A DNA stretch of 64,000 nt, taken from contig NMRA01000049.1 of assembly GCA_002633005.1 (NCBI GenBank), positions 716,321-780,320 of the forward strand. The letters run 5' to 3'. Positions 1 through 64,000 of the stretch are shown here, one piece after another (position 1 is the first letter of the stretch; each line of letters starts with the position of its first letter). The DNA is from Phoronis australis (lineage: Eukaryota > Animalia > Phoronida). Below the pieces are notes generated by a model. That model saw only the letters and a program-made list of their open reading frames with translations, was not told the origin of the DNA and did not search any database. Both the position numbers and the translations under genes were made by a program.

Positions 1-1674
1 GGTCGGCAAATTTGCCGACCGGTCGACGGCCGGCCGTCGACCAATTTCCGACCGGTCGGCCAAAAATTCGTGATGTGTGCTGTACAAACTTCAAAACACA
101 CGTCACGTGACAACATGTGTGTTCCTCCAGAGATTTTTCTCGTGTTGCGGGCTACAATTTAGCGCAGATTTGGACTTAATCTGCAGTTAATCCAGACTCC
201 ACAAGAGCTTAAAAATCTTAGAGACGCTATCTGGAAAACTTGAGGAGGATTTCAGATAATTTGTTGAGTCGAAGCTGTGTTGCTATTAAAGAATTCAAGC
301 CCTATCGACGATTGCGAGACCGTCAGCTACGCATTTGTCGGCAAGATTTCACCCTTTGATTTCAGCACAATTTTCTGAAAAATGATCGTAATTTAACAAC
401 GAATTTTGATAGCAATGCACCACAATTTTGTAGAAAGTAAATAATAATATTCTGCACGCTTTATCCTAGCGCGTAATACATATAGTGAGCGTTCGTTAAG
501 TGTGTTGACCCAGAACAGCTGATTGTGCAGAGGCATTATCCTCAAAATTGCTCATGTTGGCTTGGTTCTGGTCAAGCGAAAACAACTTTGTTTCACTACC
601 AACCGCCGTGGAGTATTTGTTACTGTTTCTTTGAAGGGAGATATTGTTGGGCAGTTTCCAAGATACGTTTTCTTGCCGCCCTCAAAATGAGCGCTGCATA
701 CTTATGCTACGAAGTCGAAAAGAATTCACTAAATCGGCCTTTGCTACCAGCTCTACCGATGTGTCTGACCCATGTTTAACGCAGTTCTTGGTGTTTGGGA
801 AACAAGTATTAACTAAATTCTTTATCTCGCTAACTAGTATTATAACATGCCAGGCACACAACACGTATAATCTCCCTGTGGCCGGTTCGCCCCCACGCTT
901 GCCGACGTACTTGTTTACCGGCTTAACCACAATGCAACATTCTGACCCATTTCCAATATGGCGGCGTTTCAACTCCGCTATTGGCCCGCTTGTTATCATG
1001 CGGGAAAAAAGACTGAGCTGGGCAGTTAACAAAAGATCGAGATTATATCGCACGTTCAGCACCCCTCACGTCTGGAAAAGTTACTGAACGACAGAAGGCT
1101 GTAATGCTTCCTTTTCCCTCAAGAAACTTGCTTGGAACCTCACTCTAATATCTCTGGAAATGTCAGCCACAGAATTGATTGGTCGGAGTACAGGAGATAA
1201 TAAATGTTATATTTACCGTAAACTATTATGGTTGCGTAAGACCCCTCATAAAGACCGTGCCAGCATCTTTACATGGATAATTTTCTCTGTGAATGGGTTA
1301 CGTCTGGATTGTCATCAAGCTATAAGATACTGCTATGCTTGCCAATATCTCCTCGTTATTCGCAGGTCTCTATTGACTTGGCGGAGTACTTGGAAGAACG
1401 AGACATTCAAACATACGCATCGAAACAATCACCACAATGGTGCTACTGGGCTGTCTACACCCACTGGAAGATTACTTTATATGCCTCATTCTTTAGTTAC
1501 GGTTTGAGTTTGAAACAAGATGAAAAATACCCTTGGTTTAATCAATGTGCTTGTAAGCTTTAACAAGAAGCTCGCAAATCCTTGTAGCCATTTTTTCAAG
1601 CCAGTGTAAATCTTCTCGGTTCTGCAATGAGTTTCAAAAGTTAGAAGCAAACGTCTGCTTGTGAGATTAAAAAT

Positions 1675-2912
1675 CTAAGGTCTAATCCTGGTTGTGCCTG
1701 TTGAATCTCCACGTAACATTAGAGTTAACTTCGACTTAATAAAGTCATCTCCAAATGAAGCAAAATTCTTTAAGAACGGGTAGAGTGAGTATAGTAATTC
1801 ACCACATTTAGACACAGGGCTTTCAAGATATCTACGGGCCATAGCGAGTTTTAAAGCTTTGCTGAAAGTATGCATATTAACCATTTGAATTCCCCCTTGA
1901 TCAAGTCCTAGACAGGCCGTAGTTCGTGTAATTTTATCATTACGGGCCTGCCATACAAATTTAAAAATGTCGTATTCAATTCACCCAAGACTTTCACTGG
2001 TGGATTTGGTAAACTTGACAACAAAAAATTAAGTTTAGAAATAGCTAATGTTTTAATTACCGTTACTCTACCAAACGGCGTTAAATTTCGTCGACTCCAA
2101 CTTTTTAGTAAAGACTTGATCTCAGTTATTCTTGCAGTAAAGTTCTTATGCGTCATACTATCCAATTGAGTGTCAAAATCCACCCCCAAAAATTTAAAAG
2201 ATTTTTTTGTCCAAGACAAAATTTCTTTTGTAGGAATCACGTCATCACTGCCAGCTTTACTTCCAAAGCATATGGCTTTTGTTTTATCCACATTCACTAG
2301 GAGACCGGAGACACTAGCAAACAAATGTAGTACATTCAGTGTGGTAGTCAATGACAAATTCGACCCATCCAACGTAATTGATGTGTCGTCCGCATTTTGC
2401 GAAATCAAATATTCCTTATTCCCAGCAACTACACCAGCAATATTTTTATTATTCTTGATTAAATACGCCAAAATCTCCGCGCACAATATAAAAATGTAGG
2501 GAGACAAAGGGTCACCTTGTCTTCAGCCACGCGAAATGTTGAACCAAAAAATGGGTGACCATTTACGACAACACAGGACTTAATATCACTGTAAGAGACT
2601 TTCACCCACCTTCTGATCGACCAACCAAAATTAAGGAAAGATAAAGTTTTTTGAATAAAATTCCACAACAATGAATCAAATGCTTTCTCAAAATCAATCA
2701 GTAAAAGCAATCCAGGTTTGTTAGCTGCCTGGGCATAAAACATTAAATCATACAGCACTCGGATATTTTCGTTCATATTTCTTCCAGAAACGAAACCTGT
2801 CTGGTCCTTACTGATTACTTTTCCCAACATGGATTTTAACCGTTCAGCTACTGCCGAAGAAGCCAATTTTTATGTCACATTGAGCAAGGATATGGGTCTC
2901 CAGTTTTTCAAA
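1675..2912 (-). mobile_element. Degenerate L1/Tx1-clade LINE reverse transcriptase fragment
   Basis: Frameshifted pieces: LKNWRPISLLNV, DQTGFVSGR, LLIDFEKAFDS, SPYIFILCAEIL, QNADDT (YADD-like), WSRRNLTPFGRVTVIKTLAISKL. Confidence 0.88.
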
Positions 2913-4936
2913 TAATGTGTTAATGGAATGTTATTAGAAATCTACTTTCGTTAAATAATGTATGAAAGTCATTAAATTTGTTACTGTACTCCACTGTTGC
3001 TTAATTTAGTGAAAAATCGAATTTTCTGTATACTTGTCTTATTGAACGTTATACACTTTGAAAGCTTCAGGTTTCAAAATTAAGTTCTTTGAAAACTTGT
3101 TCTAAAAACTTAAAGTTTTCAAACATTTAAGTTTTGAGAACTTAAGTTTGTTCCAAAAAAACTTGTTCCAAAATATTCAAGATTTTGTCAAAAACTTAGT
3201 TAATTTTTGCAAGGGCGGCTGTGATATTCGGTTCACATGTTTCAGTATGATTCGCATTGAGATTTGCGCTTTCTGATTTCACCGCATTCACAAATTGTTA
3301 TTTAGTCTCACGACTATTGTCTACCTCAAATAATCATTTATTACATGTACCATGCTAAAAATGGCTGCTGGCACCTCAGCTCACGCTGTTCGTATTTCTA
3401 TTTTGCCTTATCTCTGACAAGGCTGAAAAAGGCTTGTGTTTTACGATGTAAAAAGCTAGAATTGGCTGATAAAAACAACGTACATTTTCAGAAGGTTCAA
3501 GTAAAAGTTTACTCGCTGTAGCACTTCGGAAGAAAGAAGACGAAGACTTAAACTTACCGCGTATGAAAATAATTTGTTTTTCAAGAAAGAATAAAACTTA
3601 AAACATCGTATAGGGTTCTCTTAAACAGAACATTCTACACTGTCTGTGCTGATTAGGGTAAATTTGGGCAATATGGCCCACGTCAGGTTCATTAAGGAAA
3701 ATACATGACTGTATGAAAACAAAATAAAACAAAAAACAAGTGACGCCTACTTCCCATAAGAATACCTCTGCACAGAAATTTGAAGTGCCGCGAGCACCAT
3801 GGTAAAACCGATTCCAAATGTTTCGAAATATTTTTATTTCCAAGAAAAATTCTTTAAAAAAGTTAAACGTTTTAACACACTTTACATGCCGTGGTCAAAT
3901 TCATATTTTTTAAAGGCCTTTTTGCAGTTTTAATAATTACAAACAATCCCAAATATCAAAAACAACTTTTATTGGCTGAACTTTGATTCTGGTGAACAAC
4001 CAATAACAATTGGGCTGTTCTTCAAACAACTACGTTAAGGCTCTTTTTAGGATACGAGACTTAGAAATGACAAATCATGAACTGTCACTGACACTGGATA
4101 TTTTCAATTCAGAACAGTGGACTTTGGAAATTCGTCAGAAAAACATGCATAGTCCATAGCTGATTTACGGATCCAACAACATTTAACGGGATCATTTTTT
4201 CAAGCAATCTGTACTCTTTCACTTCCTGACGGCACGTTCCACATGAATGCGAAGACGGGCAGTTTGCTGCGTCAACTCGACCTCTTGTTTAGAAAACTGG
4301 CTCCTGGAACTAACTAGTGAGGTAGGGTGAAATCACGGTGTGGCATTTTCTGAGTGGCAACTATTTCTGAATGGTGAATCCCTTGTCCACCGTTACGCCG
4401 TCAAGCGGCTCGAGCAAGTCAAGAATATACCAGCTGAGACCTCTGAGTAATTTCATTGTCAGAAATGCTGCCTTTAAATAGTTCACTGACCCGAGACAGC
4501 ACCAAGTGAGGCAACCCCCACAAGGTACTTCAGTGTGTCTGAACCTTTGTAGTTCAGATACATTGATGAGTTAATAAATAATGACGAGGGAGTCTCAGTT
4601 TTAACCTAGCTCAGTACAGTCTAGACGGATTGGTGTCCTAGTAGGATATGTATGGAACGCCCCTAGCGTCACCCTGTGGCGGGTCTTTTCTCACACGTTA
4701 CGAGTCATCGACGCGCGTCAGTGTTGACTCGAACTGTACTTCACAAGTGTGTCAAGTTACCGCCCCATTACTGCGCGACAAATAAGACGTTGCGGTTTAG
4801 TCAGCGATGACGTATCCTTCGATGTCAATCAGTTTACGCCCCAACTGACCCGACATCTGACTAGCCTAATAGGTCATAAGCCCTCCCACTTTGCATTTGA
4901 CCAACAAGTGAAAGTTTACATGCAAACTCGTATTAA

Positions 4937-6651
4937 AGGAGAATGCCACCCCAAAAACAACCTGTTTTGTATCAATTTAGATCGAGTAGTTCTACTCGCT
5001 AACGGCAGGTTCGGCTGAGTTACCTGACACCTGAGGGGCAGACGGAGGTGTTGAAATTATCCAATGACGTAATTGGTTTCACACGCAGTCTGTTCAGCAG
5101 TTCACAACACGGGTTGGTGGTGTCAGGTTATCGCTTCAATTGATCGTTTAACACCAATAAATCATCAAACTTCGATGTAAAACCCTTAAAAATACACCGA
5201 GTTCTTATTAAAACGTGTTGTTGTATTTCGCTGTTACGGATTTACTGGTATTTGGACACACCGTAGCTTACAAAGTTCGGCAGTGAGGCCAATTTACCAA
5301 GGTCTGTAGCAGGAGTTTGGGGTCTGTTCGGAGATAAATTCGAAGTATTCTTCCGTGAAATACAGACAGGAGAACGTAGATCTGTGTTGTTTATACTTGT
5401 GATTTTTCGCGCTTGTTATCCCGGCCAGTGGCTCGGAACCCGATCAGACCCGTCGCAGCCGAGCTGACGGCTCGTTATTCCGGCCAGTGGCTCGGAACCC
5501 GATCATACCCGTCACGGCCGCCGAGACCGGCACGAACATAAACCAGCTTGAGTTGAAAACTAAACATCCAGTCACAAAGAGACTATATAATAGTGAGCCA
5601 TAGAAATAATGTGCACGCAATTTTTTATGTGAGTTAGCCACGAAACTGAAAATCTACCTACTTGTCGGGGGCCGCCAAAGTCGGGTTTCCCTTCCACAGG
5701 CCGTCAGGGCAAAGGTTGCACAGTAACAATGATTTGAATAATGTATTTTATTTCTAAACAAAGATTCCCCTAACATGTGACAATAGCATATAAAATCGAG
5801 TAATTGTTTCACAACAGCAAACACTGAATTAGCATGGGCTCACACGGCCTCGGTGCCCGGTCAATTACCTTTGTTGCCGGCATCAAAAGCCGGTAACGAA
5901 GTGGGTTATTCATTGCTGGCTTCTCAAAACATTTGCACTCATGAGCACTCCAAGGCGTTACAAATTATATCTAATGAGAGAGGCTTTTTGTCAGTTTCAT
6001 ATAAGCATTGGTTAGGATCATTTTAGGATGAGAATAATTCATTTTGAAACAGAACGCACAATAATAAACGTCTACATGGCAACTCTCCCGGCGCCAATCC
6101 CGACTTGATCAAGAGCTCATCTGACGAAGACTTCACGGGTCGGATCGTTAGGTTTCACAGCCTATCAGTTCGAACCGGAATACACTGATCAAGAAATACT
6201 ATAGAGGCGTCGTGAACATGCATAGGCAACGGAACGAATGGATAGTTCTGTGGTTAGCCGGAATTCGTCAGAGAAATCACTGTCGACGAAATGCCGGCCA
6301 CAGACACGGAGATGTTTCACGGCCTCATACTTGCTGTTAACAGCATACCTTTTATTCTTCAGTACCGCGAGCCACTTCCTAAGCATTTCGGGCTCTCGAG
6401 GAAGTCGAAAAAACGATATACCCGCTTTCTTCGCAGCTTCATAGTTCGGACAAGCGGAAACCGATGCACTGCCGCAATACAGCGGCATTCACTCTGCAGA
6501 AGAACCACTGACGTCGCTGCGTCGCTTATCACCTTCCTCACAGGTTAACGCGACACCTCTCGGCAAGGTGACGTCTACCGTATAAGAGGCGATGTGGATA
6601 TAGACCGATTGAGACGGTAAAAAGACTAATTACATCGGGTGGCATTCTCCT
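4937..6651 (-). mobile_element. Kolobok-type non-autonomous DNA transposon, copy 1, with THAP relic
   Basis: TTAA|AGGAGAATGCCACCC ... GGGTGGCATTCTCCT|TTAA. TTAA target, RR..YY ends and a THAP domain fit the Kolobok superfamily. Confidence 0.85.
6189..6488 (-). pseudogene. THAP zinc-finger domain relic inside Kolobok copy 1
   Basis: C..C, SFFRLP, RKW and RVCGRHF..SDF match the THAP C2CH pattern. No downstream catalytic domain. Confidence 0.8.
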
Positions 6652-7933
6652 TTAATTGAATGAATCGTAATCCACCTCTGTTGAGTGTAGCACCCTGCAA
6701 CAGTAGTCAACGGTGGCTTCTGGCTTAGAGTCGCATGCACAGTCAAAAGTACTATAAACGAAAGCCAAATAAAAGAGAGCAACGCTGTGAGTGACGAGGA
6801 CTTGATTTCTGTGACCTTGGATGATTTTCTCAGTGCTGTTCCAACAGTTGTTGAGTCTATGTTGGTTAATCAGTGAAGTCTTGCTCATGACGGCGTTTTC
6901 CATTCGGCAGTGACTTTACCAGACGTAGCGGGTGTGAGCATGTGATAACATCTAGCTTCTTTGTTAACTGCCAAGCACAGTATTTTGTCTGGTATGAAAA
7001 CAGGCAGGCTAATTAATTATCTACAAGGCTTACATGTATTACAGACCACGTGTGAACACCGTCAAACCCAGAGCGAATTGGTACACTCGAAAAGAACTGA
7101 ATAGATTGTCGTAACTTCGGTTGTAGTCGGGCGATTTTGGCAATTCAAAAGCTAAACATGATCACCGTTTGACGAAAATTTCAGAAATGATATTGGTATA
7201 TGTACAAACATGTTATGACTTAACTTTTATTTTTAGCAGCACAGCCCAGTCAGGCTAGATATGATCTTACTGGAGATTAGAGCAACTATCGTACAAAAGA
7301 GTGCTGGCCCTCCAACCATTAATGCCGGAATGGAATTATCAGTCGTGTGAGATATTGGCTACAGGGGTGTTCTTCCCAAATTGTTGTTGGGCTTTTGAAT
7401 CGAACAAGTTGGGATCAACGGGAAAACGCCTTAATGCAGTGCTATTGTGTAGGTTGTGTTTTTATGCGAGTGAGTACTGGTCATTTTTTATATTTTTTCT
7501 TTGTGTCAAACGCTAAGCCTTTGTAATTGTCAGTCACATCAAAACATGACGATCTCATTGGTTTGGTCAACACACTGTATAACCTTAACACTGATCGGTT
7601 CTTTTAAGAGCATCGACAGCATCACTGGCGCGTCAGCGTGTTAGAAATGACTCGTCACGTGTCAGAAAAGACCAGTCACAAGGTGATGCTAGTGGCGTTC
7701 CATAGATATGGGCATCATCCTCTCAATACTGGCCCTACTAGCCCAAATTGGCATCAAACCCAATAAGAATATAAATAATTTGCCCAAGTGATAACAATAC
7801 GACTGACTGTTGATTGTGACACTCCAAATTTAACGGACAGGTCAAGGTGGGGCAGTCCTTGTCTCACTATGAAACACTAGTTAAAGAAGAGGTTCAGGTT
7901 TTCGCAGAGGAAAGTGTGTTCCCCAAAGCTTAA

Positions 7934-9588
7934 AGGAGAATGCCACCCGATTTAATTAGTCTTTTTTGCCGACTTAATCGGTCTATATCCACATCGTCTC
8001 GCATACGGTCGACCTTACCTTGCCGAGAGGTGTCGCGTTAACCTGTGAGAAAGGTGAGAAACGACGCTATCGACGTCAGTGGTTCATATGCAGAGTGAAT
8101 GCCGTTATGTTGCAGTGCATCGTTCCCGCTTGTCCGAACTAAGCAGCTGCGAGGAAAGCGGGTTTATCGTTTTTTTTTACTTCCTCGCCAGAGTCCGAAA
8201 TGCTTAGGAAGTGGCTCATGGTAGTGAAGAATGAAATGTACGCTGTAAATAGCTAGTATGAGGCCGTGAAACATGTCCGTGTTTGTCGGTGGCCTGCAGA
8301 CCGTCGACGAATGCCGGCTTACCAAATAACTCCATACGTTCCGTTGTCTGACCTTGTTCAAGGCGCCTCTCTAGTATTTCTTCATCACTGTATTCCTGTT
8401 CAAATTGATAGCCTGTAAAACTTAACTATCCACCTGCGAAGTGGGGACTGATGAGCTCTAGCTCGTCAGTCCTAAGTCCGCGAGATTGCGAGTTGGCCAT
8501 TTTGGCGTTTATTACTGAGCGTTCTGTTTCAAAATGAATTATTCTCACCCTAACCAATACTTATATAAAACTGAAACAAAGTCTGTCTCATTAGATGCAA
8601 TTTGTAATGCCTTTGGAGTGTTCGTGAGTGCAAATGATTCAAGAAGCCATGCAGCAATGAATAAATCACTGCGTTACCGGCTTTAGGTGCAATAAAACTA
8701 ATTGACGGGACACCGAGGCCGTGTGAGCTCATGCTAATTAGTGTTTGCTGGCAGAAACTGTTGTGAAACAACTCGATTTCCATCCCACGGTCAGGTGTTA
8801 GGGGAATCTTTATTTTCATTTACAGTACTCAAATAATGATTGTCAATGTACAACTTCTGTCCTGACGGTGCTGTGGCCAAAGCGGAACCTGAATTCGCGG
8901 CCCCCGACGAATAAGTAGATTTGCATTTTCGTGGCTAATTCACCTACATAATCACGTGCACATTACTTTTGCTCACTAGTATAGTATTTTCTTGACTGGA
9001 AGTTTAGTTCAGTCCACTGAACTTTGGCTGGTTTAGTCAGGATGTCTGATCAGTTTCCGGGCCACTGGCCGGGATAATGAGTCAATCCGGCCGGCCGCGA
9101 CGGGCCTGATCGGGCTCCAAGCCACTGGCCAGGATAACAAGCGTTTTGTGTTTAGAACTCAAAAAATCACAAGTCCAAACAACACAGATCTAGGTTCTCC
9201 TGTCTGTATCTCACGGAAAATACTTCGAAATTATCTCCGAACAGGCCAAACTCCTCTACGAACCTTATTGGCCTGCCGAACTTTGTAGGCTGCGGCCAAA
9301 TACCTATAAATCCGTAAGAGCGAAATAAAACAACACGTTTTTATAACAACTCGGTGTATTTTTAAGGGTTTTACATCGAAGTTTGATGATTTATTGGCGT
9401 TAAACGATGACTTCAAGCGATAAGCTGACACCAGTAACCCGTGTTGGGAACTGCTGAACAGACTGTGTGAAACCGATGACGTCATTGGATAATTTCAACA
9501 CCTCCGTCTGCCTTCAGGAGTCAGGTAACGCAACCGTACTCGATGTAAATTGATACAAATTAGGTTGTTTTTTGGGTGGCATGCTCCT
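7934..9588 (+). mobile_element. Kolobok-type element, copy 2 (inverted relative to copy 1)
   Basis: TTAA|AGGAGAATGCCACCC ... GGGTGGCATGCTCCT|TTAA. The interior is a diverged reverse complement of copy 1, with a broken THAP relic near 8099-8310. Confidence 0.85.
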
Positions 9589-11146
9589 TTAAATCGGTTT
9601 TTCTTCGCCTTTGCACTTGGGACCATCTCGTCATGGTGACTGCAGTTGGCTGAGGGGGGGGGGGGGTCATCGTGATGTTTTCCGGGTTCTATATGTACCG
9701 GGTTCTATGTATCCCATTTTATACATATTGGGGTTCTGTCTGTGTCCCGGGTTCTGTGTCCCGGTGTGATAGTTGTGCCTGCCCCCCTCATGTCGTAGTT
9801 GTGAGCGGACGCGTTGTTCAGTGGATTACCCAAATTATTTTGCCTTTTATCAGGTTTGAAAGGGCAAAATAGACATTTGGACCAAGTAAGGCAAGTTCTT
9901 ATGAAACAATGCACATTGTGCCTTATTTTGAATGTTATGAACGTTTTTGGCTAAAGATAGTTTTTTGGAAATTGTCACGTGATCCTGACCTTGAATGACC
10001 TCGTTGCCCGGTTGCATGAAACAGTCCCAAATAGGGATTCAACTAAGTTCCCTAAATCTACTACGTGTTTGTGGGCTTATGTAAATCGTGATTTTTACGG
10101 TGTTTGAGTCTCTTAACAAGTCACTTTGCGATTTTGATACAAATTGCGAGTGAATTATCAATATCATTGAAAATATGTTAGGATATTTTCATACAACGAC
10201 AATAATTTATGGACTAAGTCCCTAATTATTTTGACTTAATTAACAGCTCAATTGTTAGTTATATTATTAGAAAATATCATAAGTCCAAGAGGAGCTCATA
10301 ATAAAGATAAAATGATAGAAAAATATTACATCTGTGAGTAAAGAACGAAACAAATACGCAAAAAATTAAGGTAACCTATCTGAGTCACTATTTGGGACTG
10401 CATTATGCAACCGAGTACTGGTCAGCATAAGAATCAAGCCAAAAATCCAGAGGCTCTGTCTAGTGGTTCCAGAGATATGCCTGCACGTAATTTATGTTAT
10501 TTTGTCTTAATCATGCATGGAAATCAGAGTTAATGAGGTCAACTTCTTTTTGCTTTATATCAGGATAGAAAAAGCAGTTCAAAATTGTCATGTGTTCTTA
10601 AAATAACGATTGTAGCTAAAACTTGCACAATCGTCTTCTTAGAGCCTGGACTTAACGCGACAGACCGGGACACAAAGAACCCTGGACTCATAGAACCCTA
10701 GACGCAATGCTAAACTCCAGCTTTGAGTTGTCTCCTCCCATTGATTCACTTCTGGATGTCCTCGCTTTTGAATTAGGAGCTGCATACGACAGTTGATTTG
10801 GAATTTTTCTAAAACCCCCTCGACCCCCACACTGTACGACCCCCTCGACCCAATGTTAATCAGATTGGTTCCCCATATCAGAGAGCACAGCAGAGTAAGT
10901 TTACATTAAAGGAGAACGCCACCAAAAACAACGTATTTTGTAGATAATGAAATGGAGTAGTTCCACTCGATAACAGCAAGTTCAGTTCTTTTACCTGACA
11001 CAAGACAGCAGACGGAGGTGCTGAAATTAACCAATGACGTCATAGGTTGTAACACAGTCTGATCAGCAGTTCACAACACGCTTACTTGTGTCAGCTTATC
11101 GCTTGTATTCATCAATTTACACAAACAAATCTCCAAAGTTCGATGT

Positions 11147-11933
11147 AAAACTTTAGAAGAGACATTGAGTTTTTAAACAAACGTGTTGTTTTATTTCTCT
11201 GTTACGGATTTATACAAATTTTGAACGTATGCCAACTTACCGAGGTCAGTCGCGGGAAGTTTGGATCTGTTAGGTGATAAACTAGAACTATTCTTCAGTG
11301 AAATACAAACAGGGGAGCATAGCCATGTGTTGTAATTTTAGATTTGCGATTTTTTCAGTTCTAAACACAAAAAACGCCCATTGTAAAGGTAACCAATAAC
11401 TGCTGCAGTAACATCAACCAGCGATAAAACGTGTGCTGCTGAATGATACGTTCGTGCCTTCAACCCTCTAGCGGACACACAGAGAACTAGCGAGACCTGC
11501 GTGTAGCCTTCTCTTCTCCCTAGCGGACACGCAGACATCTTTGACGCACGGAACCAGCGAGACAGTCTGACTGAAGTACGCACATGCCCAGATAACGTTC
11601 ACCTTTAAGGTGACATCAGCTTCGTCCACGAGTCTCAAGATGGCGACGAACTGTTCCGCCATTTGAGGCCATAGACGACATTTACCGCTGACAAAAACTT
11701 TAGAAGAGACATTGAGTTTTTAAACAAACGTGTTGTTTTATTTCTCTGTTACGGATTTATACAAATTTTGAACGTATGCCAACTTACCGAGGTCAGTCGC
11801 GGGAAGTTTGGATCTGTTAGGTGATAAACTAGAACTATTCTTCAGTGAAATACAAACAGGGGAGCATAGCCATGTGTTGTAATTTTAGATTTGCGATTTT
11901 TTCAGTTCTAAACACAAAAAACGCCCATTGTAA
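11147..11933. repeat. 240-bp direct duplication (11147-11386 and 11694-11933) around a 307-bp insert
   Basis: The two copies of aaaactttagaagagac...acgcccattgtaa look identical by eye. Confidence 0.88.
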
Positions 11934-12188
11934 TCCATTGACTTGGAACCCGCTTATCTCCGTCGCCAGCGGCCGGACTGAGACATCACGAAAATAAAGG
12001 AGCCGGGTTAGTCTGCCGCCAAAGTTGAAAATCAAACTTCCAGTCATGAAAATACTAGACTAGTGAACCAAAAAATAAAGTGTACATGAATATTTTGGCG
12101 AAAACACGGCAAAATTGCAATCTTCTTACCCTTCGGGGCAGCTAAGCCAGGTTCGCCTTCCACAGAACAGTACAGGGCAATAATGTAT

Positions 12189-12194
12189 ACACAC

Positions 12195-12278
<84 letters not shown>

Positions 12279-12306
12279 TGTATGTATATATATATATATA
12301 TATATA
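12189..12306. repeat. (CA)n(TA)n compound microsatellite
   Basis: Directly visible. Confidence 0.97.
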
Positions 12307-15300
12307 AAGATTGCCATAGCATATAAAAAACCGAGTTATTGTTTCACAACAGCTTTCTGTCAGCAAAAACTGAATTATCATGCACTCACACGGCCTCGGT
12401 CAACTAGTTTTATTGCATCTGAAGTCGGTAACGCAGTATGATTTATTCATTTTTGGTTTCTCAAAACATTTGCACTCACAAACACCCAAACATTAGTTAA
12501 AATCATTCATCCGATCTGCATTACTCCCACATGCCCTTGACAGTCATTTCTTGCCAAATTGAAACCTGACTATTTATCGATGACGTAAGCATAACTCATT
12601 TTGACATACACTGTAATGCCTGAAACACTCCACTGAATTTATGTGTAAAGGTGCCCTGAAATACATGAGCTCACTGTAAATCCAGTGGAGCATGTGTGGC
12701 AAAATGTGACCTTGGACTTGACCTTTTCGCTTGACCTTGACCTCCAACCACAAAAATTGTATCAGAATCGATTTTATCATACCTGAAAACCTATAGTTTG
12801 ATGTATCATACTCATTTTAAAGGGCATTTATAGGGACTTGCCAATTTCAATATGGCCAATGTCGGCCTTCTTGAATTTTAGGGTTATTCCGGCAAAATAC
12901 AACCCAGCATACATTTTTCTTGGATTCAGAACCTCAAAATTAGTTAAAATCAATTATCAAGTCTGCATTATCCCCAAATGCCCTCGACAGTCATTTTTTT
13001 GCCAAATTGGAACCTGACTAAAAGGCATGACTACTGAGACAGTCTCTCGAGACACTTCATTCAGTTTTATTAAACATTACGATACCTTTACATTAATTAG
13101 GCTGAGAAAAACCCATTTTGAAGCAGAGCAATGCCAGCCACTGACACGGAGATATTTCACGGTCTCAAAGTAGGTAAAACGGCATGCATTTCATTCTTTG
13201 CTGCGGAGAATCACCTTTGAAGCATTTCGAGTTCTCAACAAAATGGAAAAAACGATGTAACCGATTTCCTCGCAGCTTCATGGTTGGCACAAGCGGGAAC
13301 GATACGCCACACCATAGCGGCACACACTCACCTGAAAACCACTGATGTACTCACCATCCTCACAGGTTAATGTGACACCTCTTAGCGAGGTTAGATCGAC
13401 TGTAATGTGGATACAGACCGATTAAGACGGTTAAAAAAACGAAATATATTGGGTGGCATTCTCCTTTAACCCTCATAATAGTCAGCATTTTAATTGGTCA
13501 TTCATATTACAATGTAAGTTTGTTTAAAACTGTCAGCTTCTGGAGTTGAAATTGTAATTAACTTTTACGCAATGTTATTTACTATTTTACTATTTGTGTT
13601 GAAGGTTTCATGCATTTTCAGTATTGTTAAAACCTGAAGTAAATGAAATCCACATTACACAAGAAACATGCCCAACCAGTATTAAAACATTCTTTTTCAG
13701 CTCACAACAATAGTTTTTGGCTGGTCAGCAGAAAAGAGCTTGTATGGATCAGGATTGCAGTCAGCACTTTAATGGCAGAGCGCTGCTAAAAATTAGCTGA
13801 CTATTCTGCTACTTTTTCGACGGGTCGACGATCAGACGCCGATCAGTTTCTGACATGTCGGAGAAAAGGCTATGTCCGTTTCTTGTACTGCACTTCAGCC
13901 CCCATGTGTTACTTTTGGTACACACCGGAGCATCTGCCAGTGTGAAAATTGTGAATGCCGGTACCCTGCTGGAACATAAATACAGGAGTGTGAAGCAAAA
14001 TTTTGCGTGGGAACAAGAAAGTGTATTAATCTTACGAAACGTTCTGTACAAGTTCAGATTAGATTGGTAAGTACTTGTTTTACACTTCCACTTGGACGAG
14101 ATAGCAGGTGGCTGACAATTTTGTACAAGTCAGAGAGATGGAAAAGTTAATCGGACAAAACGGCGCATTATTGCGTCATCTAGAAATAAATCAGGGAAGA
14201 CAACGAAGTGCCACATTCACTATGGCGGTACTAAATTCTACTCATACACGCGCACCCAAGAGGATTTCCCAATCGATTTCAAATAGCCAGCATCTCCAAT
14301 TTTCTTCATAATCATCTGAATTACAAATCTTAAGTAACAAACGAATGATTTGAAAGAAGCTGTGATCCCTGATTGTTTGAAAATTTGCTAGATTTTTTAT
14401 TGACACAGTAATAAGATATTTTAATCGAAATGAAGTCTACATCTGATTCATCCATTTAATTTCCGTTGTGGTGACTGTTAAACGTCTATGGGATCACTGA
14501 AGATGGGACCACACACAATTGAAAACGTACTATATAAGGTGATCTTGTCATCGTGGCCTGACGAAGGTTCTGCCGCGATCCCTCTAATTCTGCCTATGCA
14601 CCGATGATGTTTTTGCTCTACAAGTATCAGGTGAAAACTGCGACCCGCAATAGTGACACTTTTTCATTTTTGGCAACAGATATGATGAACATGTTAAGCT
14701 GAACGGTACTTGACTTTTCACTTTTGAACTTCGACATTTCCCTTTTGTTAGAAAAGGGTTGCGTTATGAAAATAAAGGCGTCGAGAGATATCGTCATGCA
14801 TTTCAAACGAAGAACGTGATCGCTTCTTTCACTATTATCTTGCTTTGGGGAGCGTGCTCCAACCAATTAATGAAACAATGAGTGGACCGGACTTACCAGT
14901 CGTCAATTTATTCTAAGCTTAGCAAGCTAATTTTCAATTTTTATATTAATTATTGATAATTTGTTACAATTCTATCAACAACATTTACAGTATAGTATGC
15001 ATATAAAATTGTGAGCCCTGTTGTACCTCAGAGGCGACAGAAGTCACACCAGAACTTCCCTAATCCCCCGTTCGTGCATTTTCGGTCGAAGCGTCACATA
15101 CAGAAGAGCACTCTCGCATGTAAATTTCTCTAATCATGGCATCGAACTGTAGCTCTTAACGAGGCATGGAACGCGAAAGCTCGTCAAAAATATCTTTTAA
15201 ACAATTCCTGACGAAAGTACCATTTCGCAACGTCTACAACAGAGTTATTCACTTTCCGCTGTGACTGAATTTTTAGAAAAAAAATCACAAAATTCACGAT

Positions 15301-15990
15301 TATTTGAACACGCGATAAGAAAAGCTTTCTGGTCACAACAGAGTTTCAAATCTCTCTCACACTTATGATCAATGCGAGTATGCGCTCACAGTCATTTGAC
15401 AAAGAGATGACAAGCAAGATGGATATTAACGGCAGATTATCATGCTTGATCTCTTTAAAACGATTCAAACAATACATGACGTTATTTTTAACCATTTCTA
15501 TGTTGTATTATAAGAAAACTGACCATTTCACAAATATGCCCTTACTTAAATGTAAACATTAGTTAATTAAACCAAGTGAATTTCATTGTGTGTTAGTGCA
15601 TGAAAGTCCTCCTTCTTCCCGTTTTCCTCTCCCTTTATAGTAATCTCGGCTAATTATCCACCCAATTAATTAGGAGTTATTTTCCAGGAACTTATTTGTT
15701 CTATTTGTATGACGTATTATCCTCTAGTATGTTGTAAAGATATGTAGCTGGAGCCACCCAAGCCCAGCCGTATCTATTAATCACTAATGATATGCTTTCT
15801 GGGTAAATAAACGTATTTGGAAAAATGTGTGATCGCAATCCGAATCTGAGGTCGACAGCACAGTATGAGACAAGCCAATGAAGCAAGTGATTTCATAAAA
15901 ACAATTCCAAGTGCATTTTATAATATTTTTAATGCTACGATACCTTTATAACTAATTTTAAACACATAGGCCTTACACCAGTCGCTTCTT

Positions 15991-16155
15991 CAGTGGCGGA
16001 TTTGGGGAGGGGGGGGGAGGCAAGGGGGCCGTGGCCCCCCTAAAATTCTCCCAGATTACGTTTGTCAGTTCGGGGGTGCGAATGTCTGCCAGGCAAAATC
16101 CTGGCTAATATTCTGCCCTGGCCTCCCCTAACTCAAAATCCTGGATGCGCCTCTG
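15991..16155. mobile_element. Short MITE (CAGTGGCGGAT...ATGCGCCTCTG family)
   Basis: Imperfect terminal inverted repeats. Shares ggcaaaatcctggct and aaatcctggat segments with the element at 63349-63468. Confidence 0.6.
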
Positions 16156-17099
16156 CTCTTAATCGGAGTAGTTATTGCATAAACTTGCCATTGCTTTGTT
16201 TACATCAAAGGTCAAACAAAGATCACATTTCCCATGCAAAGGTAATGTAGTACGTCTAATGTATTGCCTTATCAATTAAGGAGACGTTGTGAGAGAAGTG
16301 ACGAGCAGTTGACAGATCGTTTTTTGAAATTTGAACCTAAAAGAACAGTGCTTTGACATCGACAGATATTCAAAGTCTTTACGAAAAAACGTAGAAATAC
16401 CTGGTGAGCGGTCGAATTCTTTTTCAGTGGCCGTCAACCACTTTAAATAATGCATTTTGATATTTTATTCGCGATCCATGCCCTCTTAATGTGCAAGCAG
16501 CGTTTTCGAGTCTCACTTGCCAATTTTGCTGCTGGCCTGAAACCCGTTGCCTTTTCCGTTTTTTCACGGCTGAACGATTTTGACACTTGGCATTTTTACC
16601 GATGCGTGTGTCACCAGAGTTTGCAATTATCTCGCCCCCTCAGATATTCGCTTCAGCTGCAGACGCTGACAAAATAGGGGACGTGTCTACTTTTAGGCTC
16701 CATTATGTTTTTGTCAATAAATACTTCAAACTACGGTCCAAGTTTGTTTGGAATGTTGAGGTAAAAAGTATGCTTACGTTTAGCTCATTTCTCACATTTT
16801 AAGGACCGGGCTTCTAAGCAAAGGGGCCTGCCGGACGCTGCTCAAATGCCCAAAAGAACATAACGGAAAGAAGACATATTTGGTTTCTGTATTGTATGTT
16901 CTGCAATTATAGATGAAATGTTAAGACCCTACTAGCAGGAGTGTTAACGGAACTTTCGAAGAACTACTCGTGAAATTGATTTATTTTCATCTACGCGACA
17001 TAGCCCTATTTCCAGTTCAGTTCTTCTCACGGGCATCGAATGAGATATCACGTTATGCGGGTTCAGCTTTCTGATGTGTCTCAATATCGTTTACATAAC

Positions 17100-17415
17100 A
17101 CTTGTATGGATTACGGAATCGTCATTGGCATGTGCCTACATTTAGCTGGCGATGTTGAGGAAAATCCTGGGCCTTTAAAATCTTGTTTTCAAATATTAAT
17201 AGCATTAAATCCAGCAATTTCTCCAGATTCCAACTTTTAAAATACTTTGTTGTGTCTAACGATTATATGACTGTCGCTCTTTGTGAAACTTGTAATGTTA
17301 CCAAAGACGATCTTGATAATGAACTAATAATTCCTTGTAACAGTGTAGCCTGTTACAGTAACAGGTAGCCGTGGCATCATCTTGTTCACTAAAAACACAC
17401 TCACATTTAAATTAC
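17100..17415 (+). mobile_element. LINE 5' ORF2 relic: 2A-like peptide followed by an APE endonuclease start (CR1/L2-like)
   Basis: LHLAGDVEENPGP, then (frameshifted) FSNINSIKSSNFSRFQLLK...VALCET. Confidence 0.65.
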
Positions 17416-17416
17416 G

Positions 17417-17976
17417 TCATAGCTTAACAAGGACAAGACAAAGTACATGACAAATTTTGAAAGAGAAGAACAGGTAATGATGGAGAACAAGATCATTGAA
17501 AGAGTCACACAATATAAATGTCTGGGACAAACTATACAAATGGGAAACCGTAGGACCAATCAAATACAAATCCGAATAATACCTGGATGGAAAAAACAGA
17601 GAAATATTCCAAGATAAGAACATACCCATATCCCTGAAAAGAAAAGTATTTGACCAGTGCATCATCCCCACAATCAACTATGGATGCCAAAGATGGACCT
17701 TAACAAAACAGACAATTGCCAAGCTAAGAACAACAAAGAGAGCAATGGAGAGAAAAATGCTTTGAATAAAGTTACTAGCCAGGATTCCACACACAGAGAT
17801 AAGGGAACGAACAGGAGTCATGGACTTAATCAAGACAGATGGAGAGACGACATCGTGAAGACGAGAGGCACAACGTGGATGAGAGCGGCAAGAGACAGGA
17901 CAAATTGGAAGGCATTTTCGGAGGGCTCCATCCTGCAGTAGATGGACAATGCCTAGGGTCAGTCAGTCAGAGTCAG
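17417..17976 (+). mobile_element. RTE-clade LINE 3' end fragment
   Basis: SLKRKVFDQCIIPTINYGCQ, LRTTKRAMERKML and RWRDDIVKTRGTTWMRAARDRTNWK, followed by a (GTCA)n tail. Confidence 0.78.
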
Positions 17977-20039
17977 CTTAACTTGTCCTCAGTTATGCAA
18001 CAATGTTGATTTCAAGCATCAGTTTTTGAGCGCATGTACGCATATATTTCATTAGGGGCAGAGAATTTGAAAACTATATTGAGATGAAAGAGTTTTTGTT
18101 TCATCTAAGGTTCAAAAATAATGAATCTGGCGATTTTTTCTAGAAATTTTTGCACCATTCAAAGTGAATAACTCTCACTTTAGCATCCCCAAGGGGTACG
18201 ACATGTAGATTCGCCACGATCTGTTTAAAAGGTGATTTACGATTTTCGGGTTCCACGCCTATTAAAATCTGCCAACCTCTTCTCTCATGTTTTCTAACTG
18301 TCAATAATAAGCTACGCTTAACAATAATGTATATCTAATTGTCAAATTTCTACCAGCATGGGGTGAGAATACAACTAACGACGTAATTCGCTAATTGGCT
18401 GGGATGAGGGTGCACCGCGCATTTGCTCGATTTGTGTGCATTCGTTTATTCCTGGGTTGGTTCTCGTTGTGGAATACAGGTCTCAGGCTGAAAGGTTTGT
18501 TTAGTACAAAATAACTAGGTTTAGAACTGTTCGAAAACTTCTTCCGAACACGTTACATCTGTATGTTTGAGATATTTTGCGGTGTAATGACCCCAAACAA
18601 TGTCAAACGTAAAATAATCTGCTCGCGATTCCGCGATTCGGAAGCCGGCGGTGGGTTCTCAGCTGGTAGGCGTTTAGTAAAGCCATCTAGAGGTAGTACA
18701 ATAATTTCGTAACTTTATAATTTTCTTAAAATGTGTCCATATGGTCAAGCACCACCTGACCTCTAATGCAATACCAAAGGTATGTGCCTAGGATAAATAA
18801 TAACAAATATATATATTCTAATACTAGACCAGTGGGAAAATGTAAACTTCCTTACTGTCACTAAAACTTTTCGCAACTCCGGCGTTTTTCAACCGAATTG
18901 CATAAGACTCATATCATTAGAAACCCCTTCATCAGCTCCAGATCATTACCAAAATGCGAAAAATACTGTTTAAAATGGAATCATTTACGTACTAAATGGC
19001 TGATTAAATAGCTAATTAGTGATTTAATAAATTGCAATGCCAATTATTTTAGGGTGCAGTAGTCTTGAAAAGGAACTGAACCAGACCATTATGTAAATGA
19101 CTTGTTAAAACCACGAGCAAAATAGTTTCAATGATTCAAAAGATTTGTACCAGATAGAGAAATGTTTAGAAAATGGGTACCCCTGAGTTGCTGTAATGAA
19201 TTTAGTCATACATCTTTATTTATTAATTGAACCTTTTGTGCTGTTTGATTGAAATCTAATCTTCAGTAAAAGTTCAGGTTGCTGTGACATCTGTAAATAA
19301 GGGCAATGCGGATTGTTGATATGCACCCAGACTGTGCATCGCATATAACGCGGAAACAAAGATGTTTAGTATTTTTTAAACATTAAAGGAAGCAATATTA
19401 GTGAACTTAAAATAACCTGTAGGGGCTGCATAGTAAGTCAGCAATGCTCTCCTAAGTGGGAGCGCACCTAGATCGTTAAAAATTTAAATTGCCTTTAGGG
19501 GATGCAGCGGTTTGAGATAGGGGATAGTTACCGGTTCTGTACCAGTTATCATTGTCGTTCCACGTCATTTCCCGCCAAACTACGATTTCTTGCCTCCCAA
19601 AAGGATGATTACGTTTAGCGACCTCAGACGCCGTTAACAGAATACAAGGCGTAATGTCGAGCAGACGCCCCGGACAAAAACGGTGAGCATTTTTCACTTT
19701 TTGACATCTTGATGTAAATTTTAGCCATCCCAAATGATGTGATCAGACTACAACAAGTACAGCATATGAGTAAACCGATGTCTCACCATCTGGGTAATTG
19801 TTTACAATATGACGACATTGACTTACACATATGATTTTGGTATAGTTTGATTCCATGTATAAGTTATCTTTCCAAAAATACACAGAAATTCTTCTTACCC
19901 CGTCTTTTAATATTTTATCGTGAAATTTCTGCTCGCACTATTTCCTGGTACGCGGTAGTAATACCGCTGCGTTGAATGGAAGGAGTCACCTGGCGGTCAA
20001 AAAATTAACTAATCTACCGACTTAATAGATTGTCGCTTT

Positions 20040-22438
20040 TCATTTTGTATTGACTCAAAGTTTTGTGTTCTCAATGGGCGTCCCGAACAAGATAACTATA
20101 CATTCGTATCTAGAAAGGGTTCTTATGTTGTTGATTACATCCTTACGCAACATGAAAATTTATCTAATTGTCTGAAATTTGAAATTTACACACCCGTAGC
20201 ATTGGTAGACAAATTTGATCTTTTGAGTGAAATTTCTGGCGTTTGCCATATGCCAGATCATTCTTTACTTGCCCTTGATTTTTCCGTACATTATAATGGC
20301 AACCTTTCACAATTAAATGAAGCTTGCATCGATTCCCCAAAGAGGTATAAAGTTCGGTCAATTCCCGTAGACTTTATGAATTTTGAAATTTTTAATACTG
20401 CTATGCGAGAATTAATTAATTCTATTTTGGTCTGCAGAGCAACCCAAGAAAACATTGACTGTATGTACAGTAGGTTTTGTAAGTGTATATTTGATGAGAT
20501 GGACAGAAAATTATTTTGTTCTAACACAAAGAAGGTGAAAAGGAAATTTAAAACAAGCAAACCCTATTGGTGTGTTGAATTGTCCGAGCTTTGGAAAGAT
20601 GTAAGTTTAAAGGAAAAAAAATTGAAATGCAGCGGCTCTCGAGAAGAACGCAGCAAAATGGCTTTCGTCGTGACAGAGCATGTGTTTACCACGTCTTTGT
20701 TTTGACCTCGATTATATTTAATCGCTTGAATAACAAACAATCCACATTTGCTACTTTAATTGATATGCAAAAAGCTTTTGACTGGGTAGATAGAAATAGT
20801 TTACTTTTTAAAATGTTGGATCTTATGATAGTTGGAAAATTTTATGAATCGGTTAAAAATATTTATGCCAAAACTCAATCCTGTGTTAAGATTAATAATA
20901 CCTTTACGGACTGGTTTTATACATCTTGTGGGATCAAACAAGGAGATGTTTTATTACCTACTCTTTTTGAACTATTTATAAATGATTTGGCAAAGGAATT
21001 AAAACAGTCAAATGTAGGAATTCCTATCGGTGCTGATAATGTTTCGTCTTTGTTTTATGCTGATGATATAGTGATACTTGCCTAGAGAGCAGAAAATTTA
21101 CAGGGTTTATTGAATGTAGTTGATAAATGGTGCTCTAAATGGAGGCTAATTGTCAATCAGGAAAAAACTAATATTATTCACTTCATATCAAAGCATGTCT
21201 CTCGTAGTTTATATCCATTTCGATTGGGTCGACTAGACCTAGAATATGTACCCAAATATAAATATTTATGAATAATTTTAAATGAACATTTGAAGTTTTC
21301 TGAAACTGCTAAAACTGTATCCGAATCTGCCGGAAGAGCTTTGGGTGCTTTAATTAATAAATTTAAAAAGAATAAAAATATATGAGGTACAGAACGTTAA
21401 CCACATTATTTAATGCTTGTGTTGTGCCTGTTAGAGATTATTGCGTAGGTGTCTGGGGCGGCTCTAGTCTACAGGATTATTATGTCATTCAGAATAGAGC
21501 CGCGCGATTTTTCTTGGGCGTTCACAAATTCGCTCCTAATCATGCTGTTATGGGTGACATGGGGTGGGAATTCCCCAGTGTTAGGCGGAAAATTGAGCTT
21601 TTGAGAATGTGGAATCGTATTATTAATTTCGAGGATGATAGACTAACATACCGAATGTTTTGGTGGGACTACACTACTAATAATAAGTCTTCTGAAGTTT
21701 TGAGCATTTTTAAAGAATTAGGGATTTCGGATTGTTTTCATAACTTACGTTCAGTTAATCTGTCTCACTGCAAGAATGTTTTGCACGATTTGGCATGTAA
21801 CAGGTGGTTGTTTGAAAGCCGTTCGAAACCAAAGTTAAGAACCTATGTTTTGATGAAGAATGTCTTTGAAGTTGTTCCTTACGTGCTTTTAGACTTAACT
21901 CGGCCTAGTAGGTCAATTCTTGCTCAAATTAGAACCGGAACCCTACAGCTATTGGTTGAGGTTGCGCGTTTTCGTTCTCTAGATTTTGATGACAGAATTT
22001 GCTGTCTTTGTCACACTGGTCTGGTCGAAACTGAACTACATTTTCTGTTTGAGTGTCCGTTTTTATTAGATGCCAGAAAACGTTTTACTGTCAAGTTGAG
22101 ATTAAATATCCACGATTCCGTGCAGAAAGCTGTGAAAGTAAATTAATTACAATCATGCAAAAAGATGTTATTAGAAAAACTTTAGTTTTCATCAAACATA
22201 TTTTTGAAGTAAGGAAATACTATATTTATTTATGATCACTTTATCTCGGCATTCTCTTTCTGGTCCTCTTGCAACGCCTGTACACTTGTCTTTTCTTTTT
22301 TTGTATCATGTATCTAAAGTGACTTATAAGCCCCGTGGAGGGCTGGGTGTTCCTAGTCTTTGTAACGTATTCGTTGTTTAAATTCATTTGAACACATGTC
22401 ACTATAATAAAAAATTACTTACTTACTTACTTACTTAC
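20040..22438 (+). mobile_element. RTE-X-like LINE, degenerate and internally deleted, with 3' tail
   Basis: APE end (LNGR, VVDYIL, DHS); RT motifs QNGFRRDR, IDMQKAFDWVDR, GIKQGD, LFYADDIV; C-terminal CCHC RICCLC..ETELHFLFEC; AATAAA followed by (TTAC)n at ~22414-22438. Confidence 0.88.
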
Positions 22439-24927
22439 ATAAGGTCAAGTTGACCGAGACTCGTCTATCCCCCGCCCGAGTTACGGTGCCAAGGGTTCGA
22501 ATTCGATCTTATAGTGACCCTTCCACGCATCTGTTAGCACGAAACCGCGAAAAAAGTTGTTTTTGAGGTCCATATTGGTGAAACTGGTATCACTTCAGAC
22601 AATTTCGTGGAAACATGGTCAAATGGTCACAATTATAAAAAAATTGGAACAGGTGAAATGCTGCCACTTGTTCCTCCATATTATGTCAGGAAATCTCGCG
22701 CAGGCAAACACCATTCAGAATCGATGATGCTGTTTCATTGATTAACAACAGGTGTCGCTGTAATCTTTACTTGAGCTAACATGGCGGTGTCAACCGGCAA
22801 ACAGTGGAAACCGAAATTCGACGAGAAAAATACAGAAGAAACGCAGTAGGGGATAAATTCATATACTTTTGGAAAGATAACGTTGCGAGGAATCGAACGA
22901 TACCAAAATCATGTGGGTAGATCAATGTCGTCATATTGTGAACAATTATCTACTGCGGATCAAATCGCCAGGAAACGGGTGGCGAAGAGCGAGGCCGACG
23001 TAGTGTTTCGCGCACTAAGTGAGGTCATGCTCTGCGTGAGAGAAAGTTCACAGAAAATTTATTCAGCCATATGATGCTACCACAGTTGTACTTGAGGAGT
23101 AAATATGACACTGACTTGCAACGCAGTGCAGTGTGCAATGGTGCAACGCTGCTTTTTGTATATGCACCGCGAGTCCTCTGGCTTCGTCACCGTATGCTCA
23201 GCTGCTATTGCTACTGCTAGTACGGCAGCCACTACTAGCACTGAAAGCACCCGTGTAGCAAGTAGATCATGCGGAATCTTTTTCCCGGCCCTAGTTTAAT
23301 TAGTCGTACCTCTGGACTTCCACCCCAGCCTTATTGGGGTTTACACAAACTGGCAGGTGGTTGTATTGGAGAGATGTTCCGTACATACAAGAGGAATAGG
23401 GGTGATGCATCATACAATCAGAAAAGAAAAATTCTGGCTGCTGTGACCATTTCTGCAGATGACAAAAAGAAGTAAGTTTTATTTTGATTTCCTGGGAATA
23501 AAATCATGGGATTGGGAGTTATAAAATTATTCATATCCTTTGTTTTGAATCAATGGTCACATGACTACGTCTAATTCTCATCAATTCATGTTATTGTCAA
23601 AACTGAATTGTTGCAAACTTTCCTCAGTTCACTCTAATTACCCTCATTGCAAAGCAGGTGACTTTCTCAGTGACTGAAAGCAAAACAATGTCCATGATTA
23701 GTTTCCCTCTAGAACAATATGCGAATTACAGGTTTCTTTTGATATCGGGACAAGCGAACATTGACATAATTTAAAGATGCCATGTCTCATTAAAACTGTG
23801 AAGATTTAAATTTTAGCAACCGCCACGTAATGACTTCCTGGGGAACTGTGTGTACAGAAAAAGAAACAATTGGTAAATAATTTAAAATAGTAAAACTAGC
23901 AAAACTAAAACGACGAGCGTCGGTACTAAAATGTATTAAAATATCCCCACATTTTGAGCGATGCGCTCTTAGTCAAGGGTGTGCTACAGACTGCTGAGTG
24001 CATGTAGATTGATCTAAAATGAAATGGCACATAAGACCACATGGTGACATACAATAGACATTTGCTGTTTTATAGAAAACACTGTAACTGAAAACTTAAA
24101 AACAAATGTGAACACACAAAAACAACTGTAATTTCAAATATAACGCAACTGTTATTTGATAGTGAAAAAACAAATATAAAAAACTGTACCTTGTTTCATT
24201 TAGGGAACAATGAAATTTGCATAAAAATAGTCTCGACTTTGCGATATTGTAATTGTAACTGGTTCTCGGATGGTTTCCGGTACATTGATATAGGAAGACC
24301 CGTTGTAGTTTGTAAATTAGTACTTCATTTGCAATTTAATGAGACGATGTATCTTTAAAGTATGTAGTTCGACTTGTAAATGTACCAACACGCAACTTGA
24401 CATGCAACTTTTCTTTGAATTGCATATTTAAGTACTAAGTACTAAAATAGACAAAGAATATGTACACAACAAACACCCATTTAAGTGGATGACTTGACTT
24501 TCAGTGAAGCATGCTAGCACATGAATATGCCTTCAGGATGAAAGGGCCTTAAAGAAAGTTTTTTATTGAAAAAGTACACTGTTCCCTATGAATGAACTTT
24601 CAGTTTTACTTGTACAGTACTAGATCAGTGCTGTTCTTGTGATTTCCTAATTTCTGTTTTTCTATATAGGTTTGGCATCCCTCTTCCAGTACAGCAGAAG
24701 TGCAGAAATAGCGGTAACTTACTGTACCTACACCATTCCTTCTTGCCATTTCTGAGAAAGCTGGATAGTTCCATACGAGAAGAGTTCGTTGGTAACCACA
24801 GACACAAAATCGTAAAGGTGAACAAGAGACGAAATCATGCCGCAATTCAACCTTTCCCTGCCTCCATATCTTAGATTACCTGAGACTAGGTGGTAAAACA
24901 GTGAACATATACATTCACTATAATATC

Positions 24928-25200
24928 CACGGGTGAGAAACAACATGACCACCGGTCCTCTAAATCGGACTGACTCACCCAAAACAGGACCTCCGGGGAT
25001 CCGCCGGACAATATACGGTTTCAATCCCCGGCGGTCATGTTCAGTCCCCGGCGGTCCTGTTTTCTGGTGGGGCGGTCATGTTTTTATGTGCGTCAGTCCC
25101 ATTTTCTGGTGCGACGGTCTCATTTGATCCCCGGAGGTCCTGTTTTGGGTGAGGCGGTCCGATTAACGAGGACCGGCGGTCATGTTGTTTCTCACCCGTG
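24928..25200. mobile_element. 273-bp foldback MITE with CAC...GTG ends and 5-bp TSD (Transib-like)
   Basis: CACGGGTGAGAAACAACATGACC... and ...GGTCATGTTGTTTCTCACCCGTG form ~70-bp inverted arms. ATATC flanks both sides (24923-24927, 25201-25205). Confidence 0.82.
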
Positions 25201-28200
25201 ATATCAAGCTTATCACAGTAGTGCTTGATATAGGAATGAGATGTCAAGTTTTGGGGTTTCCAGGTAGTGCTAGATTTCGGAATGACCTGTTATGTTCACT
25301 TGTCCTGCTTTTGGGTCCAAATCGTGTTGCCGATACATCATCACTAAGCATCCTAATTGTGTGCCTCTAGATACCTCTCACTCATTTTAAATTTTGCCAT
25401 GTTTCCCTTTGCAGATTATACAATCCAAGGTAAAAGATGATATAGAGTTGGTGACAATGGGTGTGACAATTACAAAGTCAAGACCACCAAAGTCATCCTA
25501 CATTTTTGATGTACATGTGAATAGTGACTTTGTAAGAACAATTCTTGTCGTAAATATACCAATGCACATATTGGTGGTTTCCTCAGAGGAGAGGCAGGAA
25601 GAAGCTTTGAAGGCAGAGATGTGCGAACAAAAGGCGACGTGGGTTTGCGTGATAGACTTTATCGTCAGGTAGCAGTTAATAAAACGTGAATTAAATTGAT
25701 GTATGTCATATCATTTGCTCAAATTGTGCAAATAATTTTCTGTGATCTGTTTCAAAATCTGTGTAGCAATTGTCCTTGTAGTGTTGAACAGCATAATAGA
25801 ATACACATGTAATTTAATGGTTATCGTTGTTACATTTTCAAGATATGTGAACATCACAACCATTATGATATCACATTAACTTAGCTAATATTAAACAACA
25901 AAATCAGTCAACTTAATGCAAAGTACACCAATAATATTTGCACACAGAGAGGTGCTATTCGAACCAAAAAATACACTAATGAAATACTTGTAGCAGTCCT
26001 ATCATATTCAGGTCACTGGTAGGCATGTTACTACTGTGACTATGTCATGTGAATCAGTACATGTTTGTGTCCCTCAGTCCTTTCTTGCTTTTTCCTGAGT
26101 GGAATCTCATGGGTTGCAACAGTACCCCTGACCTCTCTCTGCAGTTTCTTTGTCAGTAGGGCATGTGAAAATTTTACTGACGTCAGCTTTCTACTTGATA
26201 TGTACTTGTATTCACTAAAAAAATTTCAACAGCACTACCCTTCAACTGCAGTGGAAAAGTGTAGTACCCTGGATGTCTGGAGAGGTAGTCCAGGCACAAT
26301 GCTTTGAAAGAGAATACACAACTTTGTACAAGATTGTAGGTCTGAAAGGAAACAACGAAAACACTCTTATATTTGTTGTTGCATTATGCAACTACCAGCA
26401 GCGTCCTCAAATTGGACTTAAAACAGGCTGAAATGTGCATTAAATCCCGATGCTTTACATATGTTGCAGTCATTGCAGCTATCACGTGGAATTCTAAAAA
26501 GGCAAGTTTGCCTGTACGTAATTTAAGGTAAAACAGTAGCTTGTACATTAGCAATTTTCACTTGTACAATGGTTTTTGTTTTCTGAGGTCACGTATATCT
26601 GAATTTGTTAGTAATTCCTACTCTCTGTGTTTGCTAGGCCAAATTACTGAGAAACAATGTGCATATGAAGTTGGTTGAAAATTGTCTTATGTTTTTAAGA
26701 ACAAATTTTGTAGCGAAAATAATCCGCCATATCCAGTACGTATCGTGACATAATGCTATTTGAGCCCGCGAGGTATGTCATTACTGCAAAGGTCACCTTT
26801 TGCAAAATTATTTGGTTTTCACATTCACAAGTTGCCTGAATACAGCTGCACTTGGTTGATATTCAAAAATCGTTGTTTAGTTCATGTAATACATTAGGAC
26901 AGTTAGGAGCATTTAAGAAAATTTCGCGACCAGGATCAGAGGACATTTGTCAGAAGAAATGGGCACTAGTGTGCCTCCATGAACCCTTTTCAATAAGCCA
27001 CCCATTACTTATTATGTTAACTTTTGAAGTATACCCTGACTGGAATAAAGTGACTTGTTTCAAAACCTGACTCAAAGGGGTGCTTGAATTCAATACCAGA
27101 TAGGCTTACAGAATGAATACCCAAAATAATACCCACTGAAGAAACAGTCATTTATTTCTTATTCAAAGCAAAGGTATCTAAACAGTAATCGAAGTTTGAA
27201 AATTAAACCTATATCAATACAAAATTCATAGAAAATCATATCCTGTCAATTCAGGCCCAAAATCGACAAAAACCTTTCCCAATTCGATGCCAAAATTGGT
27301 GAAATCACCCTTTTAATCGGCACGTCACCCACCCACACCGTGGAATGTCATTCAGATACTGAATGGCCCTTGTCCTAAAAATAAAATTTTGTAGGAAGCC
27401 GTTGGTTTTCGCCCTCTATACACCTCCAACATGACACTGGCAACTACTCATGAGAGGAAGTCGAGATTCCAAATTCATCAAAAACACAAAACATTCGTGT
27501 ACAGCAAAGAAGCTATATTGTAAGAAATGACGATGCGTCACTGAACTTAACTGGCTGACTTGGGAAAATTCGACTCATCATCAGACCACCATATTGCAAT
27601 GAAGTACACTAAACGATAACAGTGATATTTATGAATGTCGGGCAGCTCTAAATGCTTTATTGAATTAAAAACTAGACTAGTGAAATTTAAAAAATTATAA
27701 GCCGCAGATCGAAAAATAAGTTCAAGTTATTGCTCGTAAATTTGGAAAGAGTGTCTGCACTTCCTTGATGCTTGTAGTTCCCAGTAGTATTGTGCAATGA
27801 ATTGTGGTTCTTCTAAACCGAATCGTTTGCTTGTCAGGACACTGTGACGCACCCACGTTAAAAATAAGGTGTAGTCATGCAGCAGGCACGCGTAGTATCG
27901 CCAGTGATATTGACGAGAAATGAGCTTAAACTTCAGGCGTTGAAGTGAATACATTTTTGGGACACACGTTCATTTTCCCCAGCTACCAGGCAGAAGCTGG
28001 ACCAGTGGCCGTGTTTCAACAAGGAATTTTGGTGAGCTTTATAGACCAAGAACTAGCTTCGAGGGCCATACCTTTCAAAAAAAAATCTTCATGGAATGAC
28101 CATGTTAAAATGAACTTTTCCCAAAACTGGGGATCAAAAACAACATTTGGAGTCAGAACACGGGTATAGATTCGTGCTAAGCCGCACGACTCAGATGAAT

Positions 28201-30379
28201 CGTAGCGGAGCTGAGCAGCGACTAGTGAGCGCTCTTGCACATACATGGCAGATCAGACTGGCTTCCCGGCGACGCCACATTGGCCACCGTGGCTTAGGGC
28301 TAACGCTAATTTCTGCTTCTAAATTTGAATTTAAGCACAATGATAAAGTCCACGCATACACACATGCAAGCGTATACACATACAATATGTATGTTCATAT
28401 TAAACCACACTCAATGTTCTTTGAACGTTGACTTGGGCGAGTTCTTAGTTTTCTTGGAATGAGATCTACATGTAGGCCTACCCAATCTGCCTCCCGTTCA
28501 GTAGCGCTAGGACCTCGCTAAAAAGCAAGACTTCCCGAGATTACGTGAGACATTGCCGTGTATTTTAAGTCAGGACACGTGATTTTGACTAGGTTTCAGC
28601 TAGGTCCTAGCGTTGGTCCTATGGTTACTGAACGCACGCCAGGTAGAACTGCGTATCAAGTCATACAATATAGGCACCTGACGGTTCAAATTGGAAGCTC
28701 GCGTCGTATGACGTCGTATGACGTAGGCGATGCGAGCCTCTTTTGCATATGTTTGTAACATCTGTTGGTTCAAAAAGAGGCTCATACCCGAGTACATGCC
28801 CCCGGGAAGAGGCATCTTTTGGAAGGATAAAACAGGTCATGTTCAAAGCATCCCAGTGCCATTAATATGCAGTCTTTAGGGACCAAAGTGGAGTCATTTT
28901 ATAGCTAAAGAGGTAATCGTTCAAACACAATGCTTGAATTCCAGATACCTTGAACATTTATTTTTGAAATTACTTTTGAAATCACGTTAAAATGCACTAA
29001 AACAGTTGTCTCTTCCTGGTTATCTGTACCTGGACAATCAGCTGATCATGGCAAGACATGGGGGAGGGGTGAGTGAACGCAAACAAAGTGAGGGATATCG
29101 CCAGTGAGTAATTGGATATGAACTGCAATAGGACAATAGAGTATGATACAATTTAAACTTCGCAGTTTCTAACACTAGAAGGTCACTTTCTGAGGAAACC
29201 TACATTATCCTGTTATCATGCAGCTGTACCATTACGTTACCGTCATGCGTCCACGTTTTAGTGGTGGTTTTAGATTGTACGAGGCGACGACAGCGGGCGT
29301 GGAGACGGGAACGTTATTTCGTGAGATTTTCATTGATGTAGATCGGAGATGGTAAGTTCAGTTTGCGTAGTTGACTTCTGTTGTGAAGGAAAGCAGCTCT
29401 GGTATTGTATGACACAAATTTACAGATGATAGGGCAATCTTTTCGCGAATCTCTAGCTCCACGTTTACATAGTTTGGGCCCGAGTCTGTGAGATCTAGGC
29501 GTACTGATTTGTTGGCGGTTAATTTCAAGACACAGTTTACAAGATATAAATTCCCAAAAAGCGAGAGGTGTATGCTGTTGCTGTAGACACTCTCCGTCCC
29601 GATATTAATTTGGTCCAAAGACTTCCTGAAGCCGCTTTGAGGTGGTAATGTAGTAACGTTGGTAAGCAGAGACTAATGTAACTGCTTATTGAACAAATAC
29701 TGCCAGAAACTGATAACATTATAAGCAGGCAGAGTACAATTATAATAAAAAATATATAAAGGATGATTACTGACAGATATCAAAATTACAAGAGAATTTC
29801 TATGATATAACAACATACATGTAATACGATTTAGTTACAAAGACGCAAACACACGTAGAAACAAAACACGTAGAGGCTATTAAGTAATTAAAATTTGAGC
29901 TTGCTATTATGAATGAAAATGGATACTACACCTATTAGAAAAATATTCTAATCCAATTTAAGTAGATCCGAACCATAAAGCAAAAATGATGCACGTTGAT
30001 TACTAGGTAAGCAGTGGTAAATGGAGGTGACGTCAATATTTGAATAAAGGGAGTGGCAGAGATGGGCGCGATCTATTTGATTGACAGGACATGTAAACAA
30101 AATGATTAACACTGTTCAAGGAGCCACATTTGCCAACATTTGACACTTCTAGAAAATCATATTGAAAATTTTGGGAATTAAGAATAGACCGCCTAGAACT
30201 GATTGTTTGTTTCTGAGAATAGTTGTTATACAAGTAGTTGGTGTGGGTGTATGAAGCTCAGACAAATATCTTTTGACAGCAAGTTTAAGCGATTGAAAAC
30301 TTCATGCGATTTCTTTCCGCACTAAATGAGAGGAGATTTACGAAATGGGTTAGACAAAGCATGAGGCAGTACAAACTCT

Positions 30380-31110
30380 GGTTCAGTTCTTCAATTTTTC
30401 GCGAAATTGTGTCCGTCTGAAGTTGTTAAATAGAAGTGAATTGAAATCACTATTAATATTGTGAAGAACCCTGTAAGTATAAATATTGGTGTTTTTTGTT
30501 CTAATGTATGAGAGTAACACCCAGTTAAGTAAGTCGATTAAAGAAGAAGACATCAAACAATTCAATACCGACTTAACTGTCAATACCATCAACGTACCAG
30601 ACATTGTTGTGGGCATTAAAATCACCTAGGATTAAAGTGGAGACATCAGAAAAAAGTCTACTGAAAGAAGAGTTGTACTTCCTTCATTCAACGGGGATTT
30701 GAGAAGGAGACCTGTAAAACTCCATTACATAATTTCTTATTATTAACGAATGTGCCTTCCGAACATTTTGGGAGTAGTGTATGAATGTGTTTGTGAACGA
30801 TCTCACGTGGCATGAACATATACAATGAGACCCTTACTCAGGTTGGTGTGACAGGCACTCTTGAATACAAATATCATACAAGAACTTCAGATTGTCGGGT
30901 GTCAAATTGACGGACTCACATATAGCTGCATTTCTATAATTGCCTTTGATTACACTTTGTTTTAACTTCAAAATTTAAGGACTGGAAAAGTTGTTTGCTT
31001 TGATTCTGTTGATATTTGAGAACAAGATGTTGAATGTGCCGGGCTTGGTTGGGCCTGGATATGACTCAATGTCACCACAGCATAAGGGATCTGAAATAGA
31101 AGACCTACCA
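30380..31110 (-). mobile_element. Second 2A-APE LINE relic, related to 17100-17415
   Basis: CCGDIESYPGP..FNILFSNINRIKANNFS, then degenerate APE motifs FYRSPSQ and LGDFNAH. Confidence 0.65.
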
Positions 31111-32409
31111 GTGGCCTTAAAATAGTTAATAATAAATGTCCTGCCACAATATGGGCGGTGCAGCACTGAAAAAAGTGGGGCCTGTATCCTCCTAGCATCC
31201 CATGGTGCACCGCCCATACACCATGGGAGGCGCAGCACGGAAAAGTGGGGGGCTATAGCCCCCACCCAGCCCCCCATGAATGTGCCAACTCTTCCAAACC
31301 CCTGGGATACACAATAACGCGCGGCGATGCAGAACGCCATATCATCATCCGTAATTATCACAGAGCACATAATAAATACGATCGGCGCGATAACCCATCA
31401 AAACATGAGCACTTTAGGGGACAACAAAGCATTGGTAAGGAATATTTTGAGACCGAGTTTTAGTAGTAGAAGGTTCGAATTTCCTTTTTATCCAGTTAGA
31501 CATGCAAAATGCAAGTTTAAAGAGATTCCGTGGAGAGCGCTAACAGTCCACTGACCATGGAGCTACTAGAAAAATAACGTAGTAGATCTTGTAACGTTTC
31601 CAACGCTACAATTTGAATTTCCAATGGAAATCTGGCGTGTGGCACTCCAAAAATTATAACATATAAGGTTGCCAAGGATCAGGAACATCCTATAAGTACG
31701 GACAATGGAGTTTGAATCGGTAGAAATTCAAACTCCATTTGCGTATTCTGGCTAATTGTACATTCTGTGACTATTCCAAAACGTTGATACAACACGTTCT
31801 ACAAGAAAATCGCAAGCACCTGTTTTTGATAAAAGAACCTGAACTACTACACGAGTCCACGGTTTCGAGTCGGACTTACGTAGGGCATGCGCACTAAAGG
31901 TAAAGAACTCGGGGGAAACAATATTGCATCGCGGACTCTACGGGATCTCGACAATGAAATGCACATTTCTCTGAAAATAGGGAGTGAATGGCGAAAACAG
32001 AGTTTCATAATAATTTATGCAATCAAATGGGAATACTGGGAGATTGTTTGGACACAACCTTTACCCTCTGAGCTCGGCTACGTTGCGGAGTGGATGCTGG
32101 GGTTATCCATAATAGTAATATTTAATTGTGATCTAAATACTATTAACACTTCAATTGAAATAATTTCAAGACGATTTTATGCTGTATCGAGGGCTCGCTG
32201 ATAATACCAATATGACAGTGATTGGTCTTGGGGGAAAAGCAACCTGTCTTGCAAATGATCAGGTTTTTCCGAGAGCACACACGGGCGCGAGCGCGCCCAC
32301 ACACACATACATTTATATATATATATATATATATATATGCATATGCATGTACATGCGCATATATATTTATGCTTCCCAATACGTATGAATGAATTTCGGT
32401 TATCGACCG

Positions 32410-32500
32410 GCGGTCCCGGTAGCTCAGCGGACTTGAGGGTCTGTACCTTTAGCAGAAGATCCTGGGATGGAGCCCCAGTCAGAACAGAGATCTTTTCAGC
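32410..32500 (+). mobile_element. Possible tRNA-derived SINE head
   Basis: A-box-like TAGCTCAGCGG and a degenerate B-box-like GGATGGAGCCC at tRNA-like spacing. No full cloverleaf. Confidence 0.3.
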
Positions 32501-33022
32501 CTTAACTATAGGTCACGTGATGAGACTAACATACAGGGTGTATGATTCTGACTTAAAACATATCTTGGACATTTCAATTTGTCACTGAGGTAACTGAAAC
32601 ATAATGAGGACGTCATTGGTGACGAACACAAGTGCCTGGCGTATTCCGTGAAAACCTCGATGTAATACATGTACGTCCATCGACACGACTGCGTAATGCA
32701 ATCTTGAGGTCTAAAAGTTTAGGTCATTCGAAAACGAAAGCATTTGCGAATAGACGCAATATCGTCGTTTTAACGAAAATTAGCCAAATGGTGTAATAAC
32801 GTCCCATTAATTGACAAAATGAGTAAGCAGATAGGCTCAAAACATTAAAATAGCTGTGAAAAGATTGAAAATAATACTATTCTTCTGCCATTATACTGCC
32901 AATTATTTTTGGCATAAAATGCGCCAAAATCTGACCAAGTTTGACAAAGTACTGTCGAAGACTGTCCACTTTATCTTGGAAACTACTGTACTCTTTAAAA
33001 TACACTGTATGAAGCGTTGCAT

Positions 33023-36000
33023 ATGGGAACTATCTCTTTAAAAGACGTAATTATTCCAGGTATGAACAGCGATGAAGGTAAGGAGTCTGATCACGGGAGG
33101 GCTTACGATGGTGAAGTCTTCGAAATCAGCCGAGAAGATTGTTCCATGATAGCCGACATTGTGTCACCTTTTGGCTACAGCACAGCAGAAGCATTGGTAT
33201 GTATTGCATATGCAGTACTCATCCGCTACGAAGGTGCAGACAAACCTCCTTCTATTTCATTGGCATTTGGCTCTCCTGGACGAGATCAGAATGATACTGA
33301 CGAATCTTTTAGTTGCGACAAAAAGGCAATCGCCGATGAGGAATATTCAACAGCTCTTTTTCCATGTGATGTCAATAGCTCTATTTCAGACATGCTTTTG
33401 TCCCAGCGTCTCACGTTTGACAAATGGCCTGAAGCGCACTCGAAGTTCAACCGCAGCAGCCCCAGCGCATACATGGCGTTTGACTTTCCACGCGACTTCA
33501 ACCGAAGCAGTCAATCCAACCAGTATGAAGTTAAGCTCAATTTGACCCACCAGTTCAACGGAGGCTACTCCTGCTCAGTACGACAAAGCACAAAGGGCTG
33601 CGGTGACCATGTGACGAGATTTCGAGATCATTTTCTGACACTGCTTTCGCAAGTCCACTGTTCTGAAAATCTTAACCTACTCAGCACACCAATTCAAACG
33701 CAGGAAGAGAAACAATTGATGGCTAAGTATAACGCAACTGACAAGTTCTACGAAAATAGTACATCACTTATTCACGAGCTTTTCGAAGAAAAAGCTAGGC
33801 AACATCCTGACGAAGTCGCTATTTGTTGTGCTGAACAAAGTCTGACTTACAAACAACTAGATGAACAATCGACCAGGCTTAGTCATAAAATACTATGCGC
33901 CATGGGTAATGCGTTTTCAAGTCGTTTAGTTGGTATAAGCGTTGATGCATCAATAGATATGGTGATAGGTTTGTACGCCATCATGAAAGCTGGTTTTGCC
34001 TATGTACCGCTTGATCCAAGCTACCCTGAAGAGCGACTAAGTTACATGATTGAAAACTCCAAAGTAAGTCTTGTAATTGCCAAACAATCAATTGTTGGCC
34101 TACTCAGGAATTGTTGCCAAACGGTGCTTTGCCTTGAGGATGTTTTGGTAGAATCTGCCGAAGAAAGAGTATTTGAAAAACAAATTGTCAATCCCGATGA
34201 CTTGGCTTACGTAATATACACGTCTGGATCCACTGGGAAGCCAAAGGGTGTGATGGTGAGTCACCGAAACGCAGTTAACACTATTCTGGATATCAACGAC
34301 AGGTACTCTGTGGCAGAAAAAGACAAAATACTTTTGGTTGCGTCACTCAGCTTTGATCTATCTGTATATGATATATTTGGTATCCTAGCTGCAGGGGGCA
34401 CACTAGTCATTCCTGTTCCAGAAGTTCGCGGAGTCCCAGACCCCAATTGCTGGTTTGAAACCATGAAGAAGCACAGTGTAACAATCTGGGACTCCGCACC
34501 GGCTGTTCTAAGTATCTTAATGGAATTTATTCTTTCTGAAAATGTTTCACTGCCATTTTCCTTGCGGCTATGCATGCTAAGCGGCGACAGAATACCGCTG
34601 AACCTCCCCACCCAGTTGCAAGATATGGTTCCGGGAATTCAAGTCATGAGCCAGGGAGGTGCAACCGAGGGATCAATATGGTCTATTTATTATCCGATCC
34701 AAAGCGTCGACGATGACTGGACGACCATACCGTATGGCATGCCACTTTCCAATCAAAAATATTACGTTCTAGACGAATTCCTAAATCCAGTACCTACTTT
34801 AGTTATAGGAGAATTGTTCATAGGTGGAACAGGTGTAGCCATGGGATATATAAACAATCCTAAAATTACAGAATACCGATTCTTGCCCAACCCTTTTGTT
34901 GAAGGAGAGCGAATCTATAAAACTGGAGATCTAGGCAGATTACATCCTACAGGTTACATCGAATTCTGTGGGAGAATAGACAACCAAGTTAAAGTACGTG
35001 GTTTTCGTGTTGAGCTGTCTGAAATTGAATCAGCTTTGATTAACCAAGAAGGTGTTGCTGACGCGTTAGTCATGAAGGTCCAGGAAAGGCTTGTCGCTTA
35101 CATCATTTGTGACCAAAATGTTCGTCTTGTCGAAGCCGATCTGCGACAGAAAATTGCTGTTTGTCTTCCGTCATACATGGTCCCTGCATTTTTTGTATTC
35201 ATGCATTCCTTTCCTGTAACTGCTAATGGGAAAGTGGACCGACAGGCACTGTCTGAGGTAAACTTTAGTCAAAAGAAGGACGAGGACACGGACCCTTCTC
35301 TTCCTGAAAAATCCACATTAGCAATCAAACCGTCGTTTACAGATAGGGAATACCTTTTAGCTCAAGTATGGAACGAAACGTTTAATGTTGATTTAGACGA
35401 ACTTTCGCCTTCATCATCTTTCTTTGAGATTGGAGGGGATTCCATCTCTGCTATGACTGTTGTCTCTGCAGTGCGGAAGAAGAATTTTCGGATATCTGTG
35501 CAGCAGGTTTTGGGTCACCCTAGGCTTTGTCAACTTGCTATGGTAGCAAAACCACTTGGGAGTGTTCAAAAGAGCAGGTTCCAGGCGAATGAACCTTTAA
35601 CACCTTATGTTCAACTTACTCCAGCCCAAATTTGGTTTTTTGAACAAGATTTTATAAACCCTCATTTCTGGAATCAGTCGTTTCTTCTTCAACCAAAGAA
35701 AGAAATTAGAGCCTGTCAACTGAAGGTAGCCTTAAATCGTCTGATTTGTCAGCACGAAATGTTAAGATGTACGTACTCTCAAACATCAGATGGTGGTTGG
35801 GTACAGACAATTAACGATATAAAGACCCCGTTCTTTAAAAACAAAACACTAGAGAACTTGGAAATGCTTAACGACGAGTTGGAAAGCTTAAAATCTTCTC
35901 TAAACATACACAAAGGTCCCCTATTGGCAGTTGGGCTGTTTAATGTTGGTGATGTGCAGAAACTTTATGTAACCGTTCACCATCTGGTTGTTGACCTTGT

Positions 36001-39000
36001 TTCATGGCGTATTATCCTCGAAGATCTTGAAAGAATGTATGAAGGACAAGAGACTGAAATGCCGAGTATGTCATTTCAAAAATGGTCATCACAATTAAGG
36101 CAAATAGCCGTGCCCTTAATGCGCGATGAGTGGCCGAAAGAAACCGAAGCCTCACCACTGCCTGTAGATGTGGGAAGTAATCTAATCCCTACGGCTAGCT
36201 CTAGAAAGACAATTGTTACAGTGCTTGATCGCAACGTAACCGCTGGTTTGGTGTCATCTGCAAATACTTCTTTTAAAACCAACACCAATGACTTTTTGAT
36301 CGCATCTCTAATTCTAGCATACAACGAGTCATTTGGGTTGGAGAGTCTTCAAATTGACGTTGAGGCACATGGTCGAGAGCCATGGGATGACTCCGATGAC
36401 ATTTCAAGGACTGTTGGCTGGTTCATGACAATGTTTCCACTGACGCTAGAAATCTGCCAGGGGCCATCAAACGAGAAAACTATGGAAAATACGCTAAAAT
36501 TAGTAAAAGAAAAGATTAGAAATATTCCAAAACATGGAATGCCATTTTGGCTCTTAAAGTTTTTGAAGAATTCAGATGAAACGGAAATTGAAAAGTCAGA
36601 CGTACTTTTTAATTATTATGGCCGACTCGATCAAATTCAAACCAAAAGTACTCTATGGGAATTAGATGATGATTATCCGTGTGGTGAGGATGAGTTTAGC
36701 TCAGATGAAAAGCTGACACACAAGGTTGTCGTTGAATGTAGCCTCAAAGATGAAAAACTCTACATGAAGATGTTTTACTGCACTGATATCCACGAACAAA
36801 AGACCATTGAATCGTGGATGGAGAAATGGAAAGAAAACATAATCAAACTGGTATCGTACTGCGGAAGAGATGACGTCTTTGGCTATACACCATCAGACTT
36901 CCCGTTGCTGAAGCTTTCACAGTTCCATTTAGATGAGCTGCTGTCCACCCGACTTGCACAATTAAACCTAGCGACCGAACAATTATCCGACATGTATCCA
37001 TGTACACCGACGCAAGAGGGTTTTCTGTTTAGACTTTTGCAAGATACCTCCTCTTACGTAGTGCAGAGGTCATGTACCCTCAACGGCTCAGTCGATCAGG
37101 GCAAATTACAAACCTGCGTTTATAAAATAATTTTAAGACATGACATCTTACGAACTCGGTTTATTGCTGACAGATTAAATGGGTGCATGCAGATCGTATG
37201 GAAAACCTTCGAACCCCAATGGACGATTGAAGACTGGTCTGACCTTAAAAGAAGCGAATGTGCTCAAAGAGAGATTGAATATCTACGGCATGATCGACAC
37301 TCGGGGTTCAATTTCACAGAGCCAATGCTAAGGTTTGCACTTTTCAGAACATGCAAAGAGACATACCGTTTCATTATAACTTCTCATCACAGCATAGTGG
37401 ACGGACAAACGTGTTCACTGGTTCTTCAGGAAATATTTATGGCGTACAGTGATGCAGTGCTTCCGGACACACCGGTATTTAAAGAATATGTCAGAGAACT
37501 GATGGACTATAAGTCGTGTAGTTACAAAGCAGAGGGATTTTGGAGAGAAGAACTGAACCAACTACCCGATCGTGGAAACCTTCGTTTCTTGGCCCCAGAG
37601 GTTCCCCAAAAGGGTTATGATGTTATTCACCACTCAGCATTGAACGGAAAGGTTGGTGAAATTCAAAAGTATGCCGAGCGACATGGGATCTCAGTTGCTG
37701 CCATGATCTGTGCATCTTGGGCTTACGTAATCAACAAATATTCGTGTGACCCAAATGACGTCATTTTCGGTTTTGTTGTGTCTGGTCGTGGAACCTCGCA
37801 TATTGAAAACGTTAACAGGTTAGTTGGAGTAACAACAAATACATTGCCCTTCAGAGTAAAGATTCATAACCATCACGTGGCGGAGTGGCTAGACTACGTA
37901 CAGAAAAAGATGGTGGCTATTATTGAACATGAAAAATCATCACTGACAGACATTCAGCAGTGGTGCGCATTGACGCCGGATGACAAACTCTTTGAAACAC
38001 TTGTCTCATTTAATGCCATGAACAGGGAAACGGAGATTTCTCTAAAATCTCATGACATTGAGGTCTGCAATGTCTATGACCATGAATTTACAGAGTACCC
38101 CCTGACTTTAGATATTCTTCAAACAGCTAATGCTATCGAAATTAAAGCTATTTATAACAAAAGTATTATCGACGCGGCAGCAGTTGTCCAAATCCTTAAT
38201 CAGCTAGAAAGAGCCATGTGGTGGATAGCAACTGCGTCAAAGGAAACACGAATAAGCGAGTTTGACATTGTGAGCCCTGAGGAGCATCTGGTGTTAGAAA
38301 ATTTGAATCCAATAGATAACTATAATGCCCAACTCGGGCATTTCAAAGGTGTGCAACACCTATTTGAAAGAATGGTTGAGCTTAATCCAAAAGAGCAGAA
38401 GGCATTAATAATGGACGATGAGTCGCTAACCTATAGAGAACTCAACTCAGCAGCTAATGCTATAGCTATTCATCTCCGATCTCTTGGCCTTTCACGTGGT
38501 GAGAAGGTTGGACTTCTCATTGATCGAGGGATACCCATGGTTGTCGGAATGCTGAGTATCTGGAAGGCTGGAGGCGCCTTTGTTCCTATAGATGCTGCAC
38601 AGCCAATGGATCGTGTGTTGTTTATATTAGAGGACTGTGGATGTCGATTTGTCTTTAACTCCAGTTCCATTGACGCAAAATCGCTACCGCAAAAGCACAC
38701 TTACATTTGTTTAGATAATCACCTTCTTGCTGCGTACAAAAACGAAAATGTGTGTAACCTTGAGTGTGTACATGACGCACGTGACCTTGCATACATGATT
38801 TACACCTCGGGTACAACTGGGCGACCAAAAGGTGCTATGGTTGAACATCGTGGGCTAATCAATTTCTTAATGTATAAGCCTGGAGGTGTTCTCGAAGTGA
38901 CTCCTCAAACAAATGTGATGCAGTACTTTGCTGTCGGATTCGACGGTGCTGTCTTGGAGGTGTGGACAACACTTTGCCATGGTGGATGTCTTTTCATTCC

Positions 39001-42000
39001 TTCTGGTGACTTCACAAAGACTATGAAGATAGTCGACGCTGTTGGAAATACACCTTCTACTCTGGCTATTCTGAACCCTGACGAGTATTCTAACTTAAAA
39101 CTTGTTTTTGCCGGCGGTGAGCCATGTTCCTCCACAATGGTAAACGTATGGGGTAAAAATCGAGTTCTATTAAACGGATATGGACCAACAGAATGTAGCA
39201 TTATGTCCCACAGTGGTCGATTGCAGCCATATAAACGAGTTACAGTTGGAAAGCCTCTACCAAATACCAAAAGTTACATTCTTGACAGTAATCAGCGACC
39301 TGTTCCTCCGAACATGACTGGTGAGCTTTTCATTGGAGGAGTCAATGTTGGAAGAGGTTACCACAATAGACCAGATTTGACAGAGGCTGCTTTCCTTGAA
39401 AATCCCTTCGATGTTGGACGAATTTACAAAACAGGTGATTTGGCAAGATGGTTGGAAAACGGAGAAATTGAAATCATAGGACGAATTGACCATCAAGTCA
39501 AATTACGAGGCAAACGTATCGAACTCGAAGAAGTTAGGAGTGCTATTGAACGTCTTCCGGGTGTCACACAAGCACATGTCCTTGTTCAAGATAAGCAGCA
39601 CATCGTAGCATATGCTCTGACTTCCACTGGAGTCAGCCAAGCCGACCTCCTCTGCTCCTTAAAAAAGAAACTTCCCAACTTCATGGTACCAACAGCAATA
39701 TTTTGCATGAGTAATTTTCCTTTGACAGCAAATAACAAGATTGATCAACGATCACTACCGAGGTTTGAACCCCAAACCACTCATTACATGGGAGCAACCC
39801 CGTCTAATAATCTGGATAAGTTGATTCTTAATTGTTACAGGGATGTCGTTGACCCAGGTTTTAACATGGAAGATGATTTCTTTGAGCTTGGTGGACACTC
39901 CCTTTCAGCAATAAGGTTAAAATCGATGCTTGCAGATAATACAGGCTTAGACGTTTCCATGGTCGATGTAATGAACTTCACCACGCCGTTTGACCTGGCA
40001 GCAGAGTTAAACAACAGAATTTTATTTCCACGAAAGAAAGTACAGTCAGTATCCATCCTACCAAAAACGTGTTCAGTGGAGGGAGACAAGATCATCACAG
40101 CCAAAACGTCCTGTCGGCAAGAGCAAATGTGTTTATTGTATGAACTAATACCGAGTAGTCCAGTGTATAATGTTACTGTAGTTCTTGAATTCCGTGGAAT
40201 CTTGGACGTTGGATTTCTAGAACAATCCATTAAAAGCATAACGACAGTGCATAGTTCGTACAGAACATCTTTTAAGAGGTCAGTTGACAATTCATTTATT
40301 CAAATTGTCACCCCAATTCAAGACTATGAACTGAATTTCAGCTTTTACGATTACGCGGGAGAACAAGGTAGCTGCCAACAAAAGGCACGTGAGCTTTTAT
40401 ACAGAGAAGCCGCAAAACCATTCGATCTTTATTCCGTGCCGTTGGCCAGATTTGTCCTAGTCAAGCTTTCCAACGAAGTTCATCATTTGGGCATATTTAT
40501 GCACCACTCTGTAACTGACGGCGGCTCGCTAAAGATAACCATTGACCACTTAGCAGAATACTATGCTTCCCTAGTGAATAATTGTCAGCCAAACATTCCA
40601 CAGCAGAGATTAAACTACATTGATTACAGCAACTGGGAGAATAAGTTGCTCGAAAGCGGTGAAATTGAAAGACAAATACAGTTTTGGAAAGATAAGTTGG
40701 AAAACGTTCCCAATATATTAGACTTGCCTCTAGACAGAGCACGACCTGCTATTCCAACGTATCAAGGCGAGACTTTGTTCTTTGACATTCCGGACGATGT
40801 CTCAGAAGATTTGCTAAAGTGCTCTCTAGAATGCGGAGGTACACTCTTCACATCGCTTGCAACTGTATACGCATTATTGATTCGTATCTACTGCCAATCT
40901 GATGACGTTGTTGTTGGAGCGTTTTTCTCAGGAAGACACAATCCTGGTGTCGAAAATGTAGTAGGCTACTTTGTGAATACACTTCCTCTTCGAATTCAGT
41001 TTAATCAGCAGGCAACTTTCACATCTTGTTTGACGGATGTAAAGAACTTAATGCTCGAGGTTCTTGATAATCAGGACGTACCTTTTCAGAAAATTCTCGA
41101 GTCCTTGAACGTGCCACGTGACACGTCATATCACCCTATTATTCAAGTTGCTACTGTGCTTCAAGAAGGTATCACAAGCAGACCCTTGGTGGACGGACTT
41201 TCCATGAAAGCACAAGCTTTTGAGCAATTCACAGCAAAATTTGACTTGAATTTAGAATTTGTAAGACATCAAAACGGGAATCTTAGTGGACAGTTTGTTT
41301 TTAACACCGACATTTTCAACCGCTGTACTATACAACGAATGAGTGAACATTTGTTGTATTTGTTTAGTATGTTGACAAAAAGCCGAGACATTCCATTGGC
41401 TAGCCTTGACATGCTACCACCAAGTGAAACTGATCTCATCAGGTCATTCAATACATCTGGGGAATGCTGTAGACTCCACATACACCAACAGTTTGAGAGG
41501 CAAGTGGAATTGGTACCAGACAGCATTGCAGTAGAGCAAATAGATCGACATATAACGTACAGAAGTCTTAACGCCGCTTGCAATAACTTGGCGCGGAAGC
41601 TACGCGCTGCTGGTGTTGTGCCTGACACCGTAGTTGGTCTGATAGGAGAGAGAAATTTGGAGTGCGTTGCTTCCGAGATGGCAATTTTGAAGGCTGGTGG
41701 AGCAATACTATTAATTGAAGCATCAGCTCCTCGAAATCGCATCGACTTGATGTTGGGTGAAACCGATTGTAAAGTGGTTGTAACCACAAAAGGAATAAAA
41801 CTAACTGGACTTCTTGATACATTCCGAGGAGAAATAATCTTGGTTGACGTAGACAAGTATACTACACGTTGTAACGTTGACACCATCGAAGAAAACGACC
41901 ATCAAAATTTGGAAAACGTTGTAAATTCGAGTCACCTGGCATACATAGTCTTCACTTCTGGAACGACTGGTAAACCAAAAGGAGTCATGATTAACCATTG

Positions 42001-45000
42001 GGGATGCCAATGTTTAATTCCTCGGCTATGTGAAGCCTATTCCATTACACATGGCACAAGAATGACGCATTTCTTTAACATAATGTTTGACGGGGCGTAT
42101 CAGGAAGTATTCATGGCTTTGACAAGTGGGGCAACCCTGGTGCAACGAGAAGAAAACTTCTTAAATACTTTAAAAAATGTGGATGTTTCTTTGATGTCCC
42201 CTTCAGTTCTTGCGTCTTTGGACCCTGAAGACTTTCCCAATCTGAAAAAGGTAATTGTAGGTGCCGAAATACTTCCACAGTCTACAGTGGCTAGATGGAA
42301 AGACCACGTGGAGCTTTATAACGAATACGGTCCATCGGAAGTAACTATTATGTGTACCCTTGGGTTAACAAATTTCAACGAAAAGGTGACCATTGGCAAG
42401 CCAATCACTAATTGTACAGTGAATATTTTAGATGGCAATCTAAAGCGTGTTCCCATTGGAGTCAAAGGGACGGTGTACATTGGGGGCAACGGAATTGCAA
42501 GGGGTTATCTCAAACGACCTGACCTAACTAACAAAAAATTCATCAACAACCCTTTCGGCAAAGGAAAACTTTACAATTCTGACGACATAGGTTATTGGAC
42601 TGCAGATGGCCAGATCGTCCTTGCAGGTCGAAGAGATAGACAAATCAAATTACGAGGCTTTCGAATAGAGCTTGATGAGGTTGATCATGCAATGCGAAGT
42701 GAGAAGGGAATTTCAAATTCTGCTTCTGTCGTAAAAAATGACATGCTTGTGGGGTACGTGACGCCTGACATAGGCAATTTGGGAGTACGTGAACTAAAGA
42801 AGAGTCTTCAAGACAAGCTTCCCCACTACATGGTACCGTCAGCGATTGTTGCTCTCTCGAAATTCCCCATGTCAGCGTCGGAGAAAATCGACTACAAACG
42901 TTTGCCTGAACCTTCTTTCATCGAGTCTGAAATACTCACGGCGAAAGAAGGAATTCTCCTTAAAATTTGGAGTGACGTTTTGCAAATTGAGTTATCGAGG
43001 ATTAAGACTAGTGACTCATTCTTTTACTTAGGCGGCGATTCCATTTCGGCAATGAGGGTATTCTCCCTTGGAAGAAAGAGTGGGTTACGCTTTACAGTTC
43101 AACAAGTCTTTCAGTCCAGAAGTCTTTCTCACCTTGCACATGTTGCAAAATATGCTGAGAAAATGAAAGCTGGTAAAAAAGGTGAACAGGTGGAGGTTTC
43201 AGGACATTTGCCATTGACCCCCATTCAAGAATGGTTTTTCGACTTAAACCTTCGCAATCGCAACTGTTTTAATCAATCACTGCTTCTAAAGTCATTGTTA
43301 AAAGTGGACCCAACACACCTTCAGAATGCCATCAATGCACTTGTCAGACATCACGATATTCTGCGCGCTTTCTTCTCGTTTAAACCAGATGGACGTGCAG
43401 CGCAAGAAATCATGTCTGTAAACGATGCACCAATACCGAAATTGATTCTCAAGAGAATTCCTGAAGACAATCTGGAAACTGAGATGACCAGACTTCAAAA
43501 TTCGTTAGATATAACGTCCGGTCCACTCCTCGCTGTTGGTCTGTTTGATATCGAGGGTAATCGACAGTACATATATATCACAATTCATCACTTAGTCGTG
43601 GATCTTGTTTCTTGGCAAATTATCTTAGAAGATCTCGAAACATTATACCGAGGAGATCTTCTCCAGCAGAAAACGTCTTCATTCAAGGAATGGGCAGAGC
43701 TTCTCAAGTCCGACTATTTTTTTTCCTTTGTTCGCGACGACTGGCCAAGTTTAGAACCAAGCAATCCTTTAAAATTGGATTATGTTCCACAGAACATAGA
43801 TAACATCAAAACCGACAGTGTTGAATTCGAACAAACAGAGTTAGACAAAGAAACAACCAGCAAATTACGCAGTCTCAGAGGGACACGTGGACACGACGAT
43901 ACTTCAATTAATGATATTCTTCTGACAGCACTCATGATAGCGTACAATGAATGGACTGGAGAATCAGTGATGTCCATTGAGCAGGAATGGCATGGGAGAG
44001 AGTCTTGGACAGACAGGCTTGATGTGTCTCGTACTGTCGGCTGGTTCACTGCCATGTATCCCGTAACGTTGTCATTGCACAATCACACAAACGGAGTACT
44101 GGATCACCTTGAAGAAACAAAGCGACGAATTCGAAATATTCCTGATCACGGTAGGCTATATGGAGTATTGAAATATCTAAAGAAAGACAATGATCCAAGG
44201 TTTCACCAAAAAGTTGACATTGTATTTAACTACCATGGAAGTTCAACAATGTATTCTAAAGAGAATAGTCTGTGGGAGGTATGCGATATTGGTGCTTACA
44301 CGTTCAAAAATCGTTGTGATTATGAAGAAGTTAGTCACAAGCTCGGAGTTGAATGTTATATTTCTCAAAATTGCCTTCATGCAAATTTTCTGTACAGCAA
44401 AGATCTTCATCGAGCAGAAACCGTTCGGCTAGTTGCGCAATCGTGGAAGAAAGCACTTCAAAATATCGTCAACGCACTTCAGTTGAACTCAAATATTACT
44501 GAAGTACCTTCGGAAAACCGTGGGATCAAATTTAAGACAGTCCAGGATGATTTGAAGAAAGCAAGAATCAGTTTGGATGACGTGGAAGACATTTATGCCT
44601 GTACACCCCTACAAGAGGGGTTGATATTTTCTTTACTCCGAGACAAATCATCTTATTTGGTACAATTATGTTTGACGATAAAAGGAAATCTCGATGTAGA
44701 AAGATTCAAATTGGCATGGAATGATGTGACAAAACGTCATCCCGCTCTTCGAACGAGTTTCGTCATTGATAGTAGAACACATACCTTGATGCAGGTAGTT
44801 AGACGTTATGCCGATCCACCTTGGAAAATCGGGTCGTGGACTGACTCTGCAGAAGCGGAGTCTCGTTTTGTAAACGAAGACAGAGCAAAAGGATTCAACG
44901 CAAATGATTATCTGCTTAGATTTACTTTAATGAAAACATGCCCTTCAAGCTATAAATTTATTTGGACTGTCCACCATTCAGTTGTCGACGGCTGGTCTTC

Positions 45001-46697
45001 CCCACTCGTACTGAGAGACGTCTTTGCGGCTTATCATTCAAACAATCTTTTACCCGCTCCTTCCTTTCGGTTGTTTGTTGAATATTGCCAATCGCGTGAC
45101 ATGTCTGCTGCACAGAGTTTCTGGTCCAAGTATTTGTCCAATCTCGAACCAATGCGAATCATAACTTTGTCCACAATGAAAGAGATTTCTGAATGTGACA
45201 ATCGACACGTGACACGCACATTTTCCACAAGAATGGATGAACTGAAGCAATTCGCCATGAAGAACAATTTAGCAATAACTTCGGTAATGTATGGTGCCTG
45301 GGCGCTAGTTCTGGATAGGTATTGCAGTAGTTATAGGAAGGACGTTGTTGTTGCAGTTGCTATAGCTTCACGAAGTGCCGAAATAGAAGGTATCGAAGAC
45401 ATGGTTGGACTGCTGCTTAACACATTACCACTTCGCATAACTTTCACATCAAATGAAGAAATGTCGCTAGTGGATTGGCTTAAGACCATACAGGATAGTC
45501 AAGCTGCAATAATGGCATATGATTATAGCAGTTTAGCTGACATACGGAAATGGAGCGGTCTTCCAAGAGATCAGTGTTTGCTTGATACCCTGGTCTCATA
45601 CGAGAATTACCCAGCTCTTGATAATGTGAGCAACCAAGAAATAGAATTCTGTGACATTCATGGATATGAAGAGCTTGATTTGCCACTCGGAATCGTTTTC
45701 AGTGACGATGACGAATATTTGACGACTAAAATTATGTACGACGGTAATCACATCAGCAATGAGTTAGCGCTCCAGATATCGGAACATTTGAACAATGCTT
45801 TGAATGAGATACTCTCTTCTGATAACTCACGATCAGTTTCTGATGTCGACATCAGTAAACCATTCGACATTGAACAGACAAGTGTGGCAAGTCGGTTAAT
45901 TGATAATGTGGCATGTTCACTTTATGTTAAGGATCAGTATGGCCGATCCTGTCCTAAAGACGTCATCGGGAAGTTGTTTATACAACACAATGCGACTGAC
46001 GATGAGGTTTACACTGGTGTTCTGGCAACATCACGAATCAATGGCGGCATAGTTGTTCTGGTAGGCAGCGAAGTCGACTCACTACCGGAAGAGCTGGCGG
46101 GGATTGAAGGATTACCAAGCTCTGTTATCTCCAAAAATAATGACGGTGTATTTGTCTTCGCTTCTCAAAAAGATCCCCTCCATTCTTCGCTATTAGAAGA
46201 GATTAAAAGGAAGCTTGAAAAAGTCAATTTACCAATGTTTGTTCTACCAGTTGACTTCGCCGTTGTTACTGGTGATATTCTTAAAGATATGACAGAAGTG
46301 CCCCCAGAAGTCTCACGAGCGGATTCCAAACAGATATGGCAAGGATGTGACTTTTCGGAAACGTTGACAACCAAGGAAATAATGCTTCGGGATATGTGGG
46401 CAAAGGTTCTGAAAATGAACTCAAGCGAGGTCAAACTCGACCATTCCTTCTTCGACCTTGGAGGCACGTCAATCACGGCTATAAGTCTGGTTTCACTTGG
46501 TGAGAAAAGAGGTCTACAGTTTCAATTATCGGACGTAATGCAGCTGCAAACACTTGCAGAAATTGCCTCAGTTGCCGAGTTAAAGGTTGACGAGGGTGAC
46601 CTGTTGGTTTGTTTAAACACTGGCAATGTCGGCGAAGCTCCAGTCGTATACATTCACGCCAGTGACGGTGGTGTATCGTCGTTTTCGTACATCAGTG
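33023..46697 (+). CDS. Multimodular NRPS, exon 1 (C remnant-A1-T1-E1-C-A2-T2-C-A3-T3-E2-C-vestigial A-T4-start of TE)
   Basis: Uninterrupted 4573-codon ORF. A3 motifs YTSGSTGKPKG (~34216), YTSGTTGRPKG (~38801), FTSGTTGKPKG (~41951). Carrier motifs GGDSI (~35432), GGHSL (~39890), GGDSI (~43031), GGTSI (~46460). E motifs HHLVVDLVSW, ExHGRE and SRTVGWF, each twice. C motifs HHSIVDG, HHSVTDG, HHSVVDG. The start is uncertain: first ATG 33023, second ATG 33062 just after a possible acceptor ttattccAG. The exon ends at donor AGTG|GTAAGT. Confidence 0.96.
33760..35250 (+). other. NRPS adenylation domain A1 (Cys-type family)
   Basis: SFDLSVYDIFG, TIWDSAP, LSGDRIP, GGATEGSIWS, YKTGDLGR, NGKVDR. These match the signature of Cys-activating domains from thiazoline-forming NRPSs. 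Confidence 0.85.
35330..36910 (+). other. NRPS T1 plus epimerization domain E1
   Basis: FFEIGGDSI (GGDS type precedes E domains), LTPAQIWF, HHLVVDLVSW, EAHGRE, SRTVGWF, FNYYG, YTPSDFP. Confidence 0.88.
36985..40020 (+). other. NRPS module 2: C (DCL-like), A2, T2
   Basis: MYPCTPTQEG, HHSIVDG, FGFVVSGR; A2 with NGYGPTE and YKTGDLARW; T2 FFELGGHSL. Confidence 0.88.
40100..44490 (+). other. NRPS module 3: C (LCL-like), A3, T3, E2
   Basis: HHSVTDGGS, LDLPLDRARP, VGYFVNTLPLR, QDVPFQ; A3 with NEYGPSE and QIKLRGFRIEL; T3 GGDSI; E2 LTPIQEWF, HHLVVDLVSW, EWHGRE, SRTVGWF. Confidence 0.88.
44580..46590 (+). other. NRPS module 4: C (DCL-like), vestigial A fragment, T4
   Basis: IYACTPLQEG and intact HHSVVDGWS. 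Then only eroded late A motifs (LYVKDQYGRSCPKDVIGKLFI, YTGVLATSRINGG, LPMFVLP) with no A1-A5 core. T4 FFDLGGTSI. Confidence 0.8.
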
Positions 46698-47253
46698 GTA
46701 AGTTCACGTTTGGAAAAATTATATGTGTGGGTTTGTAAAGCCATTGCTGTCGTATTAACTTAGCAGAACTTTGACACAACAAAGTGAGGACAAAATAGCA
46801 CAATTAGTTCTGGTTTCTGCCCAAATCATTATGAAACCCGCGCCTCATCGCCCGTATCACTTTTAGTGGAGTTGTGTTTTTTCATAAACTACATAAATGG
46901 TACAGGATTGGAAACGTGAGGACATTCACATCTTTTATCACCTTTATTGATTAATAGCTAGTTAGCACAGTGAGCCCCCGTCCGGTCGGACGGAACAAAA
47001 GCAACGGCTGCACCGGACCTCTGAAATCAAAATAATATCTCGTCGCCACTCATATTACAGTAGGTGACTTTTTTGGATTATTCGGAAATAAAAATACCGC
47101 ATCACGGCATTGATTATCAAAAAACGGATTTGTTACAGTCGGAGAATTACTATGATTATTATCAATAAGCTTGTTCTTGTTATTATTGTTACTAATATTA
47201 TTCCTTTTTATGTTGTTCTTCTTCTTATTATTATCATCGCTGTTCATTCCTAG
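46698..47253 (+). other. Spliceosomal GT-AG intron (556 bp, phase 1) within the NRPS TE domain
   Basis: GTAAGT donor, pyrimidine-rich tract plus TAG acceptor, and an in-frame stop if unspliced. Splicing restores both frame and a continuous TE fold sequence. Confidence 0.9.
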
Positions 47254-47900
47254 GTCATCTTAAGAAGCACCCTGTGTATGCCTTCCGGTTTCTGGTTGGT
47301 AGCACACCGTTCGAGTCAATTCCTCAACTTGCCTCCCTGTATGTGGAGCGAATGCAACAGTTGGACTTCTTTGACACAGACACAGTCTATACACTGGTTG
47401 GATACTCATCGGGAGCAGCTATCGCCTTTGAAATGGCACTGCTGCTTCAACAGATCAACCGAAGACCGCAAAAGCTTGTTCTTCTAGACGGATGTCCAGA
47501 TTTAAACAGAAACACGTATATGAGAATTATGAAGTGTACGGAAGAACAAATGGCTGGTCATGAGAAATGGCTTCGAGATACGTGGAAACAAAAAGGCCTC
47601 GACGATGATGATGCAAAGGTTGGACTATCGCTCTTCCGAGAAACTGTGAGCGTGTACGCCGCCTACTTCCCTTCGACGATTTATCATGGAGATGTTACAT
47701 TTGCACGTGCCACGGACTTACTAACAGATGGGCCATTAGCGGAAACGCTTGTTGAGATACAAGAGCAAGGGCGCGACTATGGTACTCAACAACTGTGTTC
47801 TAAAACAGTGCGAGTTGTTGACGTTGACGGCGACCATTACACAATGATGAGAGATGAAAAACAGATGATAGCGAAGGCTATTGCCGGAGCATTAGAGTAA
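47254..47900 (+). CDS. NRPS terminal exon: remainder of the type I thioesterase domain
   Basis: Acceptor ttcattccTAG|G at 47251-47253. A phase-1 splice joins HASDGGVSSFSYIS-G-HLKKHPVYAFRF in frame with the 47274 ORF. Contains the nucleophile elbow GYSSG, LVLLDG and the GDHYTM histidine motif; stop TAA ends at 47900. Confidence 0.92.
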
Positions 47901-47911
47901 ATATATGCATG

Positions 47912-47947
<36 letters not shown>

Positions 47948-48294
47948 CTGTAGGTTTTCCATTTGCGGTATTTAATCAAAGACACTAGAAATAATATTGT
48001 AGTTTATAGGTCATAATCACGAGGTCGTCACTTTTCAGACAATAGTTGACAGTAGTTGATTTCAGCAACTAAAGTTATTGGCAATGTAATGTATGAAGAT
48101 GGAAACATTATGTCTAAAAACACTTTACTGGGAGATAAAACGTAAGGGTAGTGATACACAAGCGATGGTGAGTCATAAGTGGTGATTAGCCATATGCTTA
48201 GTTTTATATAAGTGATGATAAGCCATGCATTTGGTATATAAAAGTGGTGTTGAGGAGTATTTAGCTTATCAGTCGTGGTGAGATATATATTTAG

Positions 48295-48325
<31 letters not shown>

Positions 48326-48384
48326 TTATATAGGTAGAGATGAGGAATATATTTAGCTGTATATAAGTTGAGGCATGTATTTGG

Positions 48385-48620
48385 CAATAAGTATACGTGG
48401 TGATGAGCAATATATTTTGCTATATATCAGTAGCGAGCCACATATTTGGCTACTTATACGTAGTAATGAGCCATATATTTGGCTATATGTGTACGTGGTG
48501 ATGAACAATATATTTAGGTATATATCAGTAGCGAGCCACATATTTGGCTACGTATACGTAGTAATGGGACATATATTTGGCTATATGTATACGTGGTGAT
48601 GAACAATGTATTTAGTTATA
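48385..48620. repeat. Minisatellite with 98-bp period built from three ~33-bp related monomers
   Basis: tacgtggtgatga recurs near 48394, 48492 and 48590; catatttggcta-type subunits lie in between. Confidence 0.82.
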
Positions 48621-51600
48621 TACATAAGTGGTTAGGCTATTAGAAAAACAAAGACGTTGTAACACCTGAAGACGACCGGAGAAATGACCGACAGCTTCGC
48701 CAGGCCAATATAGAGGTTGGTGTATGTAGACCAAGAAATTTTAGAAATGGTGTTACTGTATCACCACCTCAAAACGTTTTCAGGAAGTCAAAATTACTTT
48801 GTGCCAACTAGTATTGTTACTGTTCACTTATTGACAAAGATATTTGAAATCAAACGTAGGACGTTTTGGGATTAACTGGTGATGAGTCATATACATGGAT
48901 AAGTACGGATGTGGTGACGATAATATATTAGTGGTAAGGAGTCACAGACAGACAGACAGACACACACACACAAACACACACACACACGCACACACATATA
49001 TAAGTGGTCATGGGTTGCACAGATGCAATAGTGAGTCATATTTGGTGATGAATCGCATATAAGTTGTGGGTACTATAAAGTTAAGAGGCACAGCAATGAA
49101 GTCTTTAGCAAAGGAAGCTCGTTTTGGGCAATGACAAAGCTAATCGACTGAGGTACATGCGGCATATCGTTTAGTTAGTCATTGGTTGTGGAGGAAATAA
49201 ACATATTTGTAGGTGTGGATCAACGGGTTTTATTACAGCCTTTAATTAAAAAAATCGCTATAGCTTTTAATGTATAAGAGCACTCAGTACAAAGTAAAAA
49301 TACAAGATGAACCTACCACCTTGGCAAGTCAGTGAAAATACAGAAAATGAAGGCTAAATGCAACGATTGAGTTGTATAATTATACAGATGGTTACAAAAC
49401 CAACAGCGAAAAACTACATCAGCCCTGAAACGTCATTCATGAAATTTGAGACATCACTTTATCCCACACGCATTCAATAAGTCGAGTGGAATACAACCAT
49501 GTGATACTGCTTTCCATAATGCACTCCTGGGACAACTTTAACAATGCCCTGTGACATGGAAAGTTCAAAAGGTAGGTCAGTGTCGATTCGACATATTCAG
49601 TTCAATCATCAAACTTTCCCAAAATAGTTTAAAGCAATGAAATTGCAGCAGTATAAATAACACTCAGCATGCAGTCAGGTCCCAAACAGAACATTTGGAA
49701 CAAAGCTGTTAATAATATGACACTTCTGGCTCAGTTTTATTTGCTAAATATTATATCGTTTGCAACTTAGGCACCGATTCCTCGAAAGCTACAATGTTAA
49801 ATGTTGTTATTTAATCATTTTCAGGAAATGTCACAAGTTCAATGCACAGTTACCGGTGTTTTCATCTTTGTTATCTCTTTTCAAGTAATAAATGGTGGCA
49901 TTTAAAACTGTTTCTTTTAATAGAAAAGACTTGTAACGTAACGCCCAAGTATATACATGTCGGCCACCTCAACAGTCTGGGTGAATTATTTAAAAACCTG
50001 CCGAAAAAATGAAAGAAAATTAAGAATTCGAAGCGTATGGATAAATACAAAACGTATTTCGACTGGCGTAGATGAAAAATCTCGATCGATAAGCGGAATA
50101 ATGTCTCGTGGGATATTACTTCATGTACGCCACGCTCGGTACGTTTTGTGTGTGCATTCGTATTCGTAACTGTAGTACTTTCTTGTTTTTGATACGGTCC
50201 CCTATTTAGTATTTACATATTCAAGCAGGATAAGCAAAGCACATCGCGAGTAGACACGCAACAAGTCTGTAAATATGTATTAACATGATCTTGACTAAAG
50301 ACACATTTCGAATCACACAGCTTGGGATAGCACGAACATACAGATACATCCGAATTGAGGTACAGAAAAACCCAAACGGCTCAGGGACTTAAGTACACTA
50401 TGCGTGAGTTTAGGCCTATGCTCCTATATCCGAAGTAATGCGTTTTTCCAAAGAAAACATCATATTTGCGTGCTTTACATATAGGCGCATGCGCTTACGC
50501 AGCTGTGAGTCGTTCGTCTATTCACTGTCCATTCTTAGAACCTTTTATTATAATCGTTAGTCCTAATACGCCAACGTCTACCATTTGATAGTGTATAAGT
50601 CACGGTTGACTCGCTTAATTGTCTACAGCATTTCTCCTTGGTTTTGTTCTGGTGTTTTACATATAGGCACGTGCGCCCCATTGCGAGTACAGGCGCAACC
50701 GCATGTATAAGCGTAAGGACCTAGATAATGTAAAAATACATCTTAAAACGTTTCCAAATTCAAAAAAGCCTGCACCAGGGAGAATGCAATCTAAGGACCT
50801 ACGATAGGTGCACGAGATACCCGTTGTCGTTCTTCTGAGAATGCTGTAACACCTGAAGATAGCCGGAGAAATTACCGACCGAAACCTTGTTCCAATGTAA
50901 ATATGACAGAGGATGGTGTAAAGCTCCAAAAACGTTTAGAAATGATAAGATTATACGTGAAACGCTCGGGTAAAATCAAGAAATAAATTTCTAAACTAAT
51001 ATTTAAATTGAGAAAAATTGCGTTATCCATCACAAAATAGTAGACATTGACGAGTATTCCATTAACAGTAACTAGTAAATGAAAAGTACTAAGTTTAGAC
51101 AAAAAGCATAACGGGCTATGAATGGTAGACCTACCCACACAATGCTGTTAATAGTCCTACGGACACATCAATGAAGCTAAAGGAAACAAACGCAAATTCG
51201 GTAACCAGAACGTCCTTCCTAGAATATAAATGCGTGTAGTCAAGGTCCAAGCGCCAGAAATCAAAGCGAGATGCTGTGATGTTCTGTATTATCAGAAACG
51301 GATTTTACTCCAAAGTGACTAGATCGTTGGCCAGTACACAGACAAACTCATACATTGTGTTCGGCTTCAGGCCAAACACACGATGTTCTGGGCGACAGAA
51401 GAAGGTCTTCATTCGCCTCGTTTTCCTGTCTGGTGCCTCCCTGAACAAGAGGTGGTGAGTCAAGTGATCGCTTGGCTCGCATAACGCGAAGTTGTCGTGA
51501 GGACTCGATTGGGACCTCAGGGGTCTCACGCTCCACCGGCTAATTTGAAAAGGCTTTGTCCAGTCACGCGTTGTGGGTCATAAATCGAGATAATGATACC

Positions 51601-54600
51601 AACAGCTGACGCGACAAGCAGAACTACTTTCTTTTACTTCATTTGTGCACTAACTGGAGAAATTTAGAATTAGACTTTTAAACACTATCCGATCGTCAAC
51701 TTTTTTCGGGAGACTTAAATCTCAATGTAGTTTGCGCAAAGACGATGTGCAATTTTTGGAGGTGTATTGACGATGATCAACGTTAAAACGGAGAGTAAAT
51801 AAGTGCGTAATTGATCATCCAATCGGTAGTTTTGCGAGAAAGCGACGACCTTGCCGAAATTGAATAACGGAAACCCTTGAAAATCATTATAAGCGAGAAA
51901 GAGAAAACAAATATTTTCTGACGTTTAGGCTCATTAACTTTGAGTAAACGAAACGTCGCAAATATGTTCCGTCTTCTCTTGCGCGCTCAGTGTTATGGCT
52001 AAAAATCGAGTTAGGAAACATCTAGACTAAAATCTTGATGGTATCTTATTTTGCCAGCGACCATACACGGTATAAAAATGAATGAAAAGCTGAATTAGGC
52101 AAAACTTGACTTGCTGGAATTCTCGTCAAGGAACGCATAAATATCACCATCATCTTCATGTCAAAATTACCAACTAAAACTCGAGGGGGAGGGCACGAAC
52201 CTTACATCCTGGTACGCGTTTTCGTTAACGAACTTCAAAAAATAGAGCATGGAGGAGTGTTTGAAAGAGCCAAAATCCATCCAAGTCGAAGTGGCCATAA
52301 CGGAGCGATATGGAGATTTAAAATGACGTGATTTATCCATTTTTTCAGTTGCTGTGTACCTAAATGAACTGGCACAGAAAAAATGACTTAGGCCTACAGT
52401 ACGATTTTCTGAAACGTACCTCAGCGAAATCGTCAAAGAAAAAAGCGCCACTTGCCACCTAAAACGGACAAAAACAACCAAAGCGCGCAACGCGTCGCTT
52501 ACCTGAAAAAGTAACTCTTTCACTTGTTGTTTGTGGTTAAACATGTGATGTGTACCCATATTTTTGGTCGTGGCACCCTACAACGGGCTACTACTTCAAA
52601 TGACACGTATATATTGTCGATGTCAAAATTTAACTGCCCCACCGGTTCCCAGGGTTTCATGTTTTGTAATTTAAAATGATTGCATAAACTTAGGAATAAA
52701 TGCGAATTACAGGCACTGCGTTCACAAAGAGTAAGAAAACAAAAACCCAGCGGCATACGATCACCTCGCTTTAACAATGCATTGTGCGCATTCCACATAA
52801 CTAGTAGGCCACTCTTCAGATTAGTGCTTGGGCAATGAAAATAAGTGTAAGATTTCGGAAGAGTGTAATATATATTGTACATGAGAATTTCAAACGTTAA
52901 CATGACTAGTTGTTCATACTATGGGAAAAGCAATAAGGGACACAGGCACTAGCGATGATAAACTCTTCAGTATAAATATTACATTTCACAGGATGAGCAA
53001 AACATGCACTAAGCACTGTTGAGATAACCTACCGAAATCTTTTTAACTAACAATTATAAACTCTGCAATATAAACAATACACTTTATACAATGAACATGT
53101 AACAAATATACACACCCAAATAGTGTTACATGCAATCCCTGATGAGATCATCCATAAGTATGAATCCCTCCATGTAAACAATAACTCACATGGTGAGCAA
53201 AATATTTAAAGTGGGACTTAACTACAACATAGAAACCTTCAAAATTTGTGTCATAGCAGTACAAGGTTCTACTACTTGACAAAACACCATAAGTGATATA
53301 ACTGCTGAGATCACTACCTTCACGAGGAAAAGTTATCAATATAATAATATGAAACATGGGTTTGAGCAAAGTACCGGTAGGTGCACAATACTGCTATCCC
53401 TGGTGGAACCAGTCACTGAAAACCGCAATAAATTGCACACCTCACAAGATGACAATAATATGTATACAAGAATTTGCTTTTCAAGATAACCATGTGGAAA
53501 TGACAGGGTCATTGCAGAACTTGGTAAAAAATCTGCATTTCAGCCTAAAAAACAACCATTTTCAAAACCACACCAGGAGTCACTGAATAAAAATACTAAA
53601 AAAGACAGTATGTAATTCATTTCTTGGGATGCAAACAATAACTATCCTAAACTGAAAAGATCAGTCATCCAAGGCTTGAAGAATATTCAAAATAGATACA
53701 CTGGTTAAGCAATAAACTAGTAACAACAATAACGGAGACATGTCGCAATAAATACATCCCTAGTTTTATAGGAGTAAAACTAGCATTTCAAGCTCAACAA
53801 TGCCCATACAACACAAGCAGCTTACACATTTCCATAACCACACAGGCAATACTGGTGTGGTACATGAATGAGGTGCACACACTATGCATTCATACACATG
53901 TGAGTAGGACATTCTCACTGACCACAATGGTCAACAAAGCTGCATGCAGAATACTACCCTGCTGGCATCTCAAAGCATTTGATATACATAGAACATTGGA
54001 AATGAGTGGAGGGCACACTAATAAATGCTCTGGTGGGGCCCTTAAATCCAGTAAGGTCATACGCTGTTCAGCAAAAAAAAAACAGCTTTTCAAACAAATT
54101 TCCAAACACAGTACAACACTTTCAAACACGATTAAGTGCCAAAAATACCGGAATTGATACCTGGGCCCTGTCATTGATCTTTTTACAGGAATTGGAACTC
54201 GAAATTACGTTTGGAATTTTGTACTCTACTTTTGTGCGAACTTAAGACAGGTGGCTATTATCCTATGCTCCTATTAGTGTTAGTTTACAGTTGATAAACC
54301 CAAGAAGAATCCAGTACAATAAACTGGTATGTTATGAAATCCATTCTAGTTACTTCACGAAAAATAAGCAGAGCTTGGAATGAGCAATAACAAAAACAGC
54401 GGAGAAATTTCCAGCTGATGTATGATACACAAAAAATAGGTTTGGGTGATAGACATTTTTGGATGTAAAATTTACCTGAACTAAACATTTAATGAAGTCG
54501 AAAAAATCATAAAAAGAGGAAACTGGAAATCCAATCAGAGAAAATCGACACCAAAAAAGGAATTCCTCTTAAAAGACGGAAATCCCAAGCCCTGATCAAG

Positions 54601-57600
54601 TCTGTATTCTCCAGGCTTCAACGTGTACATAAATGCAACTGTCAAGCGGTATACCTTCTTGAAATTGTCACGGCAAGCTCTCTGAAATGTAAACAGTCAC
54701 AGTTTTGGTGGTGTGATTTTAAAACTTCTGGTGCTGATGACCTTGTGCACGTGCAGTAGTGTACCACAGCTTACACTCATGTAGTCAGAAGGTCACATCA
54801 CTGTTTGGAAGGGCATCATTTTTTAGAGGGATTGTTGAGTGTTGCTCAATGCTCAGGACTCAGGAGTTTTGGGAAGCAGTTGAACGAATTAGAAACCAAC
54901 GATGAAAACATTCATGAAAAGAAACCAAACCCCATAAAACGCTTTAATGAGTGGTTCGAAAAAGAGGAGATAAAAGTACATGTGCACTGTCAAGCAAGAG
55001 CTGCATGATAGTAAGAAAAGGTTCAACAAGTGAAATACAGTTTACTCACTGGTAAATATTAAACTAAGCAATCAGGGTGTAGACTGGACTGGATTATTTT
55101 GTAAACAAAAGTCAAGAGTGAACAATAGGGCCAGGTGTGCAGGACTAAGGGTTAAGCTAGTACTGGTATGCAGAATACAATGGCTTATCAATATATTATG
55201 TCATCAAATTCAGTCAACAGAGAGTGCACTATGGCAAGGGGGTTGGGGGGATCTACAGAAAACAATGAAATGAAACATAAACAAATGTAAAGAAATGAGA
55301 ACAAGGTAACAAAGACACGGCTGAAGATTGCTGTCTCCACCTCTTATTAATAAAACTTAAATGGTAATTTAAAACAATGGCTTGACATTATTTCATTTGC
55401 GAACACCATTCCAAAAATTCTGGATCTGCCACTGGCATTGAAAATCCCGGAATACCAATTCAATCCGACAACATCGGACTTGTTACAGTAAATCTACTTC
55501 ACAAAGAACAAACACAACATTGAAGGCACCATGGTATATTCGCTCAGACGTTTATCTTTCACTAAGTAACAATGTTTCTCTGACTTTAAATGTGGTAGAT
55601 GTACATAGTCTGTAATTTCATGAACACAAAATCCCACGCAAACACGGTATACTTTATCTATACAGCCAACAGCATCATGCGAGCATAAGGGATGAACAAA
55701 AAATACTTACGTTTTTCTTCACCAGGTCCAGGTACCGAGCCCGACGTAGTCGATCGGCTCAGCCTCTCACGAATCACGGCTCGACGAGCTGGTCAAACTC
55801 AGACGGCCATCCAGGAAAACCGACGTGAATTCCCAGCGCTGTCATTTACTCCCCGCTCAATTGCTTCCTTCCAATGGCCGTTTTCGTCAACTGCCTGCAT
55901 TTTCTGTCCATCTTCCATTTTGAAACGGCTACTTTTGAGTTGAGAGCAAAAACAACAACACAGCCATCCTCACGTGTTGGCCGGACTCACTACTCACCAC
56001 CATGGGCGAGTTATGTCCTTATAGACATGTTCACCAAAATGAAATTGCTGTTTTCTTGTTAAAATATAGAGTACGATTTTACTTACATTTTGATAATTTA
56101 ACATGCAAATAGTTTAAAAATGACAATTACAAGTCGATTTTGACGTCTTCCTTTGTTGACAGTGAAACCGCATTACCGCGTAGTAATCTTGTGTGACGAT
56201 TCTCTGAGTGTGCAGGGCTAGCTTGGACTGAAAGTGAAATATCTCGGCAAAAACTTCATCGATTTTCGTGGGGGAAAAACGCTTGTTTTCAGAATTTTAT
56301 GAGGAATTTGTTGATGAATCTTTTACATGTCATTGAAAAAGGCGAAAATACAAACGCGCGAGTCATATTTCTTCAGGCAGCCCTTAGCGGCTCCACGAGC
56401 AATAAAATGTAATCGACCGAATAGATTCGTCGACCACAGATTTACCCTGTGGTTTTTCCGCTTGATCCCAGACCGCCCCGAGTTGCTCCAGCAGCCAACT
56501 CGGGGCGTTCTCTCACGAGGGTTTAGCGTTATGCGGCTGTGGACGTGCAGTATATGTGTATGGATGTGGTATATGTCCGACAATGGTCTTCACGTATTTC
56601 CGGTTCTGAAAAGAGGTAGGACCCCATTACACCAAAGCTTATTAAACTTCGCTCTCTAAATCCACATTTAAAGAAGCTAAACTTTGAATTCACTTGAATT
56701 GGATTTTGACCTTGAGAGAAATGAGCCCAAGGGTCGCTTTTCACGGGGTGTATTTTTAACGTGGACCCGTGAAAAACCACCCGGCTGCTAATGAAAGCTT
56801 ATCAGTAGTTCAAAATGTGTCAAAGGGGGCATTTTCGATGGTTTTGTATAACTACCAAAGCAAAGTATTGGCATGCAGTTTGACGTCAAAAGGCAGGTGC
56901 TCCAGGCGCCACGTCTTCGGAAGCGCGAGAAATAAAATTGTTTTGAGAGGTGAAAACAGATCGCCACCGGAGGGTGAGGGGACAATTAGCGGGCAGTTGA
57001 CGAAATCTGGAGACGACCTGAGAGGTGGAACCCAAAAGTGAGCGTTTACACCCTGGCCGCTTCACCACGGCCGGTGGTTAGGTGTATAGCCTGGCAATCG
57101 ATATCAGTCAGCTGTATATCAGCCACCGGTATAATGACAGATTTTCTCCTTTTGCCCATCGACTTAGAATGTTTTCTTTCGTATATTAAAATCTACGAGA
57201 TGGAAATGAATTGCAGGGAGTGTTTGTTTTTAAAACTTTCAAGTAACAGCGATGTTGAGTTTGAATTAGGATTCTCGCCGTCCATACCTGGCTGTTGTAA
57301 AAAAGGAATGCTGCCGGCGAATACCATAACAAATTCCAAAACTTCACAGATTGCGCCCAAGGTGGCTGGGATGTCGTATCACCCTTTCTCCAAGCGAATT
57401 TAAATAAGGTACCTTTTGCGCCCGAGAGCTTGAAAATTCGCCAATGTCCTTTGATACCAGGAGTGGTAAGTGAAGTGAAAAGTGGTCGTTATCAGGTTCA
57501 TGCACCAGTGATATTTTAGAGCTGGGAAGCACTTCACAAATCAGGCCTATACTGAGAAGGGAGGGGGGGGCAACAACGCAAGTAGATTTTTTTTCCAAAA

Positions 57601-59699
57601 CTTTACCTGCCCTGACCTTGTCAACGTCGCTACGTAGAAACTTTCAACGATACGATCGGATTATCATGGAATGTTAGATTTTGATTCACTTAGTGGATAT
57701 TTATGCTTGAATAGCTCCAATGACAGCTGATGCTGGAGTAGTGTCAACCATAGTTTAGGTTGCTTGTGAATAACTGAGTGTGCAGGCAGTGTATGCATAA
57801 ACATTTCAGTAAAGACTCACTACGATCGTCGAAGCATTGCCATTTGAACTACAAAACTTTATTTGGGTGTTCACCTCACTGAGATTAGAAGAGAATATCG
57901 AACTTCAGAGGAAGGAAGACTGAACGTAAGTAAGTAGTAAGTGACATTCTTTGCACTGAGCGAAATCATCATCTATAAATTTTACAAAACTTCAACTGAA
58001 TGAAAATCCTCAGCCACAGCCTAAAATATAGGGGCTCGAATTTTTCAGTATGTGGACCGTTTACAGATAAAACGGGGACTAAAAAAATAACGAAAAACGG
58101 GGTACTACGTTAAGATTGGCACCGATTTCCTGCAAACTTTTGTCTCGTTTCATAGGATTTTTGTTTCTCTAAGGCGGGCCATTTTGTACACTTCGCCAAG
58201 TTGGGGACTCATTTGATGCCCCCCCTCCGAGGCCCCCTTGGGTGCGCGCTTGCACAGTGCCTGCTGTACAGTACTCTTCGCAGCAACGGGAAAGACTCTA
58301 CTGAATGAATACACTGTCTATGGCAATATGGTAGGAATTACGCTATTACGCTAGTTCCGTGACCAAACACTGGGAGAGTTAATGGTTTATACATTGAGAT
58401 TCAAAGAGTGCAAACACAATGTTTCACTACTGAAGACTCACGGCTTATGTTCAGAGCTCCAGGCGTCATAGTGCGAATCTCAATCACAGAGGACTGTTCC
58501 CCTACCCCAGCTGCATTCCAAGCACGTAACCAACAATGACGCTGTCTAAGCGGAGATTGTCCTGCATAATGACACGTCTCGTGTCATCTGGGCTCCTTGT
58601 GTGTCTCCTGAACTGATTAGAAGGTGTCGTCACAATTATCTCCTGAAAACAGATACACAAGACACTGTAGAACGTATCGCCTATGTTAGCCAATCTTTGC
58701 TGCACAAGCTCATCGTTTCTTTTACATAATTCTAAGTACTTGCTTTCTATAATGTATCCGAACTACTGCAGGAAGGCAAAATCAGTTTCCAGCAGGGCCC
58801 CCGGAGGCTCGACAATCGGAAAAAGTGTTGGGGCTCTTTCGGAACAGTCGCATCCCACAGATCGGTTAAGGGTCATTTTATCACCAAAAGGAGAATCATA
58901 CGACACCTTCCTTGACAAGCGATTAGCCTAAAACGATACCATGAAAGCGACTTTGGCCTATTAACAGACATCAAAAACGACTTTCCCATGCAGGTCTCTG
59001 AAACAATATAACACCCTGTAACCCTCGGCAACTCTCAAAATTGGGATCTATGCTTTAAGCGAGTTAGAGGACTGCTAGGGAAAGGCCAATCACCAAAAAC
59101 CGCACTAGTCAACCTTTGATACAGACAGTATGTGAATTTAGTTGAATCCCGCTGCTATTACCCAAGTGAGACGACAATCGAGCATTGGCAAGCGACAGAA
59201 CGAGGATTGGTTAAAAATCCCCAAAACAGGGTTTAATTTCTTTTTAAATATTATAACGAGCGAAAACCCCTTTTGGCCTTTCTAGGTGCAAAGCTGAAAG
59301 CATACGGAATACCTCCGTATTTTAATAGTCTCAAATTAGCCCTCAATAAATGCTTCTCATATGTGATTATGTGCGAACTTCAATCGGAACAGCAAATTGA
59401 TTTGATCAAAAGACGAGGTTTAAAAAATCATGACTAGCCGTCCATCAAACGGGTATGTTTCAAATTACAATATCCATGGTCATAAACTAAACTTGTCATT
59501 TATTGGACATAATGAATAAGTAAAAATACACTTGATTAAACAAAAGAGTGTGCGTTAAATAATAGCCGAACGATGATCGTTTAAGAACTAAAGATGCGTA
59601 TTGAATAAGCAAAATTATGCGTTGATTAAGCACAACAACACAACAACTTACAGAAGTGTTCAAATAAAATAACGAGAAAGCATTTCATTGTTACTTCCA

Positions 59700-62160
59700 A
59701 GTTAAAAAGTACTGCTTAATTTTCTGTTCTGGCATCTGGTCAACTCTATGGGTACCTTCATGTTTCAAAAACACATTTCCAATCTTCCCATTTTTGTATC
59801 ATTAAATTTCCGTGTGTTTAACGAAGCACTAACCTGTACATTAAAACATACCCTTAAAAATTTTTTAAGACATCTTAAATTAGGTTTGACGTTAGCAAAT
59901 TTCATTTTAAAAATGAAAATTTTAGTTTGTAAAAGGAACAAATTCAAACTTCTATACTCTTTATTTTGAAGACCAAATGCAATGGTGGTTTTGTCTATTT
60001 CAAAATTTACTTGCATTGCAGTCATTAACCAGAGACGTGCCCCATGCCAGAAAGAATTAACATATTCACATTCAGAGAATAAATGTTCTAGAGTTTCGGG
60101 AAAGTATTTACAAAAAGTACAAGTATTTGAGTCCAGACATCTAATCTTATTTAAATAATAAGTAGTAGGTAGAATTCTATGCAGTAAGCGGAACTGAAAG
60201 AAAAGTAAGCTTGTGTCATTCATACATTCATGTGAAAGTTTGTAATAGAAATTCCACATCTTCTGTGATAGCGAAAATCCCAATAATTTGAATTTTTTGT
60301 GCCGATGGTATTATGTTATTTTTGCACAGAATATGGTAAGAATCCTGACATCCCTTTTTTGTCAAAATAATATTTTTTAGAGTAAAAGGTACAAGTGGTC
60401 CATATATCTTTTTTAGTATTAAGATTTTGGAAAACGTATTCAGATATTTTTTATTGCACTGACAATTGAATAATATTTGAGAAATCTGACATTAATCTGA
60501 TGAATCGTCTGGAAGAAGCTACCATTCCAGTCTAAAAAATCGTTCACAAATATTATACCTTTTTCAATGAATGACTAATCAATACAAGAACTGTATTCCA
60601 CCGTTATACTACTGTTGGCCCACACATTAATTAACACCGCATCTTCGTGACCTGAAATAGTTTGCTTGTGAACGAAAAGGCCCCAACAGTGGAAGCATTC
60701 TCTCCAAAAAGAGTTACAATTATCCGATCTAGTTAACCTATATTCTCCATAGTTCAATATTCCATCTCCAGCAAACCCGATATCTTTTTGCAACAAATAA
60801 GTCCATGGAGATGTTGTTAAAAAGAATCTTCTAATCCATGAAATTTTTAAAGACATATTAAATTTTCTGACATCAATCATCATCAATCCACCCTCTTCTA
60901 TGGATTTAATGAGTACTCCTCTTTTTATTTTATAAGGTTTTCCGTCCCAAATGAATTTAAAAGACAAAAGTTCCAATATCGGCAAAAGTAGAATCATTGA
61001 GACTTGGGAGCAACATTAGCAGATGTATAATTTTTGGAAGCATAAGTGACCTTTCCAAATATAGTCAGCTTTCTACGAGACCATATACAGTGTATTAATC
61101 AGATTCTTCATTTCCATTATTTTTGCATCAAAGTTATCTTTGGACATGGTTTGCAAGTTCACGCTGAAATTAATACCGAGAAGCTTAAAATCAACGTCAC
61201 CCCATTTTATTTTCCAACGCGTGCGGTGAAACGCTTCTTGAGATAATTTTCTACTTCCAATCCACACTTTGTTTTAGAATAGTTTATCTTCAGCCCCGAC
61301 ATCCCTGCATAGAACTCCAGGTTGTTCATAAGTGCTGCCAGGGATCTTGGACTTCCATCTGCATATTGTGTTATAACGAAGTTTTCTTCGTCGATTTTAG
61401 CACCTTTCACTTCAGGATCATGTTTAATCAATACTGACAAAGTTTCAGCACACAGTATAAAGATATAAGGGGAGAGAGGATCACCTTGTCTGCATCCGCG
61501 GTCTAGTATGAAGTCGCCTGACAGAAATCCATTTTTTGTATGACAGGGCACTTGGTTTATTATAAAATGTTCTAATATAAAGAATAATGTTGGCTTTGAA
61601 ATTATCCAGGACTTTGAATAAAAAGTCCCAGGAAACACTATCAAAAGCCTTTTCAAAATCTATGCATACAAGTAGTCCTGGAATGTTGTGTTTGTCTGTA
61701 CAACTCATAATATCATAAATTAGTGTTGTGTTCTCAGCCATAAGCCTTCCTTTAATAAATCCAGTTTGGGTATTTGCAATCAGTTTGTATAGAACTTTTT
61801 TAATTTTGTTTGCAACGTATCCCAAAGCCAGTTTGTATACATTATTCAATAAAGTTATTAGTCGGCAGTTTTTCAGAAACTGTTTCGACTTGTCTGGTTT
61901 TGGAATACATGTAATAATCCCAGTCCGTTGATTTGTGGACATTTGTCCCTTTTCAAAACTACATTTAATGAGCCGCAATACAAAATATTTTATGTCTTCC
62001 CAAAAGAACGTTAAAAATTCCATCGTAAATCCATCAGAGCCTGGACTTTTCTCGTTTTTTGTGTTTTAAAGCCTCAAATAATTGATCAATATCAATTTCC
62101 TTTTCTAGTTGGATTGTCTCCAACTCCAAAAGTACCGGAAACTGACAATGTCTGATTACA
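59700..62160 (-). mobile_element. Degenerate L1/Tx1-clade LINE ORF2 (RT plus zf-RVT)
   Basis: KSPGSDGF, LITLLNNVYK, QTGFIKGR, IDFEKAFDSVSW, RGCRQGDPLSPYIF, QYADG, FIWDGK..EEGGL, FQFRLLHRIL..CTFC..ETLEHLFSEC. Many frameshifts. Confidence 0.9.
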
Positions 62161-63348
62161 CTATTCAACAGAACAGAAATAATGCATAGATTCATCAAGT
62201 TGGCTGTTTATGCTGCATTTCCAACTAAAACTTACCTAAGTCTCGATTTTACAGTGCCCACTGACACCCCCAGGCAATTCGCTATGGCGTCATCTTTGCT
62301 TTAGTTAAAGACATGGGTTGTTCTTTGGATATGTTTTTCTTTGGACCTCCTATTTTCCCATTACACATCCAAGGTGCTGTGTATCCATATAGAGCTACAA
62401 TTGACCAGAGTACAGATATTTAATTTTCCATAGATCAAAACTATAAGATGCGTTACACTTTAAAACAAGTTTATTTCTCAAAATTTCTCCAAGATATATA
62501 TTTTTTCTCAGAAAACAATTGCAAATGTACAGAATAGCCTGTGCTTAAATATTGAAGAATAGGTTATTGTACGAATACATTATTTTTGGATGTAGGCACA
62601 TGGGTCTTATTTGCACAGAAGGTTTTAAGTACCTAACTGCTATGTTGCACAAGGTACCTGTGTTATTACTTTCCAGTAATGTTTTTGCCTCATGACGTAG
62701 TTGTGACAGGAGACCAGTAATACGCTCCGACTCGCTCTCTGTGCATAGACTGCCACTGGCTCTCAGCACATTAGTCATCAATTGTTCACACCTGAAATAA
62801 CATGTAATGTAGACTCAGTCAACAGATAGACAGCGACAGTTTAATTTGAATTTCGTTCATGCTCCTTTCCCAAATTAGGCTGCCTGTCGACCTAGTACAA
62901 CTGTGAGCTATGATGTGAAGCACATGTCGTTAATCGATACATATGCATGATTCTAAAGTGATCATAGCATCTTCGCCAAGTCAAAATAGAGTTCCCCGTT
63001 ACGCGTTGACAACAACAAGAGTAGTATTTATACAGCAAATTTATCGTAGAGTTCGTTTAGTTAAGTCGACAGTGTACCCACAGTCGGCCCCTAAATAAAA
63101 ATTGATCGATCTTAACCATTTCAGTCTCGGGCACAAACAGTAAATCAAATGAAGGGTATAGCTGTGCTTACGTTAGCATTCAGCAAAATGCAGACGCCGG
63201 ATACATGTGTACGCCGACTCTGGTAAGATGACTTACAGTCAGGGAGACAAATTTACGGAATTTTCGTAATCAATGGAACATTGAGTCTGAGACAACTTTT
63301 TTAAGTACAGTCACTGAATTTGTTGGTATGTTAATTTTCCACCAGCAT

Positions 63349-63468
63349 CAGTGGCGGATTTAGAGGGGCGCATTTGGCAGTTCGGAGGTGAGAATGCCTG
63401 ACTGGCAAAATCCTGGCTTATGCTTTGCCCTGACCCCCCTCTTACTAAAAATCCTGGATCCGCCCCTG
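63349..63468. mobile_element. Short MITE with 5-bp flanking duplication AGCAT
   Basis: CAGTGGCGGAT ... ATCCGCCCCTG termini; AGCAT at 63344-63348 and 63469-63473. Confidence 0.68.
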
Positions 63469-63688
63469 AGCATACCTCACTCTGGTGAAAGAAACTAACC
63501 TTAGTGTCACTGAATTGAGGACACCTGTTTCCACGGGAGGCGTAGAAATTCGTCGACACATGTCATTTACAATTCGCTGCACATTCAACAGCAAGTCATC
63601 TCCATGTCCATTCGTAGCCATATTGGTTTTTCGAGTACATGTATGTTAGGTTACCATTGATTGGTTTAAATTTGGAACGTTCTTGAGG

Positions 63689-63862
63689 AATTTTACGAGC
63701 GTAATTTACGGCGACATTTCCTTATTTAATTTACGCTCGTTATTACGAGCGTAATTTTACGCCGAAAATTTTCACCATTTAATTTACGAGCGTAATTTTA
63801 CGGCGACACTCCTGCAATTCAAATTACGAGCGTAATTATGAGCGTAATTTTACGGCGACACT
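63689..63862. repeat. Array of short TTACGAGCGTAATT(T)TACGGCGACA repeats
   Basis: About 5-6 imperfect copies, each with a self-complementary AATTACG-nn-CGTAATT type core. Confidence 0.8.
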
Positions 63863-64000
63863 TTCCCCTCAACGGCCCACCATAGTGTCGAAGGTTACAC
63901 GTTTCCACTTTGATGAGCTCATGTCGTGCTGCGTACCTTAATTTTCTCCAATAAATCTTATCTAGTTTTTATAGCATCGAGATAAATATCTTGGAATGAG

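Follow-up and report, generated by a model that had tools for sequence, protein, structure and literature searches.

Nonribosomal peptides of invertebrates that carry D residues are usually assigned to microbes, and symbionts are normally given the credit for alternating D/L peptide chemistry in marine invertebrates. Few animal nonribosomal peptide synthetases (NRPSs) have been characterised (PMC11869996). The ACV synthetase of springtails and Plectus is a multimodular animal NRPS with three modules, one terminal epimerisation (E) domain and a thioesterase (TE); it makes a D-residue peptide from Aad, Cys and Val, and beta-lactam genes lie alongside (PMC10531068). The nemamide assembly line of C. 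elegans, PKS-1/NRPS-1, is a PKS hybrid with D residues in its product, one adenylation (A) domain used twice, A domains unlike microbial ones, TE release, no identified epimerase and partners elsewhere in the genome (PMC8363725). Molluscan FmtATR provides a further case of host-encoded NRPS chemistry with introns, in a single module with reductive release (PMC11869996). Outside animals, the bacterial syringomycin synthetase SyrE ends in a C-T-TE module that is loaded in trans by SyrB1, whose gene is adjacent (PMC8949500).

Multimodular NRPSs were called rare in animals in the preliminary description of the present locus, which is somewhat overstated, since NRPS regions from seven animal phyla appear in a screen of 2023 (PMC10531068). 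Its Table S4 places antiSMASH regions in phoronid, springtail, rotifer, echinoderm and mollusc genomes, host-encoded in invertebrate scaffolds. The screen can be compared with our data by description only: in the text at hand it gives no layout, its main tree contains animal sequences only, and neither a fungal link nor a TE of the fatty acid synthase (FAS) type is named (PMC10531068).

Here we describe an intact, intron-containing NRPS gene in a window of 64 kb, by which we mean the whole stretch of DNA that was analysed. The antiSMASH margin is 20 kb on either side. Several of the regions in the 2023 screen measure 52-56 kb, as expected from a 15-kb gene with 20 kb on each side, so the gene described here may already be counted there (PMC10531068). 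It runs on the + strand from an ATG at 33023 to a TAA ending at 47900 (33023-46697 joined to 47254-47900) and encodes 4,773 aa. Its features are as follows, with carrier domains written as T and condensation domains as C.

32665..33022, + strand: likely 5' untranslated region, within an ungapped X4 contig (32665-34258) and contiguous with the coding start
33023..46697, + strand: coding exon 1, 4,558 codons plus one base (sequence)
33023..33772, + strand: C*, remainder of a condensation domain at the N terminus, degenerate and lacking HHxxxDG (own C-domain HMM)
33770..35257, + strand: A1, pocket code DLYDMSQIWK, cysteine-type clade with changed pocket residues (domain search, tree)
35345..35557, + strand: T1 carrier, GGDSI, epimerase-partner type (motif, Pfam, carrier-type scoring)
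35600..36892, + strand: E1 epimerisation domain, HHLVVD, EAHGRE, RTVGWF (motifs, TIGR01720, E clade in tree)
36980..38302, + strand: C2 condensation domain, post-epimerase (DCL) type, HHSIVDG (motif, tree, PRK05691 alignment)
38360..39757, + strand: A2, short form of the fungal clade, with pocket code DGLGFGGIMK (Pfam, motif spacing, tree)
39806..40027, + strand: T2 carrier, GGHSL (motif, Pfam)
40100..41452, + strand: C3 condensation domain, LCL type, HHSVTDG (motif, NCBIfam, tree)
41480..42892, + strand: A3, short form of the fungal clade, with pocket code DGQLIGEIMK and altered A7 (Pfam, TIGR01733, tree)
42944..43156, + strand: T3 carrier, GGDSI, epimerase-partner type (motif, Pfam, carrier-type scoring)
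43190..44497, + strand: E2 epimerisation domain, HHLVVD, EWHGRE, RTVGWF (motifs, E clade in tree)
44570..45877, + strand: C4 condensation domain, DCL type, HHSVVDG (motif, tree, NCBIfam)
45875..46372, + strand: A*, 166-aa A-domain remnant from an A6-like motif onward, lacking the core and the catalytic lysine (own HMM)
46376..46582, + strand: T4 carrier, GGTSI, epimerase-partner score despite the TE downstream (carrier-type scoring)
46595..47897, + strand: thioesterase, interrupted by the intron and carrying the triad S4610-D4637-H4753 (PF00975, PDB search)
46698..47253, + strand: intron, 556 nt, GT-AG, phase 1 (sequence; skipped in X3/X4 contigs, retained in X1/X2 contigs)
47254..47900, + strand: coding exon 2 including the stop codon (sequence, X3 contig)

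The stop-free frame at 32999-46738 comprises 4,579 codons, for which the chance expectation is ~1e-131. A single reading frame of ~4770 aa had been proposed; the length agrees with our 4,773 aa, but the protein is encoded by two exons separated by one intron. The donor is GTAAGT at 46698 and the acceptor TTCCTAG, with its last base at 47253. Other in-frame GT-AG combinations were considered (20 in all), and only 46698/47253 had both GTAAGT and read support. An X4 contig is joined across 46696-47253 with GT..AG, which amounts to exact intron removal, and X3 contig 23, spliced at exactly 46698/47253, joins C4-T4 to the TE; the X3 contig runs 273 bases further past 47895. X3 and X4 come from a single study (samples S2 and S3), and their type label, 'DNA?', was assigned by guess, so that an intron-less DNA copy is a possible alternative to spliced RNA. 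Among the raw reads listed, none crosses the intron.

Pfam, NCBIfam and motif scans recovered the layout C*-A-T-E-C-A-T-C-A-T-E-C-A*-T-TE as it had earlier been written, with three full A domains, four T domains with the phosphopantetheine serine (4/4), three C domains with HHxxxDG and two E domains with HHxxxD and ExHGRE. The catalytic motifs were indeed present, but the claim that all core motifs are there does not extend to the A7 motif of A3, which reads YNSDD instead of the YKTGD of A1 and A2. All three A domains score above the TIGR01733 cut-off (A3 with 328.6 over 317.4) and retain catalytic lysines (K737, K2239 and K3288), whereas for TIGR01720, with a cut-off of 74.2 bits, E1 scores above (80.4) and E2 below (68). 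The C subtypes fit the upstream chirality, with DCL-type C2 and C4 after E domains and an LCL-type C3; the alignment of C2 falls on the post-E stretch of PRK05691. The best single-domain PDB match of A1 is bacillamide BmdB (397 bits), and this similarity is the sole backing for reading the A1 pocket code as one of the cysteine type. Substrate names from the A2 and A3 codes were dropped, as there was no reference code set for comparison.

Neither C* nor A* gave a Pfam hit, and A* gave no NCBIfam hit. With our own HMM, C* matches the C-terminal portion of C domains, scoring 20.4 bits (4.4 for the best of 200 shuffles), and its look-alikes in the Atlas are condensation-domain clusters (score 0.96); A* has a weak A-domain score (6.3 bits, best shuffle 1.3). 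Module 4 has no working A domain, a departure from the rule of one working A per elongation module in linear NRPSs. Its carrier T4 scores 62 bits as an E-partner, 39 as a C-partner and 42 as a TE-partner, implying that the end of the assembly line was replaced. An AlphaFold model of C4-A*-T4 from one sequence has a pLDDT of 33.

Compared with ACV synthetase, the window gene has four modules, two E domains that are both internal, and a last module without a working A domain, and no accompanying gene cluster was seen. An assignment to ACV synthetase was rejected because layout and pocket codes differ and no match listed is so named. A nemamide-type synthetase was likewise discarded, as the protein shows no PKS domain in Pfam or NCBIfam and has two E domains, which are canonical, besides its clear fungal kinship. 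The end module resembles that of SyrE in lacking a working A domain, but it keeps the 166-aa remnant, and no partner gene occurs in the window.

The best BLAST match was fungal for 8/8 A, C and E domains (388 proteins), and in six of the eight it was P0003, an uncharacterised NRPS of 6,237 aa from Basidiobolus meristosporus. The best fungal matches come mostly from Basidiobolus, with 29-47% identity, and belong to early-diverging fungi. A full-length match to an already characterised synthetase, which would have spoken against the preliminary description, was sought and none was found; P0003, the closest relative found, is 34% identical, with 4,160 residues aligned. Its kin in Calcarisporiella, Dimargaritales and chytrids form with Basidiobolus what we call the early-diverging fungal NRPS clade, a group defined from our own data and not a named family, with members from chytrids, Zoopagomycota and Mucoromycota.

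In unrooted trees, in which all fungal and window branches are long, A2 and A3 group with 32 fungal domains and no others (99.8/100), and A1 is sister to the module-1 A domain of Basidiobolus (92/97). C3 is sister to the Basidiobolus LCL domain (SH 95), and E1 falls with the fungal clade at 92. C2 and C4 do so at 89, under a long-branch warning for the placement of C2, while the relatives of E2 in the tree are E domains of bacterial type (SH 96). Moreover, the A2/A3 motif spacing of 125-126, a deletion, is common to 29 fungal and 7 chytrid domains and occurs in 3 of 1,126 others. Within the fungal group the nesting is weak (A2 56.7/73, A3 69.2/86). Like the window gene, P0003 has a short N-terminal region followed by a cysteine-type A-T-E, the run A-T-C(LCL)-A-T-E-C(DCL)-A, stand-alone E domains and the short A-domain form. 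P0003 is longer by one A-T-E module and has a complete fifth A domain, its record stopping in a broken T domain; it lacks a FAS-like TE, and the pocket codes differ. The best reading of these sequence comparisons is that the body is an anciently shared fungal-type assembly line. No product was seen assigned to P0003 in the literature examined. The NRPSs of Basidiobolus have themselves been ascribed to transfer from bacteria (PMC7466969).

The TE (PF00975, E 1.7e-17) contains the only intron of the gene. In the PDB, its exon-2 part matches mammalian FAS with 35-44 bits, against 27 for the best PKS TE and 22 for the best NRPS TE, the FAS hits being presumably from pig and human only; the 34-aa exon-1 part had no PDB hit. 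A bacterial TE used as control gave the reversed rank, with NRPS TEs (92 and 72) above FAS (55). Of 423 C-terminal pieces compared, the best-scoring bacterial TE reached 37 bits, ~6 below FAS (43-44). With mammalian FAS TEs (PDB 2vz8, 4z49, 1xkt) the window TE has in common the Ser-Asp-His triad, the GYS-x-GA elbow and the YHG-x-VT and DY-x5-C-x3-V-x-V-x3-GDH segments; the FAS-like DY-x5-C before the catalytic His was found in 0/60 TE-bearing proteins compared. In contrast, its lid is ~36 aa shorter, and it follows an NRPS carrier and not an ACP. No TE relatives were found in metagenome and prokaryote genome contigs by a scan that senses close relatives only. Among solved structures the TE thus most resembles mammalian FAS, by a modest margin, and it was likely taken from a FAS-type gene of the host.

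As to the identity of that host, 194 open stretches of at least 62 aa lie outside the gene; the scan took in 179 of them and omitted 15 that overlap or adjoin simple repeats. Those above the Pfam cut-off were one THAP fragment (E 2e-11), whose look-alike clusters are animal, and pieces of three frame-broken LINEs, in agreement with the earlier view that other coding relics in the window are decayed. No intact host gene, stand-alone A domain or further NRPS piece was recognised within the 64 kb. For the 40 LINE relatives the organism is known in two cases, both medaka. The 556-nt intron and the 33-unit AC repeat of the window are more animal-like. Fungal or protist flanks, looked for because they would contradict the preliminary description, did not appear; on the strength of the mobile-element relics the host, whose genome is rich in repeats, is likely an invertebrate animal.

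Single X1 contigs on the left flank have a depth of 41-50 and those over the 3' part of the gene one of 43-49, alike and without the sign of a chimeric join that was sought, and one X1 contig bridges 32536-33216, from the flank into the gene start. X1 and X2 may be the source of the window. The microsatellites at 32282-32362 and 47896-47955 are crossed by no listed contig. X3 and X4 have nearly no cover on the single-copy flank at 29635-30968 and 31636-32302, and X8 has nearly none on the gene; stretches lacking cover carry no weight in our conclusions. Over a large share of the 5' two-thirds of the gene, summed X1/X2 depth is about double or more (90% likeness). This is not a copy number and could come from a second allele as well as from a paralogue; there are also signs of paralogues. 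Composition is host-like, with GC3 of 0.40 in the gene and GC of 0.39 in the flanks, and CpG o/e of 0.85 and 0.85-0.88, respectively, while tetranucleotide correlations (gene-flank 0.09-0.21, flank-flank 0.21-0.28) are uninformative.

Raw RNA reads of a second study cover 12/23 gene bins in X5 and 6/23 in X6, at a depth of 0.2-1.6; in 16/18 covered bins the first mates map to the minus strand. A third RNA run, X7, had no read over the gene. The 33 listed X4 variants comprise 15 synonymous, 18 non-synonymous and no nonsense changes, with a pN/pS of 0.34 (p 0.002, uncorrected; single contigs, 20 further table rows outside the count, transition bias uncorrected). This synonymous bias supports the selection that had been read from the intact frame. 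Together with the spliced gene and the animal flank relics, it supports a host-encoded pathway for a predicted D-amino-acid peptide.

Based on the domain order, the predicted product is a D-L-D-(L) tri- or tetrapeptide. A1 would charge T1 with a residue that is cysteine-like or otherwise small and polar, and E1 would convert it to the D form; C2 would condense it with an L residue on T2, and C3 would add a third residue, which E2 would turn into D. In the next condensation, C4 would attach the D-L-D tripeptide to an L residue, the fourth, carried on T4. With no working A domain in its module, T4 would depend for loading on a second use of A3 or on the A domain of a paralogue. FAS thioesterases release by hydrolysis, and the TE would most likely do so here, giving a linear D-L-D-L peptide. 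Addition of a fourth residue is our tentative choice for the last step; a relay of the tripeptide is a doubtful alternative, a free amine acceptor is quite unlikely, and any other outcome is improbable. It is also conceivable, if unlikely, that module 4 adds nothing, C4 handing the tripeptide on to an empty T4, or to a free amine, before release by the TE or by C4. The missing core and lysine of A* and the lack of another A domain in the window favour this, and a relay carrier may be useful with E2 standing between T3 and the TE. Nevertheless, C4 retains HHSVVDG and its DCL character, end modules loaded in trans are known, as in SyrE/SyrB1 (PMC8949500), and the signs of paralogues suggest possible suppliers of an A domain. 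As for the TE, it might be a diverged NRPS/PKS thioesterase of the donor gene, its FAS likeness due to chance or convergence and its intron gained later, so that no chimera exists. We find this doubtful: the short lid, the small distance between the bacterial and FAS scores and the many truncated fungal records, whose ends are unseen, are in its favour, but the match order reversed in the control, the motif absent from all 60 compared proteins, the E-partner type of T4 and, in our reading, the other domains in which complete fungal relatives end argue against it.

How the assembly line came to its host allows more than one account. That no fungus-to-animal transfer took place, the gene being an old opisthokont inheritance lost widely or a separate uptake from one unsampled bacterial or protist source, is plausible without being favoured, given the 29-47% identity, the lack of firm nesting inside one fungal lineage and the breadth of the clade. 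On the other hand, module order and the affinities of A1, C3 and E1 lead to one Basidiobolus-like gene, and no animal or protist member was among the top matches listed in three large searches, a weak absence, as such searches return top hits only. The host could instead be a large-genome early-diverging fungus or a protist with a native NRPS; with the nearest NRPS relatives fungal, no conserved host gene in the window and 38 of 40 LINE relatives lacking an organism name, this deserves mention, but it is improbable in view of the THAP look-alikes, the medaka LINEs, the FAS-like TE, the intron and the AC repeat. Finally, the junctions lack a spanning long read and RNA depth is low and, in X7, zero, yet an artefactual assembly join to microbial DNA, or a recent insertion decaying without function, is very improbable, considering a spliceosomal intron removed in two runs, the composition, the contig depth, the synonymous bias and relatives of at most 34% identity over the length. 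To our main reading, that is, an intact, spliced four-module NRPS of a likely invertebrate host, with an early-fungal-related body, a host FAS-type TE and a short D-peptide product, we give a probability of roughly 0.6. Its history may have been the shortening of a P0003-like line, module 4 losing its A core and E domain and gaining the TE. A fuller scenario, possible but tentative, is that an animal took the whole epimerase-bearing line from an early-diverging fungal lineage, shortened it, capped it with its own FAS TE and multiplied it to a small family that makes alternating D/L peptides.

Such a gene would recall the arthropod HGT-chimeras, in which foreign and host parts occur in one reading frame (PMC13389597); the main text of that paper, in the parts available, mentions no NRPS, thioesterase or fatty acid synthase. 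In the window gene the non-metazoan interval is tree-supported and the presumed metazoan one supported by similarity only, with one spliced contig across C4-T4 and TE. In the literature covered, from which subscription journals are mostly absent, we found no paper on a Phoronis NRPS and no animal NRPS of such layout, fungal clade or TE type. New with respect to the preliminary description are the fungal kinship of the body, the FAS-like thioesterase and the loss of the A core in a last module with an E-partner carrier.

By analogy only, the peptide may serve in chemical defence or signalling. Since the gene is nearly intron-free and expressed, with readable modules, it offers a direct way to ask whether such peptides are made by an animal, and which ones; expression of a long gene in a fungal host has a precedent in the 20-kb calA (PMC9893682). 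The finding would connect the NRPSs of animals with a fungal clade that has been little studied and make this 14-kb gene a candidate for fungus-animal transfer. If true, it would mean that a FAS thioesterase was recruited as a peptide release enzyme in an animal, and a natural NRPS with a FAS-type thioesterase behind an A-less module would bear on NRPS engineering.

An ORF scan of the window showed two frames free of stops, one of 4,579 codons at 32999-46738 and another of 234 codons at 47196-47900. Removal of a phase-1 intron, whose donor is GTAAGT at 46698 and whose acceptor TTCCTAG ends at 47253, joins them into an NRPS of 4,773 aa. The preliminary description had seen a reading frame of ~4770 aa, which proves to be made of two exons; its domain order was recovered by Pfam, NCBIfam and motif scans as C*-A1-T1-E1-C2-A2-T2-C3-A3-T3-E2-C4-A*-T4-TE, in which C* scores as a C-domain tail with 20.4 bits and A* weakly, with 6.3 bits, as what is left of an A domain, neither score being reached in 200 shuffles. 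Its statement that all core motifs are present stands for HHxxxDG in all three C domains (C2, C3 and C4), HHxxxD and ExHGRE in both E1 and E2, the carrier serine in 4/4 T domains, the A10 lysine in A1-A3 and the TE triad S4610-D4637-H4753, but not for motif A7 of A3, which reads an atypical YNSDD. The C subtypes agree with the E domains: in PRK05691, the stretch matched by C2 and C4 is the C domain that follows an epimerase, and C3 aligns at an LCL position.

Between 88% and 97% of the gene's words were present in each of four sequencing runs, all from one study, two of which may be the window's own source. The intron is retained in contigs of runs X1 and X2, and contigs of two other samples (X3 and X4, whose label "DNA?" is a guess) join precisely across it; RNA is the simplest reading of these joined contigs, an intron-less copy being the alternative. 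A second study supplied raw RNA reads, sampled to 18-19% of each run; in X5, X6 and X7 they covered 12, 6 and 0 of the 23 gene bins, at depths of 0.2-1.6, with read orientation mostly as for sense RNA if the libraries, of unrecorded strandedness, were stranded. The earlier claim of selection agrees with the coding variants of X4: among the 33 that were listed (the table had 20 further rows), 15 were synonymous, 18 non-synonymous and none nonsense (pN/pS 0.34, p 0.002, transition bias uncorrected). Depth in single X1 contigs was alike in the left flank (41-50) and the 3' part of the gene (43-49), and one X1 contig bridges 32536-33216; none of the contigs listed crosses the microsatellites on either side of the gene. 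Moreover, GC3 (0.40 vs 0.39) and CpG o/e (0.85 vs 0.85-0.88) are close to flank values, so the gene's composition agrees with its surroundings. Overall, the gene is very probably real, host-encoded and transcribed.

The surrounding DNA carries the following features.

Mobile and repeated elements in the window
1678-2905, minus strand: broken LINE (Pfam scan)
4924-9601 and 10973-13469: long inverted repeat, arms ~4.9-6.6 kb and 7.9-9.6 kb, pieces 71-96% complementary
6192-6488, minus strand: THAP fragment, borne by the long inverted repeat
11147-11386 and 11694-11933: exact 240-nt direct duplicate, copies 547 nt apart
20013-22146, plus strand: broken LINE, preserving parts of an endonuclease and a reverse transcriptase; identity to relatives 35-51%
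48329-48632: 98-bp tandem repeat, 2.6 copies, 91% alike, 430 nt beyond the stop codon
59768-62065, minus strand: broken LINE with zf-RVT domain

In the 179 of 194 open stretches elsewhere that were scanned by Pfam, only LINE pieces and the THAP fragment passed the cut-off, and the LINEs are frame-broken, much as had been described for the other coding relics. The inverted repeat with its THAP fragment resembles a foldback or P-superfamily element, and a third, diverged copy lies further downstream; the LINE at 59768-62065 we take to be L1/Tx1-like. The 240-nt duplicate is either a recent duplication or an assembly artefact. High-copy short repeats at 28460-28940 and 31151-31265, the latter with hairpin-like joints, occur in many RNA reads of X5-X7. 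Clusters resembling the THAP fragment were all eukaryotic, most commonly Cnidaria or Arthropoda, with taxa given for few members; among 40 sequences related to the LINE at 20013-22146, two carried an organism name, both medaka, and ten LINE cluster look-ups gave no further names. Long AC repeats, the length of the intron (556 nt) and the TE likeness described below add to these relatives in making an animal host likely.

The nearest relatives found for the synthetase are fungal. Word searches, in which 1,327 long and 7,998 shorter candidates were scored, gave at most 34% identity over the best alignment among the matches listed, which leaves the gene apart from any full-length known match there. 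When E1 was searched against 1.84 billion representatives, the top two were NRPSs of Tieghemiomyces (P0017) and Basidiobolus meristosporus (P0003), and among 388 NRPS proteins a fungal one was the best match for every A, C and E domain, eight in total: P0003 came first for six of them and shared first place with Tieghemiomyces for C2, while A3 was closest to Calcarisporiella. P0003 is built as N-A-T-E-C-A-T-E-C-A-T-C-A-T-E-C-A; it differs by one more A-T-E module, and without its second module it has the order of our NRPS. An unrooted ML tree was built from 61 A domains under LG+F+G4, with five fungal proteins omitted and with the top nine proteins per query, some unnamed, as non-fungal rows. 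In it, A2 and A3 clustered exclusively with 32 fungal domains (99.8/100), and A1 was sister to the first A of P0003 (92/97) within a cysteine-type group; a FastTree of 104 A rows was concordant. Support separate from the tree comes from the spacing between motifs A3 and A5, which is 125-126 in window domains A2 and A3, 123-127 in 29 named-fungus domains, 125-126 in seven domains of two chytrids, and at most 128 in just three of the 1,126 remaining domains; Benniella (136-138) and B. ranarum (132) lack the short form. In a C/E FastTree, C3 was sister to P0003 (95), E1 fell with Basidiobolus and Calcarisporiella (92), as did C2/C4 (89, with a long-branch warning), and E2 was placed among bacterial-type E domains (96). 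By these unrooted trees A2 and A3 appear to be kin to fungal A domains, whichever way a transfer may have gone. The short A form is common to NRPSs of chytrids (Polyrhizophydium, Irineochytrium), Calcarisporiella, Basidiobolus and Dimargaritales, suggesting that these may form one old fungal NRPS clade. Of the chytrid and Calcarisporiella proteins concerned (P0366, P0375, P0402, P0435 and P0443), three finish, by eye, in a hydrolase-like domain unlike the usual TE.

The TE has other affinities. For its exon 2 the ten best PDB rows were all mammalian FAS, with 35-44 bits, PKS TEs reaching 27 bits and NRPS TEs 22 or less, whereas a bacterial NRPS TE used as control scored higher with NRPS TEs (92 and 72 bits) than with FAS (55). 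A FAS-like DY-x5-C ahead of the catalytic histidine is absent from 60/60 other TE-bearing proteins, and NCBIfam gave a weak Pks13 match only. Speaking against a FAS origin, the best of 423 C-terminal pieces reached 37 bits (31 as whole protein), and the lid is ~36 aa shorter than that of FAS. None of 12 fungal relatives ended in this TE type when inspected by eye, several records being cut off. The gene's sole intron lies within the TE, which is consistent with a captured host piece, and passages of PMC10764717 describe a hydrolytic TE in all animal FASs. Judged by sequence, a FAS-type ancestry is somewhat more likely than not. T4 scored 62 bits as an E-partner carrier vs 39 as a C-partner and 42 as a TE-partner, so that module 4 probably began as A-T-E and has since lost its A core and E.

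NRPSs follow collinearity, by which modules 1-3 would add D-X1, L-X2 and D-X3, followed by a fourth step at C4-T4. A3 or a paralogue would load T4 with a fourth, L residue, and hydrolysis by the TE would free a linear D-L-D-L peptide. The main rival has the tripeptide relayed instead of a fourth residue added. Precedents are the A-less end module of syringomycin (in part of PMC8949500) and the repeated use of a single A domain in nemamide (in part of PMC8363725). The pocket codes are DLYDMSQIWK (A1), DGLGFGGIMK (A2) and DGQLIGEIMK (A3). A1 groups with cysteine-type domains, its best single-domain PDB match being BmdB, with pocket residues altered from the P0003 code DLYNFSLIWK; the A3 code is akin to a chytrid one (DAQSLGDIM), and the substrates of A2 and A3 are uncallable. 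A contig break common to 4/4 runs (at 45545-45561, within 45532-45574), an X1 genomic contig that aligns to both sides of the intron (46690-47258) with unknown letters between, and a 79-nt, 91% match in run X8 to the E1 core (35970-36048) are hints that the organism carries further, related NRPSs, although a diverged allele could be behind some of them.

Animal NRPSs are reported from seven phyla, unexplained phoronid ones included, in passages of PMC10531068, and ours may be among the regions counted there. It proved to be neither an ACV synthetase nor the nemamide PKS-1/NRPS-1, and is unlike molluscan FmtATR as described in part of PMC11869996. The passages searched of a rotifer NRPS paper (PMC11258130) mention no epimerisation, thioesterase or Basidiobolus; parts of PMC7466969 attribute Basidiobolus NRPSs to bacterial transfer, and PMC13389597 documents foreign-host gene fusions in arthropods, with no NRPS case in the main text consulted. 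In the literature searched, we found no description of an animal NRPS with this layout, a fungal link or this TE type. The preliminary observation is confirmed and its reading supported, now extended by the fungal kinship and TE likeness. A tentative reading, to which we give a probability of about 0.35, is that the gene encodes an assembly line of fungal origin which was capped by a thioesterase from the host's FAS and makes alternating D/L peptides. If true, an animal would be making alternating D/L peptides on a line taken from fungi and closed by a thioesterase of its own FAS.

Follow-up and report, generated by a model that had tools for sequence, protein, structure and literature searches.

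An NRPS gene in the 64,000-nucleotide stretch of Phoronis australis DNA analyzed here (the window) starts with an adenylation domain, A1, that carries a cysteine-type code and is followed by an epimerization (E) domain instead of a cyclization (Cy) domain. This raises the questions of which residue A1 loads, what becomes of it, and whether the gene is the animal's own. On balance, the sequence favors A1 as the starter of an animal-encoded, spliced, and transcribed NRPS, in which L-Cys would probably be loaded, converted to D-Cys, and passed on uncyclized.

Gene structure and domain layout

The open reading frame (nt 33017-46738; forward strand, as for all features below) has an in-frame stop upstream at 32996. 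We placed coding exon 1 at 33023..46697 from the ORF and the list of ATG codons, the first in frame being at 33023 and the next at 33062; contigs of read runs X1 and X2 cover this exon. A 556-nt GT-AG intron (46698..47253) lies within the thioesterase (TE). It is absent from the X1 and X2 contigs and retained in those of X3 and X4, which extend from 32536 into the ORF. Splicing keeps the frame open into exon 2 (47254..47900), which encodes the remainder of the thioesterase (GYSSG, DGDHY; Pfam Thioesterase, E 1.7e-17). The intact 14.3-kb frame encodes a protein of ~4,770 aa with the layout A-T-E-C-A-T-C-A-T-E-C-(decayed A)-T-TE.

The N-terminal ~245 aa (33023..33751) have no Pfam match and match the C-terminal part of a C domain weakly by BLAST (E 7e-5). 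Their neighbor Atlas cluster has Condensation in 22% of members and the Cy profile gives no match, so that this region is likely the remnant of a truncated starter C domain, not of a Cy domain. A1 (33752..35251) was delimited by Pfam, alignment, tree, and an AlphaFold model, and T1 (35357..35551; GGDS, within IGGDSI) by Pfam and BLAST or motif. E1 (35609..36886), the DCL-type C2 (36989..38287; HHSIVDG), and the LCL-type C3 (40115..41437) were classed by profile scores and trees, and E3 (43199..44482) and the DCL-type C4 (44582..45859; HHSVVDG) by profile scores. A2-T2 (38366..40009; Pfam; GGHS) has the hand-read code DGLGFGGIMK (DGLDFGGIMK from the MAFFT columns), which agrees at 8/10 positions with the LgrA Val/Ile code DGLYIGGIMK, a match of low confidence. 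The hand-read code of A3-T3 (41492..43150; Pfam; GGDS) is DGQLIGEIMK (DGQSIGEIMK from the MAFFT columns), which partially resembles Leu and His codes. The ~160 aa after C4 (45860..46336), with no Pfam match, rank first of 21 rows (themselves and 20 shuffles) on the A profile (E 0.011), and their end lines up with that of A3 and continues into T; they likely represent a decayed fourth A domain. T4 (46385..46576; Pfam and motif) keeps its Ser (GGTS).

Specificity pocket of the starter domain

The A1 pocket residues D447, L448, Y451, D492, M520, S522, Q546, I554, W555, and K739 (nt 34355-35231), placed with GrsA anchor offsets, spell DLYDMSQIWK. A preliminary description had reported the same code and had named a misassigned pocket as one way in which its reading could fail. 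The code holds: in an alignment of A1 with BmdB (7ly7) and PchE (7emy), all pocket motifs are in register and gaps are confined to the loops between them. The AlphaFold model (pLDDT 88) has an A-domain fold, and a fold search with it recovered A domains without setting Cys domains apart from others. In a diverged copy of the gene, the five differences that fall in the first pocket motif (34363-34387) are all synonymous (5/5).

Several lines of evidence make Cys the quite likely substrate of A1. PchE, whose published code is DLFNLSLIWK, contacts Cys through 10 residues (F741, D742, L743, S813, G814, A841, T842, I846, W847, and K1325) (PMC8807600), and A1 is identical to PchE at 10/10 residues contacting cysteinyl-AMP. 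Its code shares 8/10 letters with DLYNMSLIWK and 9/10 with each of DLYNMSQIWK and the EqbE code DLYDMSMIWK. In the IQ-TREE phylogeny, A1 falls within a Cys-type clade of 37 rows with 100/100 support, a clade that also includes non-Cys codes. Against Cys, a non-Cys, Ser-like code, DMYHLGMMDK or near it, occurs in 32/169 near relatives.

The main alternative is a shift of A1 toward Ser, Ala, or some analogue of Cys (alpha-methyl-Ser, Dap, or homocysteine), with a product that would begin with D-Ser, D-Ala, or a like residue and carry no thiol. We consider this unlikely, yet it has points in its favor. Namely, Cys-like codes altered at position 322 accompany other substrates (DLYNLSGVWK, Ala/Leu/Val; DLWNMGEVWK, Ser/Ala; DLWNIASIWK, Ser), and the top PDB match of the A1 pocket is FmoA3 (6lta), which binds alpha-methyl-Ser; FmoA3, BmdB, and PchE all match at E 1e-23 or better, and the next non-BmdB entry at E 6e-14. 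The loci with Q322 point both ways: Cy lies upstream in 10/14, so that at these loci Q322 has to be compatible with Cys, Ser, or Thr, which speaks for Cys in A1, but five of these 10 carry an oxidase, and such modules could form oxazoles from Ser. The cyclopentapeptides of Basidiobolus are not known to contain Cys. A Basidiobolus meristosporus relative of the present gene, ORX93211.1 (P0006), has been hypothesized, without confirmation, to make cyclopentapeptides, and its gene model is described as tetramodular with methyltransferases (PMC7466969). The P0006 sequence has five A domains, at odds with that model, and the link to these products is thus unreliable. The conserved contact set and the 9/10 code matches also argue against a shift, as does the lack in A1 of both H278 and D331, the residues of usual Ser domains.

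The preliminary description had further treated D278 and Q322 as oddities and the Cys code as normally tied to Cy, and neither premise survives. Both positions lie outside the PchE contact set, EqbE is one letter away, and a bacterial module, L008, has the identical ten-letter code; since L008 is not close kin of A1 in the tree, the shared code is read as convergence. Acidic residues at 278 occur in published Cys codes, namely DLYDMSMIWK (EqbE), DLFEMSLIWK (DepD, BhcD/TdpDE1), and DFAEMSLIWK (SpiDE1) (PMC12283262 Table S8). Against the Cys reading, Q322 is found in 0/17 Cys codes of that table, and the Cys substrate of EqbE is itself a prediction, given as "Cys?" (PMC3672683). As text strings, the variant A1 codes were not found in the literature searched, where the canonical code alone matched. 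As for the tie to Cy, 33/79 sampled Cys-code domains with a classifiable upstream domain lie behind an ordinary C, 11/125 are followed by E, and 10/125 combine a Cys-code A with E and no Cy; thiocoraline synthesis uses C-A-P-E for D-Cys (PMC4052310). An ordinary C precedes 21/26 D278 domains versus 12/53 N278 domains (Fisher p 1.5e-6, kinship ignored). Judged from these sequences, N278D and L322Q are natural variants, and D278 looks like a mark of non-cyclizing Cys-type modules rather than of a new specificity, a trend that offers a usable lead for substrate prediction. The proposed shift in specificity keeps some plausibility, given the Ser, Ala, Leu, and Val codes with other changes at 322.

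Host and relatives of the gene

A spliceosomal intron that is removed, sense-stranded transcripts, and animal-type flanks mark this as very probably a genuine animal gene. That it is eukaryotic and spliced had escaped the preliminary description. None of the read runs used for contigs and coverage (X1-X8) is registered as RNA; the reads on the gene are sense-stranded. The window is rich in animal-type repeats (THAP, LINE remains), and for one LINE the closest clusters in the Atlas come from Eukaryota, with Mollusca commonest. Diverged copies of the gene are present, and 25/36 of the ORF differences listed are synonymous.

Contamination of the assembly with fungal or bacterial DNA, or a silent relic, would be a very improbable explanation in view of the spliced intron, the sense-stranded reads, the intact frame, the synonymous differences, the repeats, and the X3 and X4 contigs that run from 32536 into the ORF. 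It would fit the low RNA depth, about 0-2 in each bin of X5 and X6, with most reads just 90-95% alike. X7 gave zero reads on the gene and X8 short diverged pieces only, which is not evidence of silence. It would also fit the failure to find a host protein-coding gene in the window (140/196 stop-to-stop frames scanned) or a close animal homologue. No such homologue was found among the best 120 and best 150 proteins, ranked by summed domain scores, on which a three-module relative could rank lower; none was found among proteins of 289-923 aa; and the representatives search gave 20 weak matches.

The nearest relatives of the gene are fungal, a further point for foreign DNA. In trees that sample only five fungal proteins and zero other animals, NRPSs of chytrid and zoopagomycete fungi are the group into which its E, C, A2, and A3 domains fall. 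The E domains fall in a 13-row clade (SH 1.0) whose other members are all fungal (11/11), the DCL domains in a 13-row clade with early-diverging fungi (SH 1.0), and A2 and A3 in a 14-row clade with chytrid or zoopagomycete NRPSs (SH 0.95), while the LCL domain is sister to a Basidiobolus C (SH 1.0). This kinship bears on whether animal NRPSs originated from bacteria, fungi, or an old opisthokont lineage. Among 120 long proteins, ORX93211.1 is the top match for A1, E1, C2, A2, C3, A3, E3, and C4. Like the present protein, it has a short N-terminal region followed by a Cys-code A, T (GGDS), E, and C; it differs in being fungal, in its five A domains and predicted D-D-L-D-L pattern, and in its starter code, DLYNFSLIWK (N278/L322, versus D278/Q322 in A1), and its identity to the present gene is 32-46%. 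We dropped a sister relationship between A1 and the Basidiobolus starter A, on which the trees disagree (SH 0.76 in one, not sister in IQ-TREE) and which the AU test does not reject (p 0.545).

Epimerization context and predicted product

T1 with GGDS, E1 with HHxxxD and ExHGRE (HHLVVD and EAHGRE, both intact), and a DCL-type C2 downstream match a GrsA/TycA-type A-T-E initiation module by the usual motif definitions. E1 scores 333 bits on the E profile versus 127 on LCL and 34 on DCL, and C2 scores 300 on DCL versus 220 on LCL, each profile being built from 60 rows of database matches that were sorted into classes by motif and context. Against a Cy profile of 10 rows, one of them doubtful, the five condensation-family domains score 45-129 bits, each under its own best class, and hence none is Cy. 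Nor does a coding exon with Cy lie just upstream, given the stop at 32996 and an X1 contig that is continuous from 32665 to 34258. The T(GGDS)-E-DCL order without Cy, as first described, is thus confirmed, and the gene lacks the Cy before A that defines thiazoline-forming modules. The E1 motifs, GGDS, and the DCL type agree with one another and with passage of D-Cys. An idle E1 in a Cys-loading module, leaving L-Cys in the peptide, is very improbable: E1 shares just 35% identity with its best relative and its activity is a prediction, but its motifs, T1, and the C2 scores all argue for epimerization.

The start proposed at first, D-Cys or a small residue like it, remains the best reading. A1 would adenylate L-Cys and load T1, where E1 would epimerize it; C2 would link D-Cys to the L-residue carried by T2, which may be Val/Ile-like, and C3 would bring in a third residue, which E3 would convert to D. 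C4 may then join the tripeptide to a residue that another A domain has loaded on the A-less T4, or simply hand the tripeptide to T4, before TE releases the peptide. The best reading of the product is D-Cys-L-X-D-Y, possibly with a fourth residue, and without Cy its D-Cys thiol and amine would remain free. The chances that the animal makes a peptide with N-terminal D-Cys seem evenly balanced, and a role in chemical defense or in metal or redox handling is a guess.

Microbes are already known to have modules of this type, and the chemistry is not new; an animal making such a peptide would be unusual. Thiocoraline module 1, DepD, SpiDE1, BhcD/TdpDE1, and PcdK turn uncyclized Cys into D-Cys, as predicted here (PMC4052310, PMC13324335), and the depsipeptide HDAC-inhibitor NRPSs have, like A1, Cys codes with an acidic 278. 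The thiocoraline and depsipeptide modules are bacterial, internal, and placed behind an acylating C, whereas the present one is a starter that would leave a free amine; PcdK has dual E/C domains, unlike the separate E1 and C2 (PMC13324335). PchE, BmdB, HMWP2, and EqbE share the A-domain clade and contact residues of A1 but carry Cy, and in PchE a non-canonical epimerase is inserted into A (PMC8807600), whereas E1 is canonical.

ACV synthetases have a single, terminal E before TE. Springtail and Plectus ACV synthetases, a nematode NRPS, bdelloid NRPSs, and mollusc FmtATR are microbe-like NRPSs in animal genomes, some multicopy, and in the accessible parts of these sources (PMC10531068, PMC11869996, PMC11258130) none is described as starting with Cys-A-T-E or as having two E domains, nor did an NRPS of this kind appear among the listings and abstract openings searched for animals. 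ACV synthetase makes Aad-Cys-Val with Cys in module 2 (PMC10531068), whereas the present protein has its Cys-type A in module 1, an extra C-T, and two E domains. The PMC10531068 supplement does not contain the motif GGATE, and PMC11258130 makes no mention of epimerases or Basidiobolus. The animal NRPS survey table gives loci by coordinates alone, and the present gene may be listed there undescribed.

The D-amino-acid peptides found in marine invertebrates are commonly attributed to symbionts. Products are known for few animal NRPSs (PMC11869996); because the present gene is intact and spliced and its residue 1 is strongly predicted, it offers a direct way in, namely, a short thiol-reactive peptide to seek and one domain to assay. 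In HMWP2 and EqbE, one A domain loads several carrier domains (PMC3672683), a model for T4. By analogy, and as a rather improbable extension, the animal may hold an expanded NRPS family of an otherwise chytrid or zoopagomycete lineage in which A1 also loads T4, yielding a CXXC-type D-Cys-L-X-D-Y-Cys that could form a disulfide or bind metal.

The starter module and its parallels

The NRPS is encoded by an open reading frame of 4,573 codons (33017-46738, forward strand) that includes the starter module. Along it, Pfam orders the domains as A-T-[C]-[C]-A-T-[C]-A-T-[C]-[C]-T and places a thioesterase (TE) at 47274-47897, in a separate frame. With profiles built from this analysis's own matches, the five condensation-family domains were classed as E, DCL, LCL, E, and DCL; the Cy profile scored lower on all five and had no match at the N-terminus. 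The preliminary description had read the starter as a Cys-type A domain followed by T and E, with no Cy. This observation stands: T1 carries GGDS, the E1 motifs are intact, and the profiles give E, then DCL. We also read the A1 code again as DLYDMSQIWK. Mis-assigned pocket residues had been named as a possible error, and the register holds in an alignment to the Cys modules BmdB and PchE, whose codes are in print (PMC12283262 Table S8; PMC8807600). No Cy was found by profile, and identity with a thiazoline module was rejected. The NRPS was also judged distinct from ACV synthetase. The N-terminal 245 residues resemble a truncated C remnant, and truncated-C starters of this sort are also present in Mortierella NRPSs (10.1101/2020.08.21.262279). 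The presumed 5' leader (32665-33022) has six upstream ATGs, one of which, at 33009, overlaps the NRPS start out of frame.

The Cys code had been described as normally paired with Cy, a generalization that our sample does not bear out. The 379 proteins fetched, a sample biased toward sequences like this NRPS, contain 169 A domains with the clade motif, 125 of them with a Cys-type code; upstream of these 125 we found Cy in 46, C in 33, and nothing classifiable in 46. An E domain follows 11 of the 125 (9 behind C, 1 behind Cy, and 1 starter). The first module of thiocoraline, C-A-P-E, is reported to make D-Cys (PMC4052310), and PcdK to yield D-Cys through E/C domains (PMC13324335). In microbes, a Cys-type A domain with E and without Cy is thus not unusual, and the NRPS starter module is predicted to act like known D-Cys-forming modules. 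The starter position is rare, not unique, because one other starter occurs in the sample, in ORX93211.1 of the fungus Basidiobolus. Five proteins from bacteria and metagenomes (P0141, P0172, P0181, P0201, and P0216) are stand-alone A-T-TE proteins of ~900 residues with D278 Cys-type codes.

Substrate of the starter domain

A1 departs from the usual Cys code at D278 and Q322, and these changes had been suggested to shift its specificity. A new specificity is improbable given that D278 occurs in printed Cys codes, that Q322 lies behind Cy in 10 of 14 loci, and that all 10 PchE Cys-contact residues, a set outside which positions 278 and 322 fall, are conserved in A1 (contacts from PMC8807600). 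Printed codes with an acidic residue at 278 include DLYDMSMIWK (EqbE) and DLFEMSLIWK (DepD) (PMC12283262 Table S8); the Cys substrate of EqbE is itself described as predicted (PMC3672683). D278 is present in 38 of the 125 Cys-type codes, and among classifiable cases an ordinary C precedes 21 of 26 D278 domains versus 12 of 53 N278 domains (p = 1.5e-6, a statistic that ignores kinship). Against this, none of the Cys codes listed in Table S8 has Q322. Our motif scan found it at nine genome and five metagenome loci, of which three lie behind C and one is a fragment; five of the Cy modules carry an oxidase, and the code at L008 is identical to that of A1.

On balance, Cys is the probable substrate of A1. 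Ser, Ala, or an analogue is a less likely candidate: related codes that have G, E, or S in position 322 go with Ala/Leu/Val or Ser, the best pocket match of A1 is FmoA3, which takes alpha-methyl-Ser, and 32 of the 169 clade-motif relatives have a Ser-like code. That A1 would take something else is unlikely.

Several further loci and proteins were noted. In an Alteromonadaceae MAG (L008:795-7556 and L002:3-7571), D278+Q322 codes occur in two modules coupled to C; one code matches that of A1 exactly, and the other module has an inserted methyltransferase. At a Ktedonobacteraceae locus (L006:1610-8508), a C-A(DLYNISQIWK)-T protein is accompanied by a TauD dioxygenase and a penicillin amidase. P0131, P0136, P0139, P0153, and 28 more are half-C-A-T proteins of ~880 residues in the Cys-type clade, with the Ser-like code DMYHLGMMDK.

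Downstream modules and descent

Read by hand, the A2 code is DGLGFGGIMK (8/10 to LgrA Val/Ile) and the A3 code is DGQLIGEIMK; MAFFT differs at 278 in both. The fourth module (45860-46576) has an intact DCL-type C4, then ~160 residues with faint A-domain traces and an intact T4, which the TE follows. Because only this decayed A remnant precedes T4, T4 may be loaded by another A domain or serve as a relay. HMWP2 and EqbE, in which one A domain loads other carriers, offer a possible model (PMC3672683).

The E, DCL, and LCL trees (FastTree, 77-83 rows) and the A tree (211 rows) hold five fungal proteins and no animal besides this NRPS. E1 and E3 belong to a 13-row clade (SH 1.0) with Basidiobolus, Tieghemiomyces, Polyrhizophydium, and the chytrid Irineochytrium; A2 and A3 likewise cluster with these fungi (0.95). 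C2 and C4 share a 13-row clade whose other members are all fungal, and a Basidiobolus C is the sister of C3 (both SH 1.0). The placement of A1 reaches clade level: it sits firmly in the Cys-type clade (100/100), apart from the main bacterial D278 group (95/94).

A survey reports NRPSs in >8% of 1,059 animal genomes, across several invertebrate phyla (PMC10531068). Its supplement rows give coordinates and contamination checks without domain layouts, so this NRPS may be listed there undescribed. In titles and abstracts, we found neither an animal NRPS described as beginning Cys-A-T-E nor a reported link to early-diverging fungi. What makes this NRPS of interest is that an assembly line with two epimerases and fungal relatives is apparently encoded by an animal and expressed.

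Transcripts, copies, and genomic setting

A 556-nt GT-AG intron (46698-47253, forward strand) splits the TE, and its removal yields an open frame of ~4,770 residues with GYSSG. The intron is missing from contigs of runs X1 and X2 and retained in those of X3 and X4; all four runs were only guessed to be DNA, and we take X1 and X2 to be transcript data. The splice junction is also crossed, in a diverged copy, by three raw RNA reads from X5. Reads cover 28 of 30 bins in X5 and 25 of 30 in X6, nearly all sense and at a depth of about 0-2; X7 gave no reads on the gene.

Many X3 and X4 contigs are 85-95% identical to the window, among them a piece of 545 nt that has 56 differences and occurs beside a near-identical one; this indicates that diverged copies of the gene exist. 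In one comparison with the runs, 25 of the 36 differences listed inside the ORF are synonymous, and in a second 14 of 34; each lists its 40 best-supported rows. In X3/X4 contigs there is also a copy in which small deletions lie near E3, and joints of low depth skip 372 and 2,863 nt (43300-43827 and 44251-47115); these are possibly decayed copies.

The window has microsatellites and few long ORFs, together with three decayed LINE-type reverse-transcriptase elements (1911-2869, 20013-22143, and 59768-62065), and a THAP-domain frame (6192-6488). The closest Atlas clusters of one LINE protein are eukaryotic, Mollusca being the commonest. No host protein-coding gene was found in the 140 of 196 window frames scanned. 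The DNA bearing the NRPS is very probably an animal's, by inference that of a marine invertebrate. The preliminary description had overlooked the eukaryotic host to which the intron and repeats point. A tRNA-like repeat (32413-32533), likely a SINE, precedes the NRPS start by ~500 nt and attracts many reads and contigs from other parts of the genome. Directly downstream of the gene is a minisatellite array (48329-48632) whose periods are 33, 63, and 98.

Follow-up and report, generated by a model that had tools for sequence, protein, structure and literature searches.

NRPS modules with a degenerate adenylation (A) domain are already known, and in fungal NRPSs the degenerate domain has been named dA. 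In SidD, A1 loads T2 across C2-dA, as seen by intact-protein MS (PMC8162485), and in SidC (…A3-T3-C4-T4-C5-T5-CT) the last intact A domain, A3, loads T4 and T5, the carriers one and two modules downstream (bioRxiv 10.1101/2022.10.10.511241). Because this design is known, the loss of an A domain is in itself no surprise, although the original prediction for the present locus treated it as unusual. For animal NRPSs, 199 clusters from 1059 genomes passed a contamination check (PMC10531068); the FmtATR pathway carries introns, and characterised animal NRPSs are few (PMC11869996).

The window analysed here, a 64-kb stretch of DNA, carries on its forward strand a spliced gene for an NRPS of 4760 aa, with the domain order (half-C)-A1-T1-E1-C2-A2-T2-C3-A3-T3-E3-C4-dA-T4-TE. 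Repeated C-A-T modules, intact core motifs and a release domain mark it as multimodular (5 C/E, 3 A and 4 T domains by Pfam; the TE appears after splicing). An upstream non-coding exon, whose 5' end is unmapped, ends at 14036..14066, an exact match to the loose end that a contig of sample X4 shows before 33059; none of 100 shuffles matches. A GTAAGT donor follows directly at 14067 and opens intron 1 (14067..33059; 18,993 nt, or ~19 kb; GT..AG), which lies in the 5' UTR and rests on that single contig. In the joined form an in-frame TAG stands two codons 5' of the ATG. The frame is still open, as had been claimed: it runs uninterrupted over 33017-46738, and the spliced coding sequence is open over 4760 codons.

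The start codon, ATG, and a degenerate, condensation-like half domain occupy 33062..33760, where a Pfam scan gave no match and ESM Atlas features resemble condensation-domain clusters (0.96). Module 1 (A1-T1-E1, 33764..36886) was placed by Pfam, motifs and a tree, and module 2 (C2, of the D-donor type, with A2-T2; 36989..40000) and module 3 (C3, of the L-donor type, with A3-T3-E3; 40109..44506) by motifs and the tree. The nearest domain to A1 is the Cys-activating domain of BmdB, and the first residue is predicted to be Cys-like; the A7 motif of A3 is atypical (YNSDD). The long coding exon ends within the thioesterase (46580..46697, by motifs), which is interrupted by intron 2 (46698..47253; 556 nt, GT..AG, phase 1), skipped in X4 contig 7 and present in X1 DNA. 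The last exon (47254..47900) supplies the remaining TE with GYSSG (47400), LLDG (47481), GDHY (47829) and the stop (Pfam Thioesterase, E 1.5e-17), so that Ser, Asp and His are all encoded 3' of the intron. The TE had been described as kept, and its triad is indeed present, but within the open reading frame the domain is incomplete. Introns, a eukaryotic host and a paralogue were all missed in the original prediction. X4 is labelled 'DNA?', and the sole reason for treating it as RNA is that both introns are skipped in its contigs; of the four listed holders of this exact stretch, all from one study, none is labelled RNA.

The last module begins with C4 (44579..45841; Pfam E 1.2e-62; HHSVVDG at 44972) and continues, after a remnant at 45842..46366, with T4 (46367..46567; Pfam E 5.2e-14; Ser at 46469 in GGTSI), and both of these active-site motifs are as first reported. 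From the end of C4 to the start of T4 there are 176 aa, against 517 in module 2 and 513 in module 3. The remnant is therefore ~175 aa and not the ~120 aa first estimated, and the module has lost ~340 residues of its A domain, ~313 aa before the A6 Gly and another 21 aa between A6 and A7. A functional A domain has a P-loop (A3), an A4-A5 pocket, the A7 Asp, the A8 GRxD motif and the A10 Lys. In module 4 the P-loop, the pocket, the A7 Asp, A8 and the A10 Lys are all absent or replaced, and a six-frame search of 45750-46400 found neither a P-loop nor an A5 motif, which bears out the claim that the ATP-binding loop is gone. A 'TGD' at ~46268, considered as a surviving A7, was rejected since it sits in the A10 register. 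The remnant has lost every catalytic motif and is catalytically dead. As the original prediction held, the product is not to be read off the modules by colinearity.

Sequence comparison indicates that what remains derives from an A domain. Its putative layout is a linker, the late A-core beta-barrel (~45881-46070) and an eroded A-sub (~46070-46300). The spacer between C4 and T4 has no Pfam match at E<=10, pairwise comparison with A1-A3 gives no significant similarity (E 0.04-0.12) and an hhalign comparison is weak (probability 18%, 24 columns). Against a late-A profile built without it, the spacer scores 6.3 bits, a value reached by 0 of 500 shuffles (maximum 3.4), and its ESM Atlas features resemble AMP-binding_C clusters (0.92). 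Six structural residues do not vary across all 30 of the aligned rows, whereas the catalytic residues are lost in the remnant. The HMM and structure-prediction check proposed at the outset gave a profile score and a modelled barrel, together with no Pfam match and no Foldseek match for the remnant model at E<=0.001. In that model the first 60 residues form the A-core barrel (pLDDT 86-90 over residues 11-50), which superposes on many A domains at rmsd ~2-3 A over 52-63 residues (best Z 5.1), whereas the A-sub part has pLDDT 56-77, dropping to 33-37; the model was built with an A-domain alignment, which makes it partly circular as evidence for a folded remnant. T4 is modelled at pLDDT 93-98 and matches a solved T domain (Z 15.9, rmsd 1.2 A over 75 residues); its matches filled the fold searches of a first model. 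An open frame through the remnant is no proof of folding, because the frame is required anyway to translate T4-TE. We hypothesize that the probable role of the remnant is that of a folded spacer.

The deletion in module 4 is real. An X1 DNA contig (record 1) covers 45600-46760 and X4 record 7 covers 45545-46696, each with 0 differences; the latter is then spliced to the TE exon. Contiguous DNA and a spliced contig from another sample both cross the deletion, which argues against the assembly collapse that had been named as a possible refutation. The other question raised there, whether relatives share the deletion, was met with no close orthologue and with diverged paralogue fragments of the same short spacing. 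These fragments, found in X1, X5, X6 and X8 at 80-90% nucleotide likeness, are short and unlinked; their loose ends, translated by hand, have the shortened A6-A7 spacing, the A-sub register, the T4 core and the intron seen here, and the X1 paralogue contig has a donor at the same place as intron 2. This suggests that a sister gene, expressed from the sense strand in X5 and X6, appears to share the A-domain loss. T4 is the best-conserved part of the module 4 stretch in the paralogue, where, among the listed codon differences in T4, 12 are silent (those in the FDLGG core included) and 10 mostly conservative; over most of the remnant, divergence prevents reads from aligning at 80%.

C4 keeps 48 of 67 conserved columns, follows an E domain, has an intact HHxxxDG and groups with post-E C domains, among which it is the sister of C2 in a 35-row tree whose labels were assigned by position, some rows being mislabelled. 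Its sequence thus identifies it as an ordinary post-epimerase C domain of the D-donor (DCL) type. One strand deviates at V4112, A4113 and S4118, where homologues have F, G and G in 29, 29 and 28 of 29 rows, and this change could mean an altered acceptor.

Because the last module has lost its amino-acid-activating core, its building block is likely loaded by the preceding module. We propose, as our leading reading and at somewhat less than an even chance, that A3 loads T4 as well as T3, that a D-L-D-L tetrapeptide is released by the TE, and that the remnant is likely a folded spacer. A1, A2 and A3 would load T1-T3, E1 and E3 would make residues 1 and 3 D, and D-donor C4 would join the T3-bound tripeptide to an amino acid on T4. 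That amino acid would come from an A domain upstream in the same chain, A3 being the simplest choice as the closest one; the TE would then release a D-X1-L-X2-D-X3-L-X3 tetrapeptide, probably by hydrolysis. Through the barrel and the A-sub remnant, T4 would be carried on an arm with access to both C4 and the TE. A point against this is the additional E domain that A3 would have to span, and we found no tested case of A-T-E-C-dA-T. The atypical A7 motif of A3 and the deviating strand of C4 also count against it. The original prediction had offered loading by an upstream A domain or in trans; SidD and SidC provide direct biochemical precedent for the former (PMC8162485; bioRxiv 10.1101/2022.10.10.511241).

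A long reach by A3 would not be needed if T4 were never aminoacylated and C4 acted as a stereo-gate and moved the D-ended tripeptide off T3 and onto the free T4 thiol, with the TE then releasing, cyclising or oligomerising a tripeptide. Such a relay would account for the retention of C4, T4 and TE with A4 dispensable, a conserved strand is changed in C4, and a C-(110-192 aa)-T arrangement recurs in ten fungal NRPSs of the homologue set. GliP reportedly achieves release through thiol transfer. For release, GliP uses an extra terminal T3 and its CT domain (PMC11610984). We nevertheless consider this reading unlikely: the HHxxxDG of C4 is standard, C4 clusters with the elongating C2, T1-to-T2 transfer was ruled out in SidD (PMC8162485), and ACV synthetase releases directly from E-TE with no such relay (PMC10531068).

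Separate enzymes load the A-less modules of syringomycin SyrE, a terminal C-T-TE with no working A domain that is served by SyrB1/SyrC, and of albicidin, with ramoplanin as a further precedent (PMC8949500), and of WS9326A (PMC10510592). T4 could similarly be loaded in trans by an A-T enzyme, a shuttle or a paralogous NRPS elsewhere in the genome, and at least one paralogue is present in the same sample. In SyrE, WS9326A and albicidin the stand-alone A-T and shuttle are clustered with the synthetase, whereas the 64-kb window holds no free-standing A, T or shuttle (Pfam scan of 94 of 108 long frames plus six further frames) and no further A, T or C domain among its 1600 reading frames. Genes are rarely clustered in animals, so an absent partner is compatible with trans loading, a reading to which we give only a small probability. 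C domains can also accept free amines, and the changed strand of C4 would suit a different acceptor. Release of the tripeptide by C4 onto a free amine, with T4-TE vestigial or editing stalled chains only, is nonetheless the weakest of the routes first offered and very improbable, given that the T4 Ser and the TE Ser-Asp-His are present and that T4 is the best-kept part of this stretch in the paralogue while most of the remnant has diverged. An artefact of assembly, or a pseudogene in decay, is hardly credible as an explanation of the module: the RNA runs X5 and X6 show no read over 45717-46223 in this copy and X7 shows none anywhere on the gene (18-19% of every run covered), and the four holders of the exact copy come from one study, but contiguous DNA and spliced contigs largely refute collapse, 4760 codons are open and a paralogue of the same architecture is expressed.

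The gene is eukaryotic, with two spliced GT..AG introns, RT and THAP pieces and microsatellites in the window, and the 19-kb intron, THAP and repeats suggest that it is probably animal; no host gene was identified beside it. Splicing, two epimerase domains, an expressed paralogue and the lack of a close relative in our searches together point to a eukaryotic product, a D-residue peptide probably made by an animal. Among the matches listed, identity to the last module never exceeded 37%: one homologue search scored 1373 candidates and gave 450 matches (23-36% identity in the best 120, those listed), and a second gave 121 among 7995 (120 listed, 20-37%). The TE exon matched 0 of 1290 longer proteins, the remnant matched none of 1.84 billion representatives at E<=0.001, 0 of 25 candidate metagenome contigs were confirmed, and 31 bacterial loci at 31-51% identity served only as alignment rows. 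Our literature searches listed no paper about this gene, nor any about an animal NRPS with a dA module; the gene may be among the 199 clusters tabulated in PMC10531068.

An animal fatty-acid-synthase (FAS) lineage for the TE is a lead only. In a first comparison, with PDB and stored NRPSs, FAS scored 44 bits against 22 and 15.6, and the gap shrank once plasmid TE-like matches were included (44.0 for FAS, whereas the top two of four such matches reached 39.3 and 38.1 by the same scoring). We can imagine, while judging it rather improbable, a small animal family of intron-bearing four-module NRPSs that makes D-amino-acid peptides through an undescribed E-C-dA-T-TE termination, in which the hollowed A domain is conserved purely as scaffold and a host FAS-lineage TE was grafted onto a horizontally acquired assembly line. 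Module 4 offers a compact test of how an A-less module is loaded when an epimerase separates the orphan carrier from the donor A domain. It likewise allows a test of what part of an A domain is required as a module's scaffold, a question relevant to NRPS engineering.

Springtail and Plectus ACVS, nematode NRPS-1, rotifer NRPSs and mollusc FmtATR are likewise encoded in animal genomes; none is among the matches listed, and the available parts of PMC10531068 and PMC11869996 make no mention of an E-C-dA-T-TE ending in animal NRPSs. ACV synthetase has three modules, an E-TE end and Aad/Cys/Val specificity, whereas the present protein has an extra E1 and C4-dA-T4, and its Cys-like A domain comes first, not second. 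The Dimargaritales (Dimargaris P0001, Dispira P0047), whose NRPSs are of bacterial type, are nearest to C2/C4 (support 0.997) and to E1/E3 in the 35-row tree, which is too small to name a donor, and P0001 was the top match of the first homologue search; unlike the present protein, at ~31% identity, they have whole A domains in the modules listed. Fungal E-C-T spacers (145-192 aa) mostly failed as the same remnant: of 12, only that of P0121, a fungal fragment with a similar late-A remnant (30.0 bits), and weakly that of P0031 (6.9), match the late-A profile. With a profile made from nine fungal spacers, the remnant reaches 0.5 bits, and no sequence relationship to SidD/Nps6 follows from it. The downstream loading in SidC resembles that proposed for module 4; its downstream A domains are wholly absent, and it is without E and TE. 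SidD/Nps6 (A-T-C-dA-T-CT) is bimodular with a terminal C, and the present protein falls outside that family, but the two share an N-terminally truncated dA between an active C and a functional T, with ~290 aa lost there and ~340 here (PMC8162485; PMC2823734). The locus described here differs in its four modules, in its two E domains, one of which separates C4 from the last intact A-T, and in a TE in place of CT, a more eroded remnant and a host that is likely an animal.

The window contains a single long reading frame (33017-46738) in which Pfam recognizes three adenylation (A), four carrier (T) and five condensation or epimerase (C/E) domains, and motifs and local profiles give their order as (half-C)-A1-T1-E1-C2-A2-T2-C3-A3-T3-E3-C4-spacer-T4-start of TE. 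The frame ends about 40 residues into the thioesterase (TE) because a 556-nt GT..AG intron (46698-47253, + strand) splits that domain; contig 7 of X4, a run treated as RNA, skips this intron exactly, and the last exon (47254-47900, + strand) holds the remaining TE, including its Ser, Asp and His. A second X4 contig runs upstream past 33059 into an exon with its end at 14066, which places an intron of 18,993 nt within the 5' UTR and therefore implies a 4760-aa protein starting at ATG 33062. The gene is eukaryotic. Its N-terminal 233 aa (33062-33760, + strand), without a Pfam match and scoring 0.96 to condensation clusters in the ESM Atlas, appear to be a second eroded domain, half a condensation domain.

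The flanks contain microsatellites, retrotransposon remains with fragmentary reverse-transcriptase and zf-RVT domains (1908-2869, - strand; 20591-21082, + strand; 59768-62023, - strand) and a piece of a THAP domain (6192-6488, - strand; E 2.2e-11), which is typical of animals, and the stretch is probably animal genome. The retrotransposon piece at about 20.6 kb sits within the 5' UTR intron. A short repeated element immediately upstream of the coding exon (32484-32533) attracts many RNA reads in X5, X6 and X7, with loose ends on both sides, and a tandem array of ~33/98-nt units (48329-48632) directly follows the gene.

From the end of C to the start of T, module 4 measures 176 aa versus 517 and 513 in modules 2 and 3; the loss of most of its A domain, as in the original prediction, is real. 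One contig of X1, a DNA run that may be the source of the window sequence, spans 45600-46760 at even depth with 0 differences, and X4, of a different sample code in the same study, spans 45545-46696 with 0 differences, which argues against an assembly collapse of A4. No hidden A-core motif was found in other reading frames across the spacer, and a scan of 1600 frames of at least 25 codons turned up no further domain of the A, T or C type in the window.

Judged by its sequence, the spacer (45842-46366) is an A-domain remnant. Its pairwise and profile-profile scores against A domains are weak. A late-A profile built from 250 of 508 stored segments, the spacer left out, scores it at 6.3 bits, and a second, whose alignment included the remnant itself, at 8.1 bits, each above 500 of 500 shuffles; the Atlas groups it with AMP-binding_C clusters. 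In an alignment with 29 intact late-A segments, the spacer retains Gly/Tyr/Glu/Leu/Pro residues at six invariant positions, but neither Asp at A7 nor Lys at A10 nor the GRxDxQxKxRG stretch is left. AlphaFold, given the late-A alignment, models residues 11-50 as a small barrel (pLDDT 86-90), the A-sub part at pLDDT 56-77 and the tail below 50. All Foldseek matches listed for this model are adenylate-forming enzymes, three of them presumably so from their names, and none reaches E<=0.001; in VIA superpositions, ~55-60 residues fit the barrel at the C-terminal end of A cores (Z 3-5). The eroded A domain first proposed for the last module is upheld by profile, and the models, though partly circular, agree with a folded remnant.

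E1 and E3 both carry HHLVVDLVSW. A tree of 35 rows, selected from 116 domains labelled by position (a few labels wrong) and the gene's five, clusters them with E domains. It places C3 among L-donor C domains and C2 and C4 among post-E C domains, as sisters (support 0.83). C4 matches 48 of 67 conserved columns, C2 departing at 26, and is a typical C domain of the D-donor kind except in one strand (45350-45376, + strand; VAVAIASRS versus FG....SGRP in homologues), a change that may alter the active-site tunnel. T4 is closer to T3 (41%) than to T2 (26%), scores 58.0 with pre-E carriers, 56.2 with a mixed pre-C set and 37.9 with 18 pre-TE carriers, and has the pre-E carrier of PvdL as its best PDB match. 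A plausible history of module 4 is a D-donor C-A-T(-E) module minus A core and E, plus TE. The best solved relatives of the TE are the fatty acid synthase TEs of pig and human (44 bits), a narrow lead, as TE-like bacterial plasmid matches reach 39 bits.

At 80% likeness, a diverged copy is seen in five further contigs of X1, one of X8, and 84 reads of X5 and 120 of X6, nearly all sense strand. The variant letters of the extra X1 contigs are those of X5 and X6 at 45643-45658 and 46564-46603, and this makes the copy a second gene within one sample, not a variant of the population. Its residues, translated by hand from loose ends, leave an 8-residue gap from the A6-like IQ to the residue before the A7-like YTG, as in this gene, where intact domains have 21 more; the register is shared through the A-sub helix and LP/PMFVLPV strand, a WQG linker and the T4 core are present, and an intron donor lies at the same place. 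Among the differences listed (40 of 197 and 40 of 58 rows), those in T4 comprise 12 silent and 10 changed codons, and the core is silent. The paralogue appears to share the remnant; that a single paralogue carries the entire architecture is something we infer, because the fragments are unlinked. This copy has no reads in X5 and X6 at 45717-46223, X7 has none on the gene, and the copy, hardly present in X5-X8, may occur in one haplotype only or be tissue-specific. In X1 across 45600-46760, its contig has depth 11 versus 8-30 for paralogue contigs, contig depth being no measure of copy number.

Substrate pockets were read by motif position with GrsA numbering. A1, which among single PDB domains matches BmdB best (397 bits), reads DLYDMSQIWK, presumably close to a Cys code; A2 (DGLGFGGIMK) and A3 (DGQLIGEIMK) are not assignable to a substrate, further comparisons giving no telling match. 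A3 has an atypical A7 motif (42569-42586, + strand; YNSDD versus Y[KR]TGD) and an intact P-loop, A8 and A10 Lys.

T4 and TE, predicted to be kept, are both intact and conserved, which implies that the chain reaches T4. The closest tested precedent for C4-dA-T4 (dA, degenerate A) is the fungal siderophore synthetase SidD: PMC8162485 describes a dA truncated by nearly 290 aa, thought structural, and a T2 loaded directly by A1. In SidC, according to bioRxiv 10.1101/2022.10.10.511241, A3 loads both T4 and T5. Both precedents favour an upstream A, and by analogy we tentatively propose that an A domain further upstream in this protein, A3 being the simplest choice, would load T4, giving D-X1-L-X2-D-X3-L-X3. 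It is less likely that C4 hands the tripeptide to an empty T4, and loading in trans, as PMC8949500 and PMC10510592 describe for SyrE with its terminal C-T-TE, is unlikelier still. A free amine as acceptor is improbable, and artefact or decay deserves hardly any weight.

A-less and dA modules are already known, and NRPSs are scattered over 13 animal phyla according to PMC10531068. Of 631 C-to-T spans measured in 240 stored proteins and this one, 11 fall at 100-199 aa, one being the span described here and the others belonging to ten fungal NRPSs; among those ten, P0121 alone clearly has an A remnant. Nine large fungal NRPSs of the stored set (P0008, P0011, P0018, P0019, P0020, P0025, P0028, P0031 and P0075) end in E-C-(110-192 aa spacer)-T-C, with spacers of low complexity plus a short conserved helix, mostly not A-like. 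Among the matches listed, no relative exceeds 37% identity to the last module. New here is the E-C-dA-T-TE combination, carried by a eukaryotic gene that is spliced, encodes two epimerases and has an expressed paralogue but, among those matches, no close relative.

Follow-up and report, generated by a model that had tools for sequence, protein, structure and literature searches.

The NRPS gene and its intron

The window, by which we mean the whole 64-kb stretch of DNA that was analysed, carries on its forward strand a gene for a nonribosomal peptide synthetase (NRPS). Its coding sequence is held by two stop-to-stop open reading frames (ORFs), one at 32999-46738 (4579 codons) and the other at 47196-47900 (234 codons). 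Within the first lies a giant exon of 13,638 nt (33060..46697), delimited with the help of the ORF and of sequencing depth in run X4, and within the second lies the last coding exon (47254..47900); joining 33062-46697 to 47254-47900 gives 4760 codons with one terminal stop and none internal. The intron between them is 556 nt long (46698..47253, forward strand, GT-AG, phase 1), with the donor G/GTAAGT at 46697/46698 and the acceptor TTCCTAG/GT at 47253/47254. Each frame contains 9-10 stops within the intron, GC content is 0.37 in the intron versus 0.42 and 0.46 in the exons, and the motif GTAAGT occurs only twice across 33060..46703. The unspliced frame halts 14 codons into the intron and would give a product without a release enzyme, because all three catalytic motifs of the thioesterase (TE), GYSSG, LLDG and GDHY, lie in the last exon.

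Eight sequencing runs were compared. One contig of run X4 (record 15; 2068 nt, depth 18.7) maps to 45545-46696 and 47253-47895 with 2 other letters, skipping exactly 556 GT..AG bases, and two records of run X1 (7 and 8) span the intron gap-free, as continuous DNA. We read X4, whose label "DNA?" is a guess, as RNA, because its depth is zero at 30428-31066 and 31706-32344, where X1 has 12-14, yet every coding-region bin is covered; this includes every bin of the giant exon, where one piece of 7907 nt has 1 other letter. The exact 46697/47254 joint is known from this one X4 contig, and no raw-read row among those listed for the RNA runs X5, X6 and X7 carries it. Reads of X5 and X6 over the gene are sparse, mostly of one orientation and mostly <95% alike, and runs X7 and X8 show almost nil coverage. 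With its GT donor, its AG acceptor with a pyrimidine tract, its presence in X1 DNA and its removal from the X4 contig, the intron at 46698-47253 is a real spliceosomal intron of U2 type, ordinary by itself. An earlier note, made from the sequence alone, had predicted both this phase 1 junction and a complete TE after splicing, and the X4 contig, the X1 records and the motifs of the last exon bear out both predictions.

The note had also described the intron as the only one, which is probably wrong, since X4 record 10 breaks off at an acceptor at 33059. Of this 1250-nt record, 1200 nt match 33059-34258 and 50 nt are left over on the 5' side, at a TTCCAG/GT acceptor (33046..33059, forward strand) with a YAG and a pyrimidine tract; the chance of an exon position falling at such an acceptor is about 2/100. 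A second intron 5' of 33060 likely exists. A donor candidate for the upstream exon at 29352 was rejected, as it sits in a repeat that reads run through. The first in-frame start past the acceptor is the ATG at 33062. At the other end, X4 record 15 extends 273 nt past 47895 (letters at 47996 and 48008) and marks the beginning of a 3' untranslated region (47901..48170, forward strand; its end is not fixed). About 470 nt beyond the stop codon is a minisatellite with a 98-nt period (48369-48632).

Genomic setting

The flanks of the gene contain reverse-transcriptase fragments of LINE type, a fragment of a THAP domain, which is typical of animals, microsatellites and dispersed repeats; no other gene family gave a match above the cut-off among the 107 other ORFs scanned in the window. 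Because of the reverse-transcriptase and THAP matches, the microsatellites and the lack of any other gene family in the flanks, the source is likely an animal genome, that of an invertebrate, with a size of perhaps a few hundred megabases. The earlier note had argued that a spliceosomal intron speaks against bacterial contamination, and we can exclude a contaminant on several grounds: the intron is spliced, the flanks are not gene-dense, X1 depth is alike in the gene (pieces at 7-11) and in the flanks (8-12), and there is no close bacterial match, the best A-domain identity to any database protein being 49%. That the window stems from an early-diverging fungus, or from some other non-animal eukaryote, with a large genome rich in repeats to which the NRPS would be native, seems to us very improbable. 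The nearest relatives of the NRPS are indeed such fungi (see below), but the THAP fragment and a TE resembling that of animal fatty acid synthase (FAS) point the other way, as do the single gene per 64 kb, the 556-nt intron and the 346-503 million contig letters per DNA run.

Several features of the flanks can be recorded here. The THAP fragment (6192-6488, reverse strand; PF05485, E 2e-11) lies inside a large degenerate inverted duplication (~4900-6600 versus ~7900-9600), of which there is a third copy at ~11000-13500. Two direct copies of 240 nt, 547 nt apart and 100% identical (11147-11386 and 11694-11933), reflect a recent duplication or an assembly artefact. The broken reverse-transcriptase fragments are at 1911-2869 (reverse), 20579-21082 (forward) and 59768-62065 (reverse), the second of them flanked by inverted-repeat arms at 19795-19854 and 22889-22948. 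High-copy short repeats that are abundant in the RNA runs occupy 28400-29540, 31151-31265 and 32405-32533. The last of these, 500 nt ahead of the NRPS exon, is SINE-like and has a tRNA-like head by eye, with no ARAGORN or Rfam match; neither program found anything in the window.

Domain architecture

Pfam and motif scans of the 4760-residue protein gave the order (C remnant)-A-T-E-C-A-T-C-A-T-E-C-(A remnant)-T-TE, with all domains encoded on the forward strand. The N-terminal remnant, the second half of a condensation (C) domain of 234 residues (33062..33763), had no Pfam match and scored 13.6 bits with our own HMM, against <=2.0 for 50 shuffles; compared with fungal N-termini, it gave no significant match (best E 0.11). 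It is followed by A1 (33770..35254; Pfam), a cysteine-type domain with the code DLYDMSQIW(K), obtained by alignment with bacitracin synthetase BacA, by the carrier T1 (35336..35554; Pfam, GGDSI) and by the epimerization domain E1 (35594..36883; Pfam, motifs HHLVVDL, EAHGRE and TVGWF), which in the tree falls among E domains and away from the C outgroup. C2 (36971..38284), which follows an E domain and is probably of the D-accepting type, is 31% identical to C4 and 21% to C3, and its best matches include the post-E C domains of P0175, a protein of Basidiobolus meristosporus.

The second module consists of A2 (38342..39760), which by alignment has the code DGLGFGGIM(K) and by deletion count and tree is of an early-fungal type with a 9-aa deletion, and of the carrier T2 (39791..40018; Pfam, GGHSL). 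Next come C3 (40091..41434; Pfam), which its similarity suggests to be of the L-L type, and A3 (41474..42907), with the code DGQLIGEIM(K) from the alignment and, in agreement with the tree, the same 9-aa deletion as A2. The A7 (YNSDD) and A10 (SEKID) motifs of A3 deviate, with Asp and Lys retained. The third module is completed by T3 (42926..43153; Pfam, GGDSI) and E3 (43196..44488; Pfam, motifs and E tree), after which C4 (44576..45853; Pfam) carries an intact HHSVVDG.

The fourth module has lost its A domain except for a remnant of 164 aa (45857..46348) from the C-terminal part, without the core and without the catalytic Lys motif. This remnant had no Pfam match and scored only 3.9 bits with our own HMM, and in the ESM Atlas it reached 0.92-0.93 to AMP-binding C-terminal clusters. 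T4 (46352..46582; Pfam) has GGTSI, with the Ser retained, and is 45% identical to T3. The first 36 codons of the TE (46589..46697; YIHASDGG), which alone gave no PDB match, end the giant exon, and the core of the domain, with GYSSG (47400), LLDG (47481) and GDHY (47829), fills the last exon (PF00975, E 1.7e-17). The intron thus sits 36 codons inside the TE, away from the T-TE border. The serine is intact in all four T domains, as is HHxxxD at each of its five occurrences; with its intact C, A and T core motifs and its release domain, the protein is a multimodular NRPS.

The backbone groups with NRPSs of early-diverging fungi

Regional protein searches returned bacterial and fungal NRPSs only, none named as animal, among the 53 and 120 proteins listed; the ranking was by total score, which favors long proteins, and closer short relatives may be missing. 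Single domains were compared with a set of 312 proteins, assembled from named proteins and an exhaustive search and without animal NRPSs. Within this set, P0175 of Basidiobolus meristosporus was the best match of E1, A2, C3 and C4, and a chytrid protein was the best match of A3; other close rows came from Tieghemiomyces, Dimargaris, Calcarisporiella, four chytrid genera and Aphanomyces. P0175 also opens in the same manner as the present protein, with a short N-terminus (C remnant), a Cys-type A, T, E and C.

In a tree of 85 A-domain rows (13 near-copies dropped; bootstrap not settled at 0.984), A2 and A3 fell within a clade of 28 rows together with 22 early-fungal and 4 oomycete rows (100/100), and A3 clustered with Calcarisporiella and chytrid domains (96/94). 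A1 was sister to the first A domain of Basidiobolus (100/90), inside a Cys clade whose 10 other rows are non-fungal or unnamed. In a careful LG+G4 tree of 49 E rows, from which 5 (2 long, 3 near-copies) had been left out, E1 and E3 clustered with 15 rows from fungi and oomycetes (100/93), the 26 other E rows lying outside this group, and a quick C20 tree agreed (SH-aLRT 99). No named bacterial row entered the A2/A3 clade or the E clade of these two trees.

Two sequence characters have the same distribution. Both A2 and A3 have 38 residues from the Asp of A4 to the next Pro, a 9-aa deletion; spans of this kind occur in 46 of 48 early-fungal domains (37-40 residues) and 8 of 8 oomycete domains, versus 32 of 1161 others at <=41 residues, four of the 32 belonging to a chytrid, in a count in which 420 of the 1668 A domains could not be measured. 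Of the early-fungal matches, 16 of 19 carry the E motif HHxxxD-L, as do all 4 from Dikarya, and 194 of 226 others have G instead of L. In these separate HHxxxD-L E domains, in the A-domain deletion and in tree placement, the protein is like the NRPSs of early-diverging fungi (Basidiobolus meristosporus, ORX93211.1; Dimargaritales, Calcarisporiella and chytrids) and of Aphanomyces. It differs from the early-fungal NRPSs in combining three A domains with a fourth module that lacks one, and identity to the fungal relatives is only 34-47%. Collectively, these data argue that the backbone belongs to a eukaryotic NRPS clade, with those of early-diverging fungi and Aphanomyces, rather than to a bacterial one. 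The placement does not prove a fungal donor or the direction of a transfer.

Within the clade, the A and E domains of Aphanomyces (P0294, P0231) nest among chytrid domains with strong support, which suggests a fungus-to-oomycete transfer of the same family.

We also weighed vertical inheritance, in which the backbone would descend from the common ancestor of animals and fungi and have been lost in most animals, with no transfer. E1 and E3 do not nest within the fungal E domains but sit next to the whole set, Dikarya included (81/62), and an AU test of fungal domains as one clade without A2 and A3 gave p 0.053, so that the nesting of A2 and A3 is not enforced; both results would fit such descent, as would the low identities to fungi. 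Suring 2023 (PMC10531068), in its available text, likewise argues that the scattered distribution among animals needs an early origin followed by loss. On the other side, A1 is sister to Basidiobolus alone within an otherwise non-fungal Cys clade, the same family clearly crossed kingdoms once, into Aphanomyces, and 13.6 kb free of introns would be hard to maintain for so long in an animal. We regard vertical descent as unlikely, though a serious contender.

A thioesterase resembling that of animal fatty acid synthase

The top 10 PDB matches of the last exon were pig and human FAS (35-44 bits), followed by polyketide synthase (PKS) TEs, and the best NRPS TE scored 22 bits; FAS again ranked first when the C-terminal half of the TE was searched alone. 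The match to the animal FAS TE (pig 2vz8, human 1xkt/4z49) comprises two segments, including YHGxV..RA and DY..Q.C...V.V..V.GDH; identity is low (44 bits), and the domain here stands behind an NRPS carrier domain, not an ACP. As controls, two bacterial NRPS TEs, chosen among the best-matching ones, ranked NocB first (66 and 72 bits); their FAS matches, confined to a short stretch, scored 25-36 bits. Among 316 stored proteins, a set without invertebrate FAS, the best NRPS TE reached 31.7 bits, which leaves FAS a lead of 12 bits. In the ESM Atlas, all TE clusters that matched were bacterial (0.94-0.96), and GYSSG-like motifs occur in Bacillus NRPS TEs too. No candidate passed for the TE among 1290 proteins of 376-2000 aa, and it matched none of 227 metagenome stretches and none of 76 metagenome loci. 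A single-sequence AlphaFold model of the TE (pLDDT 44) was left aside.

The fungal relatives inspected end differently from the present protein, in another type of hydrolase, in an E or C domain, or truncated, and by eye none of four whole relatives ending in a hydrolase or E domain has this type of TE. Three of the chytrid and Calcarisporiella NRPSs (P0173, P0183 and P0197) end in a serine-hydrolase domain that by eye is unlike the usual type I TE and that we take to be FSH1-like; release domains therefore vary across the clade.

The similarity ranking suggests that the TE was likely, though not provably, borrowed from the host's own FAS family. As the intron lies in a domain of seemingly other origin, it may have arrived with the TE instead of arising in a gene that had already been transferred. 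Mollusc FAS genes are intron-rich and mollusc PKS genes intron-poor (PMC10764717, available text); an inherited intron is therefore a real alternative to a gained one, and a giant exon cannot by itself tell when a transfer took place.

The earlier note had proposed horizontal acquisition followed by early gain of one intron. Its picture of a spliced, non-contaminant gene holds, but the acquisition-and-gain scenario does not stand as stated, given the likely 5' intron and an intron that possibly came with the TE. If the donor is taken to be a bacterium that supplied the whole gene, TE included, the giant exon, the separate E domains of bacterial type, the type I TE, the presence of bacterial rows in the Cys clade of A1 and the bacterial ESM Atlas clusters can all be cited in favor, and the available text of a study of Mortierella reports NRPSs that originated in bacteria and have each acquired nine introns (bioRxiv 2020.08.21.262279). 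The trees, however, do not depict a direct transfer from bacteria to the host, as the nearest relatives are eukaryotic: bacterial names are missing from the A2/A3 and E clades, the 14 short-type A domains (bacterial or unnamed) that were added as candidates group apart, 0 of the 76 metagenome loci was closer than the best stored match for any of eight domains, and the TE ranks FAS first. We consider a bacterial origin of the whole gene decidedly unlikely.

The reading that we prefer, with a probability of about 0.6, is that of a nuclear gene, spliced and likely from an invertebrate animal, encoding a 4760-residue NRPS with a backbone of early-fungal type and an intron-split TE that was likely grafted from the host FAS family. 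Splicing, domain order, intact motifs, tree placement and TE ranking are observed, and the substrate and product steps given below are proposals. More tentatively, and at less than even odds, the gene may represent a family of animal D-amino-acid peptide synthetases that came from an early-diverging fungus and was domesticated by a swap to the host FAS TE, the only coding intron being a fossil of the graft and the fourth module working without its own A domain.

Predicted product

Substrate codes were read with what we take to be the standard position numbering, under which the BacA rows yield their expected codes. The A1 code differs in 3 of its 9 positions from that for Cys, the A2 code describes an open, non-polar pocket, and the A3 code gives no clear assignment. 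A host phosphopantetheinyl transferase would prime the carriers; A1 would load cysteine or a close analogue, which E1 would turn to the D form, and A2 would add a bulky non-polar L residue. A3 would add a third residue and E3 would make it D, leaving a D-Cys-like, L-X, D-Y tripeptide on T3. C4 would then join this tripeptide to a fourth residue, which we propose is loaded on T4 by one of the three A domains or by a sister enzyme, given the loss of the A domain from module 4 itself; alternatively, T4 may merely relay the tripeptide. The TE is predicted to hydrolyze off a short linear D-L-D-L peptide, and removal of the intron would be required for this release because the three catalytic motifs are in the last exon. 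The peptide probably serves in defense or metal binding, which is a guess from analogy.

A-less modules served by the A domain of another module are known from capreomycin CmnI (PMC12400406, available text), which is likewise a C-T module with intact C and T motifs and no working A. Here, in contrast, module 4 lies in one chain with the other modules and still has an A remnant of 164 aa, and its loading by another A domain is our proposal.

Relation to known animal NRPSs

Multimodular NRPSs in animals are usually ascribed to bacterial transfer or contamination. The present NRPS is spliced, transcribed end to end and placed in a eukaryotic NRPS clade, and its gene lends itself to a direct test between a fungal source and a greater age for animal NRPSs. 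It may also be a natural case in which a host FAS domain completes an NRPS, and it could lead to a D-amino-acid peptide made by an animal.

The count of animal NRPS clusters in Suring 2023 (PMC10531068) stands at 199 over seven phyla, with seven clusters from a phoronid and with an echinoderm-mollusc clade, and the locus at 33060-47900 could be among them. Like the gene described here, those NRPSs are multimodular, sit in animal-like genomes and have related copies; in the available text of that study, A domains are compared among animals only, with no early-diverging-fungal link and no FAS-type TE, and the word "intron" has 0 occurrences. Rotifer NRPSs have mostly bacterial best matches (PMC11258130), and NRPS expansions in early-diverging fungi have been described (PMC7466969, PMC9866270, PMC6784888), as far as the available texts go. 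Animal NRPSs are thus already known; ancestry in the early-fungal clade and TE chimerism were not found in print, in that a search of titles and abstract openings, with most subscription papers outside it, returned no report tying an animal NRPS to that clade or to a FAS TE.

ACV synthetase (ACVS) of springtails, Plectus, fungi and bacteria is alike in having three A domains, one of them Cys-activating, E and TE domains near the end, and an occurrence in animals. It too starts with a C remnant. Its order, A-T-C-A-T-C-A-T-E-TE, differs from the A-T-E-C-A-T-C-A-T-E-C-T-TE found here, with two E, five C-family and four T domains, and isopenicillin N synthase (IPNS) had no match within the 64-kb window. 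The TEs of ACVS carry PPGEGGAESY and GWSFGG (PMC10531068, available supplement), both of which are absent here. The single-module animal NRPSs (Ebony, Sm-NRPS and mollusc FmtATR) have one A-T module and a non-C terminal domain (PMC11869996, available text), unlike this protein with its three A domains and its C domains.

Related copies of the gene

A second X4 contig (depth 20.4), with 15 other letters, joins 46690 to 47262, as do 8 reads of X5 and 2 of X6; the joint was found 0 times in X1, where a divergent piece starts near 47257. Because length and frame at this joint equal those of the present gene after splicing, it is that of a related copy spliced at the same place, and the intron is therefore likely older than the duplication that made the related copies. 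Among the coding differences in the rows chosen for listing, 19 of 24 are synonymous, and the related copies are under purifying selection. Runs X5, X6 and X4 show expression of at least one such NRPS copy, and probably several, ~86-93% alike across 33000-47900, which X1 contains too; the related copies seem to outweigh the one at 33060-47900 in X5 and X6.
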